Of a DNA stretch of 64,000 nucleotides, positions 1-64,000 are shown in pieces (the first letter of the stretch is position 1; each line of letters begins with the position of its first letter). Location of the stretch: contig JACRJV010000007.1 in the NCBI GenBank assembly GCA_016215325.1, positions 3,728 through 67,727 of the forward strand, in the 5' to 3' direction. A program made the position numbers and the translations under genes. The notes below the pieces were generated by a model. The model was not told the origin of the DNA. It saw only the letters and a program-made list of their open reading frames with translations, and did no database searches. The DNA is from Candidatus Uhrbacteria bacterium (lineage in GTDB: Bacteria; Patescibacteriota; Patescibacteriia; JACRJV01).

Positions 1-164
1 TCGCCGTCCACGACGCGCTCGACCACCACCCGCTCTTGTTGGCCGGATGGATTGGCGGGGGGAGCGTCTTTAGGTTGGACAAGCAGAAGTAAGCCGCCAG
101 CGATCACGGCGCCGATCATTCCGCTTACAACCATCGGAAAGATTTTTTCGAACAACATCGGCAT
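1..164 (-). CDS. Partial ORF for a small membrane protein. It runs off the window edge.
   Basis: A minus-strand ATG at 164 reads MPMLFEKIFPMVVSGMIGAVIAGGLLLLVQPKDAPP... The sequence has one hydrophobic helix. The ORF continues past position 1. It starts 5 nt after the stop of the 815-aa gene. Confidence 0.3.
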   Translation of the reverse strand, partial: MPMLFEKIFPMVVSGMIGAVIAGGLLLLVQPKDAPPANPSGQQERVVVERVVDG

Positions 165-168
165 GCCA

Positions 169-2616
169 CTAGGGTGTTACGGGGGGTTCTGGCAGAGGAA
201 TTTTTTCTTTGAGCGTACTGGATCCCGTGGTTCCCCGTCCCCCTTCTGTTGCGAGCTTGGTCACTTCCTCGATTTTCTTCATGAGCTGGGGGTTATTGGC
301 ATTATTCTTGAGGATCTCGTTGAGCTCGCTCAACTCATCGTCATACCGCTTCTGATCTTCGTAGAGCTGGGCCAAATACCACCGCGCATTGGCGTAATCG
401 CTTTTGGCCGCGATCACCGCATTCCATACTTTTTCGGCAAGGTCTTTCTGATTATTCTTGTAATAGAGGGCGCCGAGTTGGATGTGCAGCGGCAAATCTC
501 CCGGTCGCGTTCGCGAAAGCCCTTCCACGCGCTTGATGGCTTCGGAGAGTTTCCCGCGCCGCTCTTCGATGATGGCCATCTGGAAGTGCGCGCTCGCAAA
601 GCCCTCGTCCAGCTGCAATGCTTTCTTCAGGAGATCCTCGGCATCAATCAACGCATCGCTTATTTTCTTCTGGTTAGCCTTCTCTCCAGCCGCCCCTTCA
701 CGGTCCGCGCGCGTTACATAGATTGCGGCCAAGTCGGTCACATGAGTCGGATTATTGGGTTCGAGTTCGCGCAATTTCTCTAAGGATTTGATCGCTTCGT
801 CTTCCGCGCCTTCGACAAATGGGCTTAATTGCTGATAGAGTCCCGCCAATGCTTGCCAATTTGCGGCGCTGACGAGGTTTAACCGCGTCGCCTCACGGCC
901 GGCAACAATGGTATCACGAGCGAGCAACCGCAACTGGGTCATCCGTTCTTCGGAGTCTTTTTTATTCTGGAGCGTGTCCTGGAATTTGGCCAATTGTAAC
1001 GCGCCAACGGTACGGAAATACACATCACTCCAGGGGTACAGATTAATTGCGCGAGCAATCGCCGCACGCCGATCATCCAACCCGGCCCTCTGGTCTCGCG
1101 CGGCCAAGAATGCCCAGTCTGCCGCAATGCGCCGGTACGAAGCCCAGGTTAACAGCGGCGCCGATAAAAAGACAATGCACGCAACACTTAACACGGTCAT
1201 CCGAAGCCGCGGGGAGTCGGCCAAATCCCAAGTCTTAGACGTTGCCGACGGCGCCAATGCCCATAAGAGTCCCGCTGTCAGTAACCCAAACACGAACTCC
1301 AAGAGTATGGTGGTGGGCAACAACGCCAACAGCGCCAGCCCCACGGTCCAGCCAGATCCCAGCGTTATGAGGATCAGCCATCGTCGCTCAGCCGCGTGCC
1401 GGAACACGGCCTTGAGCATCGGGACGATGATCGCAAATAACCAGAATAACAGCCCGAGTACCGTTGCAACGATCCCGAGTTGTGCGAGATGCGTCCACAG
1501 CGACGAGCGGCTCCGATCAAACAGCACGCCAAAACTTTGCCGCAGTGCTTCGGCAGTATGATATTTATTCACATCAATCGAGAACGTCGACGGCCCAGAC
1601 CCAAACACCGGTGAATCCTTGAGAGTCTCTTGCACCACTGTCCGGCTTTCGCTCCAGCTCATAATAAGGATCGGTGGCAATCTTTGGACAAGGCGCGCCG
1701 GTATCATCACAAAAAACGCGGCCACCACAATCACGGCAAACACTACCACCCACCGATGGGTTTTGGTGAGCTCCTGCGCCCGGCCGATGATAATCATGTA
1801 CAGCAGGAGTTCGCTCACGGCCACCACCACCCAAATGAGCTTGATCCCAATCACAGCAATCACGCCCATCGAGGTGACAATGGTCGCAAGCAGCAGTACG
1901 GATACAGCGCTATGCCCTGCCTTTTGGAGGTTTTTAAGCGACCCATGCTCTCCGAGGCCCAAAATAAAAAACTTAGCGCTGGCAAGGATCAACGTGATGG
2001 CCGAAAATACGGCGAGCCCCACAATGTCGCCGGCCGGGGTAAACAGCGCCGTGCGGGTTGCTTCCCAGGGCAGCACAAAGACGCCGGCAATACCCAACAG
2101 GAACAATACTGATGTCACCAACGATGACAAAAGCAGCGCGAACAACGCCCCCAACCATTGCTGTTCATTCAATTCCTGCAGCGCCACCAATCCAATCAAT
2201 GCCACGGCAATCATGGTGGCCAAACTCCCCCATTCCTGTCCGTAGTCGCCCAGGAGGCTCGTGAACGGATGGACGCTCATGACAGTGCTGGCAATCGCCG
2301 CCACAAAAAACGCTACGATCCAACCCCATCCGCGCACCGGTAGCCACTGGAACTTCTGCTCCAATACCATCCGCGCCAACCAGAGCGTTGTCACCAGCAC
2401 CACGCCGACCAGTAATAGGCTTTGTTTGGGTAATTCAAACGCGTCGCTCATGCGGCCGCCGAAGGTCAGCGGCGCAAAAAAAATAATCGCGTACAGGATC
2501 CAGCGATTGACAGCGGCGAGAATCGTGGCGGGTTGAACACGTGGCATACTGCGATAAAGAATCCAGATGTTGTATATCAGATATTCGAGACGTGCTCTCC
2601 AATATCCAATATCCAA
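169..2616 (-). CDS. O-antigen ligase (Wzy_C)-like polytopic membrane protein with C-terminal TPR repeats, 815 aa. The true start is possibly an internal Met.
   Basis: The N-terminal ~450 aa has more than 10 hydrophobic helices. It includes a loop of the form ...SLWTHLAQLGIVATVLGLLF, which resembles the Wzy_C 'aHNxyLqxlaElGiiG' region. The C-terminal ~350 aa is helical and shows TPR-like periodicity (e.g. ...ASAHFQMAIIEERRGKLSEAIKRVEGL..., ...ANARWYLAQLYEDQKRYDDELSELNEIL...). No search was run to confirm. Confidence 0.5.
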   Translation of the reverse strand: MDIGYWRARLEYLIYNIWILYRSMPRVQPATILAAVNRWILYAIIFFAPLTFGGRMSDAFELPKQSLLLVGVVLVTTLWLARMVLEQKFQWLPVRGWGWIVAFFVAAIASTVMSVHPFTSLLGDYGQEWGSLATMIAVALIGLVALQELNEQQWLGALFALLLSSLVTSVLFLLGIAGVFVLPWEATRTALFTPAGDIVGLAVFSAITLILASAKFFILGLGEHGSLKNLQKAGHSAVSVLLLATIVTSMGVIAVIGIKLIWVVVAVSELLLYMIIIGRAQELTKTHRWVVVFAVIVVAAFFVMIPARLVQRLPPILIMSWSESRTVVQETLKDSPVFGSGPSTFSIDVNKYHTAEALRQSFGVLFDRSRSSLWTHLAQLGIVATVLGLLFWLFAIIVPMLKAVFRHAAERRWLILITLGSGWTVGLALLALLPTTILLEFVFGLLTAGLLWALAPSATSKTWDLADSPRLRMTVLSVACIVFLSAPLLTWASYRRIAADWAFLAARDQRAGLDDRRAAIARAINLYPWSDVYFRTVGALQLAKFQDTLQNKKDSEERMTQLRLLARDTIVAGREATRLNLVSAANWQALAGLYQQLSPFVEGAEDEAIKSLEKLRELEPNNPTHVTDLAAIYVTRADREGAAGEKANQKKISDALIDAEDLLKKALQLDEGFASAHFQMAIIEERRGKLSEAIKRVEGLSRTRPGDLPLHIQLGALYYKNNQKDLAEKVWNAVIAAKSDYANARWYLAQLYEDQKRYDDELSELNEILKNNANNPQLMKKIEEVTKLATEGGRGTTGSSTLKEKIPLPEPPVTP

Positions 2617-2656
2617 TCTCTAATATCTCGTTATTGGGGATAATTCCACTATAGTA

Positions 2657-2684
2657 TACCACAAAACGGTCAGTGTTACTGACC
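2657..2684 (-). terminator. Intrinsic-terminator-like hairpin just downstream of the giant gene
   Basis: The minus strand reads GGTCAGT-AAC-ACTGACC followed by GTTTTGTGG. The 7-bp stem sits at 2668..2684. The giant ORF stops at 2691. Confidence 0.45.
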
Positions 2685-2690
2685 TTATAA

Positions 2691-5600
2691 TTACTCCTGC
2701 GCAACTGTCTCGGGTTGTGCCGGTGCTGGGGCAGACTCGGTCGCCGCGGCCTGTTCTACTGCCGCAGGCTCTGACTGGGCAGGTGCGGCTTCTGCGACAG
2801 GTTCGGGAGCGGGTGTCGGCTCTGGGGCTGGTGTTGGAGTAGGTTCAGAAGACGCTGTTGGCGTCTCTGTTATCGGGGGTTCCGGCAGCGCGGGCGTTTC
2901 GGTCACAACCGCTGGCTCTGGAGCGGGTTCGACCTCTGAAGCTTGAGAGGGGGGTTCCTCTATTTTTTTCTCAACCGGTGTTGTGGGGGGATCTTCCTCA
3001 ATTTCTTTGAGTGTAATGATCGGAGCAGGGGCCGACGCGCTCTGCTGCCGTACTTGCTGCTGCGATTGTTCCCGAATTCCCTGGATTTCCGCTCGCAAGA
3101 AGCTCAACTCTTCTTGGCTTGATCGCGTAGTCTCACCGGTTAAGCGATCGAGTCGCTGTTCAAACTGTTCCATGCGCTCGAATAATTTTTCGATCTGTGT
3201 TTGTTGGGCTTTAACGGCCGACAGTGTAAACGTGGCGAGTTTGTAGATGTCAACGCCTTTGCCGTCGATGCTCAATACTTCCAAGGGCGCTTCTTCGGCA
3301 ATGAGTCCCATCCGCAACGGCGCGGTGGCAGATTCTTCTTTATAGTGATACCGCGCGATATTCACATTGGCGAGCTTGGCCAAAATCGTCTTTTGATCCC
3401 CTTCGGTCAAATACTCAATGTCTTTCTTGGCTTCTTTTGTGGAAATATTCACAAAGCTCGTGGCGGCCACGTCGCCCATGACATGCAGCTTGTACTGGGG
3501 GTCTGTTGTGCCAATGCCGATATTGCCGTCATCGTCAAACGCCATTTGGCTTGATTCAATCCGATACTGCGGATTAAACCACACGACGATCTTGTTATCC
3601 GGTGATTGAGCGTTGTAGCTTTCGAGCGCCACGCCAACGGTCCATCCGCTGGTCTTGGCCTTCATGCCAACTCCGGCAATAGATGAAGTTGTAATCCGAT
3701 CACCGGCCGCAATGTCGCCGCCTTCGAGATTGACTTTTACCGGGATGCGCCCAGCTAGCACGATGGGTACTGGGTGTTCTTCTGTCGTGAACACCCCTTC
3801 ACCTAACACTTCTGAAAACGGATTAGTGGAAACGACACCCGTAATTGGAGCGTACACGGCTTGTGACTTTGCAACAGATGCTTTTGAACTTTGGCCGATC
3901 CGTTCTTGGACAAATTCTTGCGCCTCGCCGCTTATGGCCACAATATCGCCTGCTTCGAGCGTGCCGTCGCTCCCGTAGTACTCGGCCATGTCAGATCCGC
4001 CGGCGTTACAATCCCCAATGTTCACGAGCCCGGTTGCGGCATCGGCTCCGCTTTGGCAGACCCGCTGCGTATACGTTGTTGTATCATCAAGGTTGATTTG
4101 GAACGCAGTCAAACTCCCGGTCAAAATCGCGGTTCCTCCACTATCCTTAATGTTCACCGTGCCGTCGGAAGCATTATCAATCGTCTCGGAGTTTTGGAAT
4201 TTAATATCGTTAGTGATCCCAGCCCCACCGGTATTCGCAATCAATAACGCGTCGGTCACAACGGTAGAAGCGGGACCGGTTACGGCTGTATCAGCATTAT
4301 TCAAAACGAGCAATGCGCTCACGAAATTATCCGTAGTATTCGTTGTTGGCTGATTTTCAATCAACATGGCATATTCCACATTGTTGCTGACACTCGGCTG
4401 GTTGGTGAATTTGAAATAGTTTCCCACAATGGAGTTGGCTCCGCTTACTGCAGTGCTCGTTTGATTATTGTTGACGGTGAATACGCTCCCAGTCCACGAA
4501 TTACCGCTCTCTCCAGTGTCATTGCCAAAGGTCGCGGTCACAAGAGCAAGATTTAAATTACCGTTAGCGGCAAGCGACATTGGAGTGTTGTATCCATTAC
4601 CAAACTGATTATAGTCAAACCGAAGTTGGCTACCGCCCCCCTCTTGATTGGCGCTAAAGACCCTCCAATCCTGCGAATACGATGCGAGCCCTGGGCCTGG
4701 GTTCACCCACGAACTTCCATGAAACGTTAACGCGGGAGAATACTGCGCATCGTTTGTCGCCGTCGAAGCGGTGGTATTTTGCAACGTGATCCCCTGCACA
4801 GGTGTCCTATCCACCGAAGTGTCATTGGCGTTATCCGAAAACGCCACATTAACGCTTAAATTGGTATTATTGCCGATCTGGGTCACCATCCGTGTTTCAC
4901 CAGAAACCGTGATGCTGTCTCCAACCACCAACTCGGTAAGGAATGCAGTACCAACCCCAGTTACGTCCGTAGACGCTGTTGGGTCAATGCTTCCGGTTAA
5001 CACCGAAGTGGTAGAGCCGGTAGTAAAGACCCCTGAACCAACGACATCCAGTGCCGCCGTTGGCGTGGTGTCACCAATGCCCACATAGCCTCCGGCAAAA
5101 ATGGCTGTATAATTCGTGTCTGCCCCGGTGGGGGATGCCACATATAATCCGGTCTTCGTGGAGGTCCCGGTGGTGGTACTGGTTCCATCGGCAATATATA
5201 GGCCATAACTATTGATCGTTCCATTGGTTGTGAGGGTGGCGGTATTGGCAATATATTCGCCATACACATTCACCGTACTGCCGGTTGAGGAGGCAGTGGA
5301 TGATGGCGCAAGGTACGAGCCATACACGTTGGCTGTGCCGCCCGAGGATGCTCCAGACGTGGCTGGTTGAGAGCGAAGGCCATACACAGTACGCGTTCCT
5401 GTTGATATTGCGCCGGTGACACTCGTGGCAATATCCAAGGCCGCAATCGTATCGGCTGTGGTGGAGTTAGAAGTGACAGTCTGGTACAGACCATAGCCAT
5501 ACTTAGCGGCATTTCCGGTAAGCGCCAGAGAGCCGTAGTAGCCATAATCGGTGTTGGTATTGGCCGTTGAATCAGTCGCGGTGATGTTGAGGCCGTACCC

Positions 5601-8600
5601 CGTGACACCGCTGCCGGAGAAATCCGGCGCGCCATAGATGAGCGCCGCGCCAGAGCCGATGTCAGACGCCAAATTTACAACATGACTCGTAACACCGGTG
5701 GTGGTGGAGCCGGTAACACGAATGGCGGTGTCCCAGCCGCTGCCAATCTTCACCGCAGTTTCGGTGGCCGCGTTCGCGGTGATATCCCCAATATTCAACG
5801 CATTATATGTCCCCCCTTGAGGACCCGCAGGAACTAAATTAATTAAATTAATGGTGTCCCCGGCAGAACCATCAGAAGAAACGCTCGCGACCCGCAGTCC
5901 ATCCGCATTGATGGTGCCGTCCGTATACGCCGCGTTCCCTCCGCCGACCGAAATGTTCACCCCTCGCGAATTCACGGTGACACCGGCGACATCCGCTGAC
6001 ATTTGATTGGTAACATCGATGCCCGTCAATGTTTTAGTCCCTGAACCAGAGGCTGGTGTCCCAGGGATTGTTAATGACAACCCGGTAATCGCCGATGTGT
6101 TATCAAGAGTAAGATTTGAACTTAAATCCATTGCCATCCCCGTTATTGCTCCGCTTTGCGTGGTCGCAGAACCAAAGTCCGCGTTGATGAGCGAGCCAGT
6201 CGTCCACTCGGTTTCCAAGGCAAAATCGAGGAATGTTCCAGTGGTCGTGGGGCTAATGGTCAGCGCCCCGCTCATCCCCAGCGTCGTCACATCACTCACG
6301 GCCCCTGCGTTAATATCAATCCCATTAATGCTTTCATCCGTGGCTACCGTGAGTTGCCCAGAGGAGTTGATATAATATGAAGATGAGTGGAACTGTATGT
6401 CTCCTTTGGTGGAGTTAGAGGTGGAGATCAACAGAAGGTCATCGCCACTGCCAGAACCACCGACAAGATCTCCTTGGGTGCCATCAGCAAACAGAGCATA
6501 GTTGGTGGTGGCGCCAGAGGCGGAGAAGTAGCCACCGTAATTAGATGAGGTGGTTCCGGTGTTAGCAACGGTGGAATAGACTCCATACGCCGTGTGCGTG
6601 GCATTGCTGTTGGTACCAGAGCGAGTAAGTTTCAAAAGTGCGGTAGAGCCAGACCCACCGCCCACGGTAGAGGTTGATTCGATAAATACTCCGGTGCCCG
6701 TGGTCAGCCCGTCGGCAGAAATCTGAAGCGCGTCAGCCGTTGAAACAGAGTCAGCCGTAATCTGAGCCGCATCCGTGGTGTTGCCGGTGTAGGTTTGGAC
6801 GAAGGTGCCGGTGCCGGAGGCTAGGGCAAAATTCGCATTGGCATCAATAGTCGTACCGCCGAGCGTAACAGTGCTGTCAACGTTCAAAGTAGATGTGGTG
6901 GAAATAGCACCATCGGCAGTGATGGCTCCGATGCCGCTCATGTCCCCGGTGGTGTTGATGTCCCAGTCAGAGGAATCGATCGCAACAGTATCGCCGCTAT
7001 CGCCGAGATCAACTTGCCCATTGGCATCCAACGCTCCGGCAAGAGTGAGTCCCCCAGTGGAAGTAAAATCCGTACCAGCGTTTCCGATGTTTACGAGAAT
7101 GTTGGCACTAAGATCAATGCCGGTATCCCAACCAGAACCGATACTCAAAGCGGTTTCGGTGCCATTGCCAGCAGTGATATTGCCAATATTAATTCCATAC
7201 AATGTTCCCGCGCCCACTCCAGCAGCCGCGAGGTTGATAATATTTTGGGTCCCGGCGGTGGTGATCGTGCCATTGACAAGACGGATGCCGTTGGCCGTCA
7301 CAGTGTCGCCGGTATTCTGGGTAATGTTGGGCATGGTGATGTTGGCGCCTCGCCAGTTGATGATCGCGGCATTGGCTCCATCGGTAACAGACAGAGCGCC
7401 GGCAGCCGAGATATTGTAGCCGGTGTATGTGGTAGTGACGGCGGAGTCTGCGGCAGTCAAGGCATTCATCACAATGTCTGTGCCGGTGATGTCGAGATCT
7501 GCTGCTCCGGTTAAGTTCGTATCAAAATCAAATTTAAGGCCAGTGATATCCCCTCCAGATTGCGTGGTGACATTGGCAAAATCAGCATTAATAAGGGTGC
7601 CTTGGGTCCATTCAGTTTCGAGTTGATAATCCGTAAATGTGCCGGTGGTGGTTGGAGCGATGGTGAGCGCCCCGCTCATGCCCAACGTCGTCACATCACT
7701 CACGGCCCCAGAGCTCACATCGATGCCGTTGAGGGTTTCATCGGTCGCAAACGTCGCTTGTCCCGAAGAGTTGATAATGTAGCTGGACGAATGGAATTGA
7801 ATGTCGCCCTTGGTCGCATTGGAAGTGGAGACCAAGAGGAGATCATCGCCGGAACCTGTGCCGCCGACCAGATCGCCCTCGGTTCCGTTGGCGACGAGCG
7901 CATAATTCACGATCAATCCAGAGGCAGTCGAAGCCGCGAAGTACCCAGCAATGTTGGTACCGCTGGTGGCGTTGACATTAGTAACCGAGGAATAGATTCC
8001 ATAGGCTGTGTGAGCGCTATTGGCGTTAGTGCCAGAACGGGTCAGTGTGACGAGCGCGGTGTCATCTGATCCCGTACCTACTGTGGAAGTTGAAATAATA
8101 TTCAAAGCATTGCCTGTGGTTAAGCCACTGGCCGTGATCTGGAGCGCATCGGCAGTGGTCACAGAGCTCGCAGTAATCTGCGCCGCATCGGTGGTATCGC
8201 CAGTAAAAGTCTGCACAAACGTGCCAGTGCCAGAGGCAAGGGCAAAATTATTGTTCGCCGCTACAGTTGTGGCACCGGTCAAGGAGACGGGTCCGGTAAG
8301 GGTGATCGTTCCGCTGCTGCCGCCAATGCTAAACCGGCTTGAGCTGGTGTTTACATCGTAAATTTCAAACGCGTTGGCAATTGTGATCGATGAACCTGCG
8401 CGCCAATCGCTCGGGTAGCCGGTTTTAAATTCTATCGTCGCCGGATTTCCAATATCCGTCTTATCTAAGATAAGCATGTTATAGGAAGAGCTACGATCTC
8501 CACCCGAGTCTTTGATAACGAGGTTTGTGGTTGGCGTTGTCGTCCCAATACCAACGTATCCGGAACCTGGGCTTAATACCAGATCATCGCCAGAACTCGT

Positions 8601-11600
8601 AACAATTTCAACTGCGGTGTTGGTATCTTCGTCCAGATCAAATGTTAATGTATTCGTGCCATCGGAAAAAGAAAGCTCGGTGTCTGTAGAATTGACGATT
8701 GTCTCGCCATTTCCCAGAGTGAGCGTACCGTCCAATCGTGTGGTCCCCGCATCCACCCACAAGGCATAGGCATTGGTGATGGTGGCAGGCCCAGCGCCCG
8801 CGCCCGTAGGCGCATTGGCAATATAGAGTGATGCCGCATTGGTTACCGTAAGAGTAGAGGCAGCGGAGAGTGTCGATTGAGCAATATTCAGAAGATTAAA
8901 CCCCGTGGCAGTCGTGATATTTGTAGAGCCAGTGATGGTGGCGGTTGCCGCAGAAAGATCGATGCCGTTCCAAGTGGCGCTGGCGCCTGAGGCAATAGTT
9001 TCGTTACCAGAAATCGCAGGATTTGTGATGGTGGCAGTATTGATCGCAGGACTAGTTAATGTTTTGTTTGTAAGAGTATCAGTAGTCGCTCGACCGACAT
9101 AGGTGTCCGTTCCTTGGAAGGTGATTGTTGTGGAATCCGTACCAGCGAGAGTCAAAGAGTTACTCGCCGTCAGCGTCTTACCATCGGCGATCGTGAGTGT
9201 GCCAGTGGATGCTGTTACTGTAAGTCCGTTGATTGTCTTATTCGTCAGCGCCTCTGCACCCGCAAGAGTGGCGAGCGTACCGGTCGTTGGAAGAGTAACG
9301 TTTGTTGCTCCGGTTGTTGTGAGTGTAAGAGAGTTCGCCCCAGAGGTAATGAGTGCTCCGGCAGTGGTGAGGTTCCCAGCCAAGTTAATCGTGCGAGCCG
9401 CATCGTTGGTGGTGATTGTCAGTATTCGGCCAGCTGTAAGATTCTCAGTGTTGGCAAGAGTGAGATCAAACGCGCCGGTGCCGGTGGAACGAATGCCTAA
9501 GGACGTGAGTGCGTCAGCAGTGCCGCCGTTGATATCTGGACTGGTCAGCGTTTTGTTCGTCAATGTATCGGTCGTGGCACGGCCAACTAGCGTATCAGTT
9601 CCGGTGGGAATCGTGATGGTGCCGCTATTAGAGATGGAGGCGATCACTGGGGTTGTGAGGGTTTTGTTGGTGAGCGTATCGGTTGTCGCGCGGCCGACAT
9701 ACGTGTCTGTTCCCTGAAATGTGATGGTTGTCGCATCTGTTCCTGCCAATGTGAGTGAATTGCTCGCGGTTAAGGTCTTCCCATCCGCGATCGTCAACGT
9801 GGCCGAAGTGGTCGGCGCGGTAATGGCGACCTTATTAATGGATGTTGCAGAAGCAACGCCTAAAGTCGGAGTAACGAGGGTCGGAGACGTCGAAAAGACG
9901 AGATTCGTGCTCGTGGTTCCTGTTGTTCCGCCCGCAGAGGAAAGATAGTTCAACTGTGTTCCCGTCGACGTAACCGATGTTGCTCCAAGTGTAAACGGTG
10001 TGGGAATGGTGACCGTGCCGGTGAAGGTGGGGCTTTCTAAAAATGCAAATGTTTTCCGTGCTGCGCCGGTCGTGATGGTGCCGTAATACGCATCGGTCAA
10101 GAATTCCACGGCCCCGGCTTCGGCAGTGGTCATCAGTGACCCAGAGTTAAACTTGAGCGGCGCTGTGGAAGCGCTGGTGGTGCCAGCTTTGAGGTGAAGG
10201 ACAGCAGTGGGGGTTGTGACCCCGATGCCGACATTTCCATCAAAACGCACAGCCCCATCATCCACCCATAACGCATAGGCATTGGTGATGGTGGCTGGCC
10301 CAGCGCCTCCGCCCGTGGGGGCATTGGCAATATATGCTGTTGCGGCATTCGTCACAGTTAATGCTGAAGCTGCCGAGAGTGTTGGTTGGGCAATATTCAA
10401 CAGATTAAACCCAGCGGCTGTCGTGATGTTGGTGGAGCCGGTGATGGTGGCTGTGGCCGCAGAAAGATCGATCCCGTTCCAGGTGGCACTCGCACCAGAG
10501 GCGATCGTTTCGTTGCCAGAGATCGCGGGGTTGGTAATGGTAGCGGTATTAATCGCAGGACTGGTCAATGTCTTGTTCGTGAGCGTATCCGTGGTGGCTC
10601 GACCGACAAGCGTATCTGTTCCGGTGGGGATCGTGATAGTACCGGAGTTGGAAATGGAAGCGATCACGGGAGTTGTGAGTGTTTTGTTGGTGAGCGTATC
10701 CGTCGTCGCCCGGCCAACATACGTGTCTGTTCCTTGAAAGGTGATTGTTGTCGCATCTGTTCCTGCCAATGTGAGTGAATTACTCGCAGTCAACGTTTTC
10801 CCATCGGCGATCGTGAGGGTGGCCGATGTTGCCGGCGCGGTAATCGCCACCTTGTTGATTGAGGTTGCGGATGCAACGCCTAGTACGGGGGTAACAAGCG
10901 TCGGGGTTGTGGCAAATACCAGCGCTCCAGAACCGGTTTCATCGGTGAGTTGTCCTGAAATGCCCGAAGATGCGGTAGTAGCGGTCACGGCACTCGTGCC
11001 ATTGCCGATTAAGATGCCTGAGAGCGTCCCCGCTCCAGTACCTCCTTGAGCAACCGCTAATGCAGTGGTTAATCCCGAAATCGACGTGATGTCCGAATTT
11101 GCTCCCGATGCGGCGGCGCCTAAATTTGCTCGCGCATTCGCGGCGGTTGTTGCGCCAGTGCCGCCGTTAGCCACTGCAATCGTCGTCCCATTCCAGGTCC
11201 CGGCCGTGATCGTCCCAACCGTCGCAATGTCGGTACCCACCAGTTTTGAAGCCGCAATCGAGCCCGTGAGCATGCCATTCGTGACCGATCCGGTATCACC
11301 AGTGGTGACAATAGTACCACTGACATTGGGAATGCTCAGCGTTCGGGTTGCCCCCGCGCTTACACCGGAGATTTGGAATGCGAGTTGCTTGGTTGTGTCG
11401 CTATCGTCTTGGATAACGAAGTTTGTATCTTTCAACGTCGCTGCGTTCGTATTATCAATCGTCTTGTTGGTGAATGTTTCACTACCGGCAAGGGTCGCAA
11501 TAGTGCCGGTGGTCGGCAAGGTGAGGGTCGTCGCCCCCGTTGTTGCGAGCGTTAGGGCATTCGCTCCGGATGTCGTGAATGCCCCCGCAAGCGTGAGATT

Positions 11601-12377
11601 GCCATCGAGATTAATCGTGGTGCCCGCTCCTTGAATTGTTTTGTCCGCGCCCGTCACCGTCAATGTCCGCGATGTGGTGCCCCCGGCAACAGTGAACCCG
11701 TCCGCGGCCGAGGCAAGTGTCAATCCATTGACGGCGCCGCTGGTCACAGTGCCGGTGCCAGAACTTCCCACCGTGAGCGTGCCGGCCACGGTTGCATCAC
11801 CTTCGGCATCCACTTTGAATCGGCTCGTGCCATTCACCGCAATGCCAAAGAGCGTGTAGTTGGCGGTGACGCTCGCGGGGTTTATGTAGACAACACCTTG
11901 ACTCACGCCCGTTCCCGACGGGGTGCCAGTCAACGTAAAATTTCCGGAAGAGCTGGTCACGGGGACAAATGCAGAAAGGCCGCCAATGGCCGATGTTTCT
12001 AATCCATCGAGCCGATCGGTGTTGACGGCGTACCCCGATGCCCCAATCCGGCGTCGTGGCGAGAGCGTTTCGCCATTGACTTGGACCTCGAGATACAATG
12101 TGTCGTTATCGAACAACGTCACCGGGAATGCGTTTTGTGATCCGCCACCGGCAGATGTATCACCTAAGAGCACGCTAAACTCGCCACTGGCCACAGCCAC
12201 ACTCATGGTCGACGACGGACTCGTGCACCCATTCGCTCCCGTGCCTTTCGCAGACCATTGGCAGGTGCCGGACGTTGCGGCGTCGTAAATCACAAATGCC
12301 ATGTTGTAGTTGGCATCGCTTACCGCCGAACCGCTGGAAGTCTTGAGGACCCCCTGGTAACTCATGACATGGGGCAC
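2691..12377 (-). CDS. Giant repeat-rich, tail-fibre-like surface protein, 3228 aa as called from a GTG start. The C-terminus carries an intramolecular-chaperone (peptidase S74-like) domain plus a Pro/Glu/Thr/Ala-rich tail.
   Basis: This is a single uninterrupted 9.7-kb ORF. It is extremely rich in Gly, Thr, Ser, Ala and Asn. Modules of the form ...TDTLTNKTLTTPVIASISNSGTITIPTGTDTLVGRATTDTLTNKTLTSP... are reiterated. Some copies are identical at the DNA level, for example around 9.1-9.7 kb versus 10.4-10.8 kb. Two ~250-aa paralogous blocks begin ANNNFALASGTGTFVQTFTGDTTDAAQITA... and ANANFALASGTGTFVQTYTGNTTDAAQITA... Near the N-terminus there is a motif NGGTGATTAANARANLGAA like those seen in phage tail fibres. 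The C-terminal region reads ...DDDGNIGIGTTDPQYKLHVMGDVAATSFVNISTKEAKKDIEYLTEGDQKTILAKLANVNIARYHYKEE..., which matches the architecture of the 'chaperone of endosialidase' / peptidase S74 domain. A coiled coil and a PAPEPTPAPEP low-complexity tail follow. No signal peptide appears after the called start (see the mini-ORF at 12408..12488). Confidence 0.85.
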   Translation of the reverse strand: MPHVMSYQGVLKTSSGSAVSDANYNMAFVIYDAATSGTCQWSAKGTGANGCTSPSSTMSVAVASGEFSVLLGDTSAGGGSQNAFPVTLFDNDTLYLEVQVNGETLSPRRRIGASGYAVNTDRLDGLETSAIGGLSAFVPVTSSSGNFTLTGTPSGTGVSQGVVYINPASVTANYTLFGIAVNGTSRFKVDAEGDATVAGTLTVGSSGTGTVTSGAVNGLTLASAADGFTVAGGTTSRTLTVTGADKTIQGAGTTINLDGNLTLAGAFTTSGANALTLATTGATTLTLPTTGTIATLAGSETFTNKTIDNTNAATLKDTNFVIQDDSDTTKQLAFQISGVSAGATRTLSIPNVSGTIVTTGDTGSVTNGMLTGSIAASKLVGTDIATVGTITAGTWNGTTIAVANGGTGATTAANARANLGAAASGANSDITSISGLTTALAVAQGGTGAGTLSGILIGNGTSAVTATTASSGISGQLTDETGSGALVFATTPTLVTPVLGVASATSINKVAITAPATSATLTIADGKTLTASNSLTLAGTDATTITFQGTDTYVGRATTDTLTNKTLTTPVIASISNSGTITIPTGTDTLVGRATTDTLTNKTLTSPAINTATITNPAISGNETIASGASATWNGIDLSAATATITGSTNITTAAGFNLLNIAQPTLSAASALTVTNAATAYIANAPTGGGAGPATITNAYALWVDDGAVRFDGNVGIGVTTPTAVLHLKAGTTSASTAPLKFNSGSLMTTAEAGAVEFLTDAYYGTITTGAARKTFAFLESPTFTGTVTIPTPFTLGATSVTSTGTQLNYLSSAGGTTGTTSTNLVFSTSPTLVTPTLGVASATSINKVAITAPTTSATLTIADGKTLTASNSLTLAGTDATTITFQGTDTYVGRATTDTLTNKTLTTPVIASISNSGTITIPTGTDTLVGRATTDTLTNKTLTSPDINGGTADALTSLGIRSTGTGAFDLTLANTENLTAGRILTITTNDAARTINLAGNLTTAGALITSGANSLTLTTTGATNVTLPTTGTLATLAGAEALTNKTINGLTVTASTGTLTIADGKTLTASNSLTLAGTDSTTITFQGTDTYVGRATTDTLTNKTLTSPAINTATITNPAISGNETIASGASATWNGIDLSAATATITGSTNITTATGFNLLNIAQSTLSAASTLTVTNAASLYIANAPTGAGAGPATITNAYALWVDAGTTRLDGTLTLGNGETIVNSTDTELSFSDGTNTLTFDLDEDTNTAVEIVTSSGDDLVLSPGSGYVGIGTTTPTTNLVIKDSGGDRSSSYNMLILDKTDIGNPATIEFKTGYPSDWRAGSSITIANAFEIYDVNTSSSRFSIGGSSGTITLTGPVSLTGATTVAANNNFALASGTGTFVQTFTGDTTDAAQITASSVTTADALQITASGLTTGNALNIISTSTVGTGSDDTALVTLTRSGTNANSAHTAYGIYSSVTNVNATSGTNIAGYFAASTASGLIVNYALVANGTEGDLVGGTGSGDDLLLVSTSNATKGDIQFHSSSYIINSSGQATFATDETLNGIDVSSGAVSDVTTLGMSGALTIAPTTTGTFTDYQLETEWTQGTLINADFANVTTQSGGDITGLKFDFDTNLTGAADLDITGTDIVMNALTAADSAVTTTYTGYNISAAGALSVTDGANAAIINWRGANITMPNITQNTGDTVTANGIRLVNGTITTAGTQNIINLAAAGVGAGTLYGINIGNITAGNGTETALSIGSGWDTGIDLSANILVNIGNAGTDFTSTGGLTLAGALDANGQVDLGDSGDTVAIDSSDWDINTTGDMSGIGAITADGAISTTSTLNVDSTVTLGGTTIDANANFALASGTGTFVQTYTGNTTDAAQITADSVSTADALQISADGLTTGTGVFIESTSTVGGGSGSTALLKLTRSGTNSNATHTAYGVYSTVANTGTTSSNYGGYFSASGATTNYALFADGTQGDLVGGSGSGDDLLLISTSNSTKGDIQFHSSSYYINSSGQLTVATDESINGIDINAGAVSDVTTLGMSGALTISPTTTGTFLDFALETEWTTGSLINADFGSATTQSGAITGMAMDLSSNLTLDNTSAITGLSLTIPGTPASGSGTKTLTGIDVTNQMSADVAGVTVNSRGVNISVGGGNAAYTDGTINADGLRVASVSSDGSAGDTINLINLVPAGPQGGTYNALNIGDITANAATETAVKIGSGWDTAIRVTGSTTTGVTSHVVNLASDIGSGAALIYGAPDFSGSGVTGYGLNITATDSTANTNTDYGYYGSLALTGNAAKYGYGLYQTVTSNSTTADTIAALDIATSVTGAISTGTRTVYGLRSQPATSGASSGGTANVYGSYLAPSSTASSTGSTVNVYGEYIANTATLTTNGTINSYGLYIADGTSTTTGTSTKTGLYVASPTGADTNYTAIFAGGYVGIGDTTPTAALDVVGSGVFTTGSTTSVLTGSIDPTASTDVTGVGTAFLTELVVGDSITVSGETRMVTQIGNNTNLSVNVAFSDNANDTSVDRTPVQGITLQNTTASTATNDAQYSPALTFHGSSWVNPGPGLASYSQDWRVFSANQEGGGSQLRFDYNQFGNGYNTPMSLAANGNLNLALVTATFGNDTGESGNSWTGSVFTVNNNQTSTAVSGANSIVGNYFKFTNQPSVSNNVEYAMLIENQPTTNTTDNFVSALLVLNNADTAVTGPASTVVTDALLIANTGGAGITNDIKFQNSETIDNASDGTVNIKDSGGTAILTGSLTAFQINLDDTTTYTQRVCQSGADAATGLVNIGDCNAGGSDMAEYYGSDGTLEAGDIVAISGEAQEFVQERIGQSSKASVAKSQAVYAPITGVVSTNPFSEVLGEGVFTTEEHPVPIVLAGRIPVKVNLEGGDIAAGDRITTSSIAGVGMKAKTSGWTVGVALESYNAQSPDNKIVVWFNPQYRIESSQMAFDDDGNIGIGTTDPQYKLHVMGDVAATSFVNISTKEAKKDIEYLTEGDQKTILAKLANVNIARYHYKEESATAPLRMGLIAEEAPLEVLSIDGKGVDIYKLATFTLSAVKAQQTQIEKLFERMEQFEQRLDRLTGETTRSSQEELSFLRAEIQGIREQSQQQVRQQSASAPAPIITLKEIEEDPPTTPVEKKIEEPPSQASEVEPAPEPAVVTETPALPEPPITETPTASSEPTPTPAPEPTPAPEPVAEAAPAQSEPAAVEQAAATESAPAPAQPETVAQE

Positions 12378-12407
12378 GCCAACGGCCGCTTGAGTGCGAT
12401 AATTATA

Positions 12408-12488
12408 CTAAAACGCGCCAGCAACCGCTGGGATAACGAGAACCAGGAATAGGAATTTTACCAATTGTGGATGTTTGACCGACGACAT
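12408..12488 (-). other. Orphan signal-peptide mini-ORF (26 aa, MSSVKHPQLVKFLFLVLVIPAVAGAF). It is in the same frame as the giant gene and separated from it by one TAG.
   Basis: ATG at 12488. The N-region has Lys/His, followed by a hydrophobic core and an AGA/AxA-like site. The stop is TAG at 12408..12410. Ten sense codons (YNYRTQAAVG) then lead directly into the GTG at 12377 of the giant ORF. The distance of 111 nt equals 37 codons, so the two are in the same frame. Confidence 0.5.
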
Positions 12489-12541
12489 ATGCTATTGCGT
12501 TTTTGTTTCGGTTTTCTTCGTCTCTTTGAACGGTGCTGGAT

Positions 12542-13150
12542 TTACTGCGCCACTTCCCGCAGTCCACTGATGAACAATTCTGTGTTGACCGTAATCGCAT
12601 AAACAGCCAGATCAATCTGGTCACGAGCTGAACGCCATTCTTCTTGCAAATCTTGCCGCGTTGACGCCACATCCTCGACGGACGATTCCGCCACAGGCAA
12701 TGCTTCGCTCACGGCAACCAACTCTTCAACGATATTCTGCTTGACCGCAGCCGCCGCCTGCCCAGGCTGCCAACTGGTCTTTGCCCAGGCGCGCATCACT
12801 TCAACTTGTTTGCTCGTCTTCTCAAATGTTTGTCGCACCCACTGTTGCACTGTTTGCCAGAACCCTATAACGCCAGACTTGATGCTGCTCCCTGCTTGTC
12901 CGATCGCAACACCGACCGCTTGGACCCTCACAACAATGTGCTGTTGCGTTCGCAACAAGGTATGTTGGATTCTTTGAATGCGCGATGGGCGCTCCGGCTC
13001 ACTGACCTCCTGCGCAGCAGAAGTCTCCGATGGTTGTCCTGTTTTACGTTCAGCGGATTTCTCATTTTCGGATTGATCGGTCTTCTCCGGTGGTATCACG
13101 GGCTTGATTTCTTGCTCAACACGAATACTGCCCGATGATTCAGTTCTCAC
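12542..13150 (-). CDS. Hypothetical protein (202 aa) with a charged N-terminus and no signal peptide
   Basis: The ORF shows a 4-nt ATGA overlap with the upstream gene, which suggests translational coupling. I recognised no motif. Confidence 0.45.
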   Translation of the reverse strand: MRTESSGSIRVEQEIKPVIPPEKTDQSENEKSAERKTGQPSETSAAQEVSEPERPSRIQRIQHTLLRTQQHIVVRVQAVGVAIGQAGSSIKSGVIGFWQTVQQWVRQTFEKTSKQVEVMRAWAKTSWQPGQAAAAVKQNIVEELVAVSEALPVAESSVEDVASTRQDLQEEWRSARDQIDLAVYAITVNTELFISGLREVAQ

Positions 13151-13749
13151 CGCAAGAGGTTTCGGCTCGATCGCAATTTCCGCCCGGGGATGCGCGCCCC
13201 AAAAAGTTGTTTCACGGGTTTTGTGACCGCTTCAATGGCACGTTCAATCACCCCAGAGGTCTCGGGCTGTTGTTGCGCATCCGGGGGAACCGAAGTCCCG
13301 GATGATGCGGGTATCGTTGTAGGCGCGGCTTGTTCTTGCTGCGGTAGGAGGGGCGCGTCCGTTGGTTCTTGTTGCGGTGCGCCGCCGGACGGCGGTGGAG
13401 TCGTCGTGGTTGGTTGTTGTTGTGGGGCGACTCCCGTATCAGCCGGGGGCGCTACTGCCTGCGTCCCTCGCGCTGTGCGCGTCGTGGTGCTGCCCGAACC
13501 TGTTGATGTTGCCAGTGGAGCAGCGGTCTTGAAATTCGTTGAACTCCCCCCCTGTGCTGGGGCAACGCCCCCTCGGGAACCCGATGTTGTGCTGCCAGAA
13601 GCAGAAGACCCGGATGGGCCAAACGAAAAAGAGTCGATGAGAATAAAGCTTGTGGAAGTAGACGTGTCTGCGCGTACGTCAGAAGCTGCTATCCACAAGC
13701 CTGATACCCAAACGACTCCAAGGATAATTATGAAGAATGGGGCCTTCAT
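13147..13749 (-). CDS. Secreted low-complexity Ser/Thr/Pro/Gln-rich protein (200 aa)
   Basis: The N-terminus MKAPFFIIILGVVWVSGLWIAASDVRA looks like a signal peptide. The rest is S/T/G/P/Q-rich low complexity. It is the first gene downstream of a strong promoter. Confidence 0.5.
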   Translation of the reverse strand: MKAPFFIIILGVVWVSGLWIAASDVRADTSTSTSFILIDSFSFGPSGSSASGSTTSGSRGGVAPAQGGSSTNFKTAAPLATSTGSGSTTTRTARGTQAVAPPADTGVAPQQQPTTTTPPPSGGAPQQEPTDAPLLPQQEQAAPTTIPASSGTSVPPDAQQQPETSGVIERAIEAVTKPVKQLFGARIPGRKLRSSRNLLR

Positions 13750-13822
13750 AAAGCTCTTTTTTGTATTTATTTTTCGATTTTTTGCACTTTCCTCTACTGC
13801 AACCGCCGATTTTTATGTATTA

Positions 13823-13851
13823 ATTATAGCATTTTTTAGGTAAACTTTCAA
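13823..13851 (-). promoter_or_regulatory. Sigma70-type promoter driving the secreted-protein / giant-protein gene string
   Basis: The minus strand reads TTGAAA-17 nt-TATAAT, i.e. a perfect -10 with 17-bp spacing, about 70 nt upstream of the ATG at 13749. Confidence 0.55.
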
Positions 13852-13899
13852 TGTTCGGATGTCCACAGGTCGAAATGGATTTTTTCGCTTTTATTGAGG

Positions 13900-14196
13900 T
13901 TAATTTTCTGGGTACACCTTCTTCCCGTCTTTATTATACAAGAATATGGCCAGCGTGGGGCACGATTCTGCCGAAGCTTTGAGCGTTTCGTCGTCCACCG
14001 TGAGCCATTCGGGCTTAATGATCGCTTTGGCGTCGTTGTCCAACTCATACACATCGGGAGCAACGGCTATGCAACTGGCTGCCCCAATACAGAGCTCTCG
14101 ATCGACAACAACACGGGTAAATTGCCGACCGCTGGATGTCGTAATAGTCTCTTTGTTGAGAGTAATATTATTAGAATCAGAGCGAGAGGCATCCAT
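13900..14196 (-). CDS. Ferredoxin, single-cluster CxxAxxC...CP type
   Basis: The sequence ...RELCIGAASCIAVAPDVYELDNDAKAII...ESCPTLAI matches Pyrococcus/Bacillus-type mono-cluster ferredoxins, which have three Cys and a CP motif. Confidence 0.55.
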   Translation of the reverse strand: MDASRSDSNNITLNKETITTSSGRQFTRVVVDRELCIGAASCIAVAPDVYELDNDAKAIIKPEWLTVDDETLKASAESCPTLAIFLYNKDGKKVYPEN

Positions 14197-14269
14197 AAGT
14201 ATTGAGCAAGATAAGCATTACGTCGTAGCTTAATTTACTTATTTTACTTATCTCGCTTATCTTGCTCGC
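14195..14269. repeat. Copy A of a ~40-bp palindromic element (AGCTTAATTTACTTATTTTACTTATCTCGCTTATCTTGCT) with a truncated inverted partner
   Basis: The full unit is at 14227..14269. The partial inverted arm ATAAGTATTGAGCAAGATAAGC is at 14195..14216. The element abuts the fdx start codon. Related copies are at 35871..35947 and 39981..40074. Confidence 0.7.
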
Positions 14270-14273
14270 TGCC

Positions 14274-14861
14274 CTAGAAGGGCAGCGTCAAATTTAGGCT
14301 TACTTGAGCAATTTTTGGCATTTCAGGCAAAAGAATGGCAAACTCTCGGGTCGAACCAACGTCTGGGTACCGGAGCTTTTTGAATTTTTGGGCGTATTCG
14401 TAGATATCCCGAGTGATCCGCACATCATCCAGGCAGTATTGTTTAATTTTCTCGATCTCCCCTTGCTTGTACCATTCCACCGCTTGCAGGCCATGGCTAC
14501 TCTTTGCCGTTCCTAATGTTCCCTTCGCAAGATCATCTAATTTGAGGCGGAATCCTAACCGCTCTTTCACCACTTCCAATAGGTCGAGTTGCGGGAGTTT
14601 CGATAAATCGCCTCTATAGTAATTATTTAGCACGGGAATGTCAAACGCTTTGCTGTTATACCCAATCACTCGATCGGCGTGTTCAAACATAGGCCACATC
14701 TTGGGGAGCTCTTCCTCTGTAAATGTTGAATACCGATCATATTCATATTCGTAAACCCCCACAACGGATACTTTGAGCCCCCGATGGCCTAATGCGCCGA
14801 CGTCATTGAATGTGTTTTGAGTTTCGATATCAAAGACAATCTCTTTACTCATAGGATTCAT
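14274..14861 (-). CDS. DnaQ-like (DEDD) 3'-5' exonuclease. The ORF is open to 15026, but the likely start is MNPMSKEIVFDIETQ.
   Basis: An Exo I-like FDIETQ motif and an Exo II-like IGYNSKAFDIPVL motif are present. The upstream 55 codons of the ORF look non-protein-like. Confidence 0.55.
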   Translation of the reverse strand: MNPMSKEIVFDIETQNTFNDVGALGHRGLKVSVVGVYEYEYDRYSTFTEEELPKMWPMFEHADRVIGYNSKAFDIPVLNNYYRGDLSKLPQLDLLEVVKERLGFRLKLDDLAKGTLGTAKSSHGLQAVEWYKQGEIEKIKQYCLDDVRITRDIYEYAQKFKKLRYPDVGSTREFAILLPEMPKIAQVSLNLTLPF

Positions 14862-15293
14862 CGGCACTACGAAGTAAGAATGTATACGAATATACGAATC
14901 GTCTCCCCAACGATCGATCGTCAACGCTGCGGTTCGTATAATTCGTAATGCATCGTACTTCGAAGGGGTATGCAATACGCTGCAGTATATCAAACTCTCA
15001 CACAAACAAACAGCCCCGACTGACATCGGGGCTGTTTGTGGAAAAGTGCTGGGTGAAACGGAACCGATCGCGATTATTCGCGGACAGCGACCCAGACGAC
15101 TTCACGGCGCATCATCCAAAGTTGGATGAAGTGGTGGAGCATAGCTAGAGTGTTAATGAACATTTGTTTTTGTTTTCCTGGGGCTTATGGTCGCGCCCAG
15201 GAGCGACCTTTCAAAAGCTGGATGTCCCCCCTCCGGGACATGAATTTACTCTATCAGTATAGCACATTTTTTGGGGGTTGTCGATGGGGTTCG

Positions 15294-15368
15294 TGGTGCG
15301 CGTGCCTGGGATCGAACCAGGGACCTTCTCATTATCAGTGAGACGCTCCACCACTGAGCTACACGCGC
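15294..15368 (-). tRNA. tRNA-Ile (anticodon GAT), with CCA encoded
   Basis: The sequence is GCGCGTG-TA-GCTC-AGTGGTG-GAGC-G-TCTCA-CTGATAA-TGAGA-AGGTC-CCTGG-TTCGATC-CCAGG-CACGCGC-A-CCA. The arms form a clean cloverleaf. Confidence 0.9.
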
Positions 15369-16051
15369 GCAATCGCTTCTTGATAACAATCAGTCATTGC
15401 TTTCATTGCCATCATTATTTTTCTTTTCAGTCCAGTGCTTGGGACATATACCGCACAGGTGCCGTGACCATGACTGTATGAGTAAGAAAAACTCGATGGA
15501 CGCAACGTTCTGATTTGGTGTTTATAAAACTGACTCTCATCAATTCCTGCCACATTCTCCCAAAACTTAACCTCTTTGGAAATGTCCATCGATTCATAAA
15601 GGTGGAGCTGCAAACGAATCTGCCGTCGACTGATACCATAGAACTTCCCTATCCAAGCGATAAAGAATCGGATTACACCGGGGTCGGTATTAGCAAGGTG
15701 AACTCGAAAAGGATTCCGTTTTTCGCCTTCGCCTAAATATAATACAAGCCCTGCGACAAAGCAAGACTCTGTTGAGAGGTGTTTGAATTGATCAACATAT
15801 TCCAAATACACGTTCTGGTCAGCCTGTCTCTTCTTTTCACGCATGGCATTTCTATATCGCTCTCGGCTGGCCTCACCGCTGAGCCAATTTTTCCTTCGTA
15901 ACTCTAGTATTTTTTCTTCGGTAAGCGGGAATTCTCTCAACCAGTAGCTCAGGGTACTTTTTGGTACGCTCAATTTTTTCATTATTGCAGTGTAACTCAT
16001 CTCTTCTTCTACTCGCAGTCGCACTGCTTGATTGCGAAGTTCAGCGTTCAT
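15359..16051 (-). CDS. HTH plus LAGLIDADG-type homing-endonuclease-like protein (230 aa), encoded in the 16S-tRNA-Ile spacer
   Basis: There is an N-terminal HTH (...SYTAIMKKLSVPKSTLSYWLREF...) followed by FVAGLVLYLGEGEKR, a LAGLIDADG-like motif. The stop codon overlaps the first 10 nt of tRNA-Ile. Confidence 0.5.
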   Translation of the reverse strand: MNAELRNQAVRLRVEEEMSYTAIMKKLSVPKSTLSYWLREFPLTEEKILELRRKNWLSGEASRERYRNAMREKKRQADQNVYLEYVDQFKHLSTESCFVAGLVLYLGEGEKRNPFRVHLANTDPGVIRFFIAWIGKFYGISRRQIRLQLHLYESMDISKEVKFWENVAGIDESQFYKHQIRTLRPSSFSYSYSHGHGTCAVYVPSTGLKRKIMMAMKAMTDCYQEAIARV

Positions 16052-16504
16052 AAAGATACGATGATCAATGAACCATTGTCATTATATATTAGCATAACCT
16101 TTTCTAGAGTACAACTTTTTTACCGATTTACTAAACTTCGTATGGTGAAGAGTTGTCGATACAAAAAGCCGCCCTTGTGAGGCGGCTTTCGCTTGCCCCG
16201 CAGCGATTGCTCAGGGCGAAGTTGACTCAAGAAACGTGATAGCAATGACGTCACCCGATCATTTGATCGGGTCATTCGTTGGTGGAGTACTGCCGCCCTC
16301 AATGCGCGCTGAAAGAGTACAGCAGTATTCCACCAACAAATGTCGACTTGGACTTTCGTCCAAATTACTCCCTAGAAAGGAGGTGATCCATCCACAGCTT
16401 CCGCTACGGATGCCTTGTTACGACTTCGTCCCTGTCACCAATCCTACCTTCTGACGGTTGTCCGCCATTCGGGTATTATCGGCTCCCTTGACGTGACGGG
16501 CGGT

Positions 16505-17239
16505 ATTACGATCACAACAATCTTATGATTGTTGTGTCACTGATCACCACTGGGCAAACGGCTTTCCCGTACCCTAGCGGTTCCCAAATATCGTTATTGT
16601 TTTCTTCCCGTTCCTCCGCGCCATCTCGCGCAACGCCAGAATTTTTGAATATCCGGTGTCGCTCAGATGTTCTTTCTTCGCGATGATTTCCACCACGCGT
16701 CGAAAGATGTTGAAGGATTGCTGTTTTTTCGACTGAAGAGGGTGTTGTGCCTTCTCCGTCAACAAAACCCACAACATAGTGTGGCGGTAACGGTCGGAAA
16801 TGATAATTTGGTTTCACTCCTTCCCCAGAAAAACTTCTGAGTACTATGAGATCTGCTGACTTCTTGTACTTCATAAGAATGCTTGTTTCCAAACACTCCG
16901 CCATCACCTCGTGATTAATTCATCACGATGTAGTATACCACAATTTGATGATGGAAGGTACAAGATCTCCCTGGGTCACGAACAAGAATAATTGTCTCTA
17001 TCGGGATCCTAATCACATACAGCATTTTGTGTTCGAATAATTTCCCCCTGTACGCGCGGGGTCATCCAAACTGTATGCCACCATTGATTCACGCTAAAGA
17101 CTGCGTCCGAACTCTCGTCAGAGCCCTCGCGGGCACTGGCGTGTTCTTTGCTTCAAGTCTTTCGAACGAGACTTGGTCGGATTTCCTGCCTGCCGACAGG
17201 CAGGTCACCAACATTCGTTGTCCGCTACCAGGCGGTCCG
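16505..17239 (-). mobile_element. Intron/IVS inside the 16S rRNA gene, inserted between the GUACAC and ACCGCCCGUC segments near E. coli position ~1397
   Basis: The boundaries are unambiguous by alignment to the universal 16S sequence. The intron begins GGACCGCCUGG and ends ...CGUAAU, so it shows neither the group I terminal G nor the group II GUGYG. Its class cannot be determined by eye. Confidence 0.8.
16512..16907 (-). pseudogene. Degenerate LAGLIDADG homing-endonuclease ORF inside the 16S intron, probably frameshifted
   Basis: The 131-aa ORF contains ...HYVVGFVDGEG, a LAGLIDADG motif, but then turns low-complexity. An overlapping ORF in a second frame (16574..16777) carries the endonuclease-like continuation ...SFNIFRRVVEIIAKKEHLSDTGYSKILALRE... 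Confidence 0.5.
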
Positions 17240-17550
17240 TGTACAAAACCCGAGAACGTATTCACCGCGGCGAGGCTGATCCGCGATTACTAGCGATTCC
17301 TGCTTCATGAGGGCGAGTTGCAGCCCTCAATCTGAACTGGGGGGTGATTTGATGGGATTAGCTCCAGCTTGCGCTTTGGCGGCCCATTGTAGCACCCCAT
17401 TGTAGCACGTGTGTCGCCCAGGACGTAAGAGCCATGCTGATTTGACGTCATCCCCACCTTCCTCCCCCTTGAGGGGGGCAGTCTCGCCAGACACTTGTAA
17501 CTGGCAATAGGGGTTGCGCTCGTTTCCAGACTTAACTGTACACCTTACGG

Positions 17551-17583
<33 letters not shown>

Positions 17584-17695
17584 TGCACCCTCGAAGGTCA
17601 CACGTTTCCGTGCGCTTGCAGCATCATGTCAAGCCCTGGTAAGGTTCCTCGCTTATTGTCGAATTGAACCACATGCTCCACCGCTTGTGCGGGTT

Positions 17696-17744
<49 letters not shown>

Positions 17745-19037
17745 GATACTTAAGGGGTTACCTTTGATAAACGACACTGGGAGGGTCGATACTCCCAATG
17801 TCTAGTATCCATCGTTTACGGCGTGGATTACGCGGGTATCTAATCCGCTTCACTCCCCACGCTTTCGTCTCTCAGCGTCAGATCCGTCCTAGTATGCTGC
17901 TTTCGCCTTTGGTGTTCCTGCCGATATTAACGCATTTTACTACTACACCGACAGTTCCGCATACCTCTTCCGGCCTCAATCCTGACCATCTCTCCCGCAG
18001 CGCCGAAGTTAAGCTTCAGCATTTAACAGAAGATGCATCAGGACGCCTACAGACGCTTTACGCCCAATAAATCCGGATAACGCTTGAACCACTCGTATTA
18101 CCGCGGCTGCTGGCACGAGTTTAGCAGGTCCTTATTCCCACCATACCGTCAGAAATCGGGGATCGGATATCGGAAATCGAAACGGAGGAATCCGACTTCT
18201 GATCTCTGAACCCCGACCTCTTCTTCTGGTGGAAAAGCAGTTTACACTCCGAAGAGCTTCATCCTGCACGCGGCGTCGCTCCCTCAGACTTTCGTCCATT
18301 GGGGAAGATTCTTGACTGCAGCCTCCCGTAGGAGTCGGGCCAGTATTTCAGTGCCCGTGAGGCGGGTCGTGCTCTCACACCCGCTACCCGTCGTCGCCTT
18401 GGTGGGCTTTTACCCCGCCAACTAGCTGATAGGCCATAGGCCCCTCTCCGAGCGGATTGCTCCGTTACTCCAAAACTCTTGCGAGAATGGAGACCATTGG
18501 GAATTAGCGTCTCTTTCGAAACGTTATGCCCATCTCGAAGGTAGGTTACCAATGTGTTACTCACCCGTTTGCCACTCTGCGCGCTCCGCGCTGAAATATC
18601 GATATATCGAAATATCGAAATGTCAGTGCGAAGCACGCAGCGTTCGACTTGCATGCCTTAGACACGCCGCCAGCGTTCATCCTGAACCAGGATCAAATTC
18701 TCAAGAAGATTGAATGTTGATTGCTCAACGGTTCAATATACTGTTCCTAAGAACAGATTTGGTTGCTTAGTTATTTTGTTGAATTGACGTATTGCTATCA
18801 CGTTTCTTGTTTCAACCTTACATTGTTGTCTACCCAATTTTCAATGTACGATCCCTTGAGAGAGAAAAAAATACACCCGCCCATGTGCTTCCAGCGCATC
18901 CGTAAATCCACACATAGACTGGCTGTAGAATGTTTCCGTATTGTTGGCCGTTTGGGCCATCCCCAAGGGGCAACGGGTAGTATGACGGAAACAAAAGCCG
19001 GTGTCAAGAGCAAGTCTGAGATGCAAATACATCTCCG

Positions 19038-19316
19038 TTACCGATACAATTGACTATGCGTTCCGAGAAATAAAAATACGAATGCATCGTCGCTTAATAC
19101 TTTGTAGATCGCTCTCCAATCTCCAGTGACGTCGATACTACGATATCCCAAATACATTCCTTGGAGCGCGTGATTACTCAGACGTGAATCAAACGGGTCG
19201 CGTTGGAACGAACCAAGGCGCTCATACAACGCTGCTTGAATCTTTGTTGGGGCTGTTTGAAGCTGCTTCTTAAATCGAGTATGGAAGTGAATCGTCATAA
19301 CTACAGCCGGAATCAC
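19038..19316 (-). CDS. relE: Type II toxin of the RelE/ParE (YafQ-like) family
   Basis: The sequence ...ALQGMYLGYRSIDVTGDWRAIYKV... matches the family signature. There is a 4-nt overlap with the upstream antitoxin gene. Confidence 0.75.
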   Translation of the reverse strand: MIPAVVMTIHFHTRFKKQLQTAPTKIQAALYERLGSFQRDPFDSRLSNHALQGMYLGYRSIDVTGDWRAIYKVLSDDAFVFLFLGTHSQLYR

Positions 19317-19594
19317 TTCTGTTTCAGGTACTCGATCATTTTGTTGACATCCGTAAACCCTTTGGACATATTGCGTCCTTTCTTGATGTCACGATCGATA
19401 GGACCGAGCGCCCGCTCCAGCTCCTCGGACATCGTGAACGGCTCGCCCAGCGTCAACCGCTTCTCTCGCACGAATTGTTTGAGTTGAGCGTTCACGATGA
19501 TACTGAGCGGGACACCAACATCATGCGCCAATCGTTGGGCCTTGGTCTTGAGGACTTTATCAATTTTTACATTAAGGACGGTTTTAGTCTCCAT
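19313..19594 (-). CDS. relB: RelB/DinJ-family antitoxin
   Basis: This 93-aa gene sits upstream of the toxin and is translationally coupled to it. The sequence ...LNVKIDKVLKTKAQRLAHDVGVPLSIIVNAQLKQFV... is a ribbon-helix-helix-like N-terminus. Confidence 0.65.
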   Translation of the reverse strand: METKTVLNVKIDKVLKTKAQRLAHDVGVPLSIIVNAQLKQFVREKRLTLGEPFTMSEELERALGPIDRDIKKGRNMSKGFTDVNKMIEYLKQK

Positions 19595-19625
19595 ATAATA
19601 AGTGATAGTGAATACCCATAACTAA

Positions 19626-19654
19626 AGTATACACAACGGTTATAATTTTGTCAA
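19626..19654 (-). promoter_or_regulatory. Sigma70-type promoter for relBE
   Basis: The minus strand reads TTGACA-17 nt-TATACT. It ends about 30 nt upstream of the relB ATG. Confidence 0.55.
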
Positions 19655-19710
19655 TGGACTGGCAAATACTGCAGCGGGGGGCGGGGAGGCCGCTATCGCT
19701 ATAATAGACA

Positions 19711-19746
19711 AGCCCCTGGACGCACACGGTGGTGTACATCCAGGGG
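19711..19746 (-). terminator. GC-rich stem-loop downstream of the Cys-peptide ORF
   Basis: The 9-bp stem GCCCCTGGA...TCCAGGGGC encloses an 18-nt loop. On the minus strand it is followed by TTGTCTATTATAG. Confidence 0.35.
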
Positions 19747-19798
19747 CTGCGCGAGTCCGGGGCAATGCGCGCTGTGCGCCATCGCCCCGGGGTCACAG

Positions 19799-19897
19799 TC
19801 AGTGACAGCGCCCGCTGCAACGCGGGCACCAGTACGTTCTGCACCAACCGCACCAGTAGTAACTGCATCCACACCAACAGTCCCCTGCCCAGGACAT
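19799..19897 (-). CDS. Small 32-aa peptide rich in Cys and Trp, MSWAGDCWCGCSYYWCGWCRTYWCPRCSGRCH. An alternative start at 19912 gives MEELG...
   Basis: A perfect GGAGGAG Shine-Dalgarno sequence lies 6 nt upstream of the ATG. The peptide has 9 Cys, 5 Trp and 3 Tyr in 32 residues. It lies in a GC-rich island. Confidence 0.45.
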   Translation of the reverse strand: MSWAGDCWCGCSYYWCGWCRTYWCPRCSGRCH

Positions 19898-19938
19898 TCC
19901 AAGCTCCTCCATACCCCTCGCTTTCCGGGCGAGGTTCG

Positions 19939-20166
19939 TTACACGGACGGAGAAAATGTTCCAATCGACCCGCCACAGGTGTGGTGGCGGATTTCCCCAT
20001 TCGAGGTTGCCACGATCACGAACCGTCCTCGATGACGCTCGCCGATATGATCTGGCGGGCATCCACACGGGATGGCTCTGATCGCACGAGGCGTATCCAT
20101 GGCCTGGGGGAGATTTCGCCATCGTCGTGAGCGCATCTCAACCCAGTAACGAAAGTTCATTTTCAT
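19939..20166 (-). CDS. Hypothetical 75-aa protein, first ORF of the mini-operon
   Basis: GGAGGAG sits 4 nt upstream of the ATG. The sequence is MKMNFRYWVEMRSRRWRNLPQAMDTPRAIRAIPCGCPPDHIGERHRGRFVIVATSNGEIRHHTCGGSIGTFSPSV. I recognised no family. Confidence 0.35.
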   Translation of the reverse strand: MKMNFRYWVEMRSRRWRNLPQAMDTPRAIRAIPCGCPPDHIGERHRGRFVIVATSNGEIRHHTCGGSIGTFSPSV

Positions 20167-20746
20167 GCTGCTCCTCCGTTAGTTTGATTACGAAACTCCT
20201 CTACCGGAACTTGGCCCTGCAGTAGAAGCAAAAAAAATACTTGCAGAATATGCAATAATAAGTCCTCCCACTACATATTTCGCACGCCCAGGCGGTCTCT
20301 AAACTCCATGCCGCGGCGCACCAAATACAATGATATCTCATCTTTCCTTTCTCAATCTCGCTTTCCGGGCGAGACGATCGTCACCACCAGTTGTCAATGT
20401 CCAATTCCCCCTCCTCTGGCGCCCCGAGCATGATTCCGGATGCCGGAGGAGAATACAAAACAAAGCCACCGCCGGATAAGGGCGGTGGCCGTTTTTGCGT
20501 TTAAGAAGGATTGTTCTTATGCAAACTTAGCCAGCCCTTACCGGGGTAAGGAGGCTAAGAAGCAAACTCTTTTGTACAACAGAAATAATCATAATAAAGC
20601 CATGATAGGCGTTTACTGGGGTGTTGTCAAGCAACAAGATGTAAGAGCAGAATCTGCTATTCGTCTGCTGGATGTGAGGAGCATTCCAAACTCCTTGCCG
20701 TTCCGAAAGGGTCGAAAACGGCAACATTATATCATTAATAATAACG

Positions 20747-22174
20747 ATGCCACGTATGAACTTCATCCCTCTTACCCTTGCCGGTGCCTTGATCGTCACT
20801 TCGTTCTCGTTCAAACTCCCTTGGAACTGGAACGTGAACACAGACGCACAAGGCCAGCAGACCGCCACCGTCACGGTTGCAGCCAACGCAAATACAAATG
20901 ACAAAAAGGGAAATGGAAACGGGAACGCAAATGGACAACAGAAACCCATGCCGTGGGGGATCTTCAAAAAGTTGCTCACCGCAGCCAATGATGTGACCGC
21001 GCCCATCTTACGCGACATTCGCGTCAAGGCGGAATCAGAGGGCAGCGCAAAAATAGAATGGAAAACCAACGAAAAAACTTCGGGTGAAGTCCGGTATGGA
21101 TTAACCGCAAATTACGGGCTCATGAACACAGACAACGGGAAGATGAAGAAAAGCCATTCGGTCAAACTCTCAAACTTGTCAGCCAATACCACCTACCACA
21201 TCCAAGTCGTCAGTAAAGACGCAGCCGGCAATGTGGCCACTTCGGCCGATATGACGGTCACCACAAAACCGGCAGAACCCCGTGAGGACGATGATGAAGA
21301 AGATGAGGACCGCGATACCATCGCCCCGTTGCTGTTCAACCTCTCGGTCAATGGCGAAACACGCGACTCTGCGGTTGTCCGCTGGGCGACCAATGAAAAA
21401 ACTACAAGCCAAGTGCACTATGGCCTTACAGCAAGTTATGGGCAATCCACCAGCGTGGATACAGATCTAACCACCAATCACGAAGTCCGATTGATCGGGC
21501 TTACCGCCAATACGACGTACCACTTCAAGGTTGAATCCAAAGATGCCGCCGGTAATGTCTCAGCCAGCGGTGATGTGACGCTCACGACCCGGGCAGCTCC
21601 GGATATAACGGCTCCGATTATCTCCGACGTAAATGTATCCGCTACGACGGATCACTCGGCAACGATCCAATGGACCAGTAACGAAGGGGCAACGTCTCAA
21701 GTGCTCTATGGCACAACCGCAAGTTATGGGTCTTCCACAACAATCGACTCGTCTCTGACAACGAGTCATTCGGTAGCCCTCTCCGGCCTTGCCGCCAACA
21801 CCACCTACCACTACCAAGTGAAGTCGGTGGATGGATCCGGCAACATCTCAACCTCTGCGGATGCAACATTCACAACCGCTGGGGATGCCACGGCTCCAAC
21901 AATCTCCAATCTAGTCGTGACCAATGTCGCGCGGACAACGGCAATCGTGCGATGGACGACCAGCGAACCGGCGACATCGAAGGTATCTTACAGTGCGGGA
22001 TCGAGCTTTAACGCCGACACCGCCTTCAGCCTGAGTAGCTCTGCGCTTCTGGGCAATCACAGCATGTTGATTGTGGGGCTCTCCGCCAATACCACGTATA
22101 CACTCAAGGTGGATTCTGTGGACGCCTCTGGCAATGCCGCCGCCTCGGCACAACTGACGTTCACAACGCGCTAG
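20747..22174 (+). CDS. Secreted protein with four tandem fibronectin-III-like repeats
   Basis: There is a signal peptide. A ~95-aa unit ending ...LSGLxANTTYHxxVxSxDAAGNxS...TxTT is repeated four times, joined by an acidic linker. Confidence 0.65.
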   Translation: MPRMNFIPLTLAGALIVTSFSFKLPWNWNVNTDAQGQQTATVTVAANANTNDKKGNGNGNANGQQKPMPWGIFKKLLTAANDVTAPILRDIRVKAESEGSAKIEWKTNEKTSGEVRYGLTANYGLMNTDNGKMKKSHSVKLSNLSANTTYHIQVVSKDAAGNVATSADMTVTTKPAEPREDDDEEDEDRDTIAPLLFNLSVNGETRDSAVVRWATNEKTTSQVHYGLTASYGQSTSVDTDLTTNHEVRLIGLTANTTYHFKVESKDAAGNVSASGDVTLTTRAAPDITAPIISDVNVSATTDHSATIQWTSNEGATSQVLYGTTASYGSSTTIDSSLTTSHSVALSGLAANTTYHYQVKSVDGSGNISTSADATFTTAGDATAPTISNLVVTNVARTTAIVRWTTSEPATSKVSYSAGSSFNADTAFSLSSSALLGNHSMLIVGLSANTTYTLKVDSVDASGNAAASAQLTFTTR

Positions 22175-22185
22175 GGAACAACACA

Positions 22186-22218
22186 AGAAATAACCCCGCA
22201 TTGCGGGGTTATTTTTTA
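22186..22218. terminator. Bidirectional intrinsic terminator between the convergent FN3-protein gene and trmD
   Basis: The hairpin reads AAATAACCCCGCA-TTG-CGGGGTTATTTTTT and is flanked on both sides by A/T runs. Confidence 0.75.
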
Positions 22219-22962
22219 CTTATGGCGCGCATACTTCTTGCGCCACTGCTCTATTTTTTTGTGATCGCCGCTTAACAAAACGTTGGGAACGGTCAACGTC
22301 CGAGGGTTGAGTTTCTTCTTGCCCCTATACCCCATACCCTGAACCCTGATCGCTTCCGGCCGTGTATACTGTGGGTACTCCACATACCCTTCCGTGGAAT
22401 GCGTTTCATTCACAATCGATTCTGGGTCCCCTACCACCCCGGGGATCATGCGGCTCACGGCATCGATCACAACAAGTGCGGGCAGCTCCCCACCCAGTAA
22501 CACATAGGGGCCGATGGAAATCTTCTCATCCGCAAATTTATACACGCGCTCATCAAAGCCCTCATAGCGACCACAGAGCAGAACGAGCTGGTCGTATGTT
22601 GTCAACCGTTTGGCCATTGCCTGAGTGAGTTGCTTGCCGGCGGGGTCGAGAGCGATGACACGAGTACGAGTTCGAGAGTTACGAGTGACGAGTGACGAGT
22701 GTGGCGACGTTTTTTTCGTAACCCGTAACCCGTAACCCGTAACCGTCTCCAAACACCGTATCATAATATCCGCCCGGAGGATCATTCCCGGCCCCCCGCC
22801 ATAGGGCCGATCATCCACCACATGGTGTTTGCCCGGCGCATAATCGCGCAAGTTATGGACCCGGAAATCCAAAAGTCCCTTCTTTTGAGCATGCTTCAAC
22901 AAGCTCTCATTCAGATACGGCGGGAACAATTCCGGGAAGATGGTGATGATGTCGAATACCAT
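22216..22962 (-). CDS. trmD: tRNA (guanine37-N1)-methyltransferase TrmD, carrying two in-frame repeat-derived insertions
   Basis: The sequence ...VDDRPYGGGPGMIL...LLCGRYEGFDERV...GGELPALVVIDAVSRMIPGVVG... identifies TrmD. The ORF is open from 22983, but the likely start is MVFDIITIFPE. Confidence 0.9.
   Translation of the reverse strand: MVFDIITIFPELFPPYLNESLLKHAQKKGLLDFRVHNLRDYAPGKHHVVDDRPYGGGPGMILRADIMIRCLETVTGYGLRVTKKTSPHSSLVTRNSRTRTRVIALDPAGKQLTQAMAKRLTTYDQLVLLCGRYEGFDERVYKFADEKISIGPYVLLGGELPALVVIDAVSRMIPGVVGDPESIVNETHSTEGYVEYPQYTRPEAIRVQGMGYRGKKKLNPRTLTVPNVLLSGDHKKIEQWRKKYARHK
22659..22745. repeat. Heptamer repeat block ((ACGAGTG)n ... TTTTTTT ... (CGTAACC)n) inserted in-frame inside trmD
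   Basis: The nucleotide sequence ACGAGTACGAGTTCGAGAGTTACGAGTGACGAGTGACGAGTG-TGGCGACGTTTTTTT-CGTAACCCGTAACCCGTAACCCGTAACC is translated as GLRVTKKTSPHSSLVTRNSRTRTRV, which is absent from E. coli TrmD. A second in-frame motif CCCCTATACCCCATACCCTGAACCCTG lies at 22323..22348. Confidence 0.7.
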
Positions 22963-22985
22963 AGCATGGGAACCATAATGCAAAT

Positions 22986-23053
22986 ATACAAATCAATTCG
23001 AATGCTACAAATATTCGTTGTATTTGCATCCATTCGCATATTCGCATTATGTT
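22986..23053 (-). promoter_or_regulatory. Conserved ~70-bp leader/promoter element. A second copy is at 45830..45897 upstream of yraN.
   Basis: On the minus strand it reads CATAATGCGAATATGCGAATGGATGCAAATACAACGAATATTTGTAGCATTCGAATTGATTTGTATATTTGCATTATGG. The two copies are about 80% identical and each ends 14-20 nt before the likely start codon. They contain a GCGAAT direct repeat and a possible TTGTAG-16-TATATT promoter. Confidence 0.5.
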
Positions 23054-23070
23054 TTTCATTATGTTCCTCA

Positions 23071-23099
23071 TTGACCAAATCGTCAAACTCTGCTATACT
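23071..23099 (+). promoter_or_regulatory. Sigma70-type promoter for the KH-protein gene
   Basis: The sequence reads TTGACC-17 nt-TATACT, about 70 nt upstream of the ATG at 23168. Confidence 0.5.
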
Positions 23100-23167
23100 G
23101 ATAGTCAAAGCTGCACTGTCGTCGAACAGGAACGCTTCTTTACAATCTGTTTATCATTATTGATGAT

Positions 23168-23521
23168 ATGGCTGAGCAACACAGCGATCAGCAATTCGTC
23201 GAGTACGTCGTAAAAGCAATCGTCAACCACCCGGAAGACGTTTCCACCGACCGCACTGTCGACGAGATGGGGGTTTTAATCACCCTCAAAGTCAACCCCG
23301 AGGACATGGGGTATGTGATTGGCCGCAGCGGTCAAACGGCCCGGAGCCTGCGCACACTCTTGAAAATTGTAGGTGCCAAGAACAACGCCCGCGTGAACCT
23401 TAAGATCTTCGAACCGGAAGGTTCTCGCCGCCCGCCCCGCCGCGAATATGCAGACGCCGCTCCATCGATGTCCTCCCACGAGGATGTGAGTACCGAGATG
23501 GTGGATGACTTGAAGATTTAA
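23168..23521 (+). CDS. KH-domain RNA-binding protein (YlqC/UPF0109-like)
   Basis: The sequence ...MGYVIGRSGQTARSLRTLLKIVGAKNNARVNLKI... carries a KH GxxG loop. Confidence 0.7.
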   Translation: MAEQHSDQQFVEYVVKAIVNHPEDVSTDRTVDEMGVLITLKVNPEDMGYVIGRSGQTARSLRTLLKIVGAKNNARVNLKIFEPEGSRRPPRREYADAAPSMSSHEDVSTEMVDDLKI

Positions 23522-23534
23522 ACTTCGATACGAG

Positions 23535-23562
23535 AAAACCCCGGATAACTCCGGGGTTTTAT
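23535..23562. terminator. Intrinsic terminator
   Basis: The hairpin reads AAAACCCCGGA-TAAC-TCCGGGGTTTTAT. Confidence 0.8.
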
Positions 23563-23609
23563 ATTCTTCGACCAAGGTCCCTACCAAAGCAGCGCCCGCA
23601 TGGAGAAGT

Positions 23610-24611
23610 TTATTTTATCGGATTCAAGGGAGGCTTGCCGGACAGCACGGCAATAATATTTTTCGCGGCAATCTCCCCCATCTGTCCCCGCGCCTCTATG
23701 GCGGCCGACGCGGTATGAGGGGTGAGGATCACGTTGTCCATGAGTCGTAGCTCAAGATGATCATTCGGATCTGTATCGATCTTTGGCTCACACTCATACA
23801 CATCCAATGCCGCCCCCGCGATCCTTCCTGTCTTGAGCGCACGAAGAAGCGCCTTCTCACAAACCACGGGGCCCCGCGCCGTGTTGATGACAAACGCCGT
23901 TTTTTTCATCATCGCAAATTCTGCGGTGTCAATAAGATGCCGCGTGGAGGGGAGGAGTGGAACGTGCAAACTCACGACATCCGCTTCCTGGAGGAGCTCT
24001 TCCTTCGAACAATACCGAGCATGTAACTCCTTCTCCATTTCTGGCGCCCGCTTGGTATCGCTATACACGACGTGCATTCCAAGCGCATGTGCCCGCCGAG
24101 CCGTTGCAATGCCAATTCGACCGGTGCCAATGATCCCAAACACCTTGCCGACAAGAAGGGTCCCGGTGAACAATGCGGGATCCCATCCACAATACGCACC
24201 CTTACGGACAAATTTATCACTCTCAACAATCCGGTGGGCGAGCCCCAACGCCATCGCAATCGCATGTTCAGCAACATTTTCACAAATAAGTTCACTGGGC
24301 GCATTCGTCACAACAACCCCACGCTGCTTGGCATCACTCAAATTAATATTGTCAAACCCAACAGCATAATTGGCAACAATTTTTAACTGTTTGCCTGCGG
24401 CATCCATGACCGTTCCATCAACCGGATCTGTTAATAATGCGAGGATCGCGTCCGCGCCCTTCACGAACTTTTTGAGCTCTGCCGCGGTCAATGGACGATT
24501 CAATGTGCTGACCGTTACCGCAAAATCCTTTTGCGCCCGAAGAAGCGGTATCCCCCCGCCAGGAATTTGACGAGTGACAACGACGGTAAACCGAGAGTTC
24601 TGTTTTCTCAT
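23610..24611 (-). CDS. D-isomer-specific 2-hydroxyacid dehydrogenase (glycerate dehydrogenase / hydroxypyruvate reductase-like)
   Basis: An NAD-binding GxGxxG motif (...GIIGTGRIGIATARRAHALGMHVVYSD...) and catalytic R/E/H residues are present. Confidence 0.75.
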   Translation of the reverse strand: MRKQNSRFTVVVTRQIPGGGIPLLRAQKDFAVTVSTLNRPLTAAELKKFVKGADAILALLTDPVDGTVMDAAGKQLKIVANYAVGFDNINLSDAKQRGVVVTNAPSELICENVAEHAIAMALGLAHRIVESDKFVRKGAYCGWDPALFTGTLLVGKVFGIIGTGRIGIATARRAHALGMHVVYSDTKRAPEMEKELHARYCSKEELLQEADVVSLHVPLLPSTRHLIDTAEFAMMKKTAFVINTARGPVVCEKALLRALKTGRIAGAALDVYECEPKIDTDPNDHLELRLMDNVILTPHTASAAIEARGQMGEIAAKNIIAVLSGKPPLNPIK

Positions 24612-24618
24612 AGTCCAC

Positions 24619-25608
24619 TTATTCTTTAATAATCTTAATTCTTTTGAGCGTGTTCAGCCCGGGCATTCTCTTCATAATCCCATGCTTGGGACCCATTTCC
24701 ATGATAACCAGACCGCTGTTATAGGACGCTAACCGCAATGATACCGGGATGTCTCCTTTAAATTTAATATAGCCTGCAAGAAACGCACTGCCAAATGCGT
24801 CACCGGCACCCGTGGTATTAATCGGCTTTTCCGCACTGCGCGCCTCTACAACATAGCGGCCGCCCTGTTCTGCCCAAGCAAACGCGCCGTGCTTCCCATC
24901 CGTGACAAGGATAACCCCAAACCGTGATCGATGCAACGTGTTGTAAATGCCTTGGATATTGTCAGGGAGTTTTTTGGTCAGCTGCGCCGCTTCTTCGCGA
25001 TTGACCATCAAAATATGGACCCCCGAATCAAAGGACTCGATCGCCTCCCAGCCCCATTCCAGCTCCCCCACCCCGGGATTCCACATGACCTTCACATTAT
25101 AGAATGTTGCCCAATCGACCAGATGCCGGAAAAATTCTCTGTTGCCGGCCAACGAGGTCACATAGAGCCACTTCGTCTTGAGTTGGTGGATCGGGAAATC
25201 GTCCCAGACAAAATGATGGGACGCCCCGCGATAGACGAGCACCGTGCGCTCGCCTTCGGGGGTGAGTAAGATGCTCGAATAGGCCGTACCATGTTCATGG
25301 TCAATATGAAGGTATCGGCAATCAACGCGCTCGTGTTTGAGCACGCGCAGCACTTCCTGCCCGGCCGGATCATTGCCGGCGCGCGAGACAATGCCGGTTT
25401 TGAATCCTGATCTGCGCAATGTGACCGCAGCATTCGTGGCTCCGCCGCCCGTATCAAACACAACCGAATCGAGCTCCACCTTAGCCCCTAATGCAAAACA
25501 TTCGCCCCTGCCGGTTGCGAATTTTTTAGAAGAAACAATCTGAACATCTTTCTGGATCAAAAAAACATCTTGCGTGGAGCTGCCGATGGTGACAATATCG
25601 AATGTCAT
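24619..25608 (-). CDS. PfkB-family carbohydrate kinase (ribokinase-like)
   Basis: There is an N-terminal GG motif and a C-terminal ...NTTGAGDAFGSAFLAGY... DxxGAGD motif. Confidence 0.75.
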   Translation of the reverse strand: MTFDIVTIGSSTQDVFLIQKDVQIVSSKKFATGRGECFALGAKVELDSVVFDTGGGATNAAVTLRRSGFKTGIVSRAGNDPAGQEVLRVLKHERVDCRYLHIDHEHGTAYSSILLTPEGERTVLVYRGASHHFVWDDFPIHQLKTKWLYVTSLAGNREFFRHLVDWATFYNVKVMWNPGVGELEWGWEAIESFDSGVHILMVNREEAAQLTKKLPDNIQGIYNTLHRSRFGVILVTDGKHGAFAWAEQGGRYVVEARSAEKPINTTGAGDAFGSAFLAGYIKFKGDIPVSLRLASYNSGLVIMEMGPKHGIMKRMPGLNTLKRIKIIKE

Positions 25609-25611
25609 AAT

Positions 25612-26016
25612 TTAGTTTTTGAGTGACGAGTTGCGAGTGACGAGTTTTTGTCGCTTTTGCTCTTCAAGATATGAAATGAGTGCGCCCACTCTCTTGGCTA
25701 AGAGTTCCAACGTATTATTGGTGCCATCAAACTCGGATTGAGAAATATGCCCCACTGAAAGGGCAATGTGCAGTTGATTGCGGACCTCACCAATTGAACC
25801 TCTGGCACTCCTTAAGAAACGGCAAAACTCATTATTATTTCTTTTCTCAAACCCTTCAACAATGTTAGAACTGATGGAAATTACCGCTCGCCGTATTTGG
25901 TCTCGCAATCCGAAATCTTTAGAAAATTTTTCTTTTGCTGATAAATCATAGATAACTTTGGTGTTTTCTAAGCTCATTTGCCATATCTCTAAATCTTCGA
26001 ATCGCGTAATATTCAT
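25612..26016 (-). CDS. Four-helix-bundle protein (TIGR02436 / '23S rRNA intervening-sequence protein' family)
   Basis: The sequence ...KFSKDFGLRDQIRRAVISISSNIVEGFEKR...FLRSARGSIGEVRNQL... is characteristic of this family. Confidence 0.75.
   Translation of the reverse strand: MNITRFEDLEIWQMSLENTKVIYDLSAKEKFSKDFGLRDQIRRAVISISSNIVEGFEKRNNNEFCRFLRSARGSIGEVRNQLHIALSVGHISQSEFDGTNNTLELLAKRVGALISYLEEQKRQKLVTRNSSLKN
25613..25650. repeat. Left inverted-repeat arm flanking the four-helix-bundle gene (GAGTGACGAGTTGCGAGTGACGAGTTTTTGTCGC)
   Basis: It is about 80% complementary to the arm at 26020..26062. It belongs to the same family as the trmD insert. Confidence 0.65.
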
Positions 26017-26019
26017 AAC

Positions 26020-26062
26020 TCATCACCCGTAACTCGTAACCCGTAACTCGTAACCCCTATAC
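26020..26062. repeat. Right inverted-repeat arm (CACCCGTAACTCGTAACCCGTAACTCGTAACCCCTATACCCTAAACCCTATTT)
   Basis: GTAAC(C/T)C heptamers are followed by a CCCTATACCCTAAACCC block, which resembles the in-frame inserts in nfo and at the trmD C-terminus. Confidence 0.65.
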
Positions 26063-26114
26063 CCTAAACCCTATTTATCAACATGCCCGACGCCTGCGCT
26101 TATTATACACCAAA

Positions 26115-26420
26115 ATGCATGATGGCTCATTGACGGCAGAGGCCCCAACTGATACCATAACCAAGTTACAATTATTTGTCATTGCTGAGTACGGGCGACA
26201 ATACACTCAACAACGCGCTGTGGACGGCCGTTTGAGCAACATTGCGAAACCTTACGGCCACAATGGCACACACTTCGGTATGATGCACGATGACACAACG
26301 ACCGCCACACCCGCCGCCGCTCCAGCTGGGGACACTTGCAGCGCTTGCCACAACTCGCCCTGCACCTGTCCCTCGAAGGATTCTAGCGCACCAACTCCAG
26401 CCGCACCCGCTGCGGTGTAA
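26115..26420 (+). CDS. Hypothetical small protein (101 aa) with a C-terminal CSACHNSPCTCP Cys cluster
   Basis: An ORF followed by a strong terminator. I recognised no family. Confidence 0.35.
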   Translation: MHDGSLTAEAPTDTITKLQLFVIAEYGRQYTQQRAVDGRLSNIAKPYGHNGTHFGMMHDDTTTATPAAAPAGDTCSACHNSPCTCPSKDSSAPTPAAPAAV

Positions 26421-26437
26421 TGGGATCGATTCGAATT

Positions 26438-26470
26438 AAAAACATCCCGATGTTCATCGGGATGTTTTTA
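26438..26470. terminator. Bidirectional intrinsic terminator
   Basis: The hairpin reads AAAAACATCCCGATG-TTC-ATCGGGATGTTTTTA. Confidence 0.8.
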
Positions 26471-26579
26471 ATCATGATCACATCGCTCTCAGCCGTTTGA
26501 CTCGCTCTTCGAATGGCGATTTGTTTCATTTCTGTTTTGCCGATAGATCATATAAGTAACCTTGATGGGCGGGAATGCA

Positions 26580-27410
26580 CTATGCTGCCTCCAATGCTTC
26601 GGATTCGATAGGTGTGGGCGCCGGCCGTTTGGGAGGGCGTCCAAACAACGCCGCAGGGCTGCCCATGTCCAATCGCGGCCACCATACACCGATGATGTTA
26701 GAAATCGGATCCGGGTGGATCAATGTCTGCTTTGCTTTTTCCAGCGGTGCACCCTCTTTGGTTGCGGCGAGCGCGCTGAGTCCAGCGGTCATCCGTTTGT
26801 GGCATTGCCCAATACGATCGATAAGGGGGAAGAGTTGCTTTTGCATCGCGATCACCCACCCCTCTCCCAACTGCCAAGCGTGTCCGCGCTGCTTCTGAAG
26901 AATGGAGTTATACTGCTCAAGAAAACTGGGGTCTCTGCCTTGCTTGTACCAAATCGGGCCGATCCCCCGATCAATTGCTTGCCATTGATCCGGACTCAAT
27001 TCCAAGGCAAAATTCTTTTGGAGATACTGCCGCATGGATCTCTTCATCACCAGCAATCCTACGTCGTACCATATGCCGAACAAATCCCCGGTGGTTCGCG
27101 CTTGTTCAACGGCCACGTCATGCTGCGCTTTGGCGGTCATTACTTCATTAATACTGCGCACCAGTGCCACATACCCCTTGGACTGTTGCTCGATGTCGCC
27201 CTCACGAGAAAAATCCACGTTCAATACATCGGGGTGTTCTTGCACAAGTTGTTGGTACAATTCCATCGCCACGTCGTATCGACGCTGGAGATGATCGAAT
27301 GCCGCCGCGTCCATCGAACGGTACGGCTCCAATGCCGCCGGAATTGCCGAGGTCTCTCGTGTCACCCGTTCCATGGTGTTGCTCATACCAATAGCAATAA
27401 TTAATGTCAT
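26580..27410 (-). CDS. Hypothetical protein (276 aa)
   Basis: The ORF looks protein-like and helical. The overlapping plus-strand ORF 26562..27404 is Cys/Arg-rich and was judged to be an antisense artefact. Confidence 0.45.
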   Translation of the reverse strand: MTLIIAIGMSNTMERVTRETSAIPAALEPYRSMDAAAFDHLQRRYDVAMELYQQLVQEHPDVLNVDFSREGDIEQQSKGYVALVRSINEVMTAKAQHDVAVEQARTTGDLFGIWYDVGLLVMKRSMRQYLQKNFALELSPDQWQAIDRGIGPIWYKQGRDPSFLEQYNSILQKQRGHAWQLGEGWVIAMQKQLFPLIDRIGQCHKRMTAGLSALAATKEGAPLEKAKQTLIHPDPISNIIGVWWPRLDMGSPAALFGRPPKRPAPTPIESEALEAA

Positions 27411-27460
27411 TCTTTTATCTTCTGCGATGAGAAGTTGCTAAACTCTATTGTAGGGCCAGA

Positions 27461-28369
27461 CTAGTTTGTTTTTTCTACCTTCTCAAAACAATCGTCCCGC
27501 AATGTTTTATCTTGACGTAGCGTTTTTGTTTCCGGTTGAATTAATGCACAAATCTGGAACGCATGCTGATCAAGGGCGATCCCGTAATAACAGTTATCTT
27601 TACCCGCCTGACTGCTGATGTCATTACAAAGATCGGGCGCGCCTTTCTTCCGCGCTATCGTCCGATAGCAGCTATTGCGCGTTGTCTCTTTTTGAATGAG
27701 TGCGCAGGAATTTGGATCTTGTTTTTCCATGGCAATGATTCCAAACAAACACTCATCTTTCAATGGTATCGTGGGGAGCAAGTTGCAGTACTCCACACTC
27801 TGTTGTTGGTCAGCCACTGCTTGGATACAGATATATTTTATTGCGGACGGAATTTGCGTTTTACATGTTTCTATATTGATGGGTTCTCCCGAGCTGAAAA
27901 GTTTTTTATCATAATTTTTTTCATCTGTTCCTGCCTCTGTAATGCTGCTGCTAAAACACTGCTCTTTTATCTCCGCGTGTGATATTCGTTGGCACAAATC
28001 AGCGTCTTGTTTCTCTATAGCACGATTAATAATGCACTCAATTCGTTTTACTTCAGTGCCACCGCCATAAAAGAACCCGCTCAATGGGGCAAGCGCTTTA
28101 CACGCAGAAAGTGTGGACAGAATCAAAGAAACAGCCCAAGAAAACAGGACGAACCCCCCAATTATCAGACCGATAACACGCCATTTCCTTTTCTTGCCTC
28201 CAGTTAAGGCGGCGTTCGTTGTGTCTTTATCGTTGGATGCCTTTTCTTGCAAGCTTTGTTGAATAGCACTTTCTTCCCAGCCCGCTTCATGAAGAGCGCG
28301 GGCGATTTCTTGATCGCTCATGCCGGATTGACGTGCTTGATGGAAATACTCTTCTAATTGTTGATCCAT
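27461..28369 (-). CDS. Single-pass membrane protein with a periodic Cys-repeat ectodomain
   Basis: The N-terminal cytoplasmic segment ...GMSDQEIARALHEAGWEESAIQQSL... precedes one TM helix. About eight repeats of the form xxx(D/N)xC(x)2-3(I/V) then follow, spaced 12-25 aa apart. The N-terminal motif is shared with the 619-aa membrane protein at 55638..57497. Confidence 0.5.
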   Translation of the reverse strand: MDQQLEEYFHQARQSGMSDQEIARALHEAGWEESAIQQSLQEKASNDKDTTNAALTGGKKRKWRVIGLIIGGFVLFSWAVSLILSTLSACKALAPLSGFFYGGGTEVKRIECIINRAIEKQDADLCQRISHAEIKEQCFSSSITEAGTDEKNYDKKLFSSGEPINIETCKTQIPSAIKYICIQAVADQQQSVEYCNLLPTIPLKDECLFGIIAMEKQDPNSCALIQKETTRNSCYRTIARKKGAPDLCNDISSQAGKDNCYYGIALDQHAFQICALIQPETKTLRQDKTLRDDCFEKVEKTN

Positions 28370-28565
28370 AGAAAGGGCAACTTATTAACACTGCTCTGAT
28401 AGTATACTCTATTTTCTCCGCTTTTGTTCTATGTATCAACGTATTAATACGTGAGTACATACCCAATGCCGTTCTCTACTAAAATATTGCTCGGTCTACT
28501 CTTTCGGACTCCGTGGTGATTCAGTGTGAGGGAATTCCATAGAACGTTCCATAGAACGAATGCCG

Positions 28566-28799
28566 TTAAAGTAGCTCCAAAAATTCTTCGATCGAAATCC
28601 CCATATCGTCAATGATGCTCCTGAGCAATGGTTTTTTAATCGTTCGGCCTCCATGCATTGGAATAACTGTTCTTCGGTGACGGGATGGATGAATATAAAC
28701 TGCATGGCTTCCACTTTGTCGATCAAACAAAAAACCAGCGCGTTCCAATGCTCGAGTCACTTCTCGAGCATTGAGTGCCGGCAACTGGGATAACCCCAT
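28566..28799 (-). CDS. hicA: HicA-family toxin, an mRNA interferase. The ORF is open to 28916.
   Basis: The sequence ...LNAREVTRALERAGFLFDRQSGSHAVYIHPSRHRRTVIPMHGGRTIKKPLLRSII... matches the family signature. Confidence 0.75.
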   Translation of the reverse strand: MGLSQLPALNAREVTRALERAGFLFDRQSGSHAVYIHPSRHRRTVIPMHGGRTIKKPLLRSIIDDMGISIEEFLELL

Positions 28800-28803
28800 A
28801 GTG

Positions 28804-29034
28804 TTATGCCGCGAACTCAACCTCCACCGTCCCCTGAAACACTTTTTGCTCTTGCGGCACTGGCTCATGATGCGCTTGGAGACTCTCAATGTACAGCGCG
28901 ATAGCATCTTTAACATTTGCCTCGGCTTCTTCTAGTGTTTCCCCTTGTGTATGACAACCCGGCAATGTGGGCACAAAAGCCGTAACACCTCCTTCAAGAT
29001 CGTACTGATAGATAACCGAATATCGATAACTCAT
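28804..29034 (-). CDS. hicB: HicB-family antitoxin
   Basis: The sequence ...TAFVPTLPGCHTQGETLEEAEANVKDAIALYIESL... matches HicB and the gene sits upstream of hicA. Confidence 0.7.
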   Translation of the reverse strand: MSYRYSVIYQYDLEGGVTAFVPTLPGCHTQGETLEEAEANVKDAIALYIESLQAHHEPVPQEQKVFQGTVEVEFAA

Positions 29035-29071
29035 ATACTTTTAGCGTATCACAACGAACGATGTCGTCAAC

Positions 29072-29962
29072 TTACATTGCTCGCAGACGCTTTATCCGCT
29101 CTTCAAGAGGTGGATGCGTGGAAAACAAATTCGTCAATTTCTTTGCCGAAAATGGGCTGGAGAAAAAGAGATGCGCCGTCGCATTGTTAGCGCTGGCCAT
29201 CGGCCGATTTTGCGCCCCGATTTTTTCCAAAGCCCGCGCAAGACCCTCAGGGTAGCGAGTGAGCAACGCTCCGCTGGCATCCGCCAAAAACTCCCGCTTG
29301 CGACTGACCGCGAGTTTAATGAGTTCTGCAATAATGGGCGAGAGGATCAGAAGCGCTATTCCAATAATCATGAGTGCAGGGTTGCCGCCTCGACTATCAC
29401 GATCCCGACCGCGGCCGCCAAACCAAAACTGGCTGCGGATGAACCAATCCGACAAAATCGAAATAATGCCGACCATGATAATGACAATGGTCATTACGCG
29501 GATATCATAATTGCCGACGTGGCTCAACTCGTGTGCAAGTACTCCTTCGAGTTCTTCGTTTTCGAGCCGCTCGATGGCTCCGGTGGTAACGGCAACCGAT
29601 GCATGGCTCGGGTCGCGGCCGGTGGCAAACGCGTTGATCGCCGGATCTTGGATCACATAGACTTTTGGTTGAGGAAGTCCCGCGGTAATCGCCAAATTCT
29701 CAACCATATTCACAATGTATGGATTGTCGGACTTTGTCACCGGATGGGCGCCACTCACAGCCAACGCCACTTTGTCGCCGGTATAGTAACTCACCATTGC
29801 CATCAAAATCGAAAACGCGCTAGCCATCACCACGAATTCGATGCCATATCCGTAGATGGTCCGCAAAAAATAGACCACCCCGGTGATAAAAGCGATATAG
29901 ACCGCAATGAGCATTGCGGTCTTGCGTTTATTCGAAGCGATGTGGGTATAAAGAGTTGCCAT
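29072..29962 (-). CDS. htpX: Membrane zinc metalloprotease HtpX (M48 family)
   Basis: TM helices are present, together with the HELSHV zinc-binding motif and a C-terminal ...STHPPLEERIKRL... segment. Confidence 0.85.
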   Translation of the reverse strand: MATLYTHIASNKRKTAMLIAVYIAFITGVVYFLRTIYGYGIEFVVMASAFSILMAMVSYYTGDKVALAVSGAHPVTKSDNPYIVNMVENLAITAGLPQPKVYVIQDPAINAFATGRDPSHASVAVTTGAIERLENEELEGVLAHELSHVGNYDIRVMTIVIIMVGIISILSDWFIRSQFWFGGRGRDRDSRGGNPALMIIGIALLILSPIIAELIKLAVSRKREFLADASGALLTRYPEGLARALEKIGAQNRPMASANNATAHLFFSSPFSAKKLTNLFSTHPPLEERIKRLRAM

Positions 29963-29972
29963 GGTAAGAGTG

Positions 29973-30359
29973 TTATGCTGCTTTGAGGAGGTCCACAGGG
30001 ACCCCTTCTTCCGCTAATCGTTCTTTTGCAAATTCGACCATTTCCCGATCAGCTCTTGCAAAAAATTCTGTATTTGGGTCATCGACGCCGCGGGCAGTGA
30101 GTGTTCTTGGATCATCCTCCGAAGAGTAGGCGGGAGAACTCTTCTTGGCCCGTCGATCCTGGGCCGTTACGCCTTCGAGGAGAGCAATAAATCGCTCAGG
30201 AGTATATTCTTGATGAGATTCCTTCGATATGATCACAACATTCCCTCTGCGCCGCTCAATCTGATACTGATGGTTGAAACGATCTCGTACTGTCTGTCGC
30301 AAGGCGCTTTCACTCTCTGTCGCTTTTGGCTGTTGATAAAGCCCGCGATGTTCTCCCAT
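29973..30359 (-). CDS. Hypothetical protein (128 aa)
   Basis: An ORF between htpX and lemA with no recognised motif. Confidence 0.4.
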   Translation of the reverse strand: MGEHRGLYQQPKATESESALRQTVRDRFNHQYQIERRRGNVVIISKESHQEYTPERFIALLEGVTAQDRRAKKSSPAYSSEDDPRTLTARGVDDPNTEFFARADREMVEFAKERLAEEGVPVDLLKAA

Positions 30360-30380
30360 ATGATTACTGTTTAAATGTCA

Positions 30381-30998
30381 TTAAAATTTCACTTTTACAT
30401 TCTCTCGCTGCTTGGCATCCTCAATCTCGAAAAACTTTTCTTCGCTAAAACCGAACATGCCGGCCATCGTATTGGTCGGGAACGTTTGGATGGCGGTGTT
30501 GTAATCGCGGACATTACCGTTGTAGAACCGTCGAGCGGCTTGAATTTTATTTTCAGTATCAGAGAGTTCATCTTGGAGCTTCAAAAAGTTCGTATTAGCC
30601 TTGAGATCTGGGTAGGCCTCCGACAGTGCAAAGATGGACTTGAGTGCTCCGGTGAGCATATTCTCGCTCTGTGCCATGTCCTCGGGCGTTGCTCCTTTTT
30701 TATCGTGCACCTGCATAGCGCTGTTGCGCGCTTGAATCACGCGCTCCAATGTTTCTTTTTCATGAGCGGCATACCCCTTCACCGTTTCAACGAGATTCGG
30801 GATAAGATCGTACCGGCGTTTGAGCTGCACATCAATATCGCTCCATGCTTCTTTCACCTGCATGCGGGCTCGCACAAGGCCGTTATACATCCCCACCATC
30901 CAAACACCGATAAGAATAAGTACGATAATAAAAATCCAAAAACCACTCATAAGGTTATTCCTTAATAGAGACAAATAGATGCCTATTCTAAAAAACAT
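30381..30998 (-). CDS. lemA: LemA-family membrane protein. The start is possibly the internal MSGFW...
   Basis: There is an N-terminal TM helix and a C-terminal ...ARRFYNGNVRDYNTAIQTFPTNTMA... segment typical of LemA. Confidence 0.75.
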   Translation of the reverse strand: MFFRIGIYLSLLRNNLMSGFWIFIIVLILIGVWMVGMYNGLVRARMQVKEAWSDIDVQLKRRYDLIPNLVETVKGYAAHEKETLERVIQARNSAMQVHDKKGATPEDMAQSENMLTGALKSIFALSEAYPDLKANTNFLKLQDELSDTENKIQAARRFYNGNVRDYNTAIQTFPTNTMAGMFGFSEEKFFEIEDAKQRENVKVKF

Positions 30999-31088
30999 CT
31001 CCCTCTATCCTATCACCATTGCCTGGGACTTTTCAATAGTGAGTGACAACGTGTGGGGGCAACGGTGTGCTGGAGGAGTGTGGCGTAC

Positions 31089-32480
31089 TTACGGCAGGAG
31101 TAATGGAGGGAGGACGGCATCAATAACACGAATGGACGTTTCGTCACTGCCATACCCCACAACCGATCCTGTAATACGATGGTCTCCGCTGCCCTCTGGC
31201 GTAGCGACACGGAATACCCACGTGCGAGAAGTGTTGGCATCAATCGTGATCAGGGTGATTTCGTCCGGGCAAACAAGGGCGGGCGGGACTTGATTATCAA
31301 TCATCATCGTCGCAGGGCACCCGGATGGGATATTGAGTTTAACAGAATGGTCAGATTGATTGGCCGCGCTCACTGTCACGATCATCTGCTGCCCGGCGGT
31401 ATATTGCGGGCGATCGGTTATGACTTTTACTCGGACGAATGTCGAAACATCTGCGGACTCGATGGAGGAAGAACCTTTGGGGGCAGCGACGCTGGATAAT
31501 TTGTTCTGGGCATTGATGAGTTCTTCCGCCTCCAACGCAGATCGTTGTGCATCGCGCAATGAAGTAATCGCCCGACGATCGTCTTGTTCATCGAACTTCT
31601 GTACCCCCGCACTCAGTTGATCTTTTGCGCGTTCAACGCGTTCGATGACCTTCTCGCGCACAGGAGAAGGGCCCGATTGTTTGAGCAATGCTTCTGCCTT
31701 GGAAACAGTGTTTTGAGCGATCGTTTGGCGACGGACAATATTCTCTCGTTGTTGTTTTTTATCGCTGCGAATCTCGCCTTCGATATCCTTGGACGCAGAT
31801 GCAACGGCTTTGGATTGATCCTCAAGAGAGATGCGCAGCGGTGAGAGGAGAGCACTCGTTGGCCCAGCCCCGAGTGTCTCTAATATCACAGTATGCGCCC
31901 GCAGAGTTGCCTCAAATTGCGTGCTCAAGTCGTCAGCAATATCCACATCCTGTTGGTCTTTTAACGTCGCCAACGTCACCTGGACGGCCTGTGTATGTTT
32001 GAGAAAACGCTGCTGAAGATCGGCTTGCGTGTCGGTATCTAATCTCTTTTGTGCGGCCAACTGTTCCGCTTCCTCCAAGCGGGCCCGAGCGCGATCTTTT
32101 TGCCATTGCCCCTTTGCCGACAGCGATACTCGCGTCGCGCCTTTGATGGGCTCCACAATATTCACTTTGAGTGGATACAATCGATCCCCTGGCAATGCCC
32201 GCTCTGCCGCAAGCACCCCTTGGCGGCCAATACCAATCACCACAACCAACGCTAGCGCGAATGCCGCTATGGGCTTACGTGACCACAGCGTCCAGGGCGA
32301 GGCGGGAGACACGAGAACATCCTGTGGCGGATGCTGTCCAATAAATTCAGTAATCACCATTCGGGTTTGTTCTTGTTCAGAATTCGTTAACCGCAACCTC
32401 CGAGCATCCCGAACAAGATCATCCATCCCCGGGATAGAGTTTGTCCGCCGCCGAAATAGTGATTGTATCCATTGAATCAT
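31089..32480 (-). CDS. Anti-sigma-factor-like membrane protein (DUF5667-like)
   Basis: The gene follows the ECF sigma gene. A cytoplasmic N-terminus, one TM helix and a ...GDRLYPLKVNIVEPIKG... segment precede a long coiled-coil and beta-rich ectodomain. Confidence 0.5.
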   Translation of the reverse strand: MIQWIQSLFRRRTNSIPGMDDLVRDARRLRLTNSEQEQTRMVITEFIGQHPPQDVLVSPASPWTLWSRKPIAAFALALVVVIGIGRQGVLAAERALPGDRLYPLKVNIVEPIKGATRVSLSAKGQWQKDRARARLEEAEQLAAQKRLDTDTQADLQQRFLKHTQAVQVTLATLKDQQDVDIADDLSTQFEATLRAHTVILETLGAGPTSALLSPLRISLEDQSKAVASASKDIEGEIRSDKKQQRENIVRRQTIAQNTVSKAEALLKQSGPSPVREKVIERVERAKDQLSAGVQKFDEQDDRRAITSLRDAQRSALEAEELINAQNKLSSVAAPKGSSSIESADVSTFVRVKVITDRPQYTAGQQMIVTVSAANQSDHSVKLNIPSGCPATMMIDNQVPPALVCPDEITLITIDANTSRTWVFRVATPEGSGDHRITGSVVGYGSDETSIRVIDAVLPPLLLP

Positions 32481-32498
32481 ATAAGAAATTTTATTTGT

Positions 32499-33047
32499 TT
32501 ATTGATTTACTTGTTGCAACAGAACTTTTCGCAGTTGGGCAATCGCGCGATGGATGCGGACCGAAACCACATTCGGAGTTTCATCAACAATCTTGGCGAT
32601 TTCTCTCGGGCTCAAGCCATCCACGAATCGCATGATAATCACTTCTTTGTACGGCCCGTCCAACTGCTCGACAGCTTCTAACGCTTGCTTGCCATCGATG
32701 TGGTCCATGAGCGTTGTTCGATGATCGACACCGGGCTCATACACGAGCTGTTCTGATGGAGGAGCATAGGGATCGGCGCTGCTGCCCATGGCATGCTGCT
32801 CAAGCGAAACATCTTTCTTTTTTCGATATTCATCAATCACTAAGTTATTCACCACGCGATACAGAAACGTCTTGACGCTGCGGATTTCCTTCCCATCAAT
32901 ATTGTACTTCCATGCCCGCAAGAATGCTTCCTGCATCAACTCCCGCGCTCGTTCGCGATTGCTGATGCGATAATAACAATGCCGAAACAATGGGTCGGCG
33001 AGCATTTCGTAGGCTTCCATGAATTGTCGCTGGGTAAGCATAGGCAT
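32499..33047 (-). CDS. ECF-type RNA polymerase sigma-70 family factor
   Basis: A region-2 segment ...LMQEAFLRAWKYN... and a region-4 segment ...LSPREIAKIVDETPNVVSVRIHRAIAQLR... are present. Confidence 0.8.
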   Translation of the reverse strand: MPMLTQRQFMEAYEMLADPLFRHCYYRISNRERARELMQEAFLRAWKYNIDGKEIRSVKTFLYRVVNNLVIDEYRKKKDVSLEQHAMGSSADPYAPPSEQLVYEPGVDHRTTLMDHIDGKQALEAVEQLDGPYKEVIIMRFVDGLSPREIAKIVDETPNVVSVRIHRAIAQLRKVLLQQVNQ

Positions 33048-33177
33048 GGGATTCAGTGATCCTCATCCTTTTAGGATACGCCGCCCCTTATCCTCCACGC
33101 AAGAGGCCCTGGATCCAACAATTCCTCTGCCGCGTGGGCAGGGGAATTGTGCATCACCGCTCTTGTGACGTCGTGTG

Positions 33178-33606
33178 CTATGGCAGCACGCGGACAGTTA
33201 CGGTTGCGTTCCCATATCCATTGACCCATCCGGTCAGGCTATGCCACCCTGGCCCGATCCCTTTGTCAAAGTACATCACCCAATTCACTGTTTGCCCAGG
33301 CGCAATGGTCAGCGACCCTATATTCGGATCGCAATGCCACAATAACTGTTGCCAATCCAGGCTTAACCCCGCATCACATCCCATCGGGTGGCTCACGACA
33401 ACAGTGCTGTCCGAAATGTTGGTGAGCGATATGGTCACTCGGGGGGCATCCCCCACGAAGTACACATCGGAATCGGTCGTGACGCTAATAGTGAGCGTTC
33501 GGCGCATCTCAGGACGAGTCGCCGGGTTCACAGCAGCACTCACCGGCAGGACAATCAGGGCAAAGGCGGCTGTTGTGATGATTGCAATGATTCGTTTCAT
33601 AGGCAC
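33178..33606 (-). CDS. Secreted hypothetical protein (142 aa)
   Basis: The sequence begins with a signal peptide, MPMKRIIAIITTAAFALIVLPVSAA. Confidence 0.45.
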   Translation of the reverse strand: MPMKRIIAIITTAAFALIVLPVSAAVNPATRPEMRRTLTISVTTDSDVYFVGDAPRVTISLTNISDSTVVVSHPMGCDAGLSLDWQQLLWHCDPNIGSLTIAPGQTVNWVMYFDKGIGPGWHSLTGWVNGYGNATVTVRVLP

Positions 33607-33748
33607 TCTTGGCGCTCAAGGAGTAGTAATCTCAAATTCATGGAACAGTGTCATCGACCTTTGCCCCTCCTCGATCGACCGTTCACAAATACAAACGACG
33701 GCTGTCTGCCGTCGTTCTTACAAACGCCGCTCATCGTTACTGTGCATG

Positions 33749-34672
33749 TTACTCAATGTTTGTTTTGTACTGAAAACACTGTCGGCCGGATGGATGCTGC
33801 TCTAGTGGACCAAAATCTAACGGAGGCGCTTTCTCGATTATGGGAGCAAGCCGGGGCTGTTTGGGCATAGTTCGGTATTCTGCATCCAATGCAAATGTTG
33901 CGCAAAGCTCGAATTTCACATCGCTCAACCGACGATATTCATACGATTGGTTTGTTTGAGGATCGTCAAGCGGCAGGTAGGAAAAGTTTTGCTCAAATTG
34001 CGCTTGATCGTTGGGCAACGTCCGCTTTTGCTGCGGGTCCGAAACGCGATAGACAATGTCTTGCGCGATGGTGCGCAGGCTCTCTACCCGTTGGCTGTCC
34101 CACGCCAACAGCCGTCGTGTTTTCGGCGAGCCAACAACCCAAAATCCTGCGATAACCGTAGCCAGCACCACGCCAATTGTTGCCCCCAACACCGTGCGAG
34201 TAATCGATGAGCTTACGGGTCGTTCCCGACGAATGTCCCACAGATAAAAACTGAAAATAGACCCGGCAATAATCAAAATGGAAAGCGCTTTCAAAAAAAA
34301 TCGCAGGGTAAAATCGCCATTGAGGTACACTTGCAAAACGGCAATGAGGTCAACGATGCCGACGATGGCGGTCAAAAAAATAGTGAAGTATATCAGCCAC
34401 TTCCGCAGCGCTCGCCCAGGATCCATGGTTTGATTGGTAAACGATCGACGAATCCACCAGGAGAGGCCCAGATACACCGGGGCGGCCACGACGAGTGCCG
34501 ACAATCCCCCGGTGATCGCCTGCGGGTAGAACACTTCCCCCACTCCCGCCGGCGATGCGGTCCACCGGTTAATGAGGGCAAACCAAACATTGCCGAGCGC
34601 CGTGGAAGCGATCGCCAATACCACAAATTGCAGCAGGTAGAGAAATGTATCGCGAGAAGTATGGCTTTGCAT
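33749..34672 (-). CDS. Polytopic membrane protein, hypothetical
   Basis: There are about six hydrophobic helices and no recognised motif. Confidence 0.45.
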   Translation of the reverse strand: MQSHTSRDTFLYLLQFVVLAIASTALGNVWFALINRWTASPAGVGEVFYPQAITGGLSALVVAAPVYLGLSWWIRRSFTNQTMDPGRALRKWLIYFTIFLTAIVGIVDLIAVLQVYLNGDFTLRFFLKALSILIIAGSIFSFYLWDIRRERPVSSSITRTVLGATIGVVLATVIAGFWVVGSPKTRRLLAWDSQRVESLRTIAQDIVYRVSDPQQKRTLPNDQAQFEQNFSYLPLDDPQTNQSYEYRRLSDVKFELCATFALDAEYRTMPKQPRLAPIIEKAPPLDFGPLEQHPSGRQCFQYKTNIE

Positions 34673-34675
34673 AAT

Positions 34676-35344
34676 TTACTGGTTAACGGCGGCGGCGAAC
34701 GCATCATACACCGCCTGCGGGTCGCGGGCATCACGGATCTTGGAACCAACGACGAGTGATTCGGCGCCGGATTTTGCCAGCTTTTGAGCACGTTCATCTT
34801 CGAGACTGACGGCCCCGTCGACCGTAATACTTAATTGCGGAAACTTCCGGTGCAATTCTGCCACGCGATCAAATGTACTTGCTTCGAAGGGATTCCCTTG
34901 TGCGCCCGGCACAACCCCCATAACCATCACTCCGTCAACCTGGCCGATGTACTCATCAACAACATCGACGGCAGTATCAGGATTTATTGCAACAATAACG
35001 GATTTATTGTTCGATCGAACCATTTCGGCAAAGGAAAGTACTTCTGCTGAGCCAATTTCATGATGAATGATCATGGCGCTCACCGTATCGCAATCGAGCA
35101 GCGGGGGGATCCACTGCCGCAACTCATCGGGTGTGAGCATAAAATGCACCTGATATTGCAAGCCCAATATATCATTAGAAAGAACTTCTTCCAGGGCGCC
35201 GGCGTCAAACGTGACTGCTTCTCCATCCACCAGCGCACCGGTAACGTCAATGTGTAAAAACGGCGAAATCATGCTCATCCGTTCAATTTCCGATTCGAGC
35301 GTTTCTTTATTGAGTTGCAAGACGGCGGGAATGATGGTGACCAT
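34676..35344 (-). CDS. rpe: Ribulose-phosphate 3-epimerase
   Basis: The sequence ...FLHIDVTGALVDGEAVTFDAG...MVMGVVPGAQGNPF...VDGAV... identifies the enzyme. Confidence 0.7.
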   Translation of the reverse strand: MVTIIPAVLQLNKETLESEIERMSMISPFLHIDVTGALVDGEAVTFDAGALEEVLSNDILGLQYQVHFMLTPDELRQWIPPLLDCDTVSAMIIHHEIGSAEVLSFAEMVRSNNKSVIVAINPDTAVDVVDEYIGQVDGVMVMGVVPGAQGNPFEASTFDRVAELHRKFPQLSITVDGAVSLEDERAQKLAKSGAESLVVGSKIRDARDPQAVYDAFAAAVNQ

Positions 35345-35361
35345 AGGCGAGGTTCTCGATT

Positions 35362-35859
35362 CTAGGAAACTTTTTCGATCTTTCGTATTCTGCGCTCATG
35401 TCGCTTCTGTTTGAGGTATACTGTTTTAAGCCAGATCATAATGGCTTTCTCTGCTTGGTTATTGGTGACAAAACGCGCCCCGATCGATAAAACATTAGCA
35501 TTGTTATGCTGGCGCGACAAACGGAGGATTTCATAGGGGTCGGCGCTGCGTCGCCCTGATACATCAACAGCACTCACTGCGGGACGCCCCCCGTAAAACA
35601 CTGCCGCCCGAACAGAAGGGAATCGATTGGCGACGATCGCTTCGCCTTGACCAGAACCGCCAATAACAATTGCCATGGAACTGTTCGGATGCTTCGAAAC
35701 CGCCAAAGCCGCTTTGGCAATGTAATCCGGGTAGTCATCATCTTTATCATACACAGAATTACCAACGTCAACAACAGTATATTTCCGTTTCTCCAACACG
35801 CGGGACAAATGCTTTTTCAATGCGAACCCACCATGGTCGGCGGCGATGAATATCTTCAT
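35362..35859 (-). CDS. rpiB: Ribose-5-phosphate isomerase B (RpiB/LacAB family)
   Basis: The sequence MKIFIAADHGGFALK...IVIGGSGQGEAIVANR... matches the family. Confidence 0.8.
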   Translation of the reverse strand: MKIFIAADHGGFALKKHLSRVLEKRKYTVVDVGNSVYDKDDDYPDYIAKAALAVSKHPNSSMAIVIGGSGQGEAIVANRFPSVRAAVFYGGRPAVSAVDVSGRRSADPYEILRLSRQHNNANVLSIGARFVTNNQAEKAIMIWLKTVYLKQKRHERRIRKIEKVS

Positions 35860-35870
35860 ACGAGCACGAT

Positions 35871-35947
35871 AAGTGAATTAAGCAAGATAAGCCCGGCCGT
35901 CGCCACAGCTTAATTTACTTATTTTACTTATCTCGCTTATCTTGCTT
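35871..35947. repeat. Copy B of the 40-bp palindromic element
   Basis: AAGTGAATTAAGCAAGATAAGC, a 14-nt spacer, then AGCTTAATTTACTTATTTTACTTATCTCGCTTATCTTGCTT. It lies 12 nt upstream of the rpiB ATG. Confidence 0.7.
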
Positions 35948-36563
35948 AACCAGATCCATTTTTCCGTCTATACTTCTGCGCGTCCTTTATTTCCACCTTT
36001 TCTTTTTTGATCATCTCAATCACTTTGGCCACCAACCGTTTCGGGTTACTATCATAAACAACCTTCCCGTTGCCCTTGTGAGCACGCTCAACAATATCCT
36101 TGATCATGTCTGCCATGCCACCAGTCCCCGTAAGGATCCCTTGCGGCTTGTTGTCTTCAAACGCAATCGTAAATTCGTTGAGCGTTCCGATCCGACCGCA
36201 CACAGTGATCACCGCATCCGATGCTCTGGTTAAAATGAGGTTACGGCCCGAGTAATCAAAACCAGTGTAAATGATCATGTCAAAGTAATCCGTCGGGAGC
36301 CGGTAGCTTTTGACATGCGCTAATTCTGTTGCCGCTGGCGAGATGCCAATAGAAATTCCACCTTCCTGCTTGGCTCCTATTGCTGCCCAATACGGCGCGC
36401 CGGTCGTGGCCCCGCTCACGAGGATCCCGCCTTGGCGCACAATTTCCCGTCCCACCTCGACGGTTTTTTCATAGGCACCGGGGGCCGCTGAAGTAGTGTC
36501 CGCAGAACCGGAAACGCAAATTTTGTATTTGAGATAGGATTGAGGGATCGAATCTTGACTCAT
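35946..36563 (-). CDS. TIGR00725/LOG-like Rossmann-fold nucleotide-binding protein
   Basis: The sequence ...ICVSGSADTT...GGILVSGATTGAPYWAAIGAKQEGGISIGISP... matches the family. Confidence 0.5.
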   Translation of the reverse strand: MSQDSIPQSYLKYKICVSGSADTTSAAPGAYEKTVEVGREIVRQGGILVSGATTGAPYWAAIGAKQEGGISIGISPAATELAHVKSYRLPTDYFDMIIYTGFDYSGRNLILTRASDAVITVCGRIGTLNEFTIAFEDNKPQGILTGTGGMADMIKDIVERAHKGNGKVVYDSNPKRLVAKVIEMIKKEKVEIKDAQKYRRKNGSG

Positions 36564-36677
36564 AATCGAATTTTCAATTTACAATTTCCAATGAATTTTC
36601 ATTGATTCAATTATCGAAACTGAACCGACATTGAAAATTGGATCATTGATAATTGAATGAAAATTTAAAATTGAAAA

Positions 36678-38024
36678 TTATAATTCAACAACCTCTCCAA
36701 TCTTCGGCACACTGGCATTAATGCCGAATTCGTCTTGAATGTTTGTTGCTAAGACATGCGCCGCCTCGTCATCTCCTTGCACTGTAAAAATGTGTTGGAT
36801 CGGCCGCTGGATATCCTGCACAAAGGCCATGAGCTGATCATGATCCGCATGTCCCGAATACGCAAGTGCTTGTAATATTGTTGCTCGTACCGGAACATCT
36901 TTCTCTCCAATGCGAATATGTGTTGCCCCCTCCTGGAGTTGGCGTCCATTCGTACCATTAACTTGATAGGAGACGAGCAAGAGAATATTTTGTGAGTCTG
37001 GCAAATACAATTGCTCGTGATAAATAATGCGGCCGCCCGTGCTCATCCCGTTGCCCGCAATAATGACCTTTGGTGCGGGCGCAGAATTAATCGCTTTCGA
37101 TTCCTCGCGTGTTCGCGTGATCTTGAGCCCGGGGAATTCAAAAATATTGTCGCCCAAACGGATCTGATTTTGTCCTTCCGCGCTCAAATAGGAGTGGTGC
37201 CGTTGGTAGATTTCGGTTGCCGCTGCGGCCATGGGGCTATCGATATAGACGGCGATGCGCGGCACACGAGCATCTTCGACGAGGGTGTCTAAATCGTAGA
37301 GAATCTCTTGGGTTCGTTCAACCGCCAGCGACGGAATAATCAATGCACCGCGATGCTTCACGACATGCTCAATCGCGCGCTCAAGTTGTTCTTTTCGGTC
37401 CTTGACCGGCTCATGCACGCGATCACCATATGCCGACTCGATGATCACATAGTCAGCGCGATCGATGACATCGGCCGGAGGCAGCAACGGGGATAATTCA
37501 TTGCCCAAATCACCCGTAAACAAGAGCTTCTTGCCCTCTGCCCACACTTCAACCATGGACGACCCCAGAATGTGTCCGGCATTGCGCAATTGGAACTGGA
37601 CATCGCCCACACTCTGGCGCTGCTTGTATTCAATCAGCCTCCATAAGCGCCCAACACCGGCTACGTCCGCATGGCTATAGAGCGCCGCTGATCCTCCTTC
37701 CTGCGCTCGCGTGGTCATGATCTCTTCGCTATCCTCCACGACCAGTTGGGCGAGCTCTGCCGTGGGCGGCGTGGCATAGATCGGCCCACGGTACCCTTGT
37801 TTGTATAACAGCGGCAATCGCCCACCATGGTCCAAATGCGCGTGCGTCAAGATGACCGCGTCGATCGTCTTGGGGTCATACAGGAATGGTTTTTGATTCC
37901 AACCCTTGTTTTCTGCCCCACCTTGAAACATCCCGCAGTCCACGAGAATCTTCGTCGTGCCAGTTTCCAAAAGATAATTAGCGCCGGTCACAATCCCGGC
38001 CCCGCCGCAAAAGGTGAGTTTCAT
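36678..38024 (-). CDS. MBL-fold beta-CASP ribonuclease (RNase J / CPSF-like)
   Basis: The sequence ...VDCGMFQG...ILTHAHLDHGGRLP... carries the HxHxDH metallo-beta-lactamase motif and beta-CASP segments. Confidence 0.75.
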   Translation of the reverse strand: MKLTFCGGAGIVTGANYLLETGTTKILVDCGMFQGGAENKGWNQKPFLYDPKTIDAVILTHAHLDHGGRLPLLYKQGYRGPIYATPPTAELAQLVVEDSEEIMTTRAQEGGSAALYSHADVAGVGRLWRLIEYKQRQSVGDVQFQLRNAGHILGSSMVEVWAEGKKLLFTGDLGNELSPLLPPADVIDRADYVIIESAYGDRVHEPVKDRKEQLERAIEHVVKHRGALIIPSLAVERTQEILYDLDTLVEDARVPRIAVYIDSPMAAAATEIYQRHHSYLSAEGQNQIRLGDNIFEFPGLKITRTREESKAINSAPAPKVIIAGNGMSTGGRIIYHEQLYLPDSQNILLLVSYQVNGTNGRQLQEGATHIRIGEKDVPVRATILQALAYSGHADHDQLMAFVQDIQRPIQHIFTVQGDDEAAHVLATNIQDEFGINASVPKIGEVVEL

Positions 38025-38107
38025 AATGGAGGATACTGCAAGTACCGCGAATGCGGCACGACGACTATAGTATCAGACCCCTCTTATGATTCCTAGTGGA
38101 TAATAGG

Positions 38108-39067
38108 TTATCCGCGGACAATCAACACAGTGATGTAGAGGACATACGCCGTCAAAAACCCCGTTCCCTGCCATCGTTCAATGATATGACGCTTCCCCAC
38201 AAACAGAAAAATAAATAGCAGAAGGGTAGCGAGCACGGCAACGCCGATGTCCATATTACTGCGCGATTGGAATGGCAATGGCCGTATGATGCTGCTCATT
38301 CCTAAAATCCAAAAGATGTTAAAAATGTTGGAACCAACGACGTTGCCGACCGCAATATCGACGTTCCTCTTATACGCCGCCACAGCCGAAGTAGCGAGCT
38401 CCGGTAACGAAGTACCGACCGCAACTACCGTCAGCCCAATCAACGACTCGCTGACCCCAAGATTCGAGGCAATCTCTACCGCAGAATCCACCACCCATTT
38501 CCCGCCGACCACAAGGACCATCAATCCCCCTGCCACCATTGAAACGGATCGGAGCAATCCGAAGCGGCGCACTGGAAGCCCTTGCTCTGATGGTGGCCCG
38601 CCAAACGCCAACTCGTACGTGTAGAACAAAAAGATCGCGAAAAATCCGATTAGAGCGATACCATCCGTGCGCGTAAGCGCAGAAAATTCTAGGCCGTCAA
38701 TCCACTGATCATTGGCCATCACCGCAATCATCAACACCGCCAAAAGACTAAAGGGGATTTCCTTCCAGACCGTCCCTTTCGTAACCCGCAGTGGATAGAT
38801 CACCGCGGCAATGCCCAAAATGAGGAGGATGTTGGCAATGTTCGAACCTAGAATATTGCCAATGGCGATTTCGGTGTTCCCGGAAATGCTCGCGACGGTG
38901 TTAACAATGAGCTCCGGTGCTGATGTGCCAAACGCAACAATCGTGAGACCAACAGCTAAGTCGGAAATGCCAAACCGTTTGGCAATGGAAGATGCTCCAT
39001 CAACGAGCCAACCCGCTCCTTTGATAAGCAATGCAAACCCTACGACGAGAAAAAAGAGAGTTGTCAT
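38108..39067 (-). CDS. CaCA-family cation/Ca2+ antiporter (YrbG-like)
   Basis: Two alpha-repeats are present: ...GTSAPELIVNTVA...GNILGSNIANILLILG... and ...GTSLPELATSAVA...GNVVGSNIFNIFWILG... Confidence 0.8.
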   Translation of the reverse strand: MTTLFFLVVGFALLIKGAGWLVDGASSIAKRFGISDLAVGLTIVAFGTSAPELIVNTVASISGNTEIAIGNILGSNIANILLILGIAAVIYPLRVTKGTVWKEIPFSLLAVLMIAVMANDQWIDGLEFSALTRTDGIALIGFFAIFLFYTYELAFGGPPSEQGLPVRRFGLLRSVSMVAGGLMVLVVGGKWVVDSAVEIASNLGVSESLIGLTVVAVGTSLPELATSAVAAYKRNVDIAVGNVVGSNIFNIFWILGMSSIIRPLPFQSRSNMDIGVAVLATLLLFIFLFVGKRHIIERWQGTGFLTAYVLYITVLIVRG

Positions 39068-39972
39068 ATTGATGGCTTACGAAATTTTTTGAGGACCACA
39101 ATATCCCGAGGTCGCTTCTCTTCTGTCGGTGTTTCTAAAATTAAATCGCAATGCTGGAGTTTTTTGTTTTTGACGATCGCTTCAAAAGCCGGTAGACCGA
39201 TATAACCATCACCTAAGTCCGCGTGGCGGTCCACGTGGGAGCCGAATTCCACCTTGGAGTCGTTGCAATGGAAGACGACCAGGCGATCAAGGCCGATGTT
39301 CTTCTCAAACTCATCAAACACTTTTTTCTGGGTTTCTTTTGTGCGCATATCGTAGCCCGACGCAAAGGCGTGTTGGATGTCGAAGCACACGCCCAGACGA
39401 GGGTTTAGGGTAGAGGGTTTAGGGTTCAGTTTCTTTGATGTCCCCGCCTCCACGCCGGTGATGATTGCGGCAATTTCGTCGAAGGTGTCGCCCATTATCA
39501 ATCCTGCTCCGGCGGAGATTTCTAACAACAGTTGGCAGGACCCCGTATAGCCGTCCAAAATGTTCTTCACCCCTTCGATCACCATTTGCATTCCTCGCTG
39601 TTGCGCCGCTTCGGCAGAAAGCCCACTTTTGAGGAGATCGTTGGCGCTGCCAAGATGCGTCATGAGTGCTTTAACGCCGAGTACACTCCCGCGTTCTAGT
39701 TCTTCACGGACCACGGCGATGGTTCCGTACCGCGTCCGATTATTGCTCGAAGCAAAATTTACATAGTAGGGCGCATGGATGTACGCCGCCTTCTGGCGGT
39801 GTTGTTCCATCGCTTCGCGAAACAGCCGAATCGCCTCGTCGTCGAGTGTGCGAGCCGGCCCGCCTTGCGGAGGCCGCGAGAAAAACTGAAACGCTTCTCC
39901 GCCAATCTTGGCGGAATTTTCTGGAGCATTGTGCAAGCCCCCGGCAGCGGAGATGTGAGCGCCGAAGAACAT
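39064..39972 (-). CDS. nfo: Endonuclease IV (Nfo) with an in-frame repeat insertion
   Basis: The sequences FGAHISAAGGL, LLEISAGAG, GVCFDIQHAFASGYD, FHCNDSKVEFGSHVDRHADLGDGYIG and LILETP match E. coli Nfo. Confidence 0.85.
   Translation of the reverse strand: MFFGAHISAAGGLHNAPENSAKIGGEAFQFFSRPPQGGPARTLDDEAIRLFREAMEQHRQKAAYIHAPYYVNFASSNNRTRYGTIAVVREELERGSVLGVKALMTHLGSANDLLKSGLSAEAAQQRGMQMVIEGVKNILDGYTGSCQLLLEISAGAGLIMGDTFDEIAAIITGVEAGTSKKLNPKPSTLNPRLGVCFDIQHAFASGYDMRTKETQKKVFDEFEKNIGLDRLVVFHCNDSKVEFGSHVDRHADLGDGYIGLPAFEAIVKNKKLQHCDLILETPTEEKRPRDIVVLKKFRKPSI
39401..39429. repeat. GGGTTTAGGGTAGAGGGTTTAGGGTTCAG heptamer repeat inserted in-frame in nfo
   Basis: The repeat is translated as ...SKKLNPKPSTLNPRL... 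and replaces the short DKSRV loop of E. coli Nfo. It shares KKLNP...NPR with the trmD C-terminal insert. Confidence 0.65.
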
Positions 39973-39980
39973 ATTTGCGG

Positions 39981-40074
39981 AGCAAGATAAGCGAGAAAAG
40001 TAAGATAAGTAAATTAAGCTTGCTGGCGATCGGGCTTATCTTGCTTATGTTACTTATCTTGCTTATCTCGCTCG
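39981..40074. repeat. Copy C of the 40-bp element, present as a complete inverted pair
   Basis: AGCAAGATAAGCGAGAAAAGTAAGATAAGTAAATTAAGCT, a 13-nt spacer, then GCTTATCTTGCTTATGTTACTTATCTTGCTTATCTCGCTCG. It lies 8 nt upstream of the nfo ATG. Confidence 0.75.
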
Positions 40075-40162
40075 TATACAGTATACCCAAACCTCTCCAA
40101 AATCAAAACACCCTGTCGACCGGATGTTTCACCGGTAAACAGGGTGCGTAGTGTAGAACCTA

Positions 40163-40591
40163 TTATGCTGCTTGAGGGAGAGGTTCTTGGCTCGAAGACT
40201 GCTGGGGCGGGACCTTTTTAATATAGAGTTCCATCCCGTCAACTACATTGCCCAGTTCAACTTCATCGACCCTCATCATCGGATCGCCACTGGCTTGTTT
40301 CTTCAATTGCTCATGCCACTTTTCCAATCCATCGTGCAAAACCTGGATAGCCGGAGTATATTCCTTGGCATGATTGCGATATCCTGCTCTCAATTGCTCA
40401 ATGAATTCATGAACTCTTTTCATCTTACTCGTAAACGTTCCACTCCCATTCACGAGGGTAACGACCGCCTGTGCGGCTTCTACAGAGACGTCGGATCGCA
40501 CTGCATCTGCCGCAAATGCTCGCTCCTGGGCAGCGCGCTCTTTTGGATCGACGGGATTACCCGCTGCTGGCTGTTCTCTAAATCTTGGCAT
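40163..40591 (-). CDS. Hypothetical protein (142 aa)
   Basis: An ORF with no recognised motif. Confidence 0.4.
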   Translation of the reverse strand: MPRFREQPAAGNPVDPKERAAQERAFAADAVRSDVSVEAAQAVVTLVNGSGTFTSKMKRVHEFIEQLRAGYRNHAKEYTPAIQVLHDGLEKWHEQLKKQASGDPMMRVDEVELGNVVDGMELYIKKVPPQQSSSQEPLPQAA

Positions 40592-40674
40592 ATGAGTTTA
40601 ATTTTAATTACAAAGACAAATACGAAAAACTCATTATCAACATTATACCACATTATATAGAAAAAAACAAGCCC

Positions 40675-41964
40675 CTATATTGGGGCTTGTTTTACGTTCT
40701 GTTTGATCCAACCGATCGCTTTGCGGTTACGCAGCATCACCCTGGCGTGTTCCCGCATTTCGGCAGAGTGTATCTTCTTTTGCACTTCGGCGTCATTGCG
40801 ATATTCCTGTTGCGCTTTTTTTACGGATTCATCAATTTCTGCATCGGTCGCCGAAATATCATGCTCCAGAGCAATCGCGCGCAACAATAATGCGCCCTTG
40901 ACCCGTTCTAGGGCCTGCGGCGCAAAATCAAGATACACTTGATCGTGTGTCTTATTTATCGATGCAAGATACTCATTAAATTCTCCTCCTTGTTTGCTCA
41001 CATTCTGTTCGAGTTCTTCCATCATGCGATTGGCTTCTTGCGTCACCAAGTCTTCGGGGATATCGGTAAATTTTGATTTCTTAATCATTTGTTCGATGAT
41101 TTCTCGCTCCTGGCGGTCATCTTCTTTTTTCTGCCGATCCGTCGTGAGGTTGCCTTTGAGCAGCGTCCGTAACGCAGACAAATCTTTTTGACCTACCTTC
41201 TGTGCAAACGCATCATCAACGTCGGGTTTTGCCCGTTCAAATACTTGCTTGATCGTTACGCTAAAATCCACATTCTTGCCGGCAAGATTCTTTTGATAAT
41301 GCTGCTCGGGGAACGGTAATGTAAATGTTTTGGTTTCGCCGGCTGATGCGCCGACAAGCTCCTTGGTGAGGCCGGGGATGTAATGTTCTTTGTCAAGAAA
41401 CACTTTATGGTCTTTGACCGCCCCACCATCGACGGCAACTCCGCCTTGCGTCATCGAAAGGTCAACAATGACGAGATCGCTTACGGTCGCCGGCCGGCTT
41501 ACTGCGGCCTCGGTCGCGAGCATCTCTCGCAAGTCTTCGACCACGCGATCGATGTCCGATTCGCTCACTTCAACCGCGGGGGACGAGACAGTAACAGTGG
41601 CGGGATCCACGATTGTCACCTCCGGCAACAATGGAACGGTCGCTGTGTACACGAAGGGGTTCCCGGGGGCCAACATCTCCACTTGTATGCGGGGGACGCC
41701 CACCACTTCAAATTTTTCTTGCTCAATTGCCTTCGAGTATGTGCTGCTCACCATCGCCTCTGCCGCCTGCTCCAAAATCGCTTGAGCTCCCACGCGCCCG
41801 ACCAACACATCATACGGGACGTTCCCGGGGCGAAAGCCAGGGACCGGATGGTGCTGGGATATTTCTTTGGCGGCTGAGTCAAGGTACGATCGATGATCTT
41901 CGGCGGGTACCTCGATGGTAATGCTCAAAACGCCTTTTTCGACTTCTGATGACCTCACCTTCAT
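40675..41964 (-). CDS. tig: Trigger factor
   Basis: The sequence ...[18 protein letters not shown]... is present, with PPIase-like middle and C-terminal arm regions. There is a 4-nt overlap with hppA. Confidence 0.85.
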
Positions 41965-43952
41965 ATCAATAATCCGACAATCAGTAATGCAACAATGTTG
42001 ACGATCTTGATCATGGGGTTGATCGCAGGGCCCGCGGTGTCCTTGTACGGGTCGCCGACCGTATCGCCGATCACCGCCGCTTGATGCGCTGGAGATTTTT
42101 TGCCGCCATGGTTGCCTGCTTCAATATATTTCTTGGCGTTATCCCATGCGGCTCCGCCGGTTGTCATCGAAATCGCGACAAAGACACCGGTGATAATTGT
42201 TCCAACGAGTAGCCCCCCCAGTGCTTGCACGCCCAACAGTGCGCCCACCAAAATCGGAGCCACCACGGGCAATAACGAGGGGACGATCATTTCTTTCAAC
42301 GCCGCGGCGGTCACAATGCTCACCGTCTGGGCATAGTCGGGCTTTTGCGTGCGGTCCATAATGCCGGGGAACTGTTTAAACTGGTCGCGAACCGCCGAAA
42401 CAACAACTCCGGCGGCGCGTCCGACGGATTCCATCGCATAGGAGGCAAACAGGTATGGTAGCAACCCTCCGATAAATAATCCCGCCAGCACACGAGCAGA
42501 ACTAAGATCAAACGTCATCTGCGATCCGCGGCTCGCGATTTCGTTGGTGAACGAGGCAAACAACACAAGAGAGGCTAACACGGCCGACCCGATGGCGTAC
42601 CCTTTGGTCACTGCTTTTGTTGTATTGCCCACCGCATCCAACGGGTCGGTGATCGCCCGGACTTCATCGCTCATATTCGCCATTTCCGCAATACCGCCCG
42701 CATTATCGGTAATGGGGCCATACGCATCAATCGCAACGACGACACCGGTAAGGGAGAGCATCGCCACCGCCGCGAGCGCAACGCCATATAATCCGGCCAT
42801 GGCTTGGGCAATTAAAATGCCCGCCACTAACACGACAACAGGCAATCCCGTTGACCGCATGGACAGAGCGAGCCCGGCAATAAGGTTGGTGCCAGCACCT
42901 GTCTCGCTCGCCTTGGCAATCTTATGCACGGGAGAAAATTTTGTCGAAGTATAGTAATCGGTGAGCAGGAACAACAGCGCAGTGACCACAATGCCCACGA
43001 GCAATGCGCCATACGCCCGGGAGAGCCCCTCAACGCCGCCTAACAAACGCACAGTAAGTGGGTATAAGGCAACGACCGCGATAGCGGCTGTACCATACAG
43101 CCCGCGATACAGCGTGCGCATAATTGTTTCTTTTTTTGCAGAGCGCATGAGCTGCGTACCAATCATGGAGGCAATCAATGATACTCCGCCCACCAACAGC
43201 GGGAACTCTTGCGTGATCGCAGCAAACGGGAATAAAAGTTTCCCCAGTACCATTGCCGCGACAACAGTAACGACATAGGTCTCAAACAAATCAGCAGCCA
43301 TGCCAGCGCAATCGCCCACATTGTCGCCGACATTGTCGGCAATCACCGCGGGGTTACGCGGGTCGTCTTCGGGAATACCGGCCTCAACCTTTCCGACGAG
43401 ATCAGCGCCCACGTCAGCAGCTTTCGTAAAAATTCCGCCGCCTAATCGACTAAAGACCGAGACAAGACTCCCTCCAAACCCCAAGCCAATCAATGCGTCA
43501 AATTCATTCGGGGACATCCAGCGCATCGCCACTACTCCAAGCAGCCCCAACCCCGCCACCAAGAGTCCTGTCGCCGCTCCCCCTTTCGTTGCCAGGCTTA
43601 ATGCTGGATTTAATCCTTTCTTGGCCGCCTCGGCAGTCCGCACATTTGCTCGCACGGCAATAGACATGCCCAGGATTCCGGCGAGAGCCGATAATGCCGC
43701 GCCCACCAAAAAGCCAAGTGCTGTGGACCATTCTAAAAAGAGACCGAGGAGCAGTGCGAGGACAATCGCAATCATGGCAACACTCTTATATTGCCGCGTC
43801 ATGTACCCCCGTGCGCCAGCTTGGATGGCGCTGGCAATCTCTTGCATTGCCTTGTCGCCCTTGGGTTGAGAGAGGACTTGCTTAAAGAGAATCCCGCTCA
43901 TGACAATGCTCGCGACCGAACTCAACAGAGCAAACGTGAGGATGGACATCAT
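41961..43952 (-). CDS. hppA: Membrane-bound proton/sodium-translocating pyrophosphatase
   Basis: Sixteen TM helices are predicted, together with the motifs [21 protein letters not shown] and [22 protein letters not shown]. Confidence 0.9.
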
Positions 43953-44035
43953 AGAATGATGTATTAGTTAAGTGATTTACTAATTTATTGCCGCAACAAT
44001 AAACCAATAAACAAACTAACTACATCAATAAAAAA

Positions 44036-45349
44036 TTAAGAGGCTTCTTCTGGAGTTTCGGTCTTGGTGGCTTCTGCTTCTCCGGTTTTCGGGGTTGATG
44101 CTTCTTCAATATTCGTGGTATTCGCCCCTGCCTGATCGGTAGGCAGGTCGCTGTTGGCGGTGTTCATGTTCTCTTGCGAATTTTCGTTTTTACGGATATC
44201 CACATTCCAGCCGGTAAGTTTTGATGCGAGGCGGACGTTTTGGCCGTTGCGGCCGATGGCTAACGAAAGTTGATCCTCCGGCACCTGGACCGTCGCTGTC
44301 TTGGATTCTTCATGGAGTTGGATGTCCGCTACCTTTGCCGGTGACAATGCGGCCTGGAGATACGCAACAGGGTCTTCTTTCCATTCGATAATATCGATTT
44401 TCTCGCCCTTGAGCTCTGCAATGATTGCTTGTACACGCGCGCCGCGCTGCCCCACGCAAGAGCCCACCGGATCGATGTTGCTTTCCAACGATCGCACCGC
44501 GACCTTCACGCGCGACCCGGCCTCGCGGGCAATACCCATAATTTCGATATGCTGGTGTTGGATCTCGGGGATTTCAACGGTAAACAGGTACCGAACAAGT
44601 TCCGGAGAGGTCCGGCTCACAACCACCTCGGGCCCGCGCGCTTTGAGCTCCACCGATTCGACATACACTTTTACGCGGTCGCCGATATGGTATTGCTCGT
44701 GCGGTGCCTGCCCCTCGGGTACCATGATCCCAACGATGCGCCCGAAATCTACCAGCACTAAACGTCCCTCGCGTCGTTGGATCAACCCGGTGACAACAGT
44801 ATGTTCTTTGTCTTTAAAGTCTTGATAGAGGACGTTGCGTTCTGCTTCGCGCAACTTTTGCATAATCACCTGCTTGGCCGTTTGCGCAGCCATACGACCA
44901 AAGCTCGAAGGCACCTCAAGTTCAGTGCGGATTTCATCGCCGAGTTGGGCATCCGACTTGACCGCTTGCGCCTCTTCGAGCGTGAGGTTCAGACGCGGAT
45001 GGAACCGTGGCTTCTCTTCAATAAGTTCTGTCGTTGCATCAGAACCCCCTTCCAAAACCGTACCAGAAGGCGCGCTCATCACGCCGACATCGTTCGGGCT
45101 CGATTTACTTAATTCACTCTCTGCCATCTCTTCCTCCGGCGGCTTTTCCATAACGGTCTTTACATCGAACACGCGCATTTCACCAGTCTCGGGATGGAAC
45201 TCCACCTTAATGTTTTGATTCGGCTGACCGTAATCTTTACGGTACGCCGCGGCAAGGGCCGCTTCCAGCGTCTGCAGCACCACTTCTTTTGAAATCTTTT
45301 TTTCCTCGCAGACGGTATCAATCGCCTGCAGTAATGGATTGAGGGCCAT
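44036..45349 (-). CDS. nusA: Transcription termination/antitermination factor NusA. The ORF is open to 45403.
   Basis: An S1 domain and two KH domains are present (...DPVGSCVGQRGARVQAIIAELKGEKIDII... and ...AIGRNGQNVRLASKLTGWNVDI...). There is a ~40-aa acidic insertion near the N-terminus and an acidic C-terminal tail. Confidence 0.85.
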   Translation of the reverse strand: MALNPLLQAIDTVCEEKKISKEVVLQTLEAALAAAYRKDYGQPNQNIKVEFHPETGEMRVFDVKTVMEKPPEEEMAESELSKSSPNDVGVMSAPSGTVLEGGSDATTELIEEKPRFHPRLNLTLEEAQAVKSDAQLGDEIRTELEVPSSFGRMAAQTAKQVIMQKLREAERNVLYQDFKDKEHTVVTGLIQRREGRLVLVDFGRIVGIMVPEGQAPHEQYHIGDRVKVYVESVELKARGPEVVVSRTSPELVRYLFTVEIPEIQHQHIEIMGIAREAGSRVKVAVRSLESNIDPVGSCVGQRGARVQAIIAELKGEKIDIIEWKEDPVAYLQAALSPAKVADIQLHEESKTATVQVPEDQLSLAIGRNGQNVRLASKLTGWNVDIRKNENSQENMNTANSDLPTDQAGANTTNIEEASTPKTGEAEATKTETPEEAS

Positions 45350-45453
45350 AAGTATGTCATGTACTTTTATCAAACAAAAAAGACAGATTCTTATGGAATC
45401 CATCTATCATAATCCAAGACTAGCAAACCTCAGATTCTCTGTCAACCACAAAT

Positions 45454-45810
45454 TTATACAGCGTTCGGGATGTGTTCTATGTGGGACTCTCCGCTGGGCT
45501 CCACCAATATGGCGATCACGTCTATGCGGACCGTGCGATATTGCGGATGGACATTCCAGTACCATTGCGCGAGCTGACGGAGTTTGTGTTGCTTATGGGC
45601 GGTCACGGCTTCTTCGGGGTACCCATAGTGAGTGGAATTGCGAGTCTTCACTTCAACGATGACTAACTCTGATTCAAGCGCACAAACAACATCGATCTCC
45701 CCGAAGGGAGATCGAATATTGCTGCCCAAAATGGTGTACCCCTTTGTTTCTAAATATCCGCGTGCAACGCCTTCGCCCCAATCGCCGCGCTTCTGACGCG
45801 CATTACGCAT
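45454..45810 (-). CDS. yraN: YraN/UPF0102-family putative endonuclease. The ORF is open to 45825.
   Basis: The sequence ...GEGVARGYLETKGYTILGSNIRSPFGEIDVVCALESELVIVEVKTR... matches the family. Confidence 0.7.
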   Translation of the reverse strand: MRNARQKRGDWGEGVARGYLETKGYTILGSNIRSPFGEIDVVCALESELVIVEVKTRNSTHYGYPEEAVTAHKQHKLRQLAQWYWNVHPQYRTVRIDVIAILVEPSGESHIEHIPNAV

Positions 45811-45829
45811 AAAACATAATGCCAATTTA

Positions 45830-45897
45830 CAAATTCATTCGAATACTACGAATACCAAATTTGCTGTATTGGCATTCATTCGCATATTCGCATTATG
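45830..45897 (-). promoter_or_regulatory. Second copy of the trmD-type leader/promoter element
   Basis: On the minus strand it reads CATAATGCGAATATGCGAATGAATGCCAATACAGCAAATTTGGTATTCGTAGTATTCGAATGAATTTGTAAATTGGCATTATG... It directly abuts the yraN start. Confidence 0.5.
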
Positions 45898-46284
45898 CTA
45901 TCTGCCGGGTATGTACTTCAGCTGCTGGAGCCGGCGGTACTCATCCTTCTCTTTTGCACCCCAATGTTTATACCGTCCCCAAAGGGTGTATGCGCGCCAT
46001 ACCACAAGAAGTGCCAACAACACGTACCATGCGCGTGCGCCAAGGACGACAACGCGCTGCCCCGAAAGCCACGTGAGCAACAGTCCGGCAACACCGACAG
46101 AAAATGCATTCATGCGCACTTCGCTTGCCCATTCCATCATCCACCGGCTGCTGCGGCGTTTGACGATCGGGGGGAGGAACAAGCCGATCGCAACCAACAG
46201 GACAGCGACCGCCATGGCGGTACGGATGACCGGGGACTCCGTCGCGGGTTGAATAAAGTTAAGCCACTGGAGGAGTGTAGACAT
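45898..46284 (-). CDS. Small membrane protein, hypothetical
   Basis: There are three hydrophobic helices. Confidence 0.4.
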   Translation of the reverse strand: MSTLLQWLNFIQPATESPVIRTAMAVAVLLVAIGLFLPPIVKRRSSRWMMEWASEVRMNAFSVGVAGLLLTWLSGQRVVVLGARAWYVLLALLVVWRAYTLWGRYKHWGAKEKDEYRRLQQLKYIPGR

Positions 46285-46290
46285 AGAATG

Positions 46291-46902
46291 TTATTGTCTG
46301 CTAAACAACGCGCCAAAATGCCAAACGCTGGCCGAAAATTCACTTTCAAAATGCAGCCCAATGGTTGAAGCCACGGCCTTTAATTGTTCGAGGTTCACGC
46401 GGCGAGCGAGGGGCGGACCCACCGGCCCGGTTTCTTGCCTCCAGTCCACAACCAATAATTTCCCACTGACCTTGAGCAACCGCTGTGCTTCTTTAAAAAT
46501 ATGATCGTGGTGAATGTTCTGAAAAAGGATATTGACACACAACACGCGATCAATCGACTCTTCCGGGATCGCAGCGGCCCCAATCACTTCGAGATTGGAA
46601 TGGATCACTTGGATCTGGGGGAGATTTTCGACTCGAGCGCGTCGGCGGAGGCTTTCGAGCACGTCAGGGACAACGTCTACGGCATACACCATTCCACCCC
46701 GACCGACACGGCGAGCGAGCGGAAAGGTAAAATGGCCGCCACCGCCGCATCCAAACTCGCCAATATGCTGGTCTACTTCAACATCGAGCTGGGCAAGGAT
46801 AAATTCGGGGTCAAGCAGGCGCGTTCCGCCGGCGGTCTCGTACAAGGCGCTGAGCATAGGGAGTAATGGGAGTTGGTAATCAGTAGTAATAGCGCGACGC
46901 AT
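46291..46902 (-). CDS. Class I SAM-dependent methyltransferase
   Basis: The sequence ...VGEFGCGGGGHFTFPLAR...VYAVDV... carries motif I. Confidence 0.65.
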   Translation of the reverse strand: MRRAITTDYQLPLLPMLSALYETAGGTRLLDPEFILAQLDVEVDQHIGEFGCGGGGHFTFPLARRVGRGGMVYAVDVVPDVLESLRRRARVENLPQIQVIHSNLEVIGAAAIPEESIDRVLCVNILFQNIHHDHIFKEAQRLLKVSGKLLVVDWRQETGPVGPPLARRVNLEQLKAVASTIGLHFESEFSASVWHFGALFSRQ

Positions 46903-46924
46903 CGTTATACCTACTCACTACAAC

Positions 46925-47590
46925 CTACTCACTAGTATACAACTTCCGGATGGGTTCGAACAACCTCCGATGATGCACAGAAGGTCCATATTCTTCCAAT
47001 TTCTGCTGATGCAGCTGTGTACCATACCCCTTGTGCAGATCAAATCGATACCGGCTTTCTTGTTCGTGCAGCTCCAGCATCATTTGGTCGCGCGCCACCT
47101 TGGCAATGATGGAAGCGGCGGCGATGGAGTAGATCTTCTGATCGCCGTCGATAACGGAAAACCACTCGGGGTGAGTTTTGATTGGGAGACCGTCAATCAT
47201 TACTGTCATTCTGGCTTGCCGGCCCCGTCTTGGCGGTGGGCCAGAATCCGGCGATCGATCGGATCTTGCCGGCCCCGTCTTGGCGGTGGGCCGTGGCCAG
47301 GATGACGACACAGTGAGGGCCGCAATTGCCCGCTCAAATACCATTGCCTGTGCTTTCGTCATGCCGAACAAATCGAGTTCTTCCACGCTCACGATCCCGA
47401 TACCGTGCTGATGCATCTTTCGGAGGGTTCCACTGAGTTCTTCCCGCTGTCTTGGCGACAGCAATTTTGAATCCCGTACACCCTTCACTCGGAACTCCTC
47501 ACGCGTCACTTGCAAGGCACATGCGACAAAGGGGCCGGCCCAGGCGCCCCGGCCGACTTCGTCGATGCCGATGCCGGGGGAAAATCGCAT
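46925..47590 (-). CDS. rnhB: Ribonuclease HII with an in-frame GC-rich tandem-repeat insertion
   Basis: The sequences GIDEVGRGAWAGPFVACAL, ...DSKLLSPRQRE... and ...DGDQKIYSIAAASIIAKVARDQ... identify RNase HII. There is a ~35-aa P/R/S-rich insert, SSSWPRPTAKTGPARSDRSPDSGPPPRRGRQARMTV. Confidence 0.85.
   Translation of the reverse strand: MRFSPGIGIDEVGRGAWAGPFVACALQVTREEFRVKGVRDSKLLSPRQREELSGTLRKMHQHGIGIVSVEELDLFGMTKAQAMVFERAIAALTVSSSWPRPTAKTGPARSDRSPDSGPPPRRGRQARMTVMIDGLPIKTHPEWFSVIDGDQKIYSIAAASIIAKVARDQMMLELHEQESRYRFDLHKGYGTQLHQQKLEEYGPSVHHRRLFEPIRKLYTSE
47209..47291. repeat. Two copies of CTTGCCGGCCCCGTCTTGGCGGTGGGCC (at 47214..47241 and 47264..47291) inside rnhB
   Basis: The first copy is bracketed by ATTCTGGC and GCCAGAAT inverted flanks. 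The repeat is translated in-frame. Confidence 0.7.
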
Positions 47591-47593
47591 AGT

Positions 47594-49114
47594 CTACGCT
47601 TCCTCTCTGATCGCTTGCTGGAGCCGCGCGATGTTCTTGAGTTTCCATTCCTTCTTTCGCTTGCGCATCGCTCGCTCTTCCTCTCCCTTCTCCGGCGTTA
47701 CCGTCGCTGGTACAGCATCGACAGTAAATTTGTTCGACCAATATTGCTGCTCGTCATCTAACAGCACGCTGTGCTCCTCGACAAATTGTTGGCAGTACTG
47801 CCGGGCGAACAACCCCTCTGCCTTACGGTTCAGCTTTTCTTTTGTCGCCTGCGCGTACTCTTTCGCTTGCGATAATAAATAGACATATGCTGCAGGGATC
47901 TCTTTTCGACCAGCAGGGGTTGAATAATCGCCATTATTAATCGTGTTGATGGCATTCTTGATTTCGGCCGCATGGGGGTGATCGTTGAGCTGCCGGCTCT
48001 CAATATTCGAAGTATACAGTCGAAACCACTCGCGATAGGCCTCCGCTTCCGCCAACGCCTCCTTGCCAAAGTGTTCCCGCGTGACCGCGTGCGGGGCCTT
48101 GAAGAAATTATTTGCGCTCGTCTCAAAACATGTTTGCACTGCCGCCTGCAGACGCGTCCATCCGCGATCATTCATTGTCTCGGTATCTTCGTCAACAATA
48201 CTGGGATTGTTGACGTGCTGCTCCAAATACTTTGAGTAACTGCCGGTGCCCACTCCCACAATCATGTCAGCGGCATGGAACATATTATCTTCTATGCTTT
48301 TTTGGTTCTGGAGCTCTGCTCGACTTCGGACAAACAGCGTGCCAAATACATTATACACGTCATAGTTCTTCCGACGCTCTACAAACCTCCCCTTGATCAG
48401 AGCAAACTCATCGGGGAACTCATCGTCAGAATGGGTGAGGATCCCCTTGCCCACAGAGAGGGCCTCGACGGTGGGAGAGGCGGGGTAAAATTCCCGAAGC
48501 GCCCGGACCGCCTCCAAGGCGCTGTGGGCGTTATGCCCCCAAAGATCAGGGTTGTTCTTTGGAATGTTCTTTTCTTTCTTTGCTGGATCATCACTCAACA
48601 CGATTTCCACGGCGCCCGTGCTCTGGTTCTTTTTCATCATGGGGCAAAGTTTTCCGCAGTCATGCAGGAGCGCCCTGCGTTGAACGCCCTTAAGGTCGAC
48701 AGGCGATGTTTCCATCTTCGCTGCCGCTGTGACAATCTGATACACATCATCCAGGTGCTGCCGTTGTTCCTGCTTGGCAACCTCCGACGCATCCGCCTGG
48801 TTCATGCGCGCCACAGAGATTGCGATGAGCAGGTCATGCTCATATTCGCTGACACCTTCTTTTGAACGCCCCTCCTCCGGATTCTCGGGGGCTTCGGCGA
48901 TTTCATCGAGTGTTACAAGATATGCTTCTTGGTCCAGCGAAAGTTCAAGATACGAACCGGTGAGTGTAAGGTCTTCAACGAATTCGTTTGCTGTGGCGGC
49001 AATCTCTGCGTCACGCCGACGGCGCGCATCGTCCAAAGAAATCGGCGGTCCCATAGGCGCAACGCCTGTTTTTGAGGTTAACTCTTCCTCTGGCAAACGG
49101 TCCGGTTGTCCCAT
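47594..49114 (-). CDS. HD-domain-containing protein. The ORF is open to 49303, which would overlap proS.
   Basis: The sequence ...RALLHDCGKLCP... is HD-like. The likely start is MGQPDRLPEE at 49114. Confidence 0.4.
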   Translation of the reverse strand: MGQPDRLPEEELTSKTGVAPMGPPISLDDARRRRDAEIAATANEFVEDLTLTGSYLELSLDQEAYLVTLDEIAEAPENPEEGRSKEGVSEYEHDLLIAISVARMNQADASEVAKQEQRQHLDDVYQIVTAAAKMETSPVDLKGVQRRALLHDCGKLCPMMKKNQSTGAVEIVLSDDPAKKEKNIPKNNPDLWGHNAHSALEAVRALREFYPASPTVEALSVGKGILTHSDDEFPDEFALIKGRFVERRKNYDVYNVFGTLFVRSRAELQNQKSIEDNMFHAADMIVGVGTGSYSKYLEQHVNNPSIVDEDTETMNDRGWTRLQAAVQTCFETSANNFFKAPHAVTREHFGKEALAEAEAYREWFRLYTSNIESRQLNDHPHAAEIKNAINTINNGDYSTPAGRKEIPAAYVYLLSQAKEYAQATKEKLNRKAEGLFARQYCQQFVEEHSVLLDDEQQYWSNKFTVDAVPATVTPEKGEEERAMRKRKKEWKLKNIARLQQAIREEA

Positions 49115-49130
49115 AGATACGTTATGACTA

Positions 49131-50579
49131 TTAGTACGCAACAGCGAATGTCCATCGCTTTTCTGCTTTCTGCCCGCAGTGGATGCATCCCCCTTGTTCA
49201 GGGAGTGCATCATTCTGTAAACATCGTGTTGTCGCTTTTGTTTTTTCTTTAATGTGCGCTTCGCATTGCGCTCGCTCACACCATCGGGCTCGAACAAACC
49301 CACGCCCCCCTTCCATCATCGTAACGAATTCTTCCCAATTATCCGCTGTATGCGTGTTGTCTTGCAAAAATCTTTCTGCTTGCCCAAAAAGGGATGCCTG
49401 GACCTCATCGAGGAGTTTCAAAATGGCAACAGCAAGATCGTCAACGGCGATAGTATTCTTAGCCCCCGTATCCCGTCGGGCATACATAACATTTTTTCCT
49501 TCTCTTTCTCTTTTCCCAATCTCAAGTCGTACCGGCACCCCCTTCAACTCCCATTTATTAATCTTAAATCCCATGGTCTCGCTGTCCCGATCATCCAGCT
49601 TGGTTCTGACCCCGGCCTTCTGCAGCGTCGCAACCACCTCGCGCGCATAGTCGAGTAGCTCTGGCTCCGGTCGCACCGGAATCACCACCACTTGGATCGG
49701 CGCGAGTCTCGGGGGCAATCGGAGCCCCTGATCATCACCATGAGCCATAATGAGCCCGCCGATCGAACGCGTCGAAAGCCCCCAGCTCGTTTGCCACACA
49801 AATTCCGCCTGTCCGTCTTTGTTCTGAAAATTGATGTTGAACGGCTTGGAAAAATTCTGGCCAAGATCATGGCTGGTGCAACTTTGCAACGCCTTGCCTT
49901 CTGGCATCAAGGTTTCGTAGGTAAGGGTCATGTCAGCGCCGGCAAATTTTTCGCTTTCAGACTTACGGCCGATGTAACCAGGCAGTGCAAAAAGTTCGCG
50001 ATAAATTTTTTGATACATATTCATGGCCCAGTGCACGGTCTCGAGCGCTTCTTCGTGCGTAGCGTGCGCGGTATGCCCTTCTTGCCACAAAAATTCCGTG
50101 GTGCGCAAAAACAGGTACGTGCGCTTTTCCCACCGCACCACGTTGTTCCATTGGTTAATCAACATCGGCAGATCCCGCCAAGAATGTACCCACCGGCTGT
50201 ACGCATCGTACATGATGGTTTCGCTGGTGGGCCGTACCACGAGTTTTTCCTTGAGCTCCTCCCCGCCGCCAATGGTAACCACGGCGAGTTCGGGCGAAAA
50301 TCCTTCTACGTGCTCTTGTTCTTTGTGCAAGAGTCCTTCGGGAATGAACATCGGGAAATACGCATTCTCCACGCCGCGATCTTTTATCATGGCATCCATT
50401 TCCTTTTGCACCAACTCCCAGATAGCATAGCCATAGGGTCGAAAAATCATCGTGCCTTTCGCTGGGCCGTAATCCGCCAGCTCCGACGAGAGCACTATCT
50501 TGTTGTACCATTCCGAAAGGCTGTCAGATTTCTTCGGGAGGTCTTTTTTTTCGTAGGCCATATAAAATCTTTTACACAT
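49131..50579 (-). CDS. proS: Prolyl-tRNA synthetase (archaeal/eukaryotic-like class II)
   Basis: The sequence ...FRPYGYAIWE...VVRPTSETIMYDAYSRWVHSWRDLP...RTTEFLWQEGHTAH... matches the enzyme. Confidence 0.85.
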   Translation of the reverse strand: MCKRFYMAYEKKDLPKKSDSLSEWYNKIVLSSELADYGPAKGTMIFRPYGYAIWELVQKEMDAMIKDRGVENAYFPMFIPEGLLHKEQEHVEGFSPELAVVTIGGGEELKEKLVVRPTSETIMYDAYSRWVHSWRDLPMLINQWNNVVRWEKRTYLFLRTTEFLWQEGHTAHATHEEALETVHWAMNMYQKIYRELFALPGYIGRKSESEKFAGADMTLTYETLMPEGKALQSCTSHDLGQNFSKPFNINFQNKDGQAEFVWQTSWGLSTRSIGGLIMAHGDDQGLRLPPRLAPIQVVVIPVRPEPELLDYAREVVATLQKAGVRTKLDDRDSETMGFKINKWELKGVPVRLEIGKREREGKNVMYARRDTGAKNTIAVDDLAVAILKLLDEVQASLFGQAERFLQDNTHTADNWEEFVTMMEGGRGFVRARWCERAQCEAHIKEKTKATTRCLQNDALPEQGGCIHCGQKAEKRWTFAVAY

Positions 50580-51832
50580 TACTCTCTTATCTGCCCATTG
50601 CCAAGCACCACGTACTTTCGCACCGTGAGCGCCTCTACTCCCATAGGCCCACGGTCGTAGGTGCGGTCGGTGCTAATACCCACTTCCGCTCCCAAACCAA
50701 ATACACCGCCATCAACCAGCCGGGTCGAGGCATTCACAAGGACTGCCGCGCTATCCACCTCTCGCACAAACCGTTCGGCATGCTCCGCATTATTCGTGAC
50801 AATCGCATCCGAGTGATGGGTGGAATATTTGGCAATATGCGCAATCGCTTGATCAATACTATCCACGACTTTCACCGAGACGATGAGGTCGAGATATTCG
50901 GTAGACCAATCCTCTTCCGCCGCTGGGATTGTTCCGTGTGGAACAATCTTGCAAGTTTGTCCGCACCCGCGCACTTCCACATGTTTTTCGTCTAGTTGCT
51001 GGATCAACGGTGGAAGCAACCTCGGCGCTACCGATGCCGCAATCAAAAATGTTTCTGCCGAGTTGCATACGCTCGGATTCTGCGCTTTAGCATTCACCAA
51101 AATCTTGAGCGCCATGTCCAAATCCGCGCCATCATCCACATACACATGGCAAATCCCCTTGTTATGGGAGAGTACCGGCATCTTGGCAGCAGCGCGCACT
51201 GCTTCGATCAACGTAGTCCCGCCGCGCGGGATCATCAATTGCACGTGATCACGGTCTTCGCATAATACCTTCACCGCATCGTGATCAGTAATATCGATAA
51301 ACTGGAGATACACCAGCGGCACCTTGGTGGATTGGAGCGCCCCCTGGAGCACGGCAACAATCGCCTTATTGGTTTCGAGCGCTTCTTTCCCACCCCGGAG
51401 CACGCAGGCGTTCCCGCTTTTCAAAATCAACCCCGCAATTTCTACCACGACATTTGGCCGCGACTCAAAGATCGCGCCAATCACCCCAATCGGCACTCGC
51501 ATGCGTTGCAACTCAAACCCCAGTGGACGCTTCCCGAGCGACTCGATCGAACCTACTGGATCGGGAAGTGCAGCAATATCGCGAAGCGACTGGGCGATCG
51601 ATTTCACGTTGGCATCGTTTAATGCCAACCGCCTGCGCAGCGCAGCGGTGGCATCGGGATGCATCGCCAGGTCCTTTTGGTTCGCTTGGAGAATCGACGC
51701 ACAACCAGCATCCAGCGCATCGGCCATTGCCATCAACGTCTTATTTTTTACGTCCGTCGACAAGGCGGCCATCACCGGGAGGGTGGCTTGAGCGGCGGCT
51801 GTTTTCTCGAGAATATATTGACGGAGATCCAT
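50579..51832 (-). CDS. proA: Gamma-glutamyl phosphate reductase. The ORF is open to 51901.
   Basis: The sequence ...IPRGGTTLIEAV...VNASTRLVDGGVFGLGAEVGIST... matches the enzyme. Confidence 0.85.
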   Translation of the reverse strand: MDLRQYILEKTAAAQATLPVMAALSTDVKNKTLMAMADALDAGCASILQANQKDLAMHPDATAALRRRLALNDANVKSIAQSLRDIAALPDPVGSIESLGKRPLGFELQRMRVPIGVIGAIFESRPNVVVEIAGLILKSGNACVLRGGKEALETNKAIVAVLQGALQSTKVPLVYLQFIDITDHDAVKVLCEDRDHVQLMIPRGGTTLIEAVRAAAKMPVLSHNKGICHVYVDDGADLDMALKILVNAKAQNPSVCNSAETFLIAASVAPRLLPPLIQQLDEKHVEVRGCGQTCKIVPHGTIPAAEEDWSTEYLDLIVSVKVVDSIDQAIAHIAKYSTHHSDAIVTNNAEHAERFVREVDSAAVLVNASTRLVDGGVFGLGAEVGISTDRTYDRGPMGVEALTVRKYVVLGNGQIRE

Positions 51833-51968
51833 AGGATCAAAAATTTCCGATTTCTCCGCCCAAGGCGGATCCGCCTCTGGCGGACAATCCCAAATTTCCA
51901 ATGAAACGTCAATGAAATACTCAGTATTTGAACATTGGGTATTTTTTTAGAAATTGGATATTAGAAAT

Positions 51969-52763
51969 TTATCGTTGACTCAACTCCTGTGCCCTCTTAT
52001 ACGCCGCCTGTGTTGCTGCCTTCCACAATTCTACAAATTTTTCGACTCCTAACGATTCCATAGCGGCGTTGGTGGTCCCTCCTGGTGATGTAACGCGACG
52101 ACGAAGTTCTTGGGGTGCCACTTGACGCTGATCGTAATAGAGAGCGCTGCTGCCCCGTAACGTTTCCGTGACGAGCAACCGTGCGGTCTCGCGATCAAAC
52201 CCAAGAGCGATCGCCGACTCCTCCAGCGCTTGCGCGAGCAAAAACACATACGCCGGGCCGCTGCCGCTAATTGCAGTCGCGGCATTGACCATATCTTCAT
52301 TCTTAAGCTCAAGGTGTTTCCCAAATGCCGAAAGGATTTGCTCGGTCTCAAGTTTATCCTGCGGCGTGACACCACCCGATGCGATCCACACCGTAAGCCC
52401 CTGACCAATCTGCGCTGGGGTATTCGGCATTGTTCGTACAACGCGAGAAGTATCGAGCTGTTCTTCGAGTTGATCAAGGCTGATGCCAGCCATGATCGAT
52501 ATAACGAGATGGTGGCCGATATGACCGTTCATCTCTGAAGCGAGGACATGATATTGTTGCGGTTTGACCGCAAGGACCAAAATTTCCACCTTTGGCAACA
52601 TTGCGGCAATACTGCCAATGACCGTTACAGAGCTCTCCTGTGCACACGCGCATCGGGTTGGATCCACGTCAAACACAACCACTACTTCGCACCCATGCTG
52701 TCGCACTAATGCTGATGCAATTGCTTCGCCCATCACGCCGTAACCGATGATGCCGATGTTCAT
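51969..52763 (-). CDS. proC: Pyrroline-5-carboxylate reductase. The ORF is open to 52817.
   Basis: The sequence begins MNIGIIGYGVMGEAIASAL and carries a C-terminal ...TSPGGTTNAAMESL... segment. Confidence 0.85.
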   Translation of the reverse strand: MNIGIIGYGVMGEAIASALVRQHGCEVVVVFDVDPTRCACAQESSVTVIGSIAAMLPKVEILVLAVKPQQYHVLASEMNGHIGHHLVISIMAGISLDQLEEQLDTSRVVRTMPNTPAQIGQGLTVWIASGGVTPQDKLETEQILSAFGKHLELKNEDMVNAATAISGSGPAYVFLLAQALEESAIALGFDRETARLLVTETLRGSSALYYDQRQVAPQELRRRVTSPGGTTNAAMESLGVEKFVELWKAATQAAYKRAQELSQR

Positions 52764-52877
52764 ACATCCGAAATTCGAATATCGAAATCCGAAACAATAT
52801 CGAATACCAAAGCTCAAAACGCTCTAAAATTTTGTAGATTTGAATTTGTTTCGGATTTCGTGCTTCGGATTTTGTAT

Positions 52878-53939
52878 TTAATACGTAATAAGGTGGTCCC
52901 GATGGATCACGTCCACGTCATTGGTCGACCCCTGGTCGAGCTTAAGCTCCAGGTCCCGAGAATCCATAGTGACAATACCGCAGCCAATGCCATGCCTATC
53001 GCTATCGACAATCTCCACGATTTCTCCGTGTTCAAATTCGCCCAGCACCTTGCGCACACCAACCGCCAACAGCGTATTGCCTTTTTTGATCGCTTCAATC
53101 GCGCCGTCATCTACCACGATCACACCGCTCTTTTCTTTGCACGATAGCATCCATCGTTCATGCGTAGTAATTTTATCCGCCTCGCGCTTTGCATAAAACC
53201 GAGTGGCCGGCACACGGCAACTCAAGAGATCATCGATCTCCACGCACATCTTCCCATTGGCAATGAACGTTTCCACGCCTCCGGCGATGGCGAGCTGCGC
53301 TCCCTTCAATTTTGTCAGCATGCCTCCCATGCTATTTGCCGACACGGTGTGCGAGCAATATTCAAAAAACTCTTTTGCCACGTCGGTCGTGTCGCACACT
53401 AAATGCCGGCGGCCGTTTTTCTCGCGTGGGTCTTGGGTGTACAGCCCAAATTGATCGGTAAGGTAAATAAGATATTGGGCCCTGACAACAATCGAGACAA
53501 CTGCGGCCAACATGTCATTCTCACCAAACGCTTCCGGCTCCCCATTCGTAAGAGCGTCGTTCTCATTAATAATCGGGATAATTCCCGCCTCTGTGAGTTC
53601 AGTAAGCGATCGTTGGAAGGCATCAAAGAGTCCTCGTCGATGGAGGTCGGGCCGTGAAACAATTAACTGCGCCACGTCCAGCCCCTCATCGACGAAGGCC
53701 TTCCGATACGCCTCCATCAGTCGGACCTGCCCAACGGCAGCGAACGTTTTTTTATCGGTGAGTTTGAGCCCCGCCGTCCGCCCAATCGTGACCGCGCCAG
53801 AGCTTACAAAAAGCGGAGCATACCCTGCTCCGAGCAATTGTTTGGATTGACGCGCGTAACAATTAATCACGTCTTGACTTAATTGATCCTTTGAATCCAT
53901 CAACACGTTCGTCCCTACCTTAATGACGATAATCGACAT
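52878..53939 (-). CDS. proB: Glutamate 5-kinase with a PUA domain
   Basis: The sequence begins MSIIVIKVGTNVL and has an amino-acid-kinase fold plus a C-terminal PUA domain. Confidence 0.85.
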   Translation of the reverse strand: MSIIVIKVGTNVLMDSKDQLSQDVINCYARQSKQLLGAGYAPLFVSSGAVTIGRTAGLKLTDKKTFAAVGQVRLMEAYRKAFVDEGLDVAQLIVSRPDLHRRGLFDAFQRSLTELTEAGIIPIINENDALTNGEPEAFGENDMLAAVVSIVVRAQYLIYLTDQFGLYTQDPREKNGRRHLVCDTTDVAKEFFEYCSHTVSANSMGGMLTKLKGAQLAIAGGVETFIANGKMCVEIDDLLSCRVPATRFYAKREADKITTHERWMLSCKEKSGVIVVDDGAIEAIKKGNTLLAVGVRKVLGEFEHGEIVEIVDSDRHGIGCGIVTMDSRDLELKLDQGSTNDVDVIHRDHLITY

Positions 53940-53945
53940 ACAGCA

Positions 53946-54260
53946 TTATGCGGTCAGCGCTTGGATCAGCGTCTCTTTTGATTGAACGCCCCGCCATTGA
54001 GCAGTAACAGCGCCCTCTTTAAAAACAAACATGGTCGGTATGCTCATCACGCGATATCGCCCAGCGATTTTCTGCTCTTGGTCCACATCGATCTTGACGA
54101 CCTTGGCTTTGCCCGCCACCGCTTGCGCGATTTCGTCCAACACGGGCGCCATGATTTTGCACGGGCCGCACCAGGTGGCGTAGAATTCTACGAGAACGGG
54201 TATCGGGGAATTGAGCACCTCCTGTTGGAATTGTGCGCTCGTTATTGAAGAAATTGCCAT
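53946..54260 (-). CDS. trxA: Thioredoxin
   Basis: The WCGPCK active site is present. Confidence 0.9.
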   Translation of the reverse strand: MAISSITSAQFQQEVLNSPIPVLVEFYATWCGPCKIMAPVLDEIAQAVAGKAKVVKIDVDQEQKIAGRYRVMSIPTMFVFKEGAVTAQWRGVQSKETLIQALTA

Positions 54261-54426
54261 AATAATTCCAGCGTTTATCCGCGTTTATGCCCGCGACATT
54301 CCGCTTCTAAAAATAAAGTGCTCTCCCAGTGTACAAGAAACAAGGCGGGAGATCAATTGGCCATTGTGCCGTACAGATGATGGAACAATGCTCATTATTT
54401 TGCTAGTCTATGGATAGCATTTCCCT

Positions 54427-55575
54427 ATGTCTCAAGCACGCGAAAACCGTTGGCCAGCCGCTGGAGAATCGGGGCCAAAAGCAGAACAGCACGAACGAAT
54501 ACCTGCGCCACAATGGATGCAGGAATTGCTGTTGAACAAATCCCTGATCCCCTATTATGACTTTGGTACAGATCAAGAACAAACACTGCCGGCCGGTGTC
54601 TGTGCCCATCAGCTGATCGAAAAACAACGAGAGGTCCTTATCACTATTATCGGCAGTATCTTAGAGTGCTCCCGGACATTGGATCGGCAGACGGCAGCGC
54701 GCGCCGGCAATATTCTCCGGATTAATCGCATCGAGGACCTCAAAGATGTCTCCGTGACGATTGATGACGTGGTTGCTCTGCAGACAACGGATGCCCCGTG
54801 GCAGCAGCAAGCTCCGATCATCGCCCAACAGCTCCTGTCCCAGTGGTATCAGCGTTGTAATGCACAGCAGGGCGACATCACAGCATACATAGACTTTTTA
54901 ACAAACCTTCACACGCATCTGGAGGGGTCGCTGGCAAAATTGCGGAAAACACTGCCCAAACCGATACGCACGGACGCTACAAGAATAGAACAGCCAGAAT
55001 GGGAAACGCGGAAAAAATTTTTTGATGGCCTTCTTCCAGGAACCGAAATTAACATCGCTGGCGATCCGCCACTATACATGATCTACTCCGGCGTAGATGA
55101 TCCCCAACATCCAACGACGATTGTTGGGACGTATTGGCCAGAGGAAACAGTGTCGCTTAAAGAGGGGGGCTGGGTCACATCAAAAATCCCCGACCATGTC
55201 CGTGATCCCGGAAAATTTATTTCAACCGCCTTTCAAACCCCGGCGCCAGAAGACTTCTCCACCATCCAACGGGAGCAGTGGAGCAGCCATTGGTTCGACA
55301 CAACGGTGAACAACATTCGCATCCGGCTTGTGCGCACGATCGATGGGTATGCCATGCTTATTACCGACGCTACTGTCCCGGCCAAAAATCAAAAAGAAAC
55401 AAAGGATTTCCTGAAACTGTTTCCGCAGGCGTACGAGAGTAAAAAAATCCTGGAAGATTTTGAGTTCCTTGTTGACATGGCGCACCAAGGCAGTGACATC
55501 CAGGGGATGCGAGAAGCGCTCGAAGACTGCATAACATACGCGGCAGAAGAAACGCGCATCCAAAAACTGAACTAG
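54427..55575 (+). CDS. Hypothetical protein (382 aa)
   Basis: A long ORF followed by a strong terminator. I recognised no family. Confidence 0.5.
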   Translation: MSQARENRWPAAGESGPKAEQHERIPAPQWMQELLLNKSLIPYYDFGTDQEQTLPAGVCAHQLIEKQREVLITIIGSILECSRTLDRQTAARAGNILRINRIEDLKDVSVTIDDVVALQTTDAPWQQQAPIIAQQLLSQWYQRCNAQQGDITAYIDFLTNLHTHLEGSLAKLRKTLPKPIRTDATRIEQPEWETRKKFFDGLLPGTEINIAGDPPLYMIYSGVDDPQHPTTIVGTYWPEETVSLKEGGWVTSKIPDHVRDPGKFISTAFQTPAPEDFSTIQREQWSSHWFDTTVNNIRIRLVRTIDGYAMLITDATVPAKNQKETKDFLKLFPQAYESKKILEDFEFLVDMAHQGSDIQGMREALEDCITYAAEETRIQKLN

Positions 55576-55582
55576 CGGCACC

Positions 55583-55618
55583 AAAAAGCATCTGCGTCCA
55601 GCACGCAAGATGCTTTTT
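55583..55618. terminator. Bidirectional intrinsic terminator
   Basis: The hairpin reads AAAAAGCATCT-GCGTCCAGCACGCA-AGATGCTTTTT. Confidence 0.75.
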
Positions 55619-55637
55619 GATTTGATGATACTGGACT

Positions 55638-57497
55638 CTATCGTGGCATCGGCGAACGATCAGAAGCCTCTAAGAACCCAAGGACGTGGGAACGATATTT
55701 ATTGTAGAAGAATGCGGCCAGCAGCAAGATCACTCCAAGGCTTAAAAACGATGCGATCCGATATCCTTGGCTTAGTGAAAATGCGTCAAACAAGAACACT
55801 TTGAAGATTGCAATCGCAAAAAATGCGCTTGCCAAGATCCGAAGGTTCCGTTTTTTAAGAGCAATCCCGGGCACCACCAGCGCGATACCATAGAGGATGA
55901 ACAAAAGCGACTTGAGGTAATCACGCGCGCTCCAAAGAGATCGTTCGCTCCCACGATCCACAGATCGCAACGTAAAGTAATTATCCACTTGCCGCAGGAA
56001 GAACCAAAGCAACGTACAATGGCTCACCACTTCCAGTGCGTCGGACGCGCTATTCTCCCAATCCAAGCGCGGGCCTTGGAATTTTTTATAGAGCCACGCG
56101 GACGCGCTCGTCGAAGCAACAGTCAACAGCGCCACCAACGTAAGTTCATTAAAGAAGAACTGCGTTGTTTCAAACCCGAAGATATCAATAAACAGTAACC
56201 GGAACACGCTCATCGTAAGCAATCCCAGCCCCCACATCCGCACACCAGTCATTTGTTGCATCAGCCCAACCGAGAGCACATACGTCCCCACAATCGCCCA
56301 GCTCATCGTTACCCAGTGCTGGTCAAATTGGACCGGGATCGCGATCGCGACAAAAAAGAGTGCTAGATGTTGGAGCGCCCGAACAACCAAACTGGCAACG
56401 GCGGCGGATGAGTGGGCAACGATCGCGGCCACCGCAAACACAGCGGAAAGTGCAAATGTCCAGGCGCCCGTCGCGGCAGGGTATACTTCTTCGATCATGG
56501 CATAACTCGCCGCGTAGTAGAGGAGTGCGCTGATGGCGATACTCAATGCCATTGCGCCATCAGCTTGCTTATCGTCGTGTGGCTGGAATGATTTGTAGGT
56601 AATCGCACTGGCAACCACCGTGATGGCATAGAGCGCAATGGTGACCATAGTCGGCCAAAACAAGGCAGTAGTATAGCGATCAAGCCAGGAGCCAATGAGC
56701 AATAAAGATCCAACGGTGGTCACGACAATCAATTCTTTCCAGCCATATCGCAGCATGACAAGATGCAGCCCCCACAGTACGGCTAACCCATAGAATAACG
56801 GGAAGTACAATAGATCCCCGCCGCTTAACAGCAGCGGGCTCAAATACGCGCCAACGCTGCCGATAATGGCGACCGCAATAGCGCGATGGATTGCCGAAAG
56901 CCCGAGCGTGATCGCTACGCAGGCGGAAAGCAGGATATACGCAATTTCAAGGCCGACAAGATGATAAAACCCATACGCCGCATAAAACGTGAGGTACAGG
57001 AGCGCACTGCCTCCGCCAATGAGGGCCTGGCCGTAATTCTTGTAGCGCGCAGACCAGTGCGAGCCCATTGCCATAAGGCAGAACGACCCCACCGCGCCCA
57101 ATCCGACGCGCGCTACCGGCGGCACCCAGTTGTTATCAAAAGCGAATTTGAGAAATAGTCCTGCGCCAATCAACAACGCAACTAGCCCGATGTATACCAA
57201 TCCCTTCACGCTAAACAACTCCTCCCACCAATTCCAGGAAGAAGCATGCTCTGGAGCCGCAGAAGCGGGAGGAATCGGCGGGGGTTCATTCCGCTCTTGT
57301 GGGTGGTGTGCGGGGGCATTCTGTGGGCGCGGGATCGGGATGGGAATGGCTGGCGTTGGCGTCGACGCTGCTGCCAGCGCTTCTTGGATCTGATCGAATT
57401 TCCATCCAGCGCCGAGTAACTCAGAGACGATTGTCTCTGTACTCACTTGAGTACGCATTCGTTCTTGAATGTATCGACGAAGCTCGGATGGGGTCAT
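55638..57497 (-). CDS. Large polytopic membrane protein (DUF2339-like)
   Basis: The N-terminal cytoplasmic segment is ...TETIVSELLGAGWKFDQIQEAL... A Pro-rich linker and about 18 TM helices follow. Confidence 0.5.
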   Translation of the reverse strand: MTPSELRRYIQERMRTQVSTETIVSELLGAGWKFDQIQEALAAASTPTPAIPIPIPRPQNAPAHHPQERNEPPPIPPASAAPEHASSWNWWEELFSVKGLVYIGLVALLIGAGLFLKFAFDNNWVPPVARVGLGAVGSFCLMAMGSHWSARYKNYGQALIGGGSALLYLTFYAAYGFYHLVGLEIAYILLSACVAITLGLSAIHRAIAVAIIGSVGAYLSPLLLSGGDLLYFPLFYGLAVLWGLHLVMLRYGWKELIVVTTVGSLLLIGSWLDRYTTALFWPTMVTIALYAITVVASAITYKSFQPHDDKQADGAMALSIAISALLYYAASYAMIEEVYPAATGAWTFALSAVFAVAAIVAHSSAAVASLVVRALQHLALFFVAIAIPVQFDQHWVTMSWAIVGTYVLSVGLMQQMTGVRMWGLGLLTMSVFRLLFIDIFGFETTQFFFNELTLVALLTVASTSASAWLYKKFQGPRLDWENSASDALEVVSHCTLLWFFLRQVDNYFTLRSVDRGSERSLWSARDYLKSLLFILYGIALVVPGIALKKRNLRILASAFFAIAIFKVFLFDAFSLSQGYRIASFLSLGVILLLAAFFYNKYRSHVLGFLEASDRSPMPR

Positions 57498-57513
57498 ATA
57501 TTGGGGGATAAAT

Positions 57514-57543
57514 AAACCGTCCCGATGGTCATCGGGACGGTTT
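57514..57543. terminator. Bidirectional intrinsic terminator
   Basis: The hairpin reads AAACCGTCCCGATG-GTC-ATCGGGACGGTTT. Confidence 0.8.
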
Positions 57544-57550
57544 CGTATTG

Positions 57551-57730
57551 TTACACTTTGTCTGAACCTTGTTCAGGACCTTTTTGGTGAAGCATTGGAG
57601 CTGGCGTAAACTCGTCCTTCCATTCTTTTTCCTTTTCGCCCTTTGCCTCTGGAGGTTTCTCAGAACCTTTCTGCTCCATAAACTTCGCGGGTTCCACCGA
57701 CTCCGCCCACGGTTTTGGCCCTTCTGGCAT
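57551..57730 (-). CDS. Possible small Lys/Glu-rich protein (59 aa)
   Basis: The sequence is MPEGPKPWAESVEPAKFMEQKGSEKPPEAKGEKEKEWKDEFTPAPMLHQKGPEQGSDKV. Its stop lies 8 nt upstream of a perfect terminator. Confidence 0.3.
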   Translation of the reverse strand: MPEGPKPWAESVEPAKFMEQKGSEKPPEAKGEKEKEWKDEFTPAPMLHQKGPEQGSDKV

Positions 57731-57858
57731 AGAAATAAAACATTAATAATAATTTGTTTTTGTTTTTTAATTACTCTCATTATAGCATAAATTTTTCCAA
57801 AAAGCAAGCCGCCCGGATTTCTCCGAGCGGTGTTGTTCACTGTTTCTTATTCACTGAC

Positions 57859-60825
57859 CTACGAGCACCCGCTGGTGCTGCCGCATTCCATGCACTTGTA
57901 GCACGCGCCGTTTCTCACCATCATACTGCCGCATTCTGCGCAGAGCTCTGCGTCGCGCTGGTTCTGGAAGGTGAATATGAGCCCATTGCCGACCTTGACC
58001 GGCGCTTGCGTGGGTTGAGCGGTGGACGCCACCGGCGCAACCTCGGCCGAGGCGCTCACCATTGGCATAGGCGCGGCGGCAGACGGGTTCACTTCGCTGG
58101 GGGTTGGCAGCGTCTGCTGTTCATTTTTCTGCGCAATCATCGCATGCACATGCGCGGCCTCTTCGGGGCTTAAAAATTTTACCGCAAGCCACCGGAAGAT
58201 GTAATCCATGATCGATTTAACCATGGGGATTTGCTTATTGCCAGTAAACCCACTTGGCTCAAACCGCATGTACGTGAATTTGTCTACCAACACTTGGAGC
58301 GGTACGCCATATTGCAGGTTCAAACTCACGCTCGTTGCAAACGCATCCATGATTCCCGAAATCGTTGATCCTTCTTTGCTCATCGTAATGAAGAGTTCCC
58401 CCGGCCGGCCGTCTTCGTAGAGCCCGACCGTGATGTACCCTTCATGCCCACTGATCGTGAACTTGTGTGTGAGCGCTTGGCGTTCATCCGGGAGTTTCTT
58501 GCGCTGCGGTTGGAACACCACCCATTGCTCTGCTTGTTTTGCGCCCTCTTTTTTACTGCCATCTTCTTTGCCGGTATTTAAGGGCTGCGTCCGCTTGCTA
58601 CCATCGCGGTAGATCGCGAGTGCCTTAAGGCCCGCTTTCCAGCCTTGGATATAAGCATCCATGATCTCTTCAATGGTGGAATGCTCTGGCATGTTCACGG
58701 TCTTAGAAATTGCGCCGCTAATAAACGGCTGGGCAGCCGCCATCATGCGGATGTGCCCCAGGTGGTGAATGCTGCGGCTCCCATTCTTGGGCTTAAAGGC
58801 GCAATCAAAGACGGACAAATGTTCGGGCTTAAGCTCTGGCGCACCTTCAATCGTATCGTTATGATCGATGAATTCAATAATCGATCGGACTTGTTCTGGC
58901 GTGTAGCCAAGGTGCTTGAGCGCGTTGGGGACCGTACGGTTGACAATCTTCATGTATCCGCCGCCCACGAGTTTTTTGTATTTGACCAGCGCAATATCCG
59001 GCTCAATGCCGGTGGTATCGCAATCCATCATAAACGCGATCGTCCCAGTAGGCGCAATCACCGTGACTTGCCCGTTGCGCGAACCCCACCGCTCGGTAAA
59101 GTCAATCACATCATCCCACGCGCGCACGCTCTCGCGGCTCAAGTCTGATGGAATCAACGCATGATTGATCGCGTCTACTGCCTTGCGGTGCTGTCGCATG
59201 ACGCGCATGTATGGTTCTTTATTCGCGGCGTATCCTTCAAATGTTCCCACATGTTTGGCCATCAATGCGGATTGACGGTTGGCAATGCCGGTCATGATCG
59301 CGGTCAGTGCCCCGCACCACGCGCGGCCCTCATCAGAATCATACGCAACTCCGCGTTCCATGAGCAACGCCCCGAGATTGGCGTACCCTAACCCCAATGG
59401 CCGGAATTTGTAGGAATTTTCCGCGATCTTTGGCGTGGGGTAGCTGGCATTGTCAACAATAATCTCTTGAGCGGTAATGAGAATCTCAATCGCATGCTTA
59501 TAGAGCTCGGCGTCGAATGATCCGTCTCCGCGTTTGAACTTGAGCAAATTAATCGACGCAAGGTTGCAGGCGCTGTCATTCAGGTACATGTATTCCGAGC
59601 AAGGATTGGATGCATGGATTCGGTCGGTGTTAATGCTCGTGTGCCAATTGTTGATCGTGGTGTCATATTGCATGCCGGGATCCCCGCAAATATAGGTGGA
59701 CTCGGCGATTTTCCATAACACTTCGCGCGCTTGGAATGTTTCCATCGCTGCCCCGCCCTTCACGGCTTTGGTCGACCATGTGCCATTTTGCTCCACGGCA
59801 TTCATAAACTCGTCTGTGACGCGCACGCTATGATTGGCGTTCTGGAAGAACACAGAAGTATACGCCTCGCCGTCGATGGCTCCGTTATATCCCGAATCAA
59901 TCAGTGACCATGCCTTCTTTTCTTCTTTGGATTTTGACTGAATAAAGTCCATGATGTCCGGGTGCCCGACATCCAAGATCACCATCTTTGCCGCGCGCCG
60001 TGTTTTGCCTCCGGATTTGATAACGCCGGCAAACGCATCAAATCCTTTCATAAAACTCACCGGCCCCGATGCCGTCCCGCCGCCGCTTAACTTTTCTTTG
60101 CTCGATCGAATCGTTGAAAAATTTGTTCCGGTCCCAGATCCGAATTTAAACAACATCCCTTCCGTCTTGGCCAAACTCAAAATCGAATCCATGGTGTCAT
60201 CCACCGAGTTGATAAAGCAGGCAGAACACTGTGGGCGGGAATAGTCGTCTTCCGACATCTTTACCATCTGCTCTTGTTGGCTCCAATAATATCGCCCGGC
60301 GCCGGAGCCTGTATCATAACGATGCACGCCGCAGTTAAACCATACCGGCGAGTTGAAGCTCGCGTATTGGTTGATAAGGATCGAAGTTAATTCTGCATAA
60401 AACGTTTCCCCATCGTCATCGCTGGCAAAGTAGCGCGATCGCTTGCCCCAATCGGTAATCGTTCGACTCACGCGGTCAATAAGTTGTTTTGCCGATGTTT
60501 CCCGTTTGTTTTTCTCCAAATCCCCATAAAAATATTTACTGGCCACAATGTTAGTGGCATTCTGGCTCCAAAACGAGGGGACTTCCACATCATGCTGTTC
60601 AAAAATCGTTTTTCCGCTCATGTCGGTGATCGAAGCGGTACGCTTCTCCCAGGCAATAGAATCAAACGGGTGTTGGCCCAGACGAGTCAATACACGCTGG
60701 AATTGGAGCCCTGCAGGCAGCGATTCCGACACAAGCACTGCTTGCAAATCGTTAAACTCGGACGATGGTTTTGCGGCCATTGCCTCCTTTTGTTTGAGGC
60801 CAACGGAAGGGGAAGAAGGGGTCAT
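57859..60825 (-). CDS. nrdJ: Adenosylcobalamin-dependent (class II) ribonucleotide reductase
   Basis: This 988-aa protein carries ...NPCSEYMYLNDSACNLASINL... and a C-terminal zinc-ribbon CAECGSMMVRNGACYKCMECGSTSGCS. Confidence 0.9.
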   Translation of the reverse strand: MTPSSPSVGLKQKEAMAAKPSSEFNDLQAVLVSESLPAGLQFQRVLTRLGQHPFDSIAWEKRTASITDMSGKTIFEQHDVEVPSFWSQNATNIVASKYFYGDLEKNKRETSAKQLIDRVSRTITDWGKRSRYFASDDDGETFYAELTSILINQYASFNSPVWFNCGVHRYDTGSGAGRYYWSQQEQMVKMSEDDYSRPQCSACFINSVDDTMDSILSLAKTEGMLFKFGSGTGTNFSTIRSSKEKLSGGGTASGPVSFMKGFDAFAGVIKSGGKTRRAAKMVILDVGHPDIMDFIQSKSKEEKKAWSLIDSGYNGAIDGEAYTSVFFQNANHSVRVTDEFMNAVEQNGTWSTKAVKGGAAMETFQAREVLWKIAESTYICGDPGMQYDTTINNWHTSINTDRIHASNPCSEYMYLNDSACNLASINLLKFKRGDGSFDAELYKHAIEILITAQEIIVDNASYPTPKIAENSYKFRPLGLGYANLGALLMERGVAYDSDEGRAWCGALTAIMTGIANRQSALMAKHVGTFEGYAANKEPYMRVMRQHRKAVDAINHALIPSDLSRESVRAWDDVIDFTERWGSRNGQVTVIAPTGTIAFMMDCDTTGIEPDIALVKYKKLVGGGYMKIVNRTVPNALKHLGYTPEQVRSIIEFIDHNDTIEGAPELKPEHLSVFDCAFKPKNGSRSIHHLGHIRMMAAAQPFISGAISKTVNMPEHSTIEEIMDAYIQGWKAGLKALAIYRDGSKRTQPLNTGKEDGSKKEGAKQAEQWVVFQPQRKKLPDERQALTHKFTISGHEGYITVGLYEDGRPGELFITMSKEGSTISGIMDAFATSVSLNLQYGVPLQVLVDKFTYMRFEPSGFTGNKQIPMVKSIMDYIFRWLAVKFLSPEEAAHVHAMIAQKNEQQTLPTPSEVNPSAAAPMPMVSASAEVAPVASTAQPTQAPVKVGNGLIFTFQNQRDAELCAECGSMMVRNGACYKCMECGSTSGCS

Positions 60826-60895
60826 AAAATAAGGTAAGTAGGGATTAGCTTGTGGCTTGTAGGCATCCTACCAGCTACAAGCTAATGCCTATTTC

Positions 60896-61399
60896 CTAAC
60901 GAGCAGCCACTTTCTGTTTTTTCCCTATATTAAGCTCTAATAATGCCTTTTGGAACGCTCCTAAGTCCTGGAATGACTGGTAGACAGAAGCAAATCTCAG
61001 ATACGCAACCGCATCAAAGCGTTTGAGCGCTTTCATGACAATTTCCCCGATAATTCTCGATTCTATTTCGCGCCGTGGGGGGGCGTCCTCTCGGGAAACG
61101 ACTTTCGCTTTCACCGCAATATCGCGCTCGATGCGATGAATGAGACCGTTTACTTTTGCTGGCGTAGTTGGAAGTTTTTCGAGCGACCGCAGGATCCCGC
61201 CTTCCAATTTTTCTCGAGAATATTCTTCTTCGTGCCCATCGCGCTTCTTCACAATAATGTCCAGGAGTTCCATTTCTTCGTAGGTGCTAAAACGGAACAT
61301 GCATCGCCGGCAATTTCGTCGCCGACGAATTGCCCGCCCGTCGTGGATTTCACGAGAGTCTAGCACGCGGGTATCAGCAGCAGCGCAGACAGGACACTT
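60896..61399 (-). CDS. nrdR: Transcriptional repressor NrdR. The ORF is open to 61459.
   Basis: The sequence begins MKCPVCAAADTRVLDSR...CRRCMFRF (a zinc ribbon) and is followed by an ATP-cone. Confidence 0.9.
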   Translation of the reverse strand, partial: KCPVCAAADTRVLDSREIHDGRAIRRRRNCRRCMFRFSTYEEMELLDIIVKKRDGHEEEYSREKLEGGILRSLEKLPTTPAKVNGLIHRIERDIAVKAKVVSREDAPPRREIESRIIGEIVMKALKRFDAVAYLRFASVYQSFQDLGAFQKALLELNIGKKQKVAAR

Positions 61400-61526
61400 C
61401 ATACGGTATGAGTACGAATCGATCCGAATCACGCCCAAATAAATCCTAATGACATTCACGCGAGATTTGGTTCTATTCGATGTTCAGATTCGGATCAGTT
61501 TGTACTACTCTCACTTATGCACACTA

Positions 61527-61560
61527 CACTATATATAGTAGTGACAAATATTATTATACC
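61527..61560 (-). promoter_or_regulatory. NrdR-box-like palindrome plus an extended -10 upstream of nrdR-nrdJ
   Basis: TACACTATATATAGTAGTG has a 12-bp perfect palindromic core, ACTATATATAGT. Immediately downstream on the minus strand is TGGTATAAT, an extended -10. Confidence 0.5.
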
Positions 61561-61793
61561 ACCACATAGAGAATGAGAAAATACTTTGTCAAGAGGTGCT
61601 TGTGGTGATATTTATTTGGTAATTCCACGTTCGGACATTCTGATTGAGAATTGAGCAATGGAGATGAGTGGATAGGCGCCACACCAAGAGACTCTTCGGG
61701 TCAACATTTCAGAATGACGATCAATCGTCGGTGTGCGTTGTAATTTTTTTTTTCTTGACAGCGCATCCCATCGACGGTGTATGTTTACCATAG

Positions 61794-62120
61794 GTGAACT
61801 CATTTATTTTTTACTCCATTTCTATGACAGAGGGGATGAATAATCTCGAAGCAGTGCCAACGGAAAAATTGAAGCAGGATCTCCAGCGAGTATTGGAAAA
61901 ATTGGAGAGCTTTGCAAAAAGTTCGGTTCTAACGCAAATTACCCATTTTGATGAAGGACATGCTCTTTTGGAAAAGAGGGTCGAGTTAGTGGACAAGATG
62001 ATTGAAGTAGAGAGCGACCCGGCTATTCGTGAGGGGTTGCTCACCCAAAAACGCATGCTTAATAATACGTTGAGTTGGAGCGTTATTGCTCAAAAAATTA
62101 AAGATGTGCTTTTCGAGTAA
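61794..62120 (+). CDS. Hypothetical helical protein. The start is possibly the internal MNNLEAVP preceded by AGAGGGG.
   Basis: An ORF with no recognised family. Confidence 0.45.
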   Translation: MNSFIFYSISMTEGMNNLEAVPTEKLKQDLQRVLEKLESFAKSSVLTQITHFDEGHALLEKRVELVDKMIEVESDPAIREGLLTQKRMLNNTLSWSVIAQKIKDVLFE

Positions 62121-62319
62121 TAAAACACCGCTTTCCGAGCTTTGAATTACGGAACTCCATTTTTGCCATCCTCGGGTCACTCCGCCCGCGGGCGGTGGCC
62201 AATCAGAGCCTGCCCCGCACATGATACGGGGTCGGGAATGACAAATGGTGGGTTTCGTAAATCACCGATGCGTTTGCAATATTTATTGGGATTTCTTCAT
62301 TTCTTCTGTTCAAAAACCG

Positions 62320-62352
62320 CCCCGATGCACATCGGGGCGGTTTTACAATCTT
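62320..62352. terminator. Intrinsic terminator immediately 3' of tRNA-Ala(GGC)
   Basis: The hairpin reads AAAAACCGCCCCGATG-CAC-ATCGGGGCGGTTTTAC. Confidence 0.8.
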
Positions 62353-62354
62353 TT

Positions 62355-62430
62355 TGGTGGACCCTACCGGGATCGAACCGGTTACCTCTTCCATGCCATG
62401 GAAGCGCTCTACCAAATGAGCTAAGGGCCC
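62355..62430 (-). tRNA. tRNA-Ala (anticodon GGC), with CCA encoded
   Basis: The sequence is GGGCCCT-TA-GCTC-ATTTGGT-AGAGC-G-CTTCC-ATGGCAT-GGAAG-AGGTA-ACCGG-TTCGATC-CCGGT-AGGGTCC-A-CCA. The G3:U70 Ala identity pair is present. Confidence 0.85.
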
Positions 62431-62450
62431 CTTTTTCTAATAACTTCGAT

Positions 62451-62474
62451 AAATTGTTCCACGTGGAACAATTT
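62451..62474. repeat. Copy 1 of the 22-bp perfect palindrome AATTGTTCCACGTGGAACAATT
   Basis: It lies 21 nt upstream of the tRNA-Ala(GGC) 5' end and 17 nt downstream of the stop of the 82-aa gene. Confidence 0.8.
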
Positions 62475-62490
62475 GACGAGTTGTATGCTC

Positions 62491-62739
62491 TTATTTGATC
62501 AATTTTTGGACTGCTTGTTGCCATTTTTTGAACGCCTCTGTAGTCGCTGCACTCGCCGCCGTGATCCGCTGCTCGTATTCATTAAATGCAGCCCTGTGGG
62601 CTTCTGTAGTATCACATTGTTCAAACCGATCTTCAAACTCCTTCAAAATAGCTCGCTCCTTATCTGACACACCAAGGTAATCATCCCAGAGTTGCCTTAT
62701 TTCGTCTTCTGGTGTGGGCATCTTGGGTTCAAAATCCAT
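62491..62739 (-). CDS. Small acidic helical protein (82 aa), hypothetical
   Basis: The sequence is MDFEPKMPTPEDEIRQLWDDYLGVSDKERAILKEFEDRFEQ... It is flanked by palindrome copies 1 and 2. Confidence 0.45.
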   Translation of the reverse strand: MDFEPKMPTPEDEIRQLWDDYLGVSDKERAILKEFEDRFEQCDTTEAHRAAFNEYEQRITAASAATTEAFKKWQQAVQKLIK

Positions 62740-62756
62740 AGACTATGAATTTCTAC

Positions 62757-62804
62757 AAATTGTTCCACATGCCTGCCTGCCTGCCGGTAGGCAGGGAACA
62801 ATTT
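62757..62804. repeat. Copy 2 of the palindrome, with a 27-bp nested hairpin inserted at its centre
   Basis: AAATTGTTCCAC-ATGCCTGCCTGCCTGCCGGTAGGCAGG-GAACAATTT. It lies 18 nt upstream of the 82-aa gene's ATG. Confidence 0.75.
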
Positions 62805-62974
62805 GCTGCGGGGTAGAAACAATTCCAAGATCATTTCGACTTCTTAAACATTTTTCTATGATTACTCACTATTCCCTACCCATCCCTCTAAGTGTTCTTG
62901 CCCAAAAGTCAACAAATCCGCTAACCGACAATGGGGGATATAGGTGGATAAGCTGTGGACTAACAATGGATAAC

Positions 62975-63058
62975 CTTCCTACCTTCGCCATTGGACCTAG
63001 GCAGAATCTCCGCCAGAGGCGGATCAGCCCTTGGCTGAGAACCCTCTGATCAAGGCCT
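62975..63058 (-). other. tRNA-Ala 3'-end fragment. The 18-bp direct repeat TTGGACCTAGGCAGAATC is shared with the intact gene.
   Basis: It contains the tRNA-Ala(CGC) T-arm/acceptor 3' sequence but has no matching 5' half. Confidence 0.4.
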
Positions 63059-63129
63059 TGGACCTAGGCAGAATCGAACTGCCGCCTCCGCAATGCGAAT
63101 GCGGCGTACTACCACTGTACTATAGGCCC
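63059..63129 (-). tRNA. tRNA-Ala (anticodon CGC)
   Basis: The sequence is GGGCCTA-TA-GTAC-AGTGGTA-GTAC-G-CCGCA-TTCGCAT-TGCGG-AGGC-GGCAG-TTCGATT-CTGCC-TAGGTCC-A. G3:U70 is present. CCA is not encoded. Confidence 0.8.
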
Positions 63130-63142
63130 AAGGCCTTGACCT

Positions 63143-63192
63143 GAATAATGCTCAATGCGAATGCGATGTTCTACCACTGGACCATAGGCCCG
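63143..63192 (-). pseudogene. Degenerate 5' half of a tRNA-Ala copy
   Basis: GGGCCTATGGTCCAGTGGTAGAACATCGCATTCGCATTGAGC matches the first ~42 nt of the neighbouring tRNA-Ala. After that it diverges and no T-arm is present. Confidence 0.45.
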
Positions 63193-63218
63193 AAGGCCAA
63201 AGCTGGCAGGCGCGCTTT

Positions 63219-63243
63219 AAATTGTTCCACGTGGAACAATTTT
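63219..63243. repeat. Copy 3 of the 22-bp palindrome
   Basis: AAATTGTTCCACGTGGAACAATTT is followed by a T-run. Confidence 0.8.
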
Positions 63244-63324
63244 TCATCCGATTTTGTAATCAATACGCATTTATAACACTTTTTATCTAAATTTGTCAAT
63301 TTCATGTTATAATATATTATTTTC

Positions 63325-63396
63325 TGCCCTCACCAGGAGTTGAACCCAGATTTGTCCCTTAGGACGGGACCGTTCTATCCATTGAACTATGAGGGC
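63325..63396 (-). tRNA. tRNA-Arg (anticodon CCT)
   Basis: The sequence is GCCCTCA-TA-GTTC-AATGGATA-GAAC-G-GTCCC-GTCCTAA-GGGAC-AAAT-CTGGG-TTCAACT-CCTGG-TGAGGGC-A. The T-stem has two G-U pairs. Confidence 0.75.
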
Positions 63397-63548
63397 TCTG
63401 CTACTGACTCGGGGAAAATTCTCTACAAGCAGTGATGCCAGGATATCATGATTACGATTGAATGAAAAGGGTTTTTGACAGACCGGGGTGTCATGGGTAC
63501 AATGCTTGTGCTCTATCATTGGTTATTTTCATTCAAATCCTCTCTCCT

Positions 63549-63992
63549 ATGGCCATTTTCCAGAAGAACGGGACGCCAATACCAGTCGGTTCAACGGATA
63601 GTATCGAGACGATCATTGCCCCAGGAGTACGCGTGGAGGGGGAGGTGGGGTCTCGGGGTAATATTACCGTTGAGGGCGAAGTATACGGGAGCATCAAAAC
63701 AGATCAACACTTGCGGATCGGCTCCGGAGCAAAAATTTTTGCCAATGTAAAAGCGCAGTCCGCATTTGTGAGCGGAACGATCTCGGGCAACCTCAAGATT
63801 AAGGACCGCTTAGAACTCACGCAAAGCGCCACCATTGTCGGGGACGTTGAAACCAAAACAATTATTATTGCGGAAGGCGGCATGGTCCATGGAAAAGTAG
63901 AGATGTTGAGCGATGCAAAGGCGAAGGAGTTGCGCTCTCCATCAAAATCAGAAATGAAAAGCTCAAAAGAGGATGAGGAAGAAACGGCTTAA
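63549..63992 (+). CDS. Bactofilin. The ORF is open from 63462.
   Basis: There is a beta-helical DUF583-like core (...ETIIAPGVRVEGEVGSRGNITVEGEVYGSIKTDQHLRIGSGAKIFANVKAQSAFVSGTISGNLKIKDRLEL...) and a charged C-terminal tail. Confidence 0.7.
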   Translation: MAIFQKNGTPIPVGSTDSIETIIAPGVRVEGEVGSRGNITVEGEVYGSIKTDQHLRIGSGAKIFANVKAQSAFVSGTISGNLKIKDRLELTQSATIVGDVETKTIIIAEGGMVHGKVEMLSDAKAKELRSPSKSEMKSSKEDEEETA

Positions 63993-64000
63993 CAATTGGC

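Follow-up and report, generated by a model that had tools for sequence, protein, structure and literature searches.

Organization of the locus

The 16S rRNA gene, a spacer open reading frame (ORF) and the gene for tRNA-Ile(GAT) all lie on the minus strand of a 64-kb stretch of DNA from Candidatus Uhrbacteria, the whole of which was analyzed and is referred to here as the window; all other features described below are on the same strand. Read along the minus strand, the order is a 16S rRNA gene with an insertion, a 1,008-nt spacer holding the gene for a 230-amino-acid protein, and tRNA-Ile(GAT). The 5' exon of the 16S rRNA gene occupies 17239..18708 (Rfam SSU_rRNA_bacteria, 1278.7 bits, and blastn). 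Rfam places the 16S rRNA at 17225-18708, and the true 3' exon (16377..16504), which corresponds to E. coli positions 1398-1541 by blastn against E. coli rrsH, extends to GGATCACCTCCTT. Between the exons, at E. coli positions 1397/1398, is an insertion of ~734 nt (16505..17238) that is group-II-intron-like by Rfam, with a match to group-II-D1D4-1 (57.5 bits) at 16817-16900 and a broken LAGLIDADG ORF (YVVGFVDGEG) at 16512-16907. It is of the same kind as the insertion known as '16IS9' (PMC11270868). Rfam detected no LSU rRNA in the 64 kb and ARAGORN found no tRNA-Ala(TGC) after tRNA-Ile, which bears out the initial annotation of this DNA in that neither tRNA-Ala nor 23S follows within the window, and supports its view that the rRNA operon is split. 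Such splitting has been reported before as a common condition in Patescibacteria (bioRxiv 10.1101/705046).

The single long ORF of the spacer (15359..16051, from the ORF listing) starts 326 nt beyond the mature 3' end of the 16S rRNA and encodes the 230-residue protein, as had been described for a 16S-tRNA-Ile spacer of about 1 kb. Its partner is the tRNA-Ile(GAT) gene at 15294..15368 (ARAGORN; Rfam tRNA, 73.2 bits), and reading of the sequence shows that the two overlap by 10 nt (15359..15368). The last 2 1/3 codons of the ORF cover the 5' strand of the acceptor stem, and the TAG stop codon (15361-15359) supplies U8-A9-G10 of the tRNA. The stop codon had been assigned to the acceptor stem; the overlap with the tRNA stands, and the stop itself falls at tRNA positions 8-10, just past the stem.

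A putative promoter, TTGTAC-17 nt-TAATAT, was recognized by eye about 35 nt upstream of the ATG (16086..16114). A scan for consensus promoters did not flag this site, and TTGTAC recurs at about the same position in many homologous loci. Just 3' of the 16S rRNA, part of the spacer is strongly structured and is predicted to form two long hairpins (16200..16345; -59.9 kcal/mol, z -5.5). The interval from the 16S 3' end to the ORF also contains a GC-rich hairpin followed by a U run (16160..16192; predicted -22.2 kcal/mol, z -2.6), which may be a terminator-like or processing stem. About 250 nt after tRNA-Ile is a strong hairpin (15005..15045; -32.5 kcal/mol, z -6.6) that none of 200 shuffled sequences matched in folding; it is terminator-like, and is predicted to close the ORF-tRNA unit. 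Intron RNA models gave no match in the spacer. With no intron or intein around it, a promoter-like site of its own and terminator-like hairpins on its flanks, the gene is free-standing, as originally suggested. Its location outside any intron or intein and beside a highly conserved gene, in this case one for a tRNA, is that expected of a free-standing homing endonuclease gene. The other three tRNAs of the window have no paralogue of the gene beside them.

The protein is a 100% match to P0001, and the identical protein is named 'helix-turn-helix transcriptional regulator' at NCBI. The ORF is a real gene under selection and not a chance ORF, since 216 homologues share 50-60% identity with it and dN/dS is 0.04-0.10 in close homologue pairs. 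The wider family comprises 5,087 cluster representatives at E<=1e-3, or 2,662 at E<=1e-10.

Domain architecture of the protein

The N-terminal helix-turn-helix (HTH) recognized in the initial annotation is confirmed by a match of residues 8-41 (15929..16030) to Pfam HTH_23, with a score of 26.9 bits against a cut-off of 24.6 bits. Its recognition helix, PKSTLSYWL, is nearly invariant in all subfamilies, and K31, T33, L34, W37 and L38 are invariant among 70 sequences linked to different tRNAs. Profile searches of the PDB gave weak matches of this region to the PAI HTH of Sleeping Beauty. In an AlphaFold2 model of the whole protein (pLDDT 89.7), DSSP assigns residues 58-89 (15785..15880) to a long single helix that joins the HTH to the nuclease-like domain. 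The C-terminal domain (residues 94-229; 15365..15772), identified as LAGLIDADG-like by comparison of a family profile with I-DmoI, is predicted to consist of, in order, a helix, a strand, a helix, a strand, an inserted helix-strand-loop (residues ~155-193), a strand and a helix. This order would agree with the LAGLIDADG core, provided that the helix-strand-loop is an insertion between strands 3 and 4 and that strand 1 is very short.

Within the C-terminal domain the motif VAGLVLYLGEGEK (residues 99-111; 15719..15757) aligns with 'KGLYVAEGDKT' of I-DmoI, which places a putative metal-binding residue, E108, and a putative catalytic residue, K111, opposite E117 and K120 of I-DmoI. The latter two residues are both essential in I-DmoI, and they are lost in WhiA, which is not a nuclease (PMC3384342). 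Among 94 diverse representatives of 50%-identity clusters, position 108 is always acidic (E in 91, D in 3), G109 is kept in all 94, and K111 is kept in 87 (93%).

Homology evidence for the LAGLIDADG link consists of one remote match with an E value of ~1e-3. The second LAGLIDADG domain of I-DmoI was the best PDB match of a 70-member family profile (E=0.0028), with an alignment that spans the motif, the following strand and helix 2. A profile of the domain only scored 21.9 bits with I-DmoI, compared with 10.6 bits or less for 2,000 shuffled sequences; when the family-specific insertion was removed, the score was 24.7 bits and the alignment extended to LHLyedfRHG / IHLdDHRHG. The significance of this match is modest. 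I-DmoI was reached by the broad 70-sequence profile alone, as PDB sequence searches with the single protein or with a narrow alignment returned nothing for the C-terminal domain, and I-CreI did not match the domain-only profile. Pfam models for LAGLIDADG_1, LAGLIDADG_2, LAGLIDADG_3 or WhiA-type domains gave no match to the window protein at E<=1, and Pfam LAGLIDADG models gave none at E<=10 for 43 family members and none for nine distant and ten long relatives. NCBIfam and PHROGs likewise left the C-terminal domain unmatched, with matches to the HTH alone. The top 50 Foldseek hits in the PDB included no LAGLIDADG enzyme, the best being OmpA-like and IspF folds that were all weak (TM<=0.41). 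In a viral library (BFVD), a protein of the 'LAGLIDADG DNA endonuclease family' ranked second (E=0.015), which is not a convincing fold match. Comparison by hhalign with genuine, spacer-encoded LAGLIDADG_3 proteins of CPR bacteria, both as single sequences and as a 33-sequence alignment, was also negative. Matches of single members to DUF6155 and to Cap4 nuclease were below threshold and were judged to be coiled-coil noise. The absence of Pfam matches in HMMER searches with LAGLIDADG_1/2/3 counts against the LAGLIDADG-like assignment made previously, and is considered to be outweighed by the profile match to I-DmoI; the assignment is retained as a remote relationship outside these Pfam families. 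Taken with the structural model, the profile comparisons show a protein made up of an N-terminal HTH, a long helix and one predicted I-DmoI-like LAGLIDADG domain in which the putative metal-binding acid and catalytic lysine are kept.

Relationship to known proteins

The C-terminal domain of I-DmoI is the only solved protein that the family profile matched (E ~1e-3). Their colinear alignment runs from the LAGLIDADG helix through the short hairpin, helix 2 and strand 3 to the 'RHG' that precedes strand 4, with E108 equivalent to E117 and K111 to K120. I-DmoI is an archaeal two-domain monomer encoded inside a 23S rRNA intron, whereas the 230-residue protein has a single LAGLIDADG-like domain and is encoded outside introns. 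It further differs from I-DmoI in having an insertion of ~40 residues in the strand 3-strand 4 hairpin and in the addition of the N-terminal HTH and long helix. Like the family, WhiA (DUF199) is a protein of bacterial chromosomes in which HTH and LAGLIDADG-type domains are combined, and its closest structural relative is also I-DmoI (PMC3384342). In WhiA, which is found in Gram-positive bacteria, two LAGLIDADG domains precede a C-terminal HTH and the catalytic residues are lost, while in the tRNA-linked family the HTH comes first, is followed by one LAGLIDADG domain with the catalytic residues kept, and there is no Pfam WhiA match. The LAGLIDADG endonucleases of CPR rRNA insertions (Tsurumaki et al. 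2024, PMC11270868) share their host organisms with the family and are mostly single-domain proteins. Their genes are carried by group I- or group II-like insertions that interrupt rRNA genes, and the proteins match Pfam LAGLIDADG_1 or LAGLIDADG_3, whereas the tRNA-linked genes are outside rRNA and lack intron RNA, and their products have no Pfam match and no relation detectable by hhalign.

Resemblances to other systems are those of gene position and architecture. Free-standing endonucleases can act together with an intron that lacks an ORF, an arrangement termed 'collaborative homing' and exemplified by F-CphI and psbA, in which the nuclease gene is beside the target gene and not inside it. 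I-TevI is a bipartite enzyme in which a nuclease is joined through a long linker to an HTH that serves as an anchor, and it represses its own promoter. F-CphI and I-TevI both come from phages and belong to other nuclease families, and the likeness of the tRNA-linked family to them is one of architecture and position. SegB of phage T4 is encoded by a free-standing gene in a tRNA cluster, recognizes a conserved tRNA motif, and spreads with neighboring tRNA genes (PMC2330249). The likeness is that of a nuclease gene, putative in the present case, lodged among tRNA genes. SegB differs in having a GIY-YIG fold, in being a phage gene of proven activity, and in not being fused to the 5' edge of one tRNA.

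Association of the family with tRNA genes

Homologues of the gene almost always abut the 5' end of a tRNA gene, which makes it a tRNA-linked gene and not an oddity of an rRNA spacer. A tRNA on the same strand is directly downstream of the homologue in 76 of the 79 genome loci, and the distance between them is within 27 nt in 71 of these 76. In 27 of the 76 the overlap is exactly 10 nt, as in the window, and this holds across five tRNA types. Relatives of the gene thus often take their stop codon from U8-A9-G10 of the tRNA. The adjoining tRNAs include Ile(GAT), Ile(TAT), Gly, Lys, Arg, Gln, Val, Phe, Met and Pro, and subfamilies map to Ile(GAT), Ile(TAT), Gly, Lys, Arg, Gln and Val, with each subfamily tied to one tRNA type. 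Four second copies, paralogues at the same locus, are also directly 5' of a tRNA (tRNA-Gly, tRNA-Phe or tRNA-Met), as are five of six distant relatives (Arg, Arg, Pro, Gly, or an intron-bearing Phe); the sixth distant relative (L087) has no adjoining tRNA. Most sites are far from any rRNA gene, a 16S rRNA gene is upstream in some loci alone and at a variable distance of 200-3,400 nt, and none of the 79 loci has a 23S rRNA gene within 6 kb.

The family tracks tRNA genes and not rRNA. The window copy is in the 16S-tRNA-Ile spacer only because tRNA-Ile(GAT) is its partner. The view that the internal transcribed spacer, a location called unusual in the initial annotation, is what matters most about the gene is not supported, and the impression that the gene is tied to the split rRNA operon is corrected. 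The tRNA-linked gene is probably a selfish nuclease gene, and belongs to a large, undescribed family in Patescibacteria (CPR). Literature searches turned up no description of the family and no endonuclease genes reported from the leaders of bacterial tRNAs.

Turnover and inheritance

Several observations are signs of dispensability and turnover of the gene. At one locus (L070) the nuclease domain is cleanly deleted (376 bp), several other family copies are truncated or frameshifted, and another locus (L085) retains the 16S rRNA gene, the spacer and tRNA-Ile(GAT) without the gene. Half-tRNA fragments of the same isoacceptor and of a different allele are found beside the gene-tRNA unit, with breakpoints mostly at tRNA positions 34-44, and nested tRNA-in-tRNA structures occur in related loci. 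The half-tRNA fragments may be indirect traces of inheritance biased by cleavage of gene-free alleles. Nearest neighbors within the family mostly follow taxonomy, and synonymous sites are saturated while the proteins keep 80-90% identity, both of which are explained no less well by prolonged vertical inheritance than by homing that is still active. Divergence of 16S rRNA compared with that of the protein is too saturated to separate vertical from horizontal descent. No pair of close relatives with and without the gene at one orthologous site was found, and a strain-level look-up through the neighboring exonuclease gene returned one contig alone, in which the ORF is present. The gene is flanked by neither target-site duplications nor repeated tRNA ends, no att-like duplicate of the tRNA 5' end above control level occurs upstream of the ORF, and viral contigs contain no relatives.

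A proposed homing endonuclease gene in tRNA leaders

It is proposed that the ORF is a free-standing LAGLIDADG-type endonuclease gene that lives in tRNA 5' leaders, a reading to which a probability of about 0.5 is given. The gene and tRNA would be transcribed together from the gene's own promoter, and cleavage by RNase P at tRNA +1 would release a normal tRNA. Since RNase P would free a normal tRNA, insertion into the leader would be cheap for the host, much as splicing hides endonuclease genes borne by introns. Having only a single LAGLIDADG domain, the protein is expected to dimerize, and its invariant HTH would anchor it to DNA at a sequence that tRNA genes have in common, candidates for which are the D-arm (TAGCTCAGTGG) and the T-arm (GGTTCGAAT). 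The protein's cut would then fall in gene-free alleles of the cognate tRNA locus, at the junction of leader and tRNA or around the anticodon arm, and repair from the gene-bearing allele would copy the gene and often the tightly linked tRNA as well. T4 SegB is a precedent for such a mode of spread. A target inside the tRNA counts against the proposal, as the linked tRNA itself would have to escape cleavage.

An extension of this idea, offered tentatively, is that tRNA 5' leaders are an unrecognized safe haven for homing endonuclease genes in which RNase P takes the role of splicing. Thousands of CPR nucleases with an HTH and a LAGLIDADG-like domain might occupy this haven, with the tRNA supplying the stop codon and the gene and tRNA spreading as a unit, and rival alleles might be cut near the anticodon arm, leaving half-tRNA scars and nested tRNAs. 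If the proposal is correct, the pre-tRNA leader would be a new niche for homing endonucleases, and their architectures would be joined by a new one, in which an anchoring HTH and a ruler helix are combined with one I-DmoI-like domain whose DNA-binding hairpin carries an insertion. It would also help to explain the broken, intron-bearing and nested tRNA genes of CPR genomes, which are known for their intron-laden rRNA genes, and would give a name to ~2,600 protein clusters now labeled 'HTH transcriptional regulator' or 'hypothetical'. The family would furthermore offer a pool of compact, naturally diversified meganuclease-like proteins whose targets, tRNA genes, are conserved across life.

Alternative roles for the protein

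Alternatively, the protein could be a domesticated, LAGLIDADG-derived regulator that binds DNA, comparable to WhiA or to I-TevI as an autorepressor; its HTH would control transcription of its own leader-tRNA unit or of tRNA genes generally, and it would be inherited vertically and no longer act as a mobile nuclease. WhiA is a precedent for a protein with HTH and LAGLIDADG domains that acts as a regulator (PMC3384342), and a regulator would account for the very low dN/dS with saturated dS, for nearest neighbors that mostly follow taxonomy, for the retention of one tRNA type by each subfamily across several CPR classes, and for an HTH recognition helix that is invariant across subfamilies. Many homologues moreover have an operator-like palindrome, e.g. 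TTGAACCTATG...CATAGGTTCAA, that covers the -10 region and directly adjoins the ATG. The window copy lacks such a palindrome, however, and perfect inverted repeats upstream of the start codon are confined to a subset of homologues. WhiA has also lost the catalytic acid and lysine that the tRNA-linked family keeps (100% and 93%), there is no obvious reason why each tRNA gene, among more than nine tRNA types, should need a regulator of its own, some lineages deleted or broke the gene yet kept the tRNA, and one locus (L085) has tRNA-Ile(GAT) with no such gene. A regulator is on this evidence rather unlikely; if the family did prove to be one that had kept its catalytic residues, this would be a second, independent domestication of the WhiA kind. 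It is less probable still that the protein acts on RNA, binding its own pre-tRNA as LAGLIDADG maturases do to help in leader removal, tRNA folding, or the splicing of group I introns in neighboring tRNA genes. Maturases of the LAGLIDADG class are established, the ORF is part of the pre-tRNA leader with its stop codon within the tRNA, and several members adjoin tRNAs whose anticodon loop is interrupted by a group I or group-I-like intron (L037, Rfam Intron_gpI, 83 bits; L084). Most of the linked tRNAs, that of the window included, are nevertheless free of introns, the residues for DNA cleavage are conserved, and an HTH of the transposase/homeodomain type points to binding of double-stranded DNA. 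Dual-function LAGLIDADG enzymes have been discussed (PMC3384342).

The similarity of the N-terminal domain to HTH_23, HTH_28, HTH_SB, HTH_Tnp_1 and the IS3 N-terminus, which are its best matches, and the constant position relative to tRNA +1 might be taken to indicate a site-specific transposon-like element, in which an HTH of the Tc1/IS630 or IS3 kind is combined with a new nuclease and inserts upstream of tRNA genes. This is very improbable, given that terminal inverted repeats, target duplications and repeated tRNA ends are absent around the gene, that the protein has no DDE or other transposase catalytic domain, and that its C-terminal domain matches I-DmoI instead. Least credible of all is that the ORF is an ITS-specific maturase or a remnant of an intron or insertion from an rRNA segment now lost, the latter being a possibility raised in the initial annotation that is contradicted by the distribution of homologues, which follow many tRNA types far from rRNA and have no 23S rRNA gene within 6 kb in any of 79 loci. 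The family is not detectably related to the LAGLIDADG_1 or LAGLIDADG_3 proteins of rRNA insertions, and the spacer matches no intron RNA model. What speaks for such a remnant is that LAGLIDADG-bearing insertions abound in the rRNA genes of CPR bacteria (PMC11270868), that the spacer of one locus (L003) contains a true LAGLIDADG_3 gene, and that the 16S rRNA gene of the window itself carries the group-II-like insertion with a broken LAGLIDADG ORF, a decayed example of the rRNA-insertion endonucleases that lies 450 nt from the 230-residue ORF.

Organization of the 16S-tRNA-Ile region

The 16S rRNA gene of the window lies on the minus strand (17225-18708, Rfam bacterial 16S model), and its 3' exon (16377-16504, minus), which was identified by comparison with E. 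coli rrsH, ends in GGATCACCTCCTT. In the same comparison, an insertion of about 734 nt (16505-17238, minus) falls between E. coli positions 1397 and 1398; it matches the Rfam model group-II-D1D4-1 with 57.5 bits and contains a LAGLIDADG ORF (motif YVVGFVDGEG) whose reading frame is broken. This insertion is of the '16IS9' kind already known from CPR (Patescibacteria) 16S genes (PMC11270868). Intact LAGLIDADG_1 versions of it are present in L003, L013, L015, L024, L030 and L066 (L numbers designate fetched loci that encode relatives of the window ORF). In the Rfam alignment, the 16S gene is also longer than the bacterial model at two further places, by 46 nt near helix 6 and by 62 nt near position 450.

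The 1,008-nt spacer between the 16S gene and tRNA-Ile(GAT) (15294-15368, minus) contains a single long ORF (16051..15359, minus) of 230 aa, in agreement with the initial annotation. The overlap with the tRNA that had been claimed amounts to 10 nt, but the stop codon, TAG (15361-15359), is not inside the acceptor stem as proposed and instead forms U8-A9-G10 of the tRNA. The absence of downstream operon genes was confirmed, as no 23S, 5S or tRNA-Ala(TGC) gene follows tRNA-Ile in the window and Rfam gave zero LSU rRNA matches across the whole 64 kb. Patescibacteria typically have unlinked rRNA genes, as was known before (bioRxiv 10.1101/705046), and neither the split operon nor the 16S insertion is out of the ordinary among CPR bacteria. 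The source organism is a Candidatus Uhrbacteria bacterium, and the window protein matches database protein P0001 at 100%.

In the interval from the 16S gene to the ORF, folding predicts strong hairpins as well as a GC hairpin followed by a U run; a very strong terminator-like hairpin (z -6.6) is predicted about 250 nt 3' of tRNA-Ile. Given these hairpins and a promoter-like TTGTAC-17-TAATAT spotted by eye upstream of the ORF, the ORF and tRNA-Ile look like a separate transcription unit. The first gene past the terminator (14274-15026, minus) encodes a 3'-5' exonuclease-like protein (RNase_H_2 / DNA_pol_A_exo1); the start assigned to this gene is probably too far 5', reaching into the terminator hairpin.

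A gene family linked to tRNA genes

The window ORF is a real gene. Its protein has 216 homologues of about 225-230 aa with 50-60% identity, every one from CPR bacteria, and dN/dS is 0.04-0.10 in close homologue pairs, in which synonymous sites are saturated. When 1.84 billion cluster representatives were searched with a profile, 5,087 of them matched at E<=1e-3, and the count at E<=1e-10 was 2,662.

The family gene is tied to tRNA genes and not to the rRNA spacer, the location emphasized initially. Among 79 loci from species-representative genomes, a same-strand tRNA gene is directly 3' of the family ORF in 76 (a downstream tRNA gene was not detected in the other three), and the distance is within 27 nt in 71 of these 76. 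The ORF overlaps the tRNA in 32 loci, by exactly 10 nt in 27 of them, where the stop again forms U8-A9-G10. An upstream same-strand 16S gene occurs in only 17/79 loci, 200 to 3,400 nt away; in others no 16S gene lies within 6 kb, and none of the 79 has a 23S gene within that distance. An empty site is found in L085, where the 490-nt spacer separating a 16S gene from tRNA-Ile(GAT) has no family gene; the same contig carries a family member 5' of tRNA-Pro.

The partner tRNA follows the subfamily. Members nearest to the window protein (41-56% identity) are paired with tRNA-Ile(GAT), those of a second subfamily (35-41%) with tRNA-Ile(TAT), and remoter members (about 30%) with Gly(TCC/GCC), Lys(CTT), Arg(TCG), Gln(TTG) or Val(GAC). 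Second paralogues within one locus sit 5' of tRNA-Gly(GCC), tRNA-Phe(GAA) and tRNA-Met(CAT). Five of six still more distant relatives are also 5' of a tRNA gene (Arg, Arg, Pro, Gly and an intron-bearing Phe). The exception, P0441 (26% identity; L087, 1501-2253), is flanked by the genes for triose-phosphate isomerase and phosphoglycerate kinase in tRNA-free surroundings, so the tRNA rule is not absolute across the superfamily.

Probable relationship to LAGLIDADG proteins

Residues 8-41 of the window protein form the N-terminal helix-turn-helix expected from the initial annotation (Pfam HTH_23, exceeding the cut-off), and the runner-up matches are transposase-type HTHs. A confident AlphaFold2 model (pLDDT 89.7), built on a 43-sequence alignment, has the HTH followed by a 32-residue helix and a C-terminal alpha/beta domain. 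For this last domain the claimed LAGLIDADG identity drew nothing from Pfam, either in its LAGLIDADG families or elsewhere, nor from NCBIfam or PHROG, in any member tried. Foldseek with the model returned weak unrelated matches only, and hhalign detected no relation to a true CPR LAGLIDADG_3 family.

The claim does find support in a remote match, as the top PDB match of a 70-member profile covering all subfamilies is the homing endonuclease I-DmoI (E=0.0028). The family sequence 'aGlmLYlgEGsKkk..ialaNtdpevikffikwL' is aligned with the region of the second LAGLIDADG motif of I-DmoI, 'IKGLYVAEGDKTLKRLRIWNKNKALLEIVSRWL'. The domain profile scores 21.9 bits against I-DmoI, compared with a maximum of 10.6 bits over 2,000 shuffles; removing a family-specific insertion of ~40 residues raises the score to 24.7 bits and extends the alignment through LHLyedfRHG / IHLdDHRHG. 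E108 and K111 of the window protein align with I-DmoI E117 and K120, two residues that catalysis requires and that the non-nuclease WhiA has lost (PMC3384342). Of 94 diverse representatives, 100% have an acidic residue at position 108, and G109, K111 and N121 are conserved in 100%, 93% and 99%, respectively. Because of the I-DmoI match and the conserved E108/K111, the C-terminal domain is regarded as a putative single LAGLIDADG-type domain of divergent sequence, with modest homology support, that carries its insertion in the strand 3-strand 4 hairpin and probably retains catalytic competence.

Similarities link the family to I-DmoI (sequence), T4 SegB (lifestyle) and WhiA (domain types), but it departs from each in architecture or context. 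No description of the family was found in the literature that could be searched.

Mobile element or domesticated regulator

Several loci bear signs of turnover. L070, which is 76-88% identical in nucleotide sequence to its relative L006, has a clean 376-bp deletion whose extent is exactly that of the nuclease-like domain, and the remaining HTH part is fused to the tRNA. Several further copies are truncated or frameshifted. A tRNA-profile scan revealed half-tRNA fragments beside ORF-tRNA units: 3' halves directly after the linked tRNA (L015, L043, L004), 5' halves upstream of the ORF (L021, perhaps L008) and 5' halves between the ORF and the intact tRNA (L023, L033). These pieces match the linked tRNA in isoacceptor but represent a different allele, with breakpoints mostly at tRNA positions 34-44. 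They resemble scars left by replacement of an allele or by an insertion close to the anticodon loop, although they are not assignable to the family protein since group I or group-I-like introns use the same site in these genomes (L037, L084, L085). In L021 (3393-5999) the 16S gene and the ORF-tRNA unit converge, an arrangement suggestive of an inversion, and the tRNA-Ile(GAT) 5' half (positions 1-38) is 66 nt 5' of the ORF. On the side of stability, nearest protein neighbours mostly track taxonomic labels and selection on the protein is strong; searches for repeats flanking the gene, viral relatives and strain-level presence/absence polymorphism found none.

The best-supported model, to which we give a probability of about one half, is a free-standing LAGLIDADG-type homing-endonuclease-like gene resident in the tRNA 5' leader. 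Of this model, the data show the architecture, the conservation of the catalytic residues, the abutment on tRNA genes and the match of subfamily to tRNA type. The main rival, that the protein is a domesticated regulator, draws on a history that looks vertical and on operator-like palindromes 5' of many homologues, but it is weakened by the conservation of the catalytic residues and because the gene is dispensable. These palindromes are inverted repeats, e.g., TTGAACCTATG...CATAGGTTCAA, around a -10-like box, ending 0-8 nt 5' of the ATG (L068 5925-5982; L085 1445-1500; upstream of the ORF start also in L048, L033, L041 and L057). Their half-site resembles the tRNA T-arm GGTTCRA, and each repeat could be an operator or an RNA hairpin hiding the ribosome-binding site; the window copy has no such repeat upstream of its ORF.

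A homing endonuclease in the leader would be co-transcribed with the tRNA, and its insertion there would be nearly neutral because RNase P would set the tRNA free. For the window copy, processing would strip the stop codon from the transcript, with a possible limiting effect on expression. The protein would dimerise through its one LAGLIDADG domain, the invariant HTH would recognise a motif shared among tRNA genes, and cleavage of gene-less alleles would fall either at the junction or in the anticodon arm. The gene and its tightly linked tRNA could then be copied together, much as T4 SegB spreads along with its tRNA region (PMC2330249).

Other insertions in tRNA genes and spacers

Nested tRNA genes occur in L023 (2538-2826) and L041 (6437-6737), where an outer tRNA is split in the anticodon loop by ~220-240 nt containing a complete tRNA of the same or similar type (Ile-GAT and Val-TAC, respectively) on a 13-15 bp stem. 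The outer halves are still perfectly paired in L041; in L023 the outer 3' half has decayed and the family ORF terminates within the outer 5' half. We know of no description of such tRNA-in-tRNA genes.

Several CPR tRNA genes (Phe-GAA, Ile-GAT and others) have 225-350 nt inserts in the anticodon loop, and two of them are directly 3' of family ORFs. The insert in L037 (9961-10272) is a group I intron (Rfam, 83 bits), and those in L084 (2213-2523), L085 (1027-1442), L045 (6421-6714) and L068 (5597-5923) look similar. The tRNA-Ile(GAT) 3' of the family ORF in L066 (3700-4015) carries ~240 nt of inserted sequence at an unusual place, within its T loop (GGTT|...|TTCGAGTCC).

The tRNA leader position is also taken by a second, unrelated nuclease type, as in L063 (10126-10635) an ORF of 169 aa that contains an HNH nuclease motif (HHIDGNNKNHSLKNLMWLCHNCHFLIHH) overlaps the 5' end of tRNA-His(GTG) by 15 nt. 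In L003 (3019-3663), a true LAGLIDADG_3 gene (Pfam, 50 bits), whose product belongs to a family of its own with 890 CPR homologues of ~210 aa, separates the 16S 3' end from the family ORF, and thus a CPR 16S-tRNA spacer can host two different endonuclease-type genes.

Follow-up and report, generated by a model that had tools for sequence, protein, structure and literature searches.

Genomic context of the locus

The locus is part of a 64-kb stretch of DNA (64,000 nt) from a MAG of Candidatus Uhrbacteria (CPR), and this whole stretch is referred to as the window. The window is densely packed. Its largest intergenic stretch is a gap of 1.16 kb between a relBE-type gene pair and the gene of an FN3 protein. 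The features described below are read from the minus strand unless stated otherwise, with coordinates given in the direction of reading. The sequence from 19737 to 20440 stems from one MAG assembly. Apart from this assembly, the sequence is public only in the form of an identical contig of 963 bp (Logan), which stops at 19736, inside the hairpin designated D below.

The relBE-type pair is located downstream of the small ORFs and comprises a RelB-like gene (19594..19313, minus strand) and a YafQ/RelE-like gene (19316..19038, minus strand), both assigned by profile matches. The antitoxin gene comes first and the two genes overlap by 4 nt. The toxin matched YafQ_toxin above the gathering score (E = 4.6e-9) and a PHROG RelE-like toxin (E = 4.8e-10); the RelB/DUF6364 matches were weak and below gathering. 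In the public annotation RelB is MBI5134822.1, and it is otherwise present only on the identical 963-bp Logan contig. With a RelE/YafQ-fold toxin and an overlapping RelB-type antitoxin ahead of it, the pair is a predicted type II relBE toxin-antitoxin system. A promoter-like TTGACA-17-TATACT (19654..19626, minus strand) precedes it, which places the relBE promoter directly downstream of the small-ORF unit, as a preliminary description of the locus had noted.

The same description delimited a GC-rich island of about 800 bp. The high GC content was borne out, but the island is shorter and covers only about 490 bp (19655-20140), where the GC content of 0.619 ranks in the top 0.08% of 486-nt windows and the mean of the whole window is 0.513. 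At 20141-20440 it is 0.487. Since the GC content and the Shine-Dalgarno (SD) use discussed below both differ from those of the host, horizontal acquisition is suggested, possibly together with relBE.

Small open reading frames in the gap

Three non-overlapping ORFs with an ATG start follow one another on the minus strand in the order P1, ORF75, P2 (20341..19799), separated by spacers of 34 and 41 nt. An equal ORF coverage of this interval was reached in 3.6% of shuffles, making it modestly unusual (P = 0.036). The region had been described as a mini-operon of two ORFs. A minus-strand unit of small ORFs with strong SD sequences is indeed present, but it contains at least three, because the overlooked P1 belongs to it.

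P1 (MRYHCIWCAAAWSLETAWACEICSGRTYYCIFCKYFFCFYCRAKFR, 20341..20201, minus strand) starts with ATG, ends with TAG and encodes 46 aa. Its 8 Cys are arranged as four CxxC motifs (CIWCA, CEICS, CIFCK, CFYCR) and are accompanied by 13 aromatic residues and a net charge of about +4. P1 has the highest Cys density among the 1000 window ORFs of at least 20 aa, and four CxxC motifs per 46 aa were obtained in 0 of 3000 dinucleotide shuffles. Its SD sequence is weak (AAGGA, 3 nt from the ATG and thus too close). In a single-sequence AlphaFold2 model of modest confidence (mean pLDDT 61), residues 28-43, which cover CxxC-x4-CxxC, form a β-hairpin.

P2 (MSWAGDCWCGCSYYWCGWCRTYWCPRCSGRCH, 19897..19799, minus strand) encodes 32 aa and is preceded by the SD sequence GGAGGAG (19910..19904), 6 nt from the ATG. 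Its position and its 8 aromatic residues (5 W, 3 Y) agree with the preliminary description; the 9 Cys counted there are in fact 8 (positions 7, 9, 11, 16, 19, 24, 27 and 31). Two CxxC motifs can be recognized (CGWCR and CPRCS). Of 3000 dinucleotide shuffles, 0.6% yielded at least 7 Cys within 32 aa. The final 9 codons of P2 fall within a perfect hairpin (hairpin A, see below), which encodes one third of the peptide, and the stop codon is found in the loop of hairpin B. The single-sequence AlphaFold2 model of P2 has a mean pLDDT of 69 and is likewise of modest confidence. The frame antisense to P2 is Ala/Pro/Thr-rich and of low complexity.

Between P1 and P2, ORF75 (75 aa, 20166..19939, minus strand) is likewise located where it had been reported, with the SD sequence GGAGGAG (20177..20171) 4 nt from its ATG. 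The encoded protein is basic and contains CGC and HHTCGG motifs. Its codon score is intermediate, and whether ORF75 is a real gene is uncertain. P0 (MLLTSSRRIADSALTSCCLTTPQ, 23 aa, 20684..20613, minus strand) is a weak candidate for a further small ORF. It has a hairpin ahead of it (20724..20695), and the sequence AAGGAGTTTGGAATG in front of it matches the ribosome-binding module of P2, GGAGCTTGGAATG, at 13 of 14 positions.

The sole publicly annotated gene of the gap is a different one, namely HZA86_01130 (MBI5134823.1), a hypothetical protein of 130 aa with a GTG start (19976..19584, minus strand). Its ORF crosses P2 out of frame, continues through all four 3′ hairpins and then through the promoter of relBE, and shares 11 nt with relB. 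The protein has an exact database match, in a singleton cluster without a family, and its codon score per codon is about one third of that of real genes. This annotation probably reflects an error of the gene finder.

No other peptides of the window are as Cys-dense as P1 and P2, which are encoded 300 bp apart on one strand. They have an 8-residue unit in common, aromatic-aromatic-C-x-x-C-x-x, which is present four times in P1 and twice in P2, where it is complemented by a CWCGC head. The two peptides can be aligned without gaps (YYCIFCKYFFCFYCRAK / YWCGWCRTYWCPRCSGR; BLASTP with composition adjustment, E = 0.003). At the DNA level P1 and P2 show no similarity; blastn returned the hairpin described in the next section alone. 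The conserved residues differ in their synonymous codons (TGT/TGC, TAT/TAC, AGT/AGC, AGG/AGA), and no DNA tandem repeat was detected from which the peptide repeat could have originated. Both peptides are basic and have neither a signal peptide nor a double-glycine leader. Cys-rich off-frame segments, defined by 8 or more Cys per 46 aa or by a minimum of 3 CxxC and 8 aromatics, were found 122 times in 2.1 Mb of real DNA. They are therefore common, and Cys density alone is weak evidence. Small Cys-rich pieces from two other CPR loci (L012 and L024) were also considered; they have no start codons and bear no resemblance to P1 or P2.

A duplicated stem-loop and the 3′ hairpins

The 17-nt core CTCGCCCGGAAAGCGAG occurs exactly twice in the 64 kb, where about 0.18 occurrences are expected by chance. 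Copy 1 (GU-CUCGC-CCGGAAA-GCGAG-AU, 20375..20355 with the core at 20373..20357, minus strand) has its stem extended by a U-A and a G.U pair. It had been assigned to ORF75. The two copies of the hairpin are real, but copy 1 ends 15 nt ahead of the ATG of P1 and lies 191 nt from the start of ORF75. Copy 2 (C-CUCGC-CCGGAAA-GCGAG-G, 19934..19916 with the core at 19933..19917, minus strand) is located between the stop codon of ORF75 and the SD sequence of P2. The stem-extending pair changes in a compensatory manner from U-A in copy 1 to C-G in copy 2, and the flanks are otherwise dissimilar. As the copies fall in different frames relative to P1 and P2, the hairpin is a nucleic-acid element and not coding. 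No third copy was found in the window with a covariance-model search.

Alignment and direct reading revealed a second shared motif upstream of the hairpin, ATTGGAC (20405..20399, minus strand) for P1 and ATTGGAA (19965..19959, minus strand) for P2. In both cases, TTGGA starts 31 nt ahead of the hairpin core. The copy upstream of P1 may be a -35-like element; no convincing -10 element follows it, and no convincing sigma-70 promoter was recognized directly upstream of either P1 or P2.

The GC-rich stem-loop that had been reported after the peptide turned out to be a series of four near-perfect hairpins on the minus strand: A (19830..19807), B (19806..19792), C (19790..19757) and D (19748..19711). 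The block 19830..19711 has a folding energy of -89.8 kcal/mol and a z-score of -9.24 (200 shuffles). Hairpin D combines a 17-bp stem with UUGUCUAUUAU; it is terminator-like and stands just before the relBE promoter. The folding excess of the block is specific to the minus strand, with G.U pairs formed in the minus-strand RNA only.

Further upstream, a promoter-like TTGACA-17-TATCAT (20630..20602, minus strand) was found that matches at 11 of 12 positions. It is followed by a structured stretch of about 140 nt (down to 20455, minus strand; z = -4.5), in which CCUCCUU is located inside a hairpin, and which ends in a bidirectional intrinsic terminator (20490..20464, 10-bp stem and T-run). This stretch may represent an sRNA, or else a leader in front of P1, with a putative connection to the ORFs. 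In Rfam 15 no match was found at the gathering threshold, and with lax filters the best one was Pab19 (18 bits vs a gathering threshold of 55). Neither the four-hairpin block nor the stretch 20455..20630 belongs to an Rfam family.

Translation signals and searches for relatives

An SD core precedes all four small ORFs and only 4 of the 43 real genes of the window (hypergeometric P ~4e-4), 39 of these genes being without one. The anti-SD sequence of the 16S gene is intact. Intergenic ORFs of at least 20 aa with a 5-nt SD core and an ATG number 5 in the window, and 3 of the 5 are located here, all on the minus strand. GGAGGAG itself occurs 13 times in the window. The copies of ORF75 and P2 are both coupled to an ATG; among the other 11, an ATG follows at a distance of 4-12 nt in two cases, opening ORFs of 6 and 26 aa.

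When scored against host codon usage, P1 and P2 resemble non-coding frames, in part because of their odd amino-acid composition. Given this composition, codon-usage scoring was rejected as an uninformative coding test for both. GC content by codon position gave no information, either.

The searches for relatives returned no family. P2 and ORF75 matched none in Pfam-A (hmmscan, E <= 1), and P1, P2 and ORF75 matched none in NCBIfam (E <= 10, SCIFF included) and gave nothing significant with PHROGs or PADLOC. No significant match was obtained for the three in a PDB sequence search, where the sole hit of P1 (phmmer) was the zinc-knuckle protein Air2 (E = 9.7, not significant). Low-confidence AlphaFold2 models gave no fold match with Foldseek against the PDB. 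Neither P1 nor a 107-aa ORF containing P2 had a match in an index of 5.8 billion proteins. With exhaustive HMMER, P1 returned two spurious repeat proteins only from 1.84 billion representatives. No homologue of P1, P2 or ORF75 was found in viral contigs or among the metagenome matches listed, and an exact-protein look-up showed P1, P2, ORF75 and the 138-aa, 133-aa and FN3 proteins to be absent from the record.

No close relative was found either: TrmD searched against the GTDB species representatives had its nearest match at 49% identity, and 0 of 80 loci resemble the region. The 17-mer matched 7 viral and at least 120 metagenome sequences. Among the matches listed, all are single-copy and mostly on high-GC contigs, the likeness to the region goes no further than the hairpin with some adjacent bases, and no CxxC-repeat ORF similar to P1 or P2 is present downstream of the 17-mer. 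A phage or plasmid origin was considered, and blastn in distant mode gave no match in 50,697 phage and 72,556 plasmid records. A pseudogene remnant was considered as well. The main six-frame stop-to-stop segments of at least 24 aa were compared with Pfam (E <= 10), and no match was found.

A tentative model for the P1-P2 unit

The reading that we prefer, tentatively and with a confidence just short of an even chance, is that P1 and P2 are small orphan proteins whose CxxC repeats resemble zinc knuckles, that the stem-loop common to their 5′ regions co-regulates them, and that they were probably gained by horizontal transfer. They would be diverged paralogues built from the aromatic-aromatic-Cys-x-x-Cys-x-x unit. 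Small cytoplasmic proteins are suggested by the regular CxxC pairs, by the aromatic and basic residues and by the absence of an export signal. Each of the two may fold round two metal ions, likely as Zn(Cys)4 sites in knuckles of the rubredoxin/zinc-ribbon type. The 17-nt stem-loop, at a fixed distance from ATTGGA and followed by the SD sequence, would then represent a shared cis-regulatory RNA element by which P1 and P2 are co-regulated, either as a 5′ stabilizer or as a binding site. The four-hairpin terminator block would close the unit and insulate it from the relBE promoter. Of the three functions suggested in the preliminary description (metal-binding peptide, disulfide-knotted bacteriocin-like toxin and RiPP precursor), metal binding would fit best with the regular CxxC pairs, the basic character and the absence of a signal peptide.

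Paired CxxC motifs are known from prokaryotic zinc-finger micro-proteins such as the C(P)XCG proteins of Haloferax volcanii (PMC11241148, PMC10716476) and Brz of Halobacterium (PMC2253796). As predicted for P1 and P2, these are cytoplasmic and smaller than 70 aa, with CxxC pairs, four Cys per metal site and often a basic character. In contrast to the C(P)XCG proteins, Gly does not come after any of the 6 CxxC motifs in P1 and P2, its place being taken by A, S, K or R in P1 and by R or S in P2. Their units also follow one another head to tail every 8 residues, whereas the C(P)XCG motifs are 10-30 residues apart, and the aromatic content of P1 and P2 is extreme. There is no sequence homology.

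The rubredoxin knuckle has the approximate form W-V-C-P-x-C-G. In P2, YWCPRCSG and YWCGWCRT resemble such an aromatic-x-C-x-x-C knuckle of rubredoxins and zinc ribbons (PF00301 and related). For P1, AlphaFold2 modelled a β-hairpin on CxxC-x4-CxxC at modest confidence. The knuckle spacer, however, is 4 residues in P1 and P2 instead of about 25-30, and there is no Pfam match at E <= 1 and no PDB fold match with the low-confidence models. Bacterial metallothioneins (SmtA/BmtA) are similarly small and Cys-rich, with about 8-9 Cys able to bind several metal ions. Aromatic residues are scarce in metallothioneins but make up 25-28% of P1 and P2 (13/46 and 8/32), which have no Pfam match.

Alternative explanations

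A serious rival, which we regard as rather unlikely, holds that the region has no functional product. It would be a foreign or decayed GC-rich remnant, such as a mobile cassette with relBE, the ORFs would be by-products of composition and palindromes, and either the hairpins and terminators alone would matter or nothing would. A remnant of this kind is consistent with the fact that no frame of the region has a host-like coding signal and that homologues are present in no database searched. It would also accommodate the background of about one Cys-rich off-frame segment per 17 kb of real DNA, the low-complexity frame antisense to P2, the dictation of the P2 C-terminus by a perfect hairpin and the modest significance of the ORF tiling. 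It is opposed by the occurrence of two Cys/aromatic ORFs on the same strand, with an equal 8-residue periodicity and each with an ATG, an SD sequence and an identical upstream hairpin. The shuffles with no instance of four CxxC motifs argue against it, too, as does the coupling of both local GGAGGAG copies to an ATG, compared with two of the 11 copies elsewhere. Furthermore, 17 identical nt between dissimilar flanks imply selection or very recent gene conversion, and a functionless gap of 1.16 kb would be unusual for so densely packed a window.

It is improbable that the minus strand gives rise to a non-coding or cis-regulatory RNA; the preliminary description had named a structured ncRNA as the alternative to coding sequence. 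Two forms can be envisaged: a structured ncRNA, or an attenuator in which P2 acts as leader peptide and controls read-through of hairpin D into relBE. Over the 846 nt of the region the minus strand has a z-score of -8.95 vs -3.85 for the plus strand, and the strong folding of the four-hairpin block, with G.U pairs suited to a minus-strand RNA, favours such a transcript, as does the end of P2 within these hairpins just before the terminator and relBE. In sliding windows, however, excess folding was seen only within 19661-19900 and around the terminator (20441-20560), with z ~0 in the ORF bodies and the remainder of the region, and no Rfam family was recovered even with lax filters. The 3′ hairpin block, together with one terminator, thus accounts for the whole-region z-score; a large structured ncRNA of the OLE, GOLLD, ROOL or HEARO kind was rejected, and an mRNA is favoured.

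As for attenuation, P2 resembles the leader ORFs of trpL and hisL in being short, rich in rare residues (Cys, Trp) and placed ahead of hairpins and a terminator. Yet the genes downstream are a toxin-antitoxin pair with a strong promoter of its own beyond the terminator, and not a biosynthetic operon, and P1 has no terminator after it. The four hairpins read from the MFE and centroid folds as self-contained perfect stems, with no antiterminator competing for the 17-bp stem of hairpin D, and the position of a ribosome would therefore not alter termination.

The chance is slim that P1 and P2 are precursors of RiPPs (ranthipeptide/SCIFF, sactipeptide or aromatic-crosslinked) or of bacteriocins, with the maturase and exporter encoded elsewhere in the genome. 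Both are short peptides with many Cys and aromatic residues, they come in two paralogous copies, as is common among RiPP precursors, and ORF75 could be read as an unknown partner protein. What speaks against this reading is that the genomes of CPR are small, with little secondary metabolism. The SCIFF/ranthipeptide precursors, which are radical-SAM-modified RiPPs, have six cysteines in forty-five residues (PMC7470986), which is close to P1 in size (about 45 aa) and in the abundance of Cys. P1 and P2 differ from them in their Cys spacing and aromatic-rich composition, and they match neither SCIFF nor any other NCBIfam or Pfam entry. Both are leaderless, with the first Cys at residue 5 in P1 and at residue 7 in P2. 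A domain search of ~45 ORFs across the 64-kb window found no maturase, as had been stated before: radical-SAM (SPASM included), YcaO, lanthionine-synthetase, P450, peptidase and ABC-exporter domains were all absent. A RiPP precursor is unlikely because there is no maturase in the window and the peptides have no leader. The disulfide-knotted, secreted bacteriocin that had been suggested is similarly disfavoured, as P1 and P2 carry neither a signal nor a double-glycine leader, and genes for a transporter or for immunity are missing from the vicinity.

It is very unlikely that the annotated 130-aa ORF is the real gene and P2 its out-of-frame shadow: although it was called by PGAP, was partly called on an independent contig (L001) and has the best codon score of the local frames (+13.2 for a 138-aa version, reached by 0.5% of non-coding frames), its per-codon score is low, it starts with GTG without an SD sequence, it is a singleton, and its translation would have to proceed through four hairpins (-90 kcal/mol) and the relBE promoter into relB.

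The preferred reading of P1 and P2 as co-regulated, metal-binding small proteins can also be extended, albeit as a long shot. In this extension, they would be an undescribed micro-protein family, built of 8-residue zinc knuckles (aromatic-aromatic-CxxC-xx) joined head to tail, that binds the CUCGC-CCGGAAA-GCGAG stem-loop before its own genes, forming an autoregulatory module in a mobile cassette by relBE. Such RNA binding would be analogous to that of the retroviral nucleocapsid knuckles.

Implications

The public annotation probably misrepresents this locus, with its single 130-aa protein drawn across four hairpins and a promoter. The locus also illustrates that database searches are limited for ORFs of 30-50 aa, as nothing comparable was present among 1.84 billion cluster representatives. 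Either the P1/P2 family is truly orphan, or ORFs of such size are systematically uncalled. With two short synthesizable peptides and a 17-nt RNA hairpin, in vitro binding tests are feasible without cultivating the organism. The small proteome of the CPR/Patescibacteria is essentially unexplored, and P1 and P2, should they be translated, would rank with the smallest and densest of the CxxC-repeat proteins described so far.

Genomic setting

The minus-strand ORFs described here lie in a gap of 1,161 nt (19595-20755); no other intergenic stretch in the window is as long. The contig (84,251 nt) belongs to a MAG listed at NCBI as Candidatus Uhrbacteria bacterium (Patescibacteria/CPR). The minus strand carries, in order, the 16S rRNA gene, a relE/yafQ-like gene, a relB-like gene (19594..19313, MBI5134822.1) and the region of interest; then come the divergent gene of an FN3 protein (20756..22174, plus strand, 100% identical to MBI5134824.1) and trmD. 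A free-standing gene of the 23S rRNA intervening sequence protein family (25612-26016, minus strand, PF05635, E = 4e-30) is found a few kb away, as is one for a HicA-like toxin (28566-28916, minus strand, PF07927, E = 1e-18). Together with the toxin-antitoxin pair relBE, they suggest that small mobile or addiction modules are plentiful in this region. The window also holds a giant ORF of 3,228 aa with a GTG start (2691-12377, minus strand).

The 16S rRNA gene (18708..17225, minus strand) is interrupted. Within 16377-18708 it loses the consensus right after GTACAC, at ~17236. The 3' exon picks up again near 16503 (CCGCCCGTCACGTCA), and its last bases are the anti-SD GGATCACCTCCTT (16389..16377). 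The inserted ~730 nt have an Rfam match to group II intron D1-D4 (16900..16817) and contain a 131-aa ORF (16907..16512) with no Pfam match. CPR bacteria typically have insertions in their rRNA genes.

A GC-rich island of ~800 bp had been proposed for the gap. The high GC content is real (0.619 over 19655-20140, in the top 0.08% of 486-nt windows, at a window mean of 0.513), but the island measures only ~490 bp, as 20141-20440 has a GC content of 0.487.

The cysteine-rich ORFs

The preliminary description saw here a mini-operon of two ORFs, and both are present at the positions assigned to them: ORF75, of 75 aa (20166..19939), and the 32-aa P2 (19897..19799). A third minus-strand ORF, P1 (20341..20201), had been overlooked. 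It encodes the 46-aa peptide MRYHCIWCAAAWSLETAWACEICSGRTYYCIFCKYFFCFYCRAKFR. The 8 Cys of this peptide form four CxxC motifs, and 13 of its residues are aromatic. P2 has the 8 aromatic residues reported for it and 8 Cys rather than 9. In Cys density the two peptides lead the 1000 ORFs of at least 20 aa in the window, P2 ranking before P1. ORF75 follows P1 after a spacer of 34 nt, and P2 follows ORF75 after 41 nt; both spacers contain the GGAGGAG previously noted, 4 nt before the ATG of ORF75 and 6 nt before that of P2. P1 itself is preceded by a weak SD (AAGGA).

P1 and P2 have a periodic unit of eight residues in common, which reads YHCIWCAA, WACEICSG, YYCIFCKY and FFCFYCRA in P1, and YWCGWCRT and YWCPRCSG in P2. 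The peptides align without gaps (E = 0.003 with composition adjustment). No similarity between them was found at the DNA level, nor a DNA tandem repeat behind the peptide repeat, and where Cys, Tyr, Ser and Arg are conserved, the two ORFs use different synonymous codons. A weaker candidate is P0 (23 aa, 20684..20613, minus strand), which shares the ribosome-binding module AGGAG[C/T]TTGGAATG with P2 (repeat D4).

Coding or chance

P1, ORF75 and P2 tile 20341..19799 without overlap, a coverage reached by 3.6% of shuffles, and four CxxC in 46 aa did not occur once in 3000 dinucleotide shuffles. In favour of coding, too, the ORF bodies show no excess RNA structure. Shine-Dalgarno sequences are little used in this genome: of the 43 confident genes in the window, 39 lack an SD core (at least 4 nt at -17..-4) and 4 have one, as against all four of the small ORFs. 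The anti-SD of the 16S gene is intact, with CCUCC at the 3' end. Those few ORFs that do have an SD are concentrated in the gap 19595-20755; both GGAGGAG copies there lead into an ATG, versus 2 of 11 elsewhere in the window (within 4-12 nt; ORFs of 6 and 26 aa). The feature is a genuine, statistically non-random sequence pattern, of which the preliminary description gave a partial account.

The same stretch might nevertheless be functionless foreign or decayed DNA, with ORFs arisen by chance. By host-trained codon scores P1 and P2 fall with the non-coding frames, the final third of P2 is encoded by a perfect hairpin, and real DNA often contains Cys-rich off-frame segments (122 in 2.1 Mb). Neither P1 nor P2 has a good promoter immediately ahead of it, and no homologue of these ORFs was found in any resource searched. 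Such an origin by chance is considered rather unlikely, and the cluster is regarded as a plausible but unproven orphan.

Among 185,579 GTDB species representatives the closest TrmD is 49% identical (Magasanikiibacteria, Uhrbacteria, Parcubacteria), and none of the loci retrieved is similar to the region. Apart from the MAG, the only public copy is the Logan contig SRR12113407_328207 (963 bp), 100% identical to 18774-19736. This independent assembly of the same strain ends inside hairpin D, the last of the four consecutive hairpins at the 3' end of the unit, and 19737-20440 therefore rests on one assembly. The break may come from a junction that varies between strains or from difficulty in assembling the palindrome.

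Hairpins, promoters and terminators

The two exact copies of the 17-mer CTCGCCCGGAAAGCGAG are located as first described, at ~0.18 copies expected by chance in the window. Each had been placed upstream of one of the two noted ORFs. Hairpin 2 (core 19933..19917) indeed precedes P2, within the spacer after ORF75, but hairpin 1 (core 20373..20357) leads P1, 15 nt ahead of it, and not ORF75. A covariance model detected no third copy in the window, and only single, chance-like matches to the 17-mer occur among the viral contigs and metagenome matches listed. TTGGA starts 31 nt ahead of both cores, as ATTGGAC upstream of hairpin 1 and as ATTGGAA inside the 3' part of ORF75. The stem-extending base pair is U-A in hairpin 1 versus C-G in hairpin 2. 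The reading frame relative to the downstream ORF also differs between the copies, which are therefore nucleic-acid elements. They are best read as a shared, putative 5'-UTR element of the Cys-rich ORFs, and may alternatively serve as a DNA operator.

The GC-rich stem-loop reported after P2 consists of four consecutive near-perfect hairpins (19830..19711, minus strand; dG -89.8 kcal/mol, z = -9.24), the last with a 17-bp stem and a U-rich tail. The G.U pairs of hairpins C and D, and of the hairpin 1 stem extension, form in minus-strand RNA only. The relBE promoter (19654..19626, minus strand) follows this block, and the unit is thus directly upstream of it, as had been proposed.

Further upstream on the minus strand, a promoter-like TTGACA-17-TATCAT (20630..20602) and a bidirectional intrinsic terminator (20490..20464), which ends a structured stretch of ~140 nt (z = -4.5), are found. 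This ~140-nt promoter-to-terminator unit (20455-20630) could be an sRNA or leader. It has no Rfam family match, and contains CCUCCUU within a hairpin and a possible near-leaderless 22-aa hydrophobic ORF, MIIISVVQKSLLLSLLTPVRAG. A short upstream ORF, MLGAPEEGELDIDNWW (20381-20431, minus strand; 16 aa from ATG), has two Trp codons directly ahead of its stop and ends 7 nt upstream of hairpin 1. No SD precedes this ORF, and a hairpin pairing CUCCUCC with GGAGGGG takes in its 5' part. The region could be read as a regulatory RNA or attenuator. However, no competing antiterminator structure was seen and relBE has its own promoter, making this improbable.

Comparison with known systems

If translated, P1 and P2 would be small Cys-knuckle proteins. 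Small CxxC zinc-finger micro-proteins have been described in haloarchaea (PMC11241148, PMC10716476), and these appear closest to P1 and P2 in likely working. However, P1 and P2 fall outside the haloarchaeal motif definition, as the residue after the second Cys is in no case Gly, and homology is absent. Rubredoxin knuckles resemble them locally, without a profile match. Neither a SCIFF precursor nor a metallothionein nor an Rfam family fits the cluster.

Cys-rich peptides of this size might also be RiPP or bacteriocin precursors, but this is quite improbable, as they have neither a leader nor a family match and, in agreement with the preliminary description, no maturase was found among the ~45 ORFs of the window that were scanned. 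It is very improbable that the gap's one publicly annotated gene, the singleton HZA86_01130 (MBI5134823.1, 130 aa, GTG start, 19976..19584, minus strand), is the real one: its codon score is the best of the region, yet per codon about one third of that of a real gene, and its frame traverses the whole four-hairpin block, crosses the relBE promoter and extends 11 nt into relB, so that it is probably a false call or artefact.

Proposed function

The reading tentatively preferred, at somewhat less than even confidence, is a small minus-strand cluster of two paralogous CxxC-repeat micro-proteins of the metal-knuckle type, possibly with the 75-aa protein as partner, co-regulated by hairpins and probably horizontally acquired, because its GC content and SD usage are foreign to the host and a toxin-antitoxin pair is adjacent. 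P1 and P2 would be cytoplasmic and form metal(Cys)4 knuckles like those of rubredoxin or zinc ribbons, with two predicted sites per peptide, since the eight Cys occur in regular CxxC pairs with aromatic and basic flanks and an export signal is absent. AlphaFold2 places a beta-hairpin over CxxC-x4-CxxC of P1 with modest confidence (mean pLDDT 61 for P1 and 69 for P2); the models of P1 and P2 have no fold match in the PDB. The shared stem-loop would act in the 5'-UTR before each Cys-rich ORF, while the four-hairpin block would end the unit and insulate relBE.

Follow-up and report, generated by a model that had tools for sequence, protein, structure and literature searches.

Candidate free-standing intervening-sequence-type hairpin cassette encoding a four-helix-bundle protein in a Candidatus Uhrbacteria genome

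Introduction

Intervening sequences (IVSs) with an open reading frame (ORF) for the S23p protein occur in the 23S rRNA of Leptospira, Coxiella burnetii, Brucella and Haemophilus, at helix 9, 25 or 45, and for some 30 years rRNA IVSs have been called selfish elements of unknown origin. The protein family, PF05635 or 'S23p', is very large (two homologue searches gave ~1,100 and ~7,800 matches), and to our knowledge it has no assigned function outside diversity-generating retroelements (DGRs), though two crystal structures have existed since 2006-2007. XCC0516 (PDB 2GSC) and BT_0352 (PDB 2RLD) are pentamers of the 'S23 ribosomal protein family'. Among repeat families with comparable layouts, cyanobacterial heptanucleotide repeats are the STRR of the older literature, RAYT is an IS200/IS605-type HUH transposase associated with REP/REPIN repeats, and Rickettsia palindromic elements (RPEs) are non-repetitive palindromes of 100-150 bp.

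In the C. burnetii IVS, (GACAGAT)n heptamers adjoin the ATG and RNase III cuts at the first repeat (PMC4990558); its ORF is reported to be decaying and untranslated. Xanthomonas (GGGAATC) and Nostoc (GGGGAYT) have heptameric simple-sequence repeats that often form convergent pairs, mostly intergenic and near the upstream gene; the study describing them treats them as G-quadruplex-forming and draws no connection to PF05635 genes (PMC4692102). The introduction of that study mentions a 2007 report that heptameric repeats are over-represented in bacterial genomes, for which the study gives no established explanation (PMC4692102).

Here we describe a PF05635 gene in a 64 kb stretch of Candidatus Uhrbacteria DNA (the window), which contains no LSU rRNA and in which the gene is flanked by protein genes. 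On balance, we favour the view that it belongs to a hairpin cassette of the IVS type that stands free of rRNA, moves slowly and is transcribed together with genes of the host.

Results

Architecture of the cassette

The original prediction placed a four-helix-bundle gene between inverted repeats of GTAAC-containing heptamers, an arrangement confirmed by profile matches, TRF, complementarity and folding. The cassette comprises the following features:

25612..26016, minus strand: ORF of 134 aa, PF05635/TIGR02436 four-helix-bundle protein ('23S rRNA intervening-sequence protein', S23p, Avd-like), from profile matches
26016..26056, minus strand: cassette 5' arm (right, sense), tandem heptamers GTTACGR, 5.6 copies, ending at the ATG, from TRF (period 7), inverted-repeat pairs and fold
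25621..25646, minus strand: cassette 3' arm (left), heptamers CTCGTCA / CTCGCAA, 3.7 copies, from TRF, inverted repeat and fold
26055..26074, minus strand: second repeat array, sense AGGGTTT / AGGGTAT, adjoining the outer side of the 5' arm, from TRF, sequence and fold

The encoded protein matches PF05635 in Pfam (E = 4e-30, 104.5 bits, cut-off 33.8) and TIGR02436 in NCBIfam (E = 2e-27, 95.8 bits, cut-off 24). PF05635 is its sole significant Pfam match, a weak one to DUF2524 lying under that family's cut-off, and the protein is 100% identical to the NCBI entry 'four helix bundle protein [Candidatus Uhrbacteria bacterium]'. Its AF2 model (pLDDT 92.4) has a predicted four-helix-bundle fold like that of 2GSC and 2RLD, both of which were matched by Foldseek (2GSC: E = 6e-7, TM 0.76/0.87, rmsd 1.6; TM 0.76-0.90 over its matches). 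These two solved homologues contain five chains each, and the modelled cassette protein is probably an Avd-like pentamer. Homologue pairs have dN/dS ratios of 0.06-0.10, and the ORF is under purifying selection.

The arms were predicted to be ~40 bp each and to bracket the gene from outside; their complementarity stands (83% over 24 nt, in two registers), but they are unequal, at ~41 and ~26 nt, and the left arm is part of the gene, lying within the last 12 ORF codons and encoding the C-terminal tail LVTRNSSL. At the other end, the last units of the 5' arm (GGGTGATGAGTT) contain the only Shine-Dalgarno-like stretch. Folding, a check named at the outset, bore out the stem: the arms pair together in both the MFE and the centroid folds of the sense RNA (z = -3.65, with 0/100 shuffles as stable), so that terminal inverted repeats form a long predicted stem around the ORF, lengthened at its base by the AGGGTTT/AGGGTAT array. 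As worked out by hand from the sequence, the 3' arm unit differs from the canonical CGTAAC unit in being free of stops; arrays of the canonical unit contain TAA in every frame over three units.

Across the window, the core GTRACGAGTT occurs 14 times against an expectation of 5.0 +/- 2.0, a count reached in 0/100 shuffles. The matches are concentrated at the cassette locus and in the trmD gene, so the arms are not unique to the former; these are the two loci of the window with cassette-type arms, and both have convergent pairs of tandem 7-nt units in at least two copies, as in heptameric simple-sequence-repeat hairpins.

Paired arms across Patescibacteria and other phyla

Across Patescibacteria, the two arms and the ORF are conserved together as one block. 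With an ungapped inverted-repeat score, the flanks of 65/75 Patescibacteria homologue loci (87%) paired above the 99th percentile of control flanks displaced by 500-1700 nt, where no such inverted arrays were found. RNAduplex energies were rejected as a discriminator, since the long loops they allow left real flanks (-38.8 kcal/mol) and controls (-37.0 kcal/mol) unseparated. An arm pairs better with its own partner than with the arms of other loci in 65/75 loci (Wilcoxon p = 1.5e-12), 87% of 1703 arm positions are Watson-Crick paired, and divergent lineages show covariation of whole arms (GGCTAGTT/AACTAGCC, AAGGTTG/CAACCTT, AAGTTCA/TGAACTT). The arms hold 3-6 units, and their polarity relative to the ORF is fixed, the 5' arm having more G than C in 61/63 informative loci. 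A G-quadruplex reading of the GGGTTAC repeats was set aside because most of the family have alternating A/G and do not contain four G-tracts.

Outside Patescibacteria, where at least four phyla show this layout, inverted arms touch the start and stop of the PF05635 ORF in 12/16 loci, with different repeat units in Cyanobacteriota (Nostoc, Calothrix), Bacteroidota (Riemerella), Gammaproteobacteria (Xanthomonas) and one alphaproteobacterium (Azospirillum). In Xanthomonas, the XCC0516 orthologue lies between accB and accC within GGGAATC-type arms (26/30 complementary), whose unit is the very GGGAATC repeat of PMC4692102; no mention of flanking repeats together with XCC0516 was found in the literature searched. 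Azospirillum lipoferum 4B carries a true 23S helix-45 IVS, located inside an LSU rRNA gene (Rfam LSU, 2529 bits), in which a PF05635 ORF sits between inverted short-repeat arms of GGACAGA/GGACGGA units. This genuine IVS and that of Coxiella share the layout of an ORF with short-repeat arms, which upholds the description of the window locus as 'IVS-like'. A location inside 23S was found for 0/80 homologue loci (positive control included).

Arm sequence is itself conserved, the unit being RTTAACG / RTTACG across very divergent Patescibacteria. Two paralogues in one genome (L026 and L033) have arms identical over 42 + 27 nt (counted by eye) despite a dS of 0.53, and 37 nt are shared with a copy at dS ~1.2 (arm comparison by eye); judged from these comparisons, the arms are conserved beyond synonymous-site or neutral expectation. 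Such conservation exceeds the needs of a sequence-blind RNase III substrate and hints that a protein recognises the arms, perhaps the pentamer that the gene encodes. An alternative, which we consider fairly unlikely, is a cognate protein-repeat system in which a pentameric Avd-like protein would recognise its own arm units in RNA or single-stranded DNA, each protomer taking one unit. The protein might then autoregulate in a TRAP-like manner, or maintain and spread the hairpins of its unit in trans, with cargo-less hairpins as dependants. Such a system would have the genomic signature that linked RAYT transposases to REP/REPIN.

Several observations favour this alternative. Arm sequence, and not pairing alone, is conserved; the unit varies between phyla together with the protein; 3-6 units per arm accompany pentameric solved homologues; and PDB 8UB7 and related entries show Avd and the DGR reverse transcriptase together in one RNA-protein complex. 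It is also in keeping with the lack of a G:U bias in the arms and with the presence of one unit variant, GTCAC, at two loci (see below). Against it stand the non-specific nucleic-acid binding reported for bAvd, a flip in unit length between 7 and 8 nt among proteins 77-80% identical, and the many other unit types in the same genomes for which the available sequence holds no PF05635 partner. Protein and unit do correlate (57/81 vs 34 expected), but co-inheritance alone would also yield this. The heptamer-rich Xanthomonas and Nostoc of PMC4692102 carry PF05635 genes with heptamer-array arms, a further point in its favour. This alternative overlaps with the IVS-type cassette reading and is compatible with it.

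Duplication, decay and mobility

The L026 and L033 paralogues (472 nt) are 90% identical exactly arm to arm and have unrelated flanks; the arm-ORF-arm block is the unit of duplication, as the word 'cassette' had implied. In another genome, an internal deletion has left a copy with its two arms and the final ~25 nt of the ORF; the block decays to cargo-less hairpins through such deletion. Cargo-less hairpins with cassette-type arms are present in several related genomes, among them UBA12141 with two full and at least two cargo-less copies, so that the anticipated empty form does exist. A strict regular-expression search for cargo-less hairpins returned one element only and missed the trmD hairpin of the window.

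The suggestion of a mobile, MITE-like element fared less evenly. Terminal inverted repeats and arm-to-arm duplication agree with it; however, no transposition mechanism is evident, no transposase was seen with the cassettes, the full-length form encoding just the four-helix-bundle protein and no HUH (IS200/IS605-type) transposase by Pfam, and inspection by eye of the L026/L033 flanks and the trmD insert revealed no evident target-site duplication. Orthologous cassettes occupy stable positions in related genomes (L037/L050, L068/70/71), and mobility is therefore slow at best. The cassette ends fade into degenerate AT-rich units, and the syntenic relatives compared offered no clean 'empty site': the closest (L101) lacks both pfkB and the cassette, and another (L103) has a cassette elsewhere. 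The label 'non-autonomous' is a guess, since the factor that matters may be the very protein that the cassette encodes.

A reading purely at the DNA level, in which the arms are terminal inverted repeats or cruciforms used by host recombination or repair to move or homogenise the cassette and RNA processing is irrelevant, strikes us as unlikely, though it accommodates part of these data. Selection for a stem in sense RNA should favour G:U wobbles, and the absence of a G:U excess (52 G:U vs 61 A:C mismatches on the sense strand) counts against such selection and suits a DNA-level role. The same is true of the unit-length changes, which affect all units of both arms simultaneously, of the arm-to-arm duplication with its internal-deletion derivative, and of the GTCAC variant at two loci, which suggests gene conversion. 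Yet no recombinase is associated with the cassettes, the arms of an rRNA IVS are experimentally RNase III substrates (PMC4990558), and the sense co-orientation of cassettes with their neighbours, together with the fixed ORF-arm polarity, indicates a constraint at the transcript level.

A related hairpin in trmD

The second locus of the window with cassette-type arms lies inside a coding sequence:

22216..22962, minus strand: host gene trmD, 248 aa in the NCBI annotation
22717..22744, minus strand: 5' arm of the cargo-less trmD hairpin, (GGTTACG)x4, TRF 100% match
22702..22716, minus strand: loop of the trmD hairpin, sense AAAAAAACGTCGCCA, from sequence and fold
22676..22701, minus strand: 3' arm of the cargo-less trmD hairpin, (CTCGTCA)n, the stop-free GTCAC variant as in the cassette, from TRF and fold

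The insert (22676-22744) had been read as the cassette's pair of arms linked through a T-run, with no cargo; it is real, lies in frame, folds as a hairpin with a short loop (z = -3.83) and is identical to the cassette 5' arm at 26/28 positions; it also aligns with the cassette 3' arm and ~13 nt interior to that arm. Between GGGPGM and VIALDPAGK, it lengthens a surface loop of TrmD by ~20 residues, and TrmD without the insert exists (P0130, P0132, P0141 and P0168). As read directly from the sequence, the trmD hairpin shares the stop-free GTCAC variant with the cassette, even though the variant is required in trmD alone. The hairpin may be a relative of the cassette arms that persists in an essential gene; we propose that it can do so thanks to its reading frame, its place in a surface loop and its stop-free unit variant. 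In relatives, the same TrmD loop contains tandem repeats of unrelated units, some of which are not hairpins, so the insert could stem from a local repeat-generating process and not from insertion, and may not derive from the cassette. The idea that the empty form integrates into genes is accordingly uncertain.

These repeats bear on another account, that heptamer arrays arise throughout these genomes by replication slippage and can persist at the edges of genes or within loops of proteins, serving at most as generic terminator or insulator hairpins, and that the PF05635 gene is ordinary and the trmD hairpin unrelated to it. Such an account could call on the unrelated arrays in relatives' TrmD loops, on 137 arrays of 7-8 nt, of many units, that lie outside cassettes in 81 Patescibacteria loci, and on (GTTACGR)n arrays in contigs of 32-73% GC, mostly without a PF05635 ORF. 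Arrays of this unit are overwhelmingly cargo-less: only 2/120 metagenome contigs with (GTTACGR)3 carry a PF05635 ORF next to the array, and one of the two ORFs (L108) is flanked by arms of another unit, the (GTTACGR) array lying further downstream. (A test of whether the metagenome arrays lie in ORFs was invalid, because none of the three sense frames of (GTTACGR)n is interrupted by a stop and every antisense frame is.) Coincidence is nevertheless disfavoured, and we rate it as quite improbable: inverted arrays touch the start and stop of the PF05635 gene in 87% of 75 and in 12/16 loci but are absent from flanks 500-1700 nt away, duplication boundaries coincide with arm ends, arm polarity relative to the ORF is fixed, and the trmD arms share the idiosyncratic GTCAC variant and the 26/28 identity with the cassette.

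Transcription context

Two further features define the surroundings of the cassette:

24619..25608, minus strand: PfkB-family kinase gene (pfkB), Pfam PF00294, E = 6.5e-38
26435..26472, minus strand: perfect terminator-like palindrome, AAAAACATCCCGATG-AAC-CATCGGGATGTTTTT, 3' of the upstream gene, from sequence

The pfkB ATG follows the cassette stop codon by 4 nt, and the two genes are therefore probably co-transcribed; the terminator-like palindrome after the upstream gene suggests that the cassette heads this transcript. Among Patescibacteria loci, 82% are co-oriented with both neighbours, at a median gap of ~40-50 nt, and other PF05635 cassette copies are located inside cas10-cmr3 and cas6-cas4 operons.

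The neighbourhood also speaks to whether the protein is the accessory protein (Avd) of a DGR. Near DGR reverse transcriptases, no Pfam family is commoner than PF05635 (PMC10053308), and the AF2 model resembles bAvd (4DWL; TM 0.68-0.86, ~10% identity). Against this, a motif scan of the 64 kb window found no reverse transcriptase motif, the cassette neighbours encode PfkB, a 2-hydroxyacid dehydrogenase and hypothetical proteins, no recurrent or conserved neighbour gene emerged among the Patescibacteria loci, and neither PHROGs nor PADLOC gave a match for the protein. We consider the DGR reading refuted for this locus, barring a trans-acting DGR elsewhere.

Discussion

In the IVS-type cassette reading that we prefer, the element would consist of a gene for an Avd-like four-helix-bundle protein in the loop of a long imperfect hairpin, whose arms are tandem arrays of a 7-9 nt unit, G-rich on the 5' coding-strand side; we lean towards this description with restrained confidence. 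Weighing against it are the lack of a wobble signature in the arms, the conservation of unit sequence, the stable positions of orthologous cassettes, the rarity of PF05635 ORFs beside (GTTACGR)3 arrays, the unrelated repeats in relatives' TrmD loops and, on inspection by eye, no transposase and no obvious target-site duplication. The cassette would insert, or survive, inside transcription units in the sense orientation and be transcribed from the host promoter, heading a transcript with pfkB in the window. Pairing of the arms in RNA would hide the ribosome-binding site and AUG. By analogy with rRNA IVSs, we infer that RNase III processes the stem, which would separate the ORF-bearing loop from the flanking RNA; a motif scan for an RNase III signature had no match in the 64 kb window. 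The simplest route for movement of the block may be recombination between its arms and pre-existing hairpins of the same unit.

A broader and more speculative proposal, which we regard as rather improbable, is that the 7-9 nt tandem-repeat hairpins of bacteria have their missing trans-acting partner in PF05635 proteins, each pentamer reading its own arm unit and cargo-less hairpins depending on it. Intergenic hairpins would then count among the dependants, along with ORF-less IVSs in rRNA and in-frame hairpins within genes, trmD being one; and rRNA IVSs, the heptamers of Xanthomonas, cyanobacteria and Patescibacteria, and DGR Avd would be branches of one nucleic-acid-binding system. The literature searched yielded no publication on a general link between PF05635 and flanking repeats. 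The PF05635 gene is almost always inside a repeat-built hairpin, be it in rRNA, the accBC operon, CRISPR operons or Patescibacteria gene strings, and this ties together three puzzles: an orphan family, heptamer repeats and rRNA IVSs. For annotation, it accounts for the odd repeat-derived tails and N-terminal extensions of PF05635 proteins and for repeat-encoded loops (IRNPKS..., LNPKPSTLN...) in essential Patescibacteria proteins.

Comparison with known systems

With bAvd of DGRs, the cassette protein shares its fold and probably the RNA-contacting pentameric barrel (4DWL, 8UB7), at ~10% identity; no reverse transcriptase, template or variable repeats accompany the cassette locus. Like RPEs and other in-frame MITEs, the trmD hairpin is a short palindromic insert translated into a surface loop of an essential protein, but it has no sequence relation to RPEs, consists of two short tandem arrays and has counterparts in relatives' loops with different repeats. 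The cassette resembles REP/REPIN with RAYT in placing one gene between inverted copies of a hairpin-forming repeat that is otherwise dispersed without cargo; unlike RAYT, its protein is a four-helix bundle without known catalytic activity, and its arms are tandem arrays, not a single palindrome.

The 23S rRNA IVSs have the same protein family, a stem-loop with the ORF in its loop and short-repeat arms reaching up to the start codon. In contrast to them, the window cassette lies between protein-coding genes and its ORF is under purifying selection, whereas that of Coxiella is reported to be decaying; RNase III excision has been shown for rRNA IVSs and is presumed here. XCC0516 (2GSC) and BT_0352 (2RLD) are 34% and 22-24% identical to the cassette protein, with TM up to 0.90, and the XCC0516 orthologue too has inverted heptamer arms, but of unit GGGAATC in place of GTTACGR. 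The Xanthomonas and Nostoc heptamer repeats are, like those of the window, tandem 7-nt units in inverted orientation; at the cassette locus, such repeats serve as the arms on either side of a gene.

Anatomy of the cassette

The window is part of a contig of Candidatus Uhrbacteria (Patescibacteria). Its 134-residue protein belongs clearly to PF05635 and is 100% identical to an NCBI record named Candidatus Uhrbacteria bacterium. The database names are '23S rRNA-intervening sequence protein' for PF05635 and 'four helix bundle protein' for TIGR02436, which it also matches. The gene and its arms, together called the cassette, are laid out as follows.

25612-26016, minus strand: PF05635/TIGR02436 ORF, 134 aa (profile matches E 4e-30 / E 2e-27)
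26016-26056, minus strand: 5' arm, period 7, sense GTTACGR, 5.6 copies, abutting the ATG on its upstream side
25621-25646, minus strand: 3' arm, CTCGTCA/CTCGCAA, 3.7 copies, within the final twelve codons of the ORF
26435-26472: perfect terminator-like palindrome, between the cassette and the upstream gene

The profile matches, 83% complementarity between the arms, and arm pairing in both the minimum-free-energy (MFE) and centroid folds of the sense RNA (z = -3.65) confirm the original prediction of an intervening-sequence (IVS) family gene between inverted heptamer arms. The inverted pair is thus present, but the two bracketing arms of ~40 bp that were proposed are in fact unequal in length, and the left (3') arm is coding. 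In the predicted fold, arm pairing covers the sole Shine-Dalgarno-like stretch and extends to the AUG. A pfkB-family gene starts 4 nt past the cassette stop codon; because of this gap and the terminator-like palindrome upstream, the cassette is probably the first gene of a transcript shared with pfkB. No 23S gene, reverse-transcriptase motif or second PF05635 copy was found within the 64-kb window.

The layout recurs across Patescibacteria

We sampled 80 genome loci with homologues 43-69% identical to the window protein, 75 of them usable for arm scoring. At nearly all 80, a 7- or 8-nt unit (RTTACG or RTTAACG) is tandemly repeated up to the ATG, and an inverted array lies at or just past the stop codon. 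Flank pairing, measured with an ungapped inverted-repeat score, exceeded the 99th percentile of control flanks (flanks shifted by 500-1700 nt) in 65/75 loci, and the own partner arm outpaired the arms of other loci, likewise in 65/75 (Wilcoxon p 1.5e-12). Divergent lineages have other units and keep the complementarity (GGCTAGTT/AACTAGCC, AAGGTTG/CAACCTT, AAGTTCA/TGAACTT). Database homologues have unusual C-terminal tails (…VTRNS, …SVIRNS) and N-terminal extensions (RISDCGF, IHYELRI); both are the arms in translation.

In 82% of loci the cassette has the orientation of both its neighbours; median gaps are ~40-50 nt, and no conserved neighbour gene was found among the Patescibacteria cassette loci. 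The G-rich arm is the 5' one on the coding strand in 61/63 informative loci; reversed polarity was seen in one case, a metagenome contig. With a positive control run, none of the 80 homologue loci was located inside a 23S gene. At locus L103, which comes from a relative of the window organism, a PF05635 cassette (1939-2313) adjoins khpA-trmD and has 9-nt arms (AGTAAATCA / TGATTTACT); its position differs from that of the window copy, and a 16S gene lies immediately downstream of the L103 trmD.

The 8-nt unit GTTAACGR, common in the homologue loci L001-L080, includes the palindrome GTTAAC, so TAA is read from either strand. Within three units a stop codon falls in all six frames, so that 8-nt arms would insulate translation both ways; at these loci the cassette ORF usually ends at the TAA supplied by the first 3' unit.

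Other phyla and true intervening sequences

Beyond Patescibacteria, sixteen loci taken from plasmid records were examined. Inverted arrays with lineage-specific units were present in 12/16, the remaining four having a 3' array only or direct arrays. Units found in these records include:

Nostoc: GGGAAAA/TTTTCCC, GGGAACA/TGTTCCC, GGCAGGG/CCCTGCC
Calothrix: GGGTGTA/TACACCC
Trichormus: TCAGAAT; Riemerella: AAGGTTYA; Picosynechococcus: GGAGATA

One of the 12 inverted loci, L087 of Azospirillum lipoferum, is located at helix 45 of a 23S rRNA gene (Rfam LSU, 2529 bits) and is a genuine IVS sharing the cassette anatomy. In the Coxiella IVS, (GACAGAT)n heptamers of strain-variable copy number are reported to stand directly before the S23p ATG, and RNase III to cleave at the first heptamer repeat (PMC4990558). 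XCC0516 of Xanthomonas is a family member with a crystal structure (PDB 2GSC). Its orthologues (85-86% identical) sit in the accB-accC interval, on the same strand as both genes, flanked by GGGAATC-type arms (26/30 complementary). These arms consist of the GGGAATC heptamer repeats described as enriched and often convergent in Xanthomonas, in a paper that does not mention the PF05635 gene (PMC4692102). Further PF05635 copies occur within cas10-cmr3 and cas6-cas4 gene strings. Two loci are exceptions to the inverted layout: L082, on a Pseudanabaena plasmid between cas6 and cas4, has (AAAAGCT)x12 before the gene and (AAAAGCC)x10 after it, as direct rather than inverted repeats, and L090 (Calothrix PCC 7716) has that same AAAAGCT unit at the gene's 3' end only.

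The arm-to-arm block behaves as a unit

Genome UBA12141 has two cassette copies, L026 and L033, which align along 472 nt at 90% identity. The match stops precisely at the outer edge of each arm, and the flanks beyond are unrelated. Their arms, compared by eye, are identical over 42 + 27 nt despite a synonymous divergence of 0.53, and are therefore constrained or homogenised; the ORF itself is under purifying selection (dN/dS 0.06-0.10). Orthologous cassettes hold their position across related genomes, so movement is rare.

A 190-nt element in the same genome retains both cassette termini: 46 nt at the 5' end, with 96% identity, and 56 nt at the 3' end, with 87.5% identity, the latter including the final ~25 nt of the ORF. 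Since both ends are kept around a 108-nt loop, this is an internally deleted, cargo-less derivative. With hairpins bearing cassette-type arms at five further loci (L006, L007, L028, L037, L054), it supports the empty form proposed earlier.

A cargo-less arm pair in trmD

22216-22962, minus strand: trmD, carrying an in-frame insert

The insert reads, in frame, (GGTTACG)x4, A7CGTCGCCA and (CTCGTCA)n, and is predicted to fold into a hairpin (z = -3.83). It is identical to the cassette 5' arm at 26/28 positions, and a further alignment covers the 3' arm plus ~13 nt on its inner side, in keeping with the proposal that it resembles the cassette arms joined without cargo. Cassette and trmD alike have GTCAC in place of the canonical complementary GTAAC. 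Reading the sequence, we found that a CGTAAC array has TAA in each reading frame inside three units; the GTCAC variant would therefore permit read-through in trmD, and its presence in the cassette, where it is not needed, suggests common descent of the two loci or gene conversion between them.

Whether the empty form integrates into genes is less clear-cut: trmD does hold an arm-like hairpin, but the same two loops in relatives' TrmD (60-70% identical) hold unrelated repeats, namely (AAATCCG)4 + (AAAATAC)4, (AAAACGC)3, (ATATCGA)4 and an (AAGCTRT) hairpin. TrmDs without any insert also exist. Judged by these comparisons, both loops are hot spots for arrays of repeats in general. In metagenomes, >120 contigs (GC 32-73%) matched (GTTACGR)2GTTACG. 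One third of the informative ones had a complementary array nearby, and a PF05635 ORF adjoined in only two, in one of which it has other arms. Arrays therefore far outnumber cassettes; the gene depends on the repeats, not the repeats on the gene.

Across Patescibacteria TrmD (including the relatives L101, L102 and L103), which spans 212 to 267 aa, the two surface loops collect in-frame tandem 7-nt arrays of many units, giving repeat-like peptides (IRNPKSEIRNPKQS, RNSKFVIRNS, YRISNIEYR).

Other repeats and rRNA genes in the window

A second heptamer family, AGGGTTT/AGGGTAT, with a plant-telomere-like unit, has three sites: 22322-22350, in frame in the TrmD C-terminal loop (IRVQGMGYRG); 26055-26074, adjoining the cassette 5' arm; and 39399-39426, within an AP-endonuclease-2 gene on the opposite strand, again in frame (KKLNPKPSTLNPR). 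P0122, a relative with 70% identity, also has the peptide LNPKPSTLN in its TrmD loop. Another small dispersed family is an ~80-nt intergenic element of 9-nt repeats (CTTATTTTA / CTTATCTCG) at 14195-14266, 35863-35946 and 39980-40063, its copies 85-95% identical and one inverted; the copy at 39984-40072 forms a hairpin immediately upstream of the AP-endonuclease gene. An ~85-nt repeat with (ATTCGCAT)2 occurs at 22971-23051 and 45812-45897 (81% identical), one copy spanning the trmD start and upstream region. Intergenic (TCCAATA)x4 at 2598-2627, with a brief complementary sequence (CGTTATTGGGGA) after it, shows the same hairpin style with a different unit. Protein-coding internal repeats at 6156-8249 and 8750-10922, 67-82% identical over 360-690 nt, are probably tandem paralogous domains or genes.

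17225-18708, minus strand: 16S rRNA gene
16817-16900: group II intron D1-D4 match, after the 16S gene
15294-15368: tRNA-Ile, after the intron match

After 16S and tRNA-Ile (region 15294-18708) there is no 23S gene; HTH-protein and RNase H-like exonuclease genes come next instead. The rRNA genes appear unlinked, with an intron remnant in the spacer.

Mechanism and comparison with known systems

The anatomy of true IVSs, the sense orientation within transcription units and the predicted sequestered start site favour a free-standing IVS-type cassette. A host promoter would transcribe it, and we infer that RNase III would process its stem, a step established only for rRNA IVSs. On the sense strand, A:C arm mismatches (61) are about as frequent as G:U (52), and repeat-unit sequence is conserved well beyond pairing needs, which argues against a purely RNA-structural role. 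Unit length switches between 7 and 8 nt in proteins 77-80% identical, in all units of both arms, so a homogenising process acts on the arrays. Such features fit sequence-specific recognition, and it is an attractive reading that the encoded protein may itself recognise the arms in this way. Each entry of a solved homologue contains five chains. The model of the window protein (pLDDT 92.4) matches XCC0516 (2GSC) with TM up to 0.90 and the diversity-generating retroelement (DGR) accessory protein Avd (4DWL) with TM 0.68-0.86, and is thus predicted to have the fold of an RNA-contacting DGR protein.

Our full-text literature search turned up no account of PF05635 genes being associated with repeats in general; such an account may exist in literature beyond its reach. 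The PF05635-repeat association links an orphan protein family with rRNA intervening sequences and with an unexplained excess of heptamer repeats, and suggests direct experiments. The locus is not a DGR, having no reverse transcriptase and no template/variable repeats, nor a classical MITE, with no transposase-bearing parent and no target-site duplication seen. It shares its genomic signature with REP/RAYT systems, which we rejected as there is no HUH transposase. Compared with an rRNA IVS, the window element lacks the defining 23S location and is otherwise IVS-like in every feature tested, with RNase III processing the presumed step.
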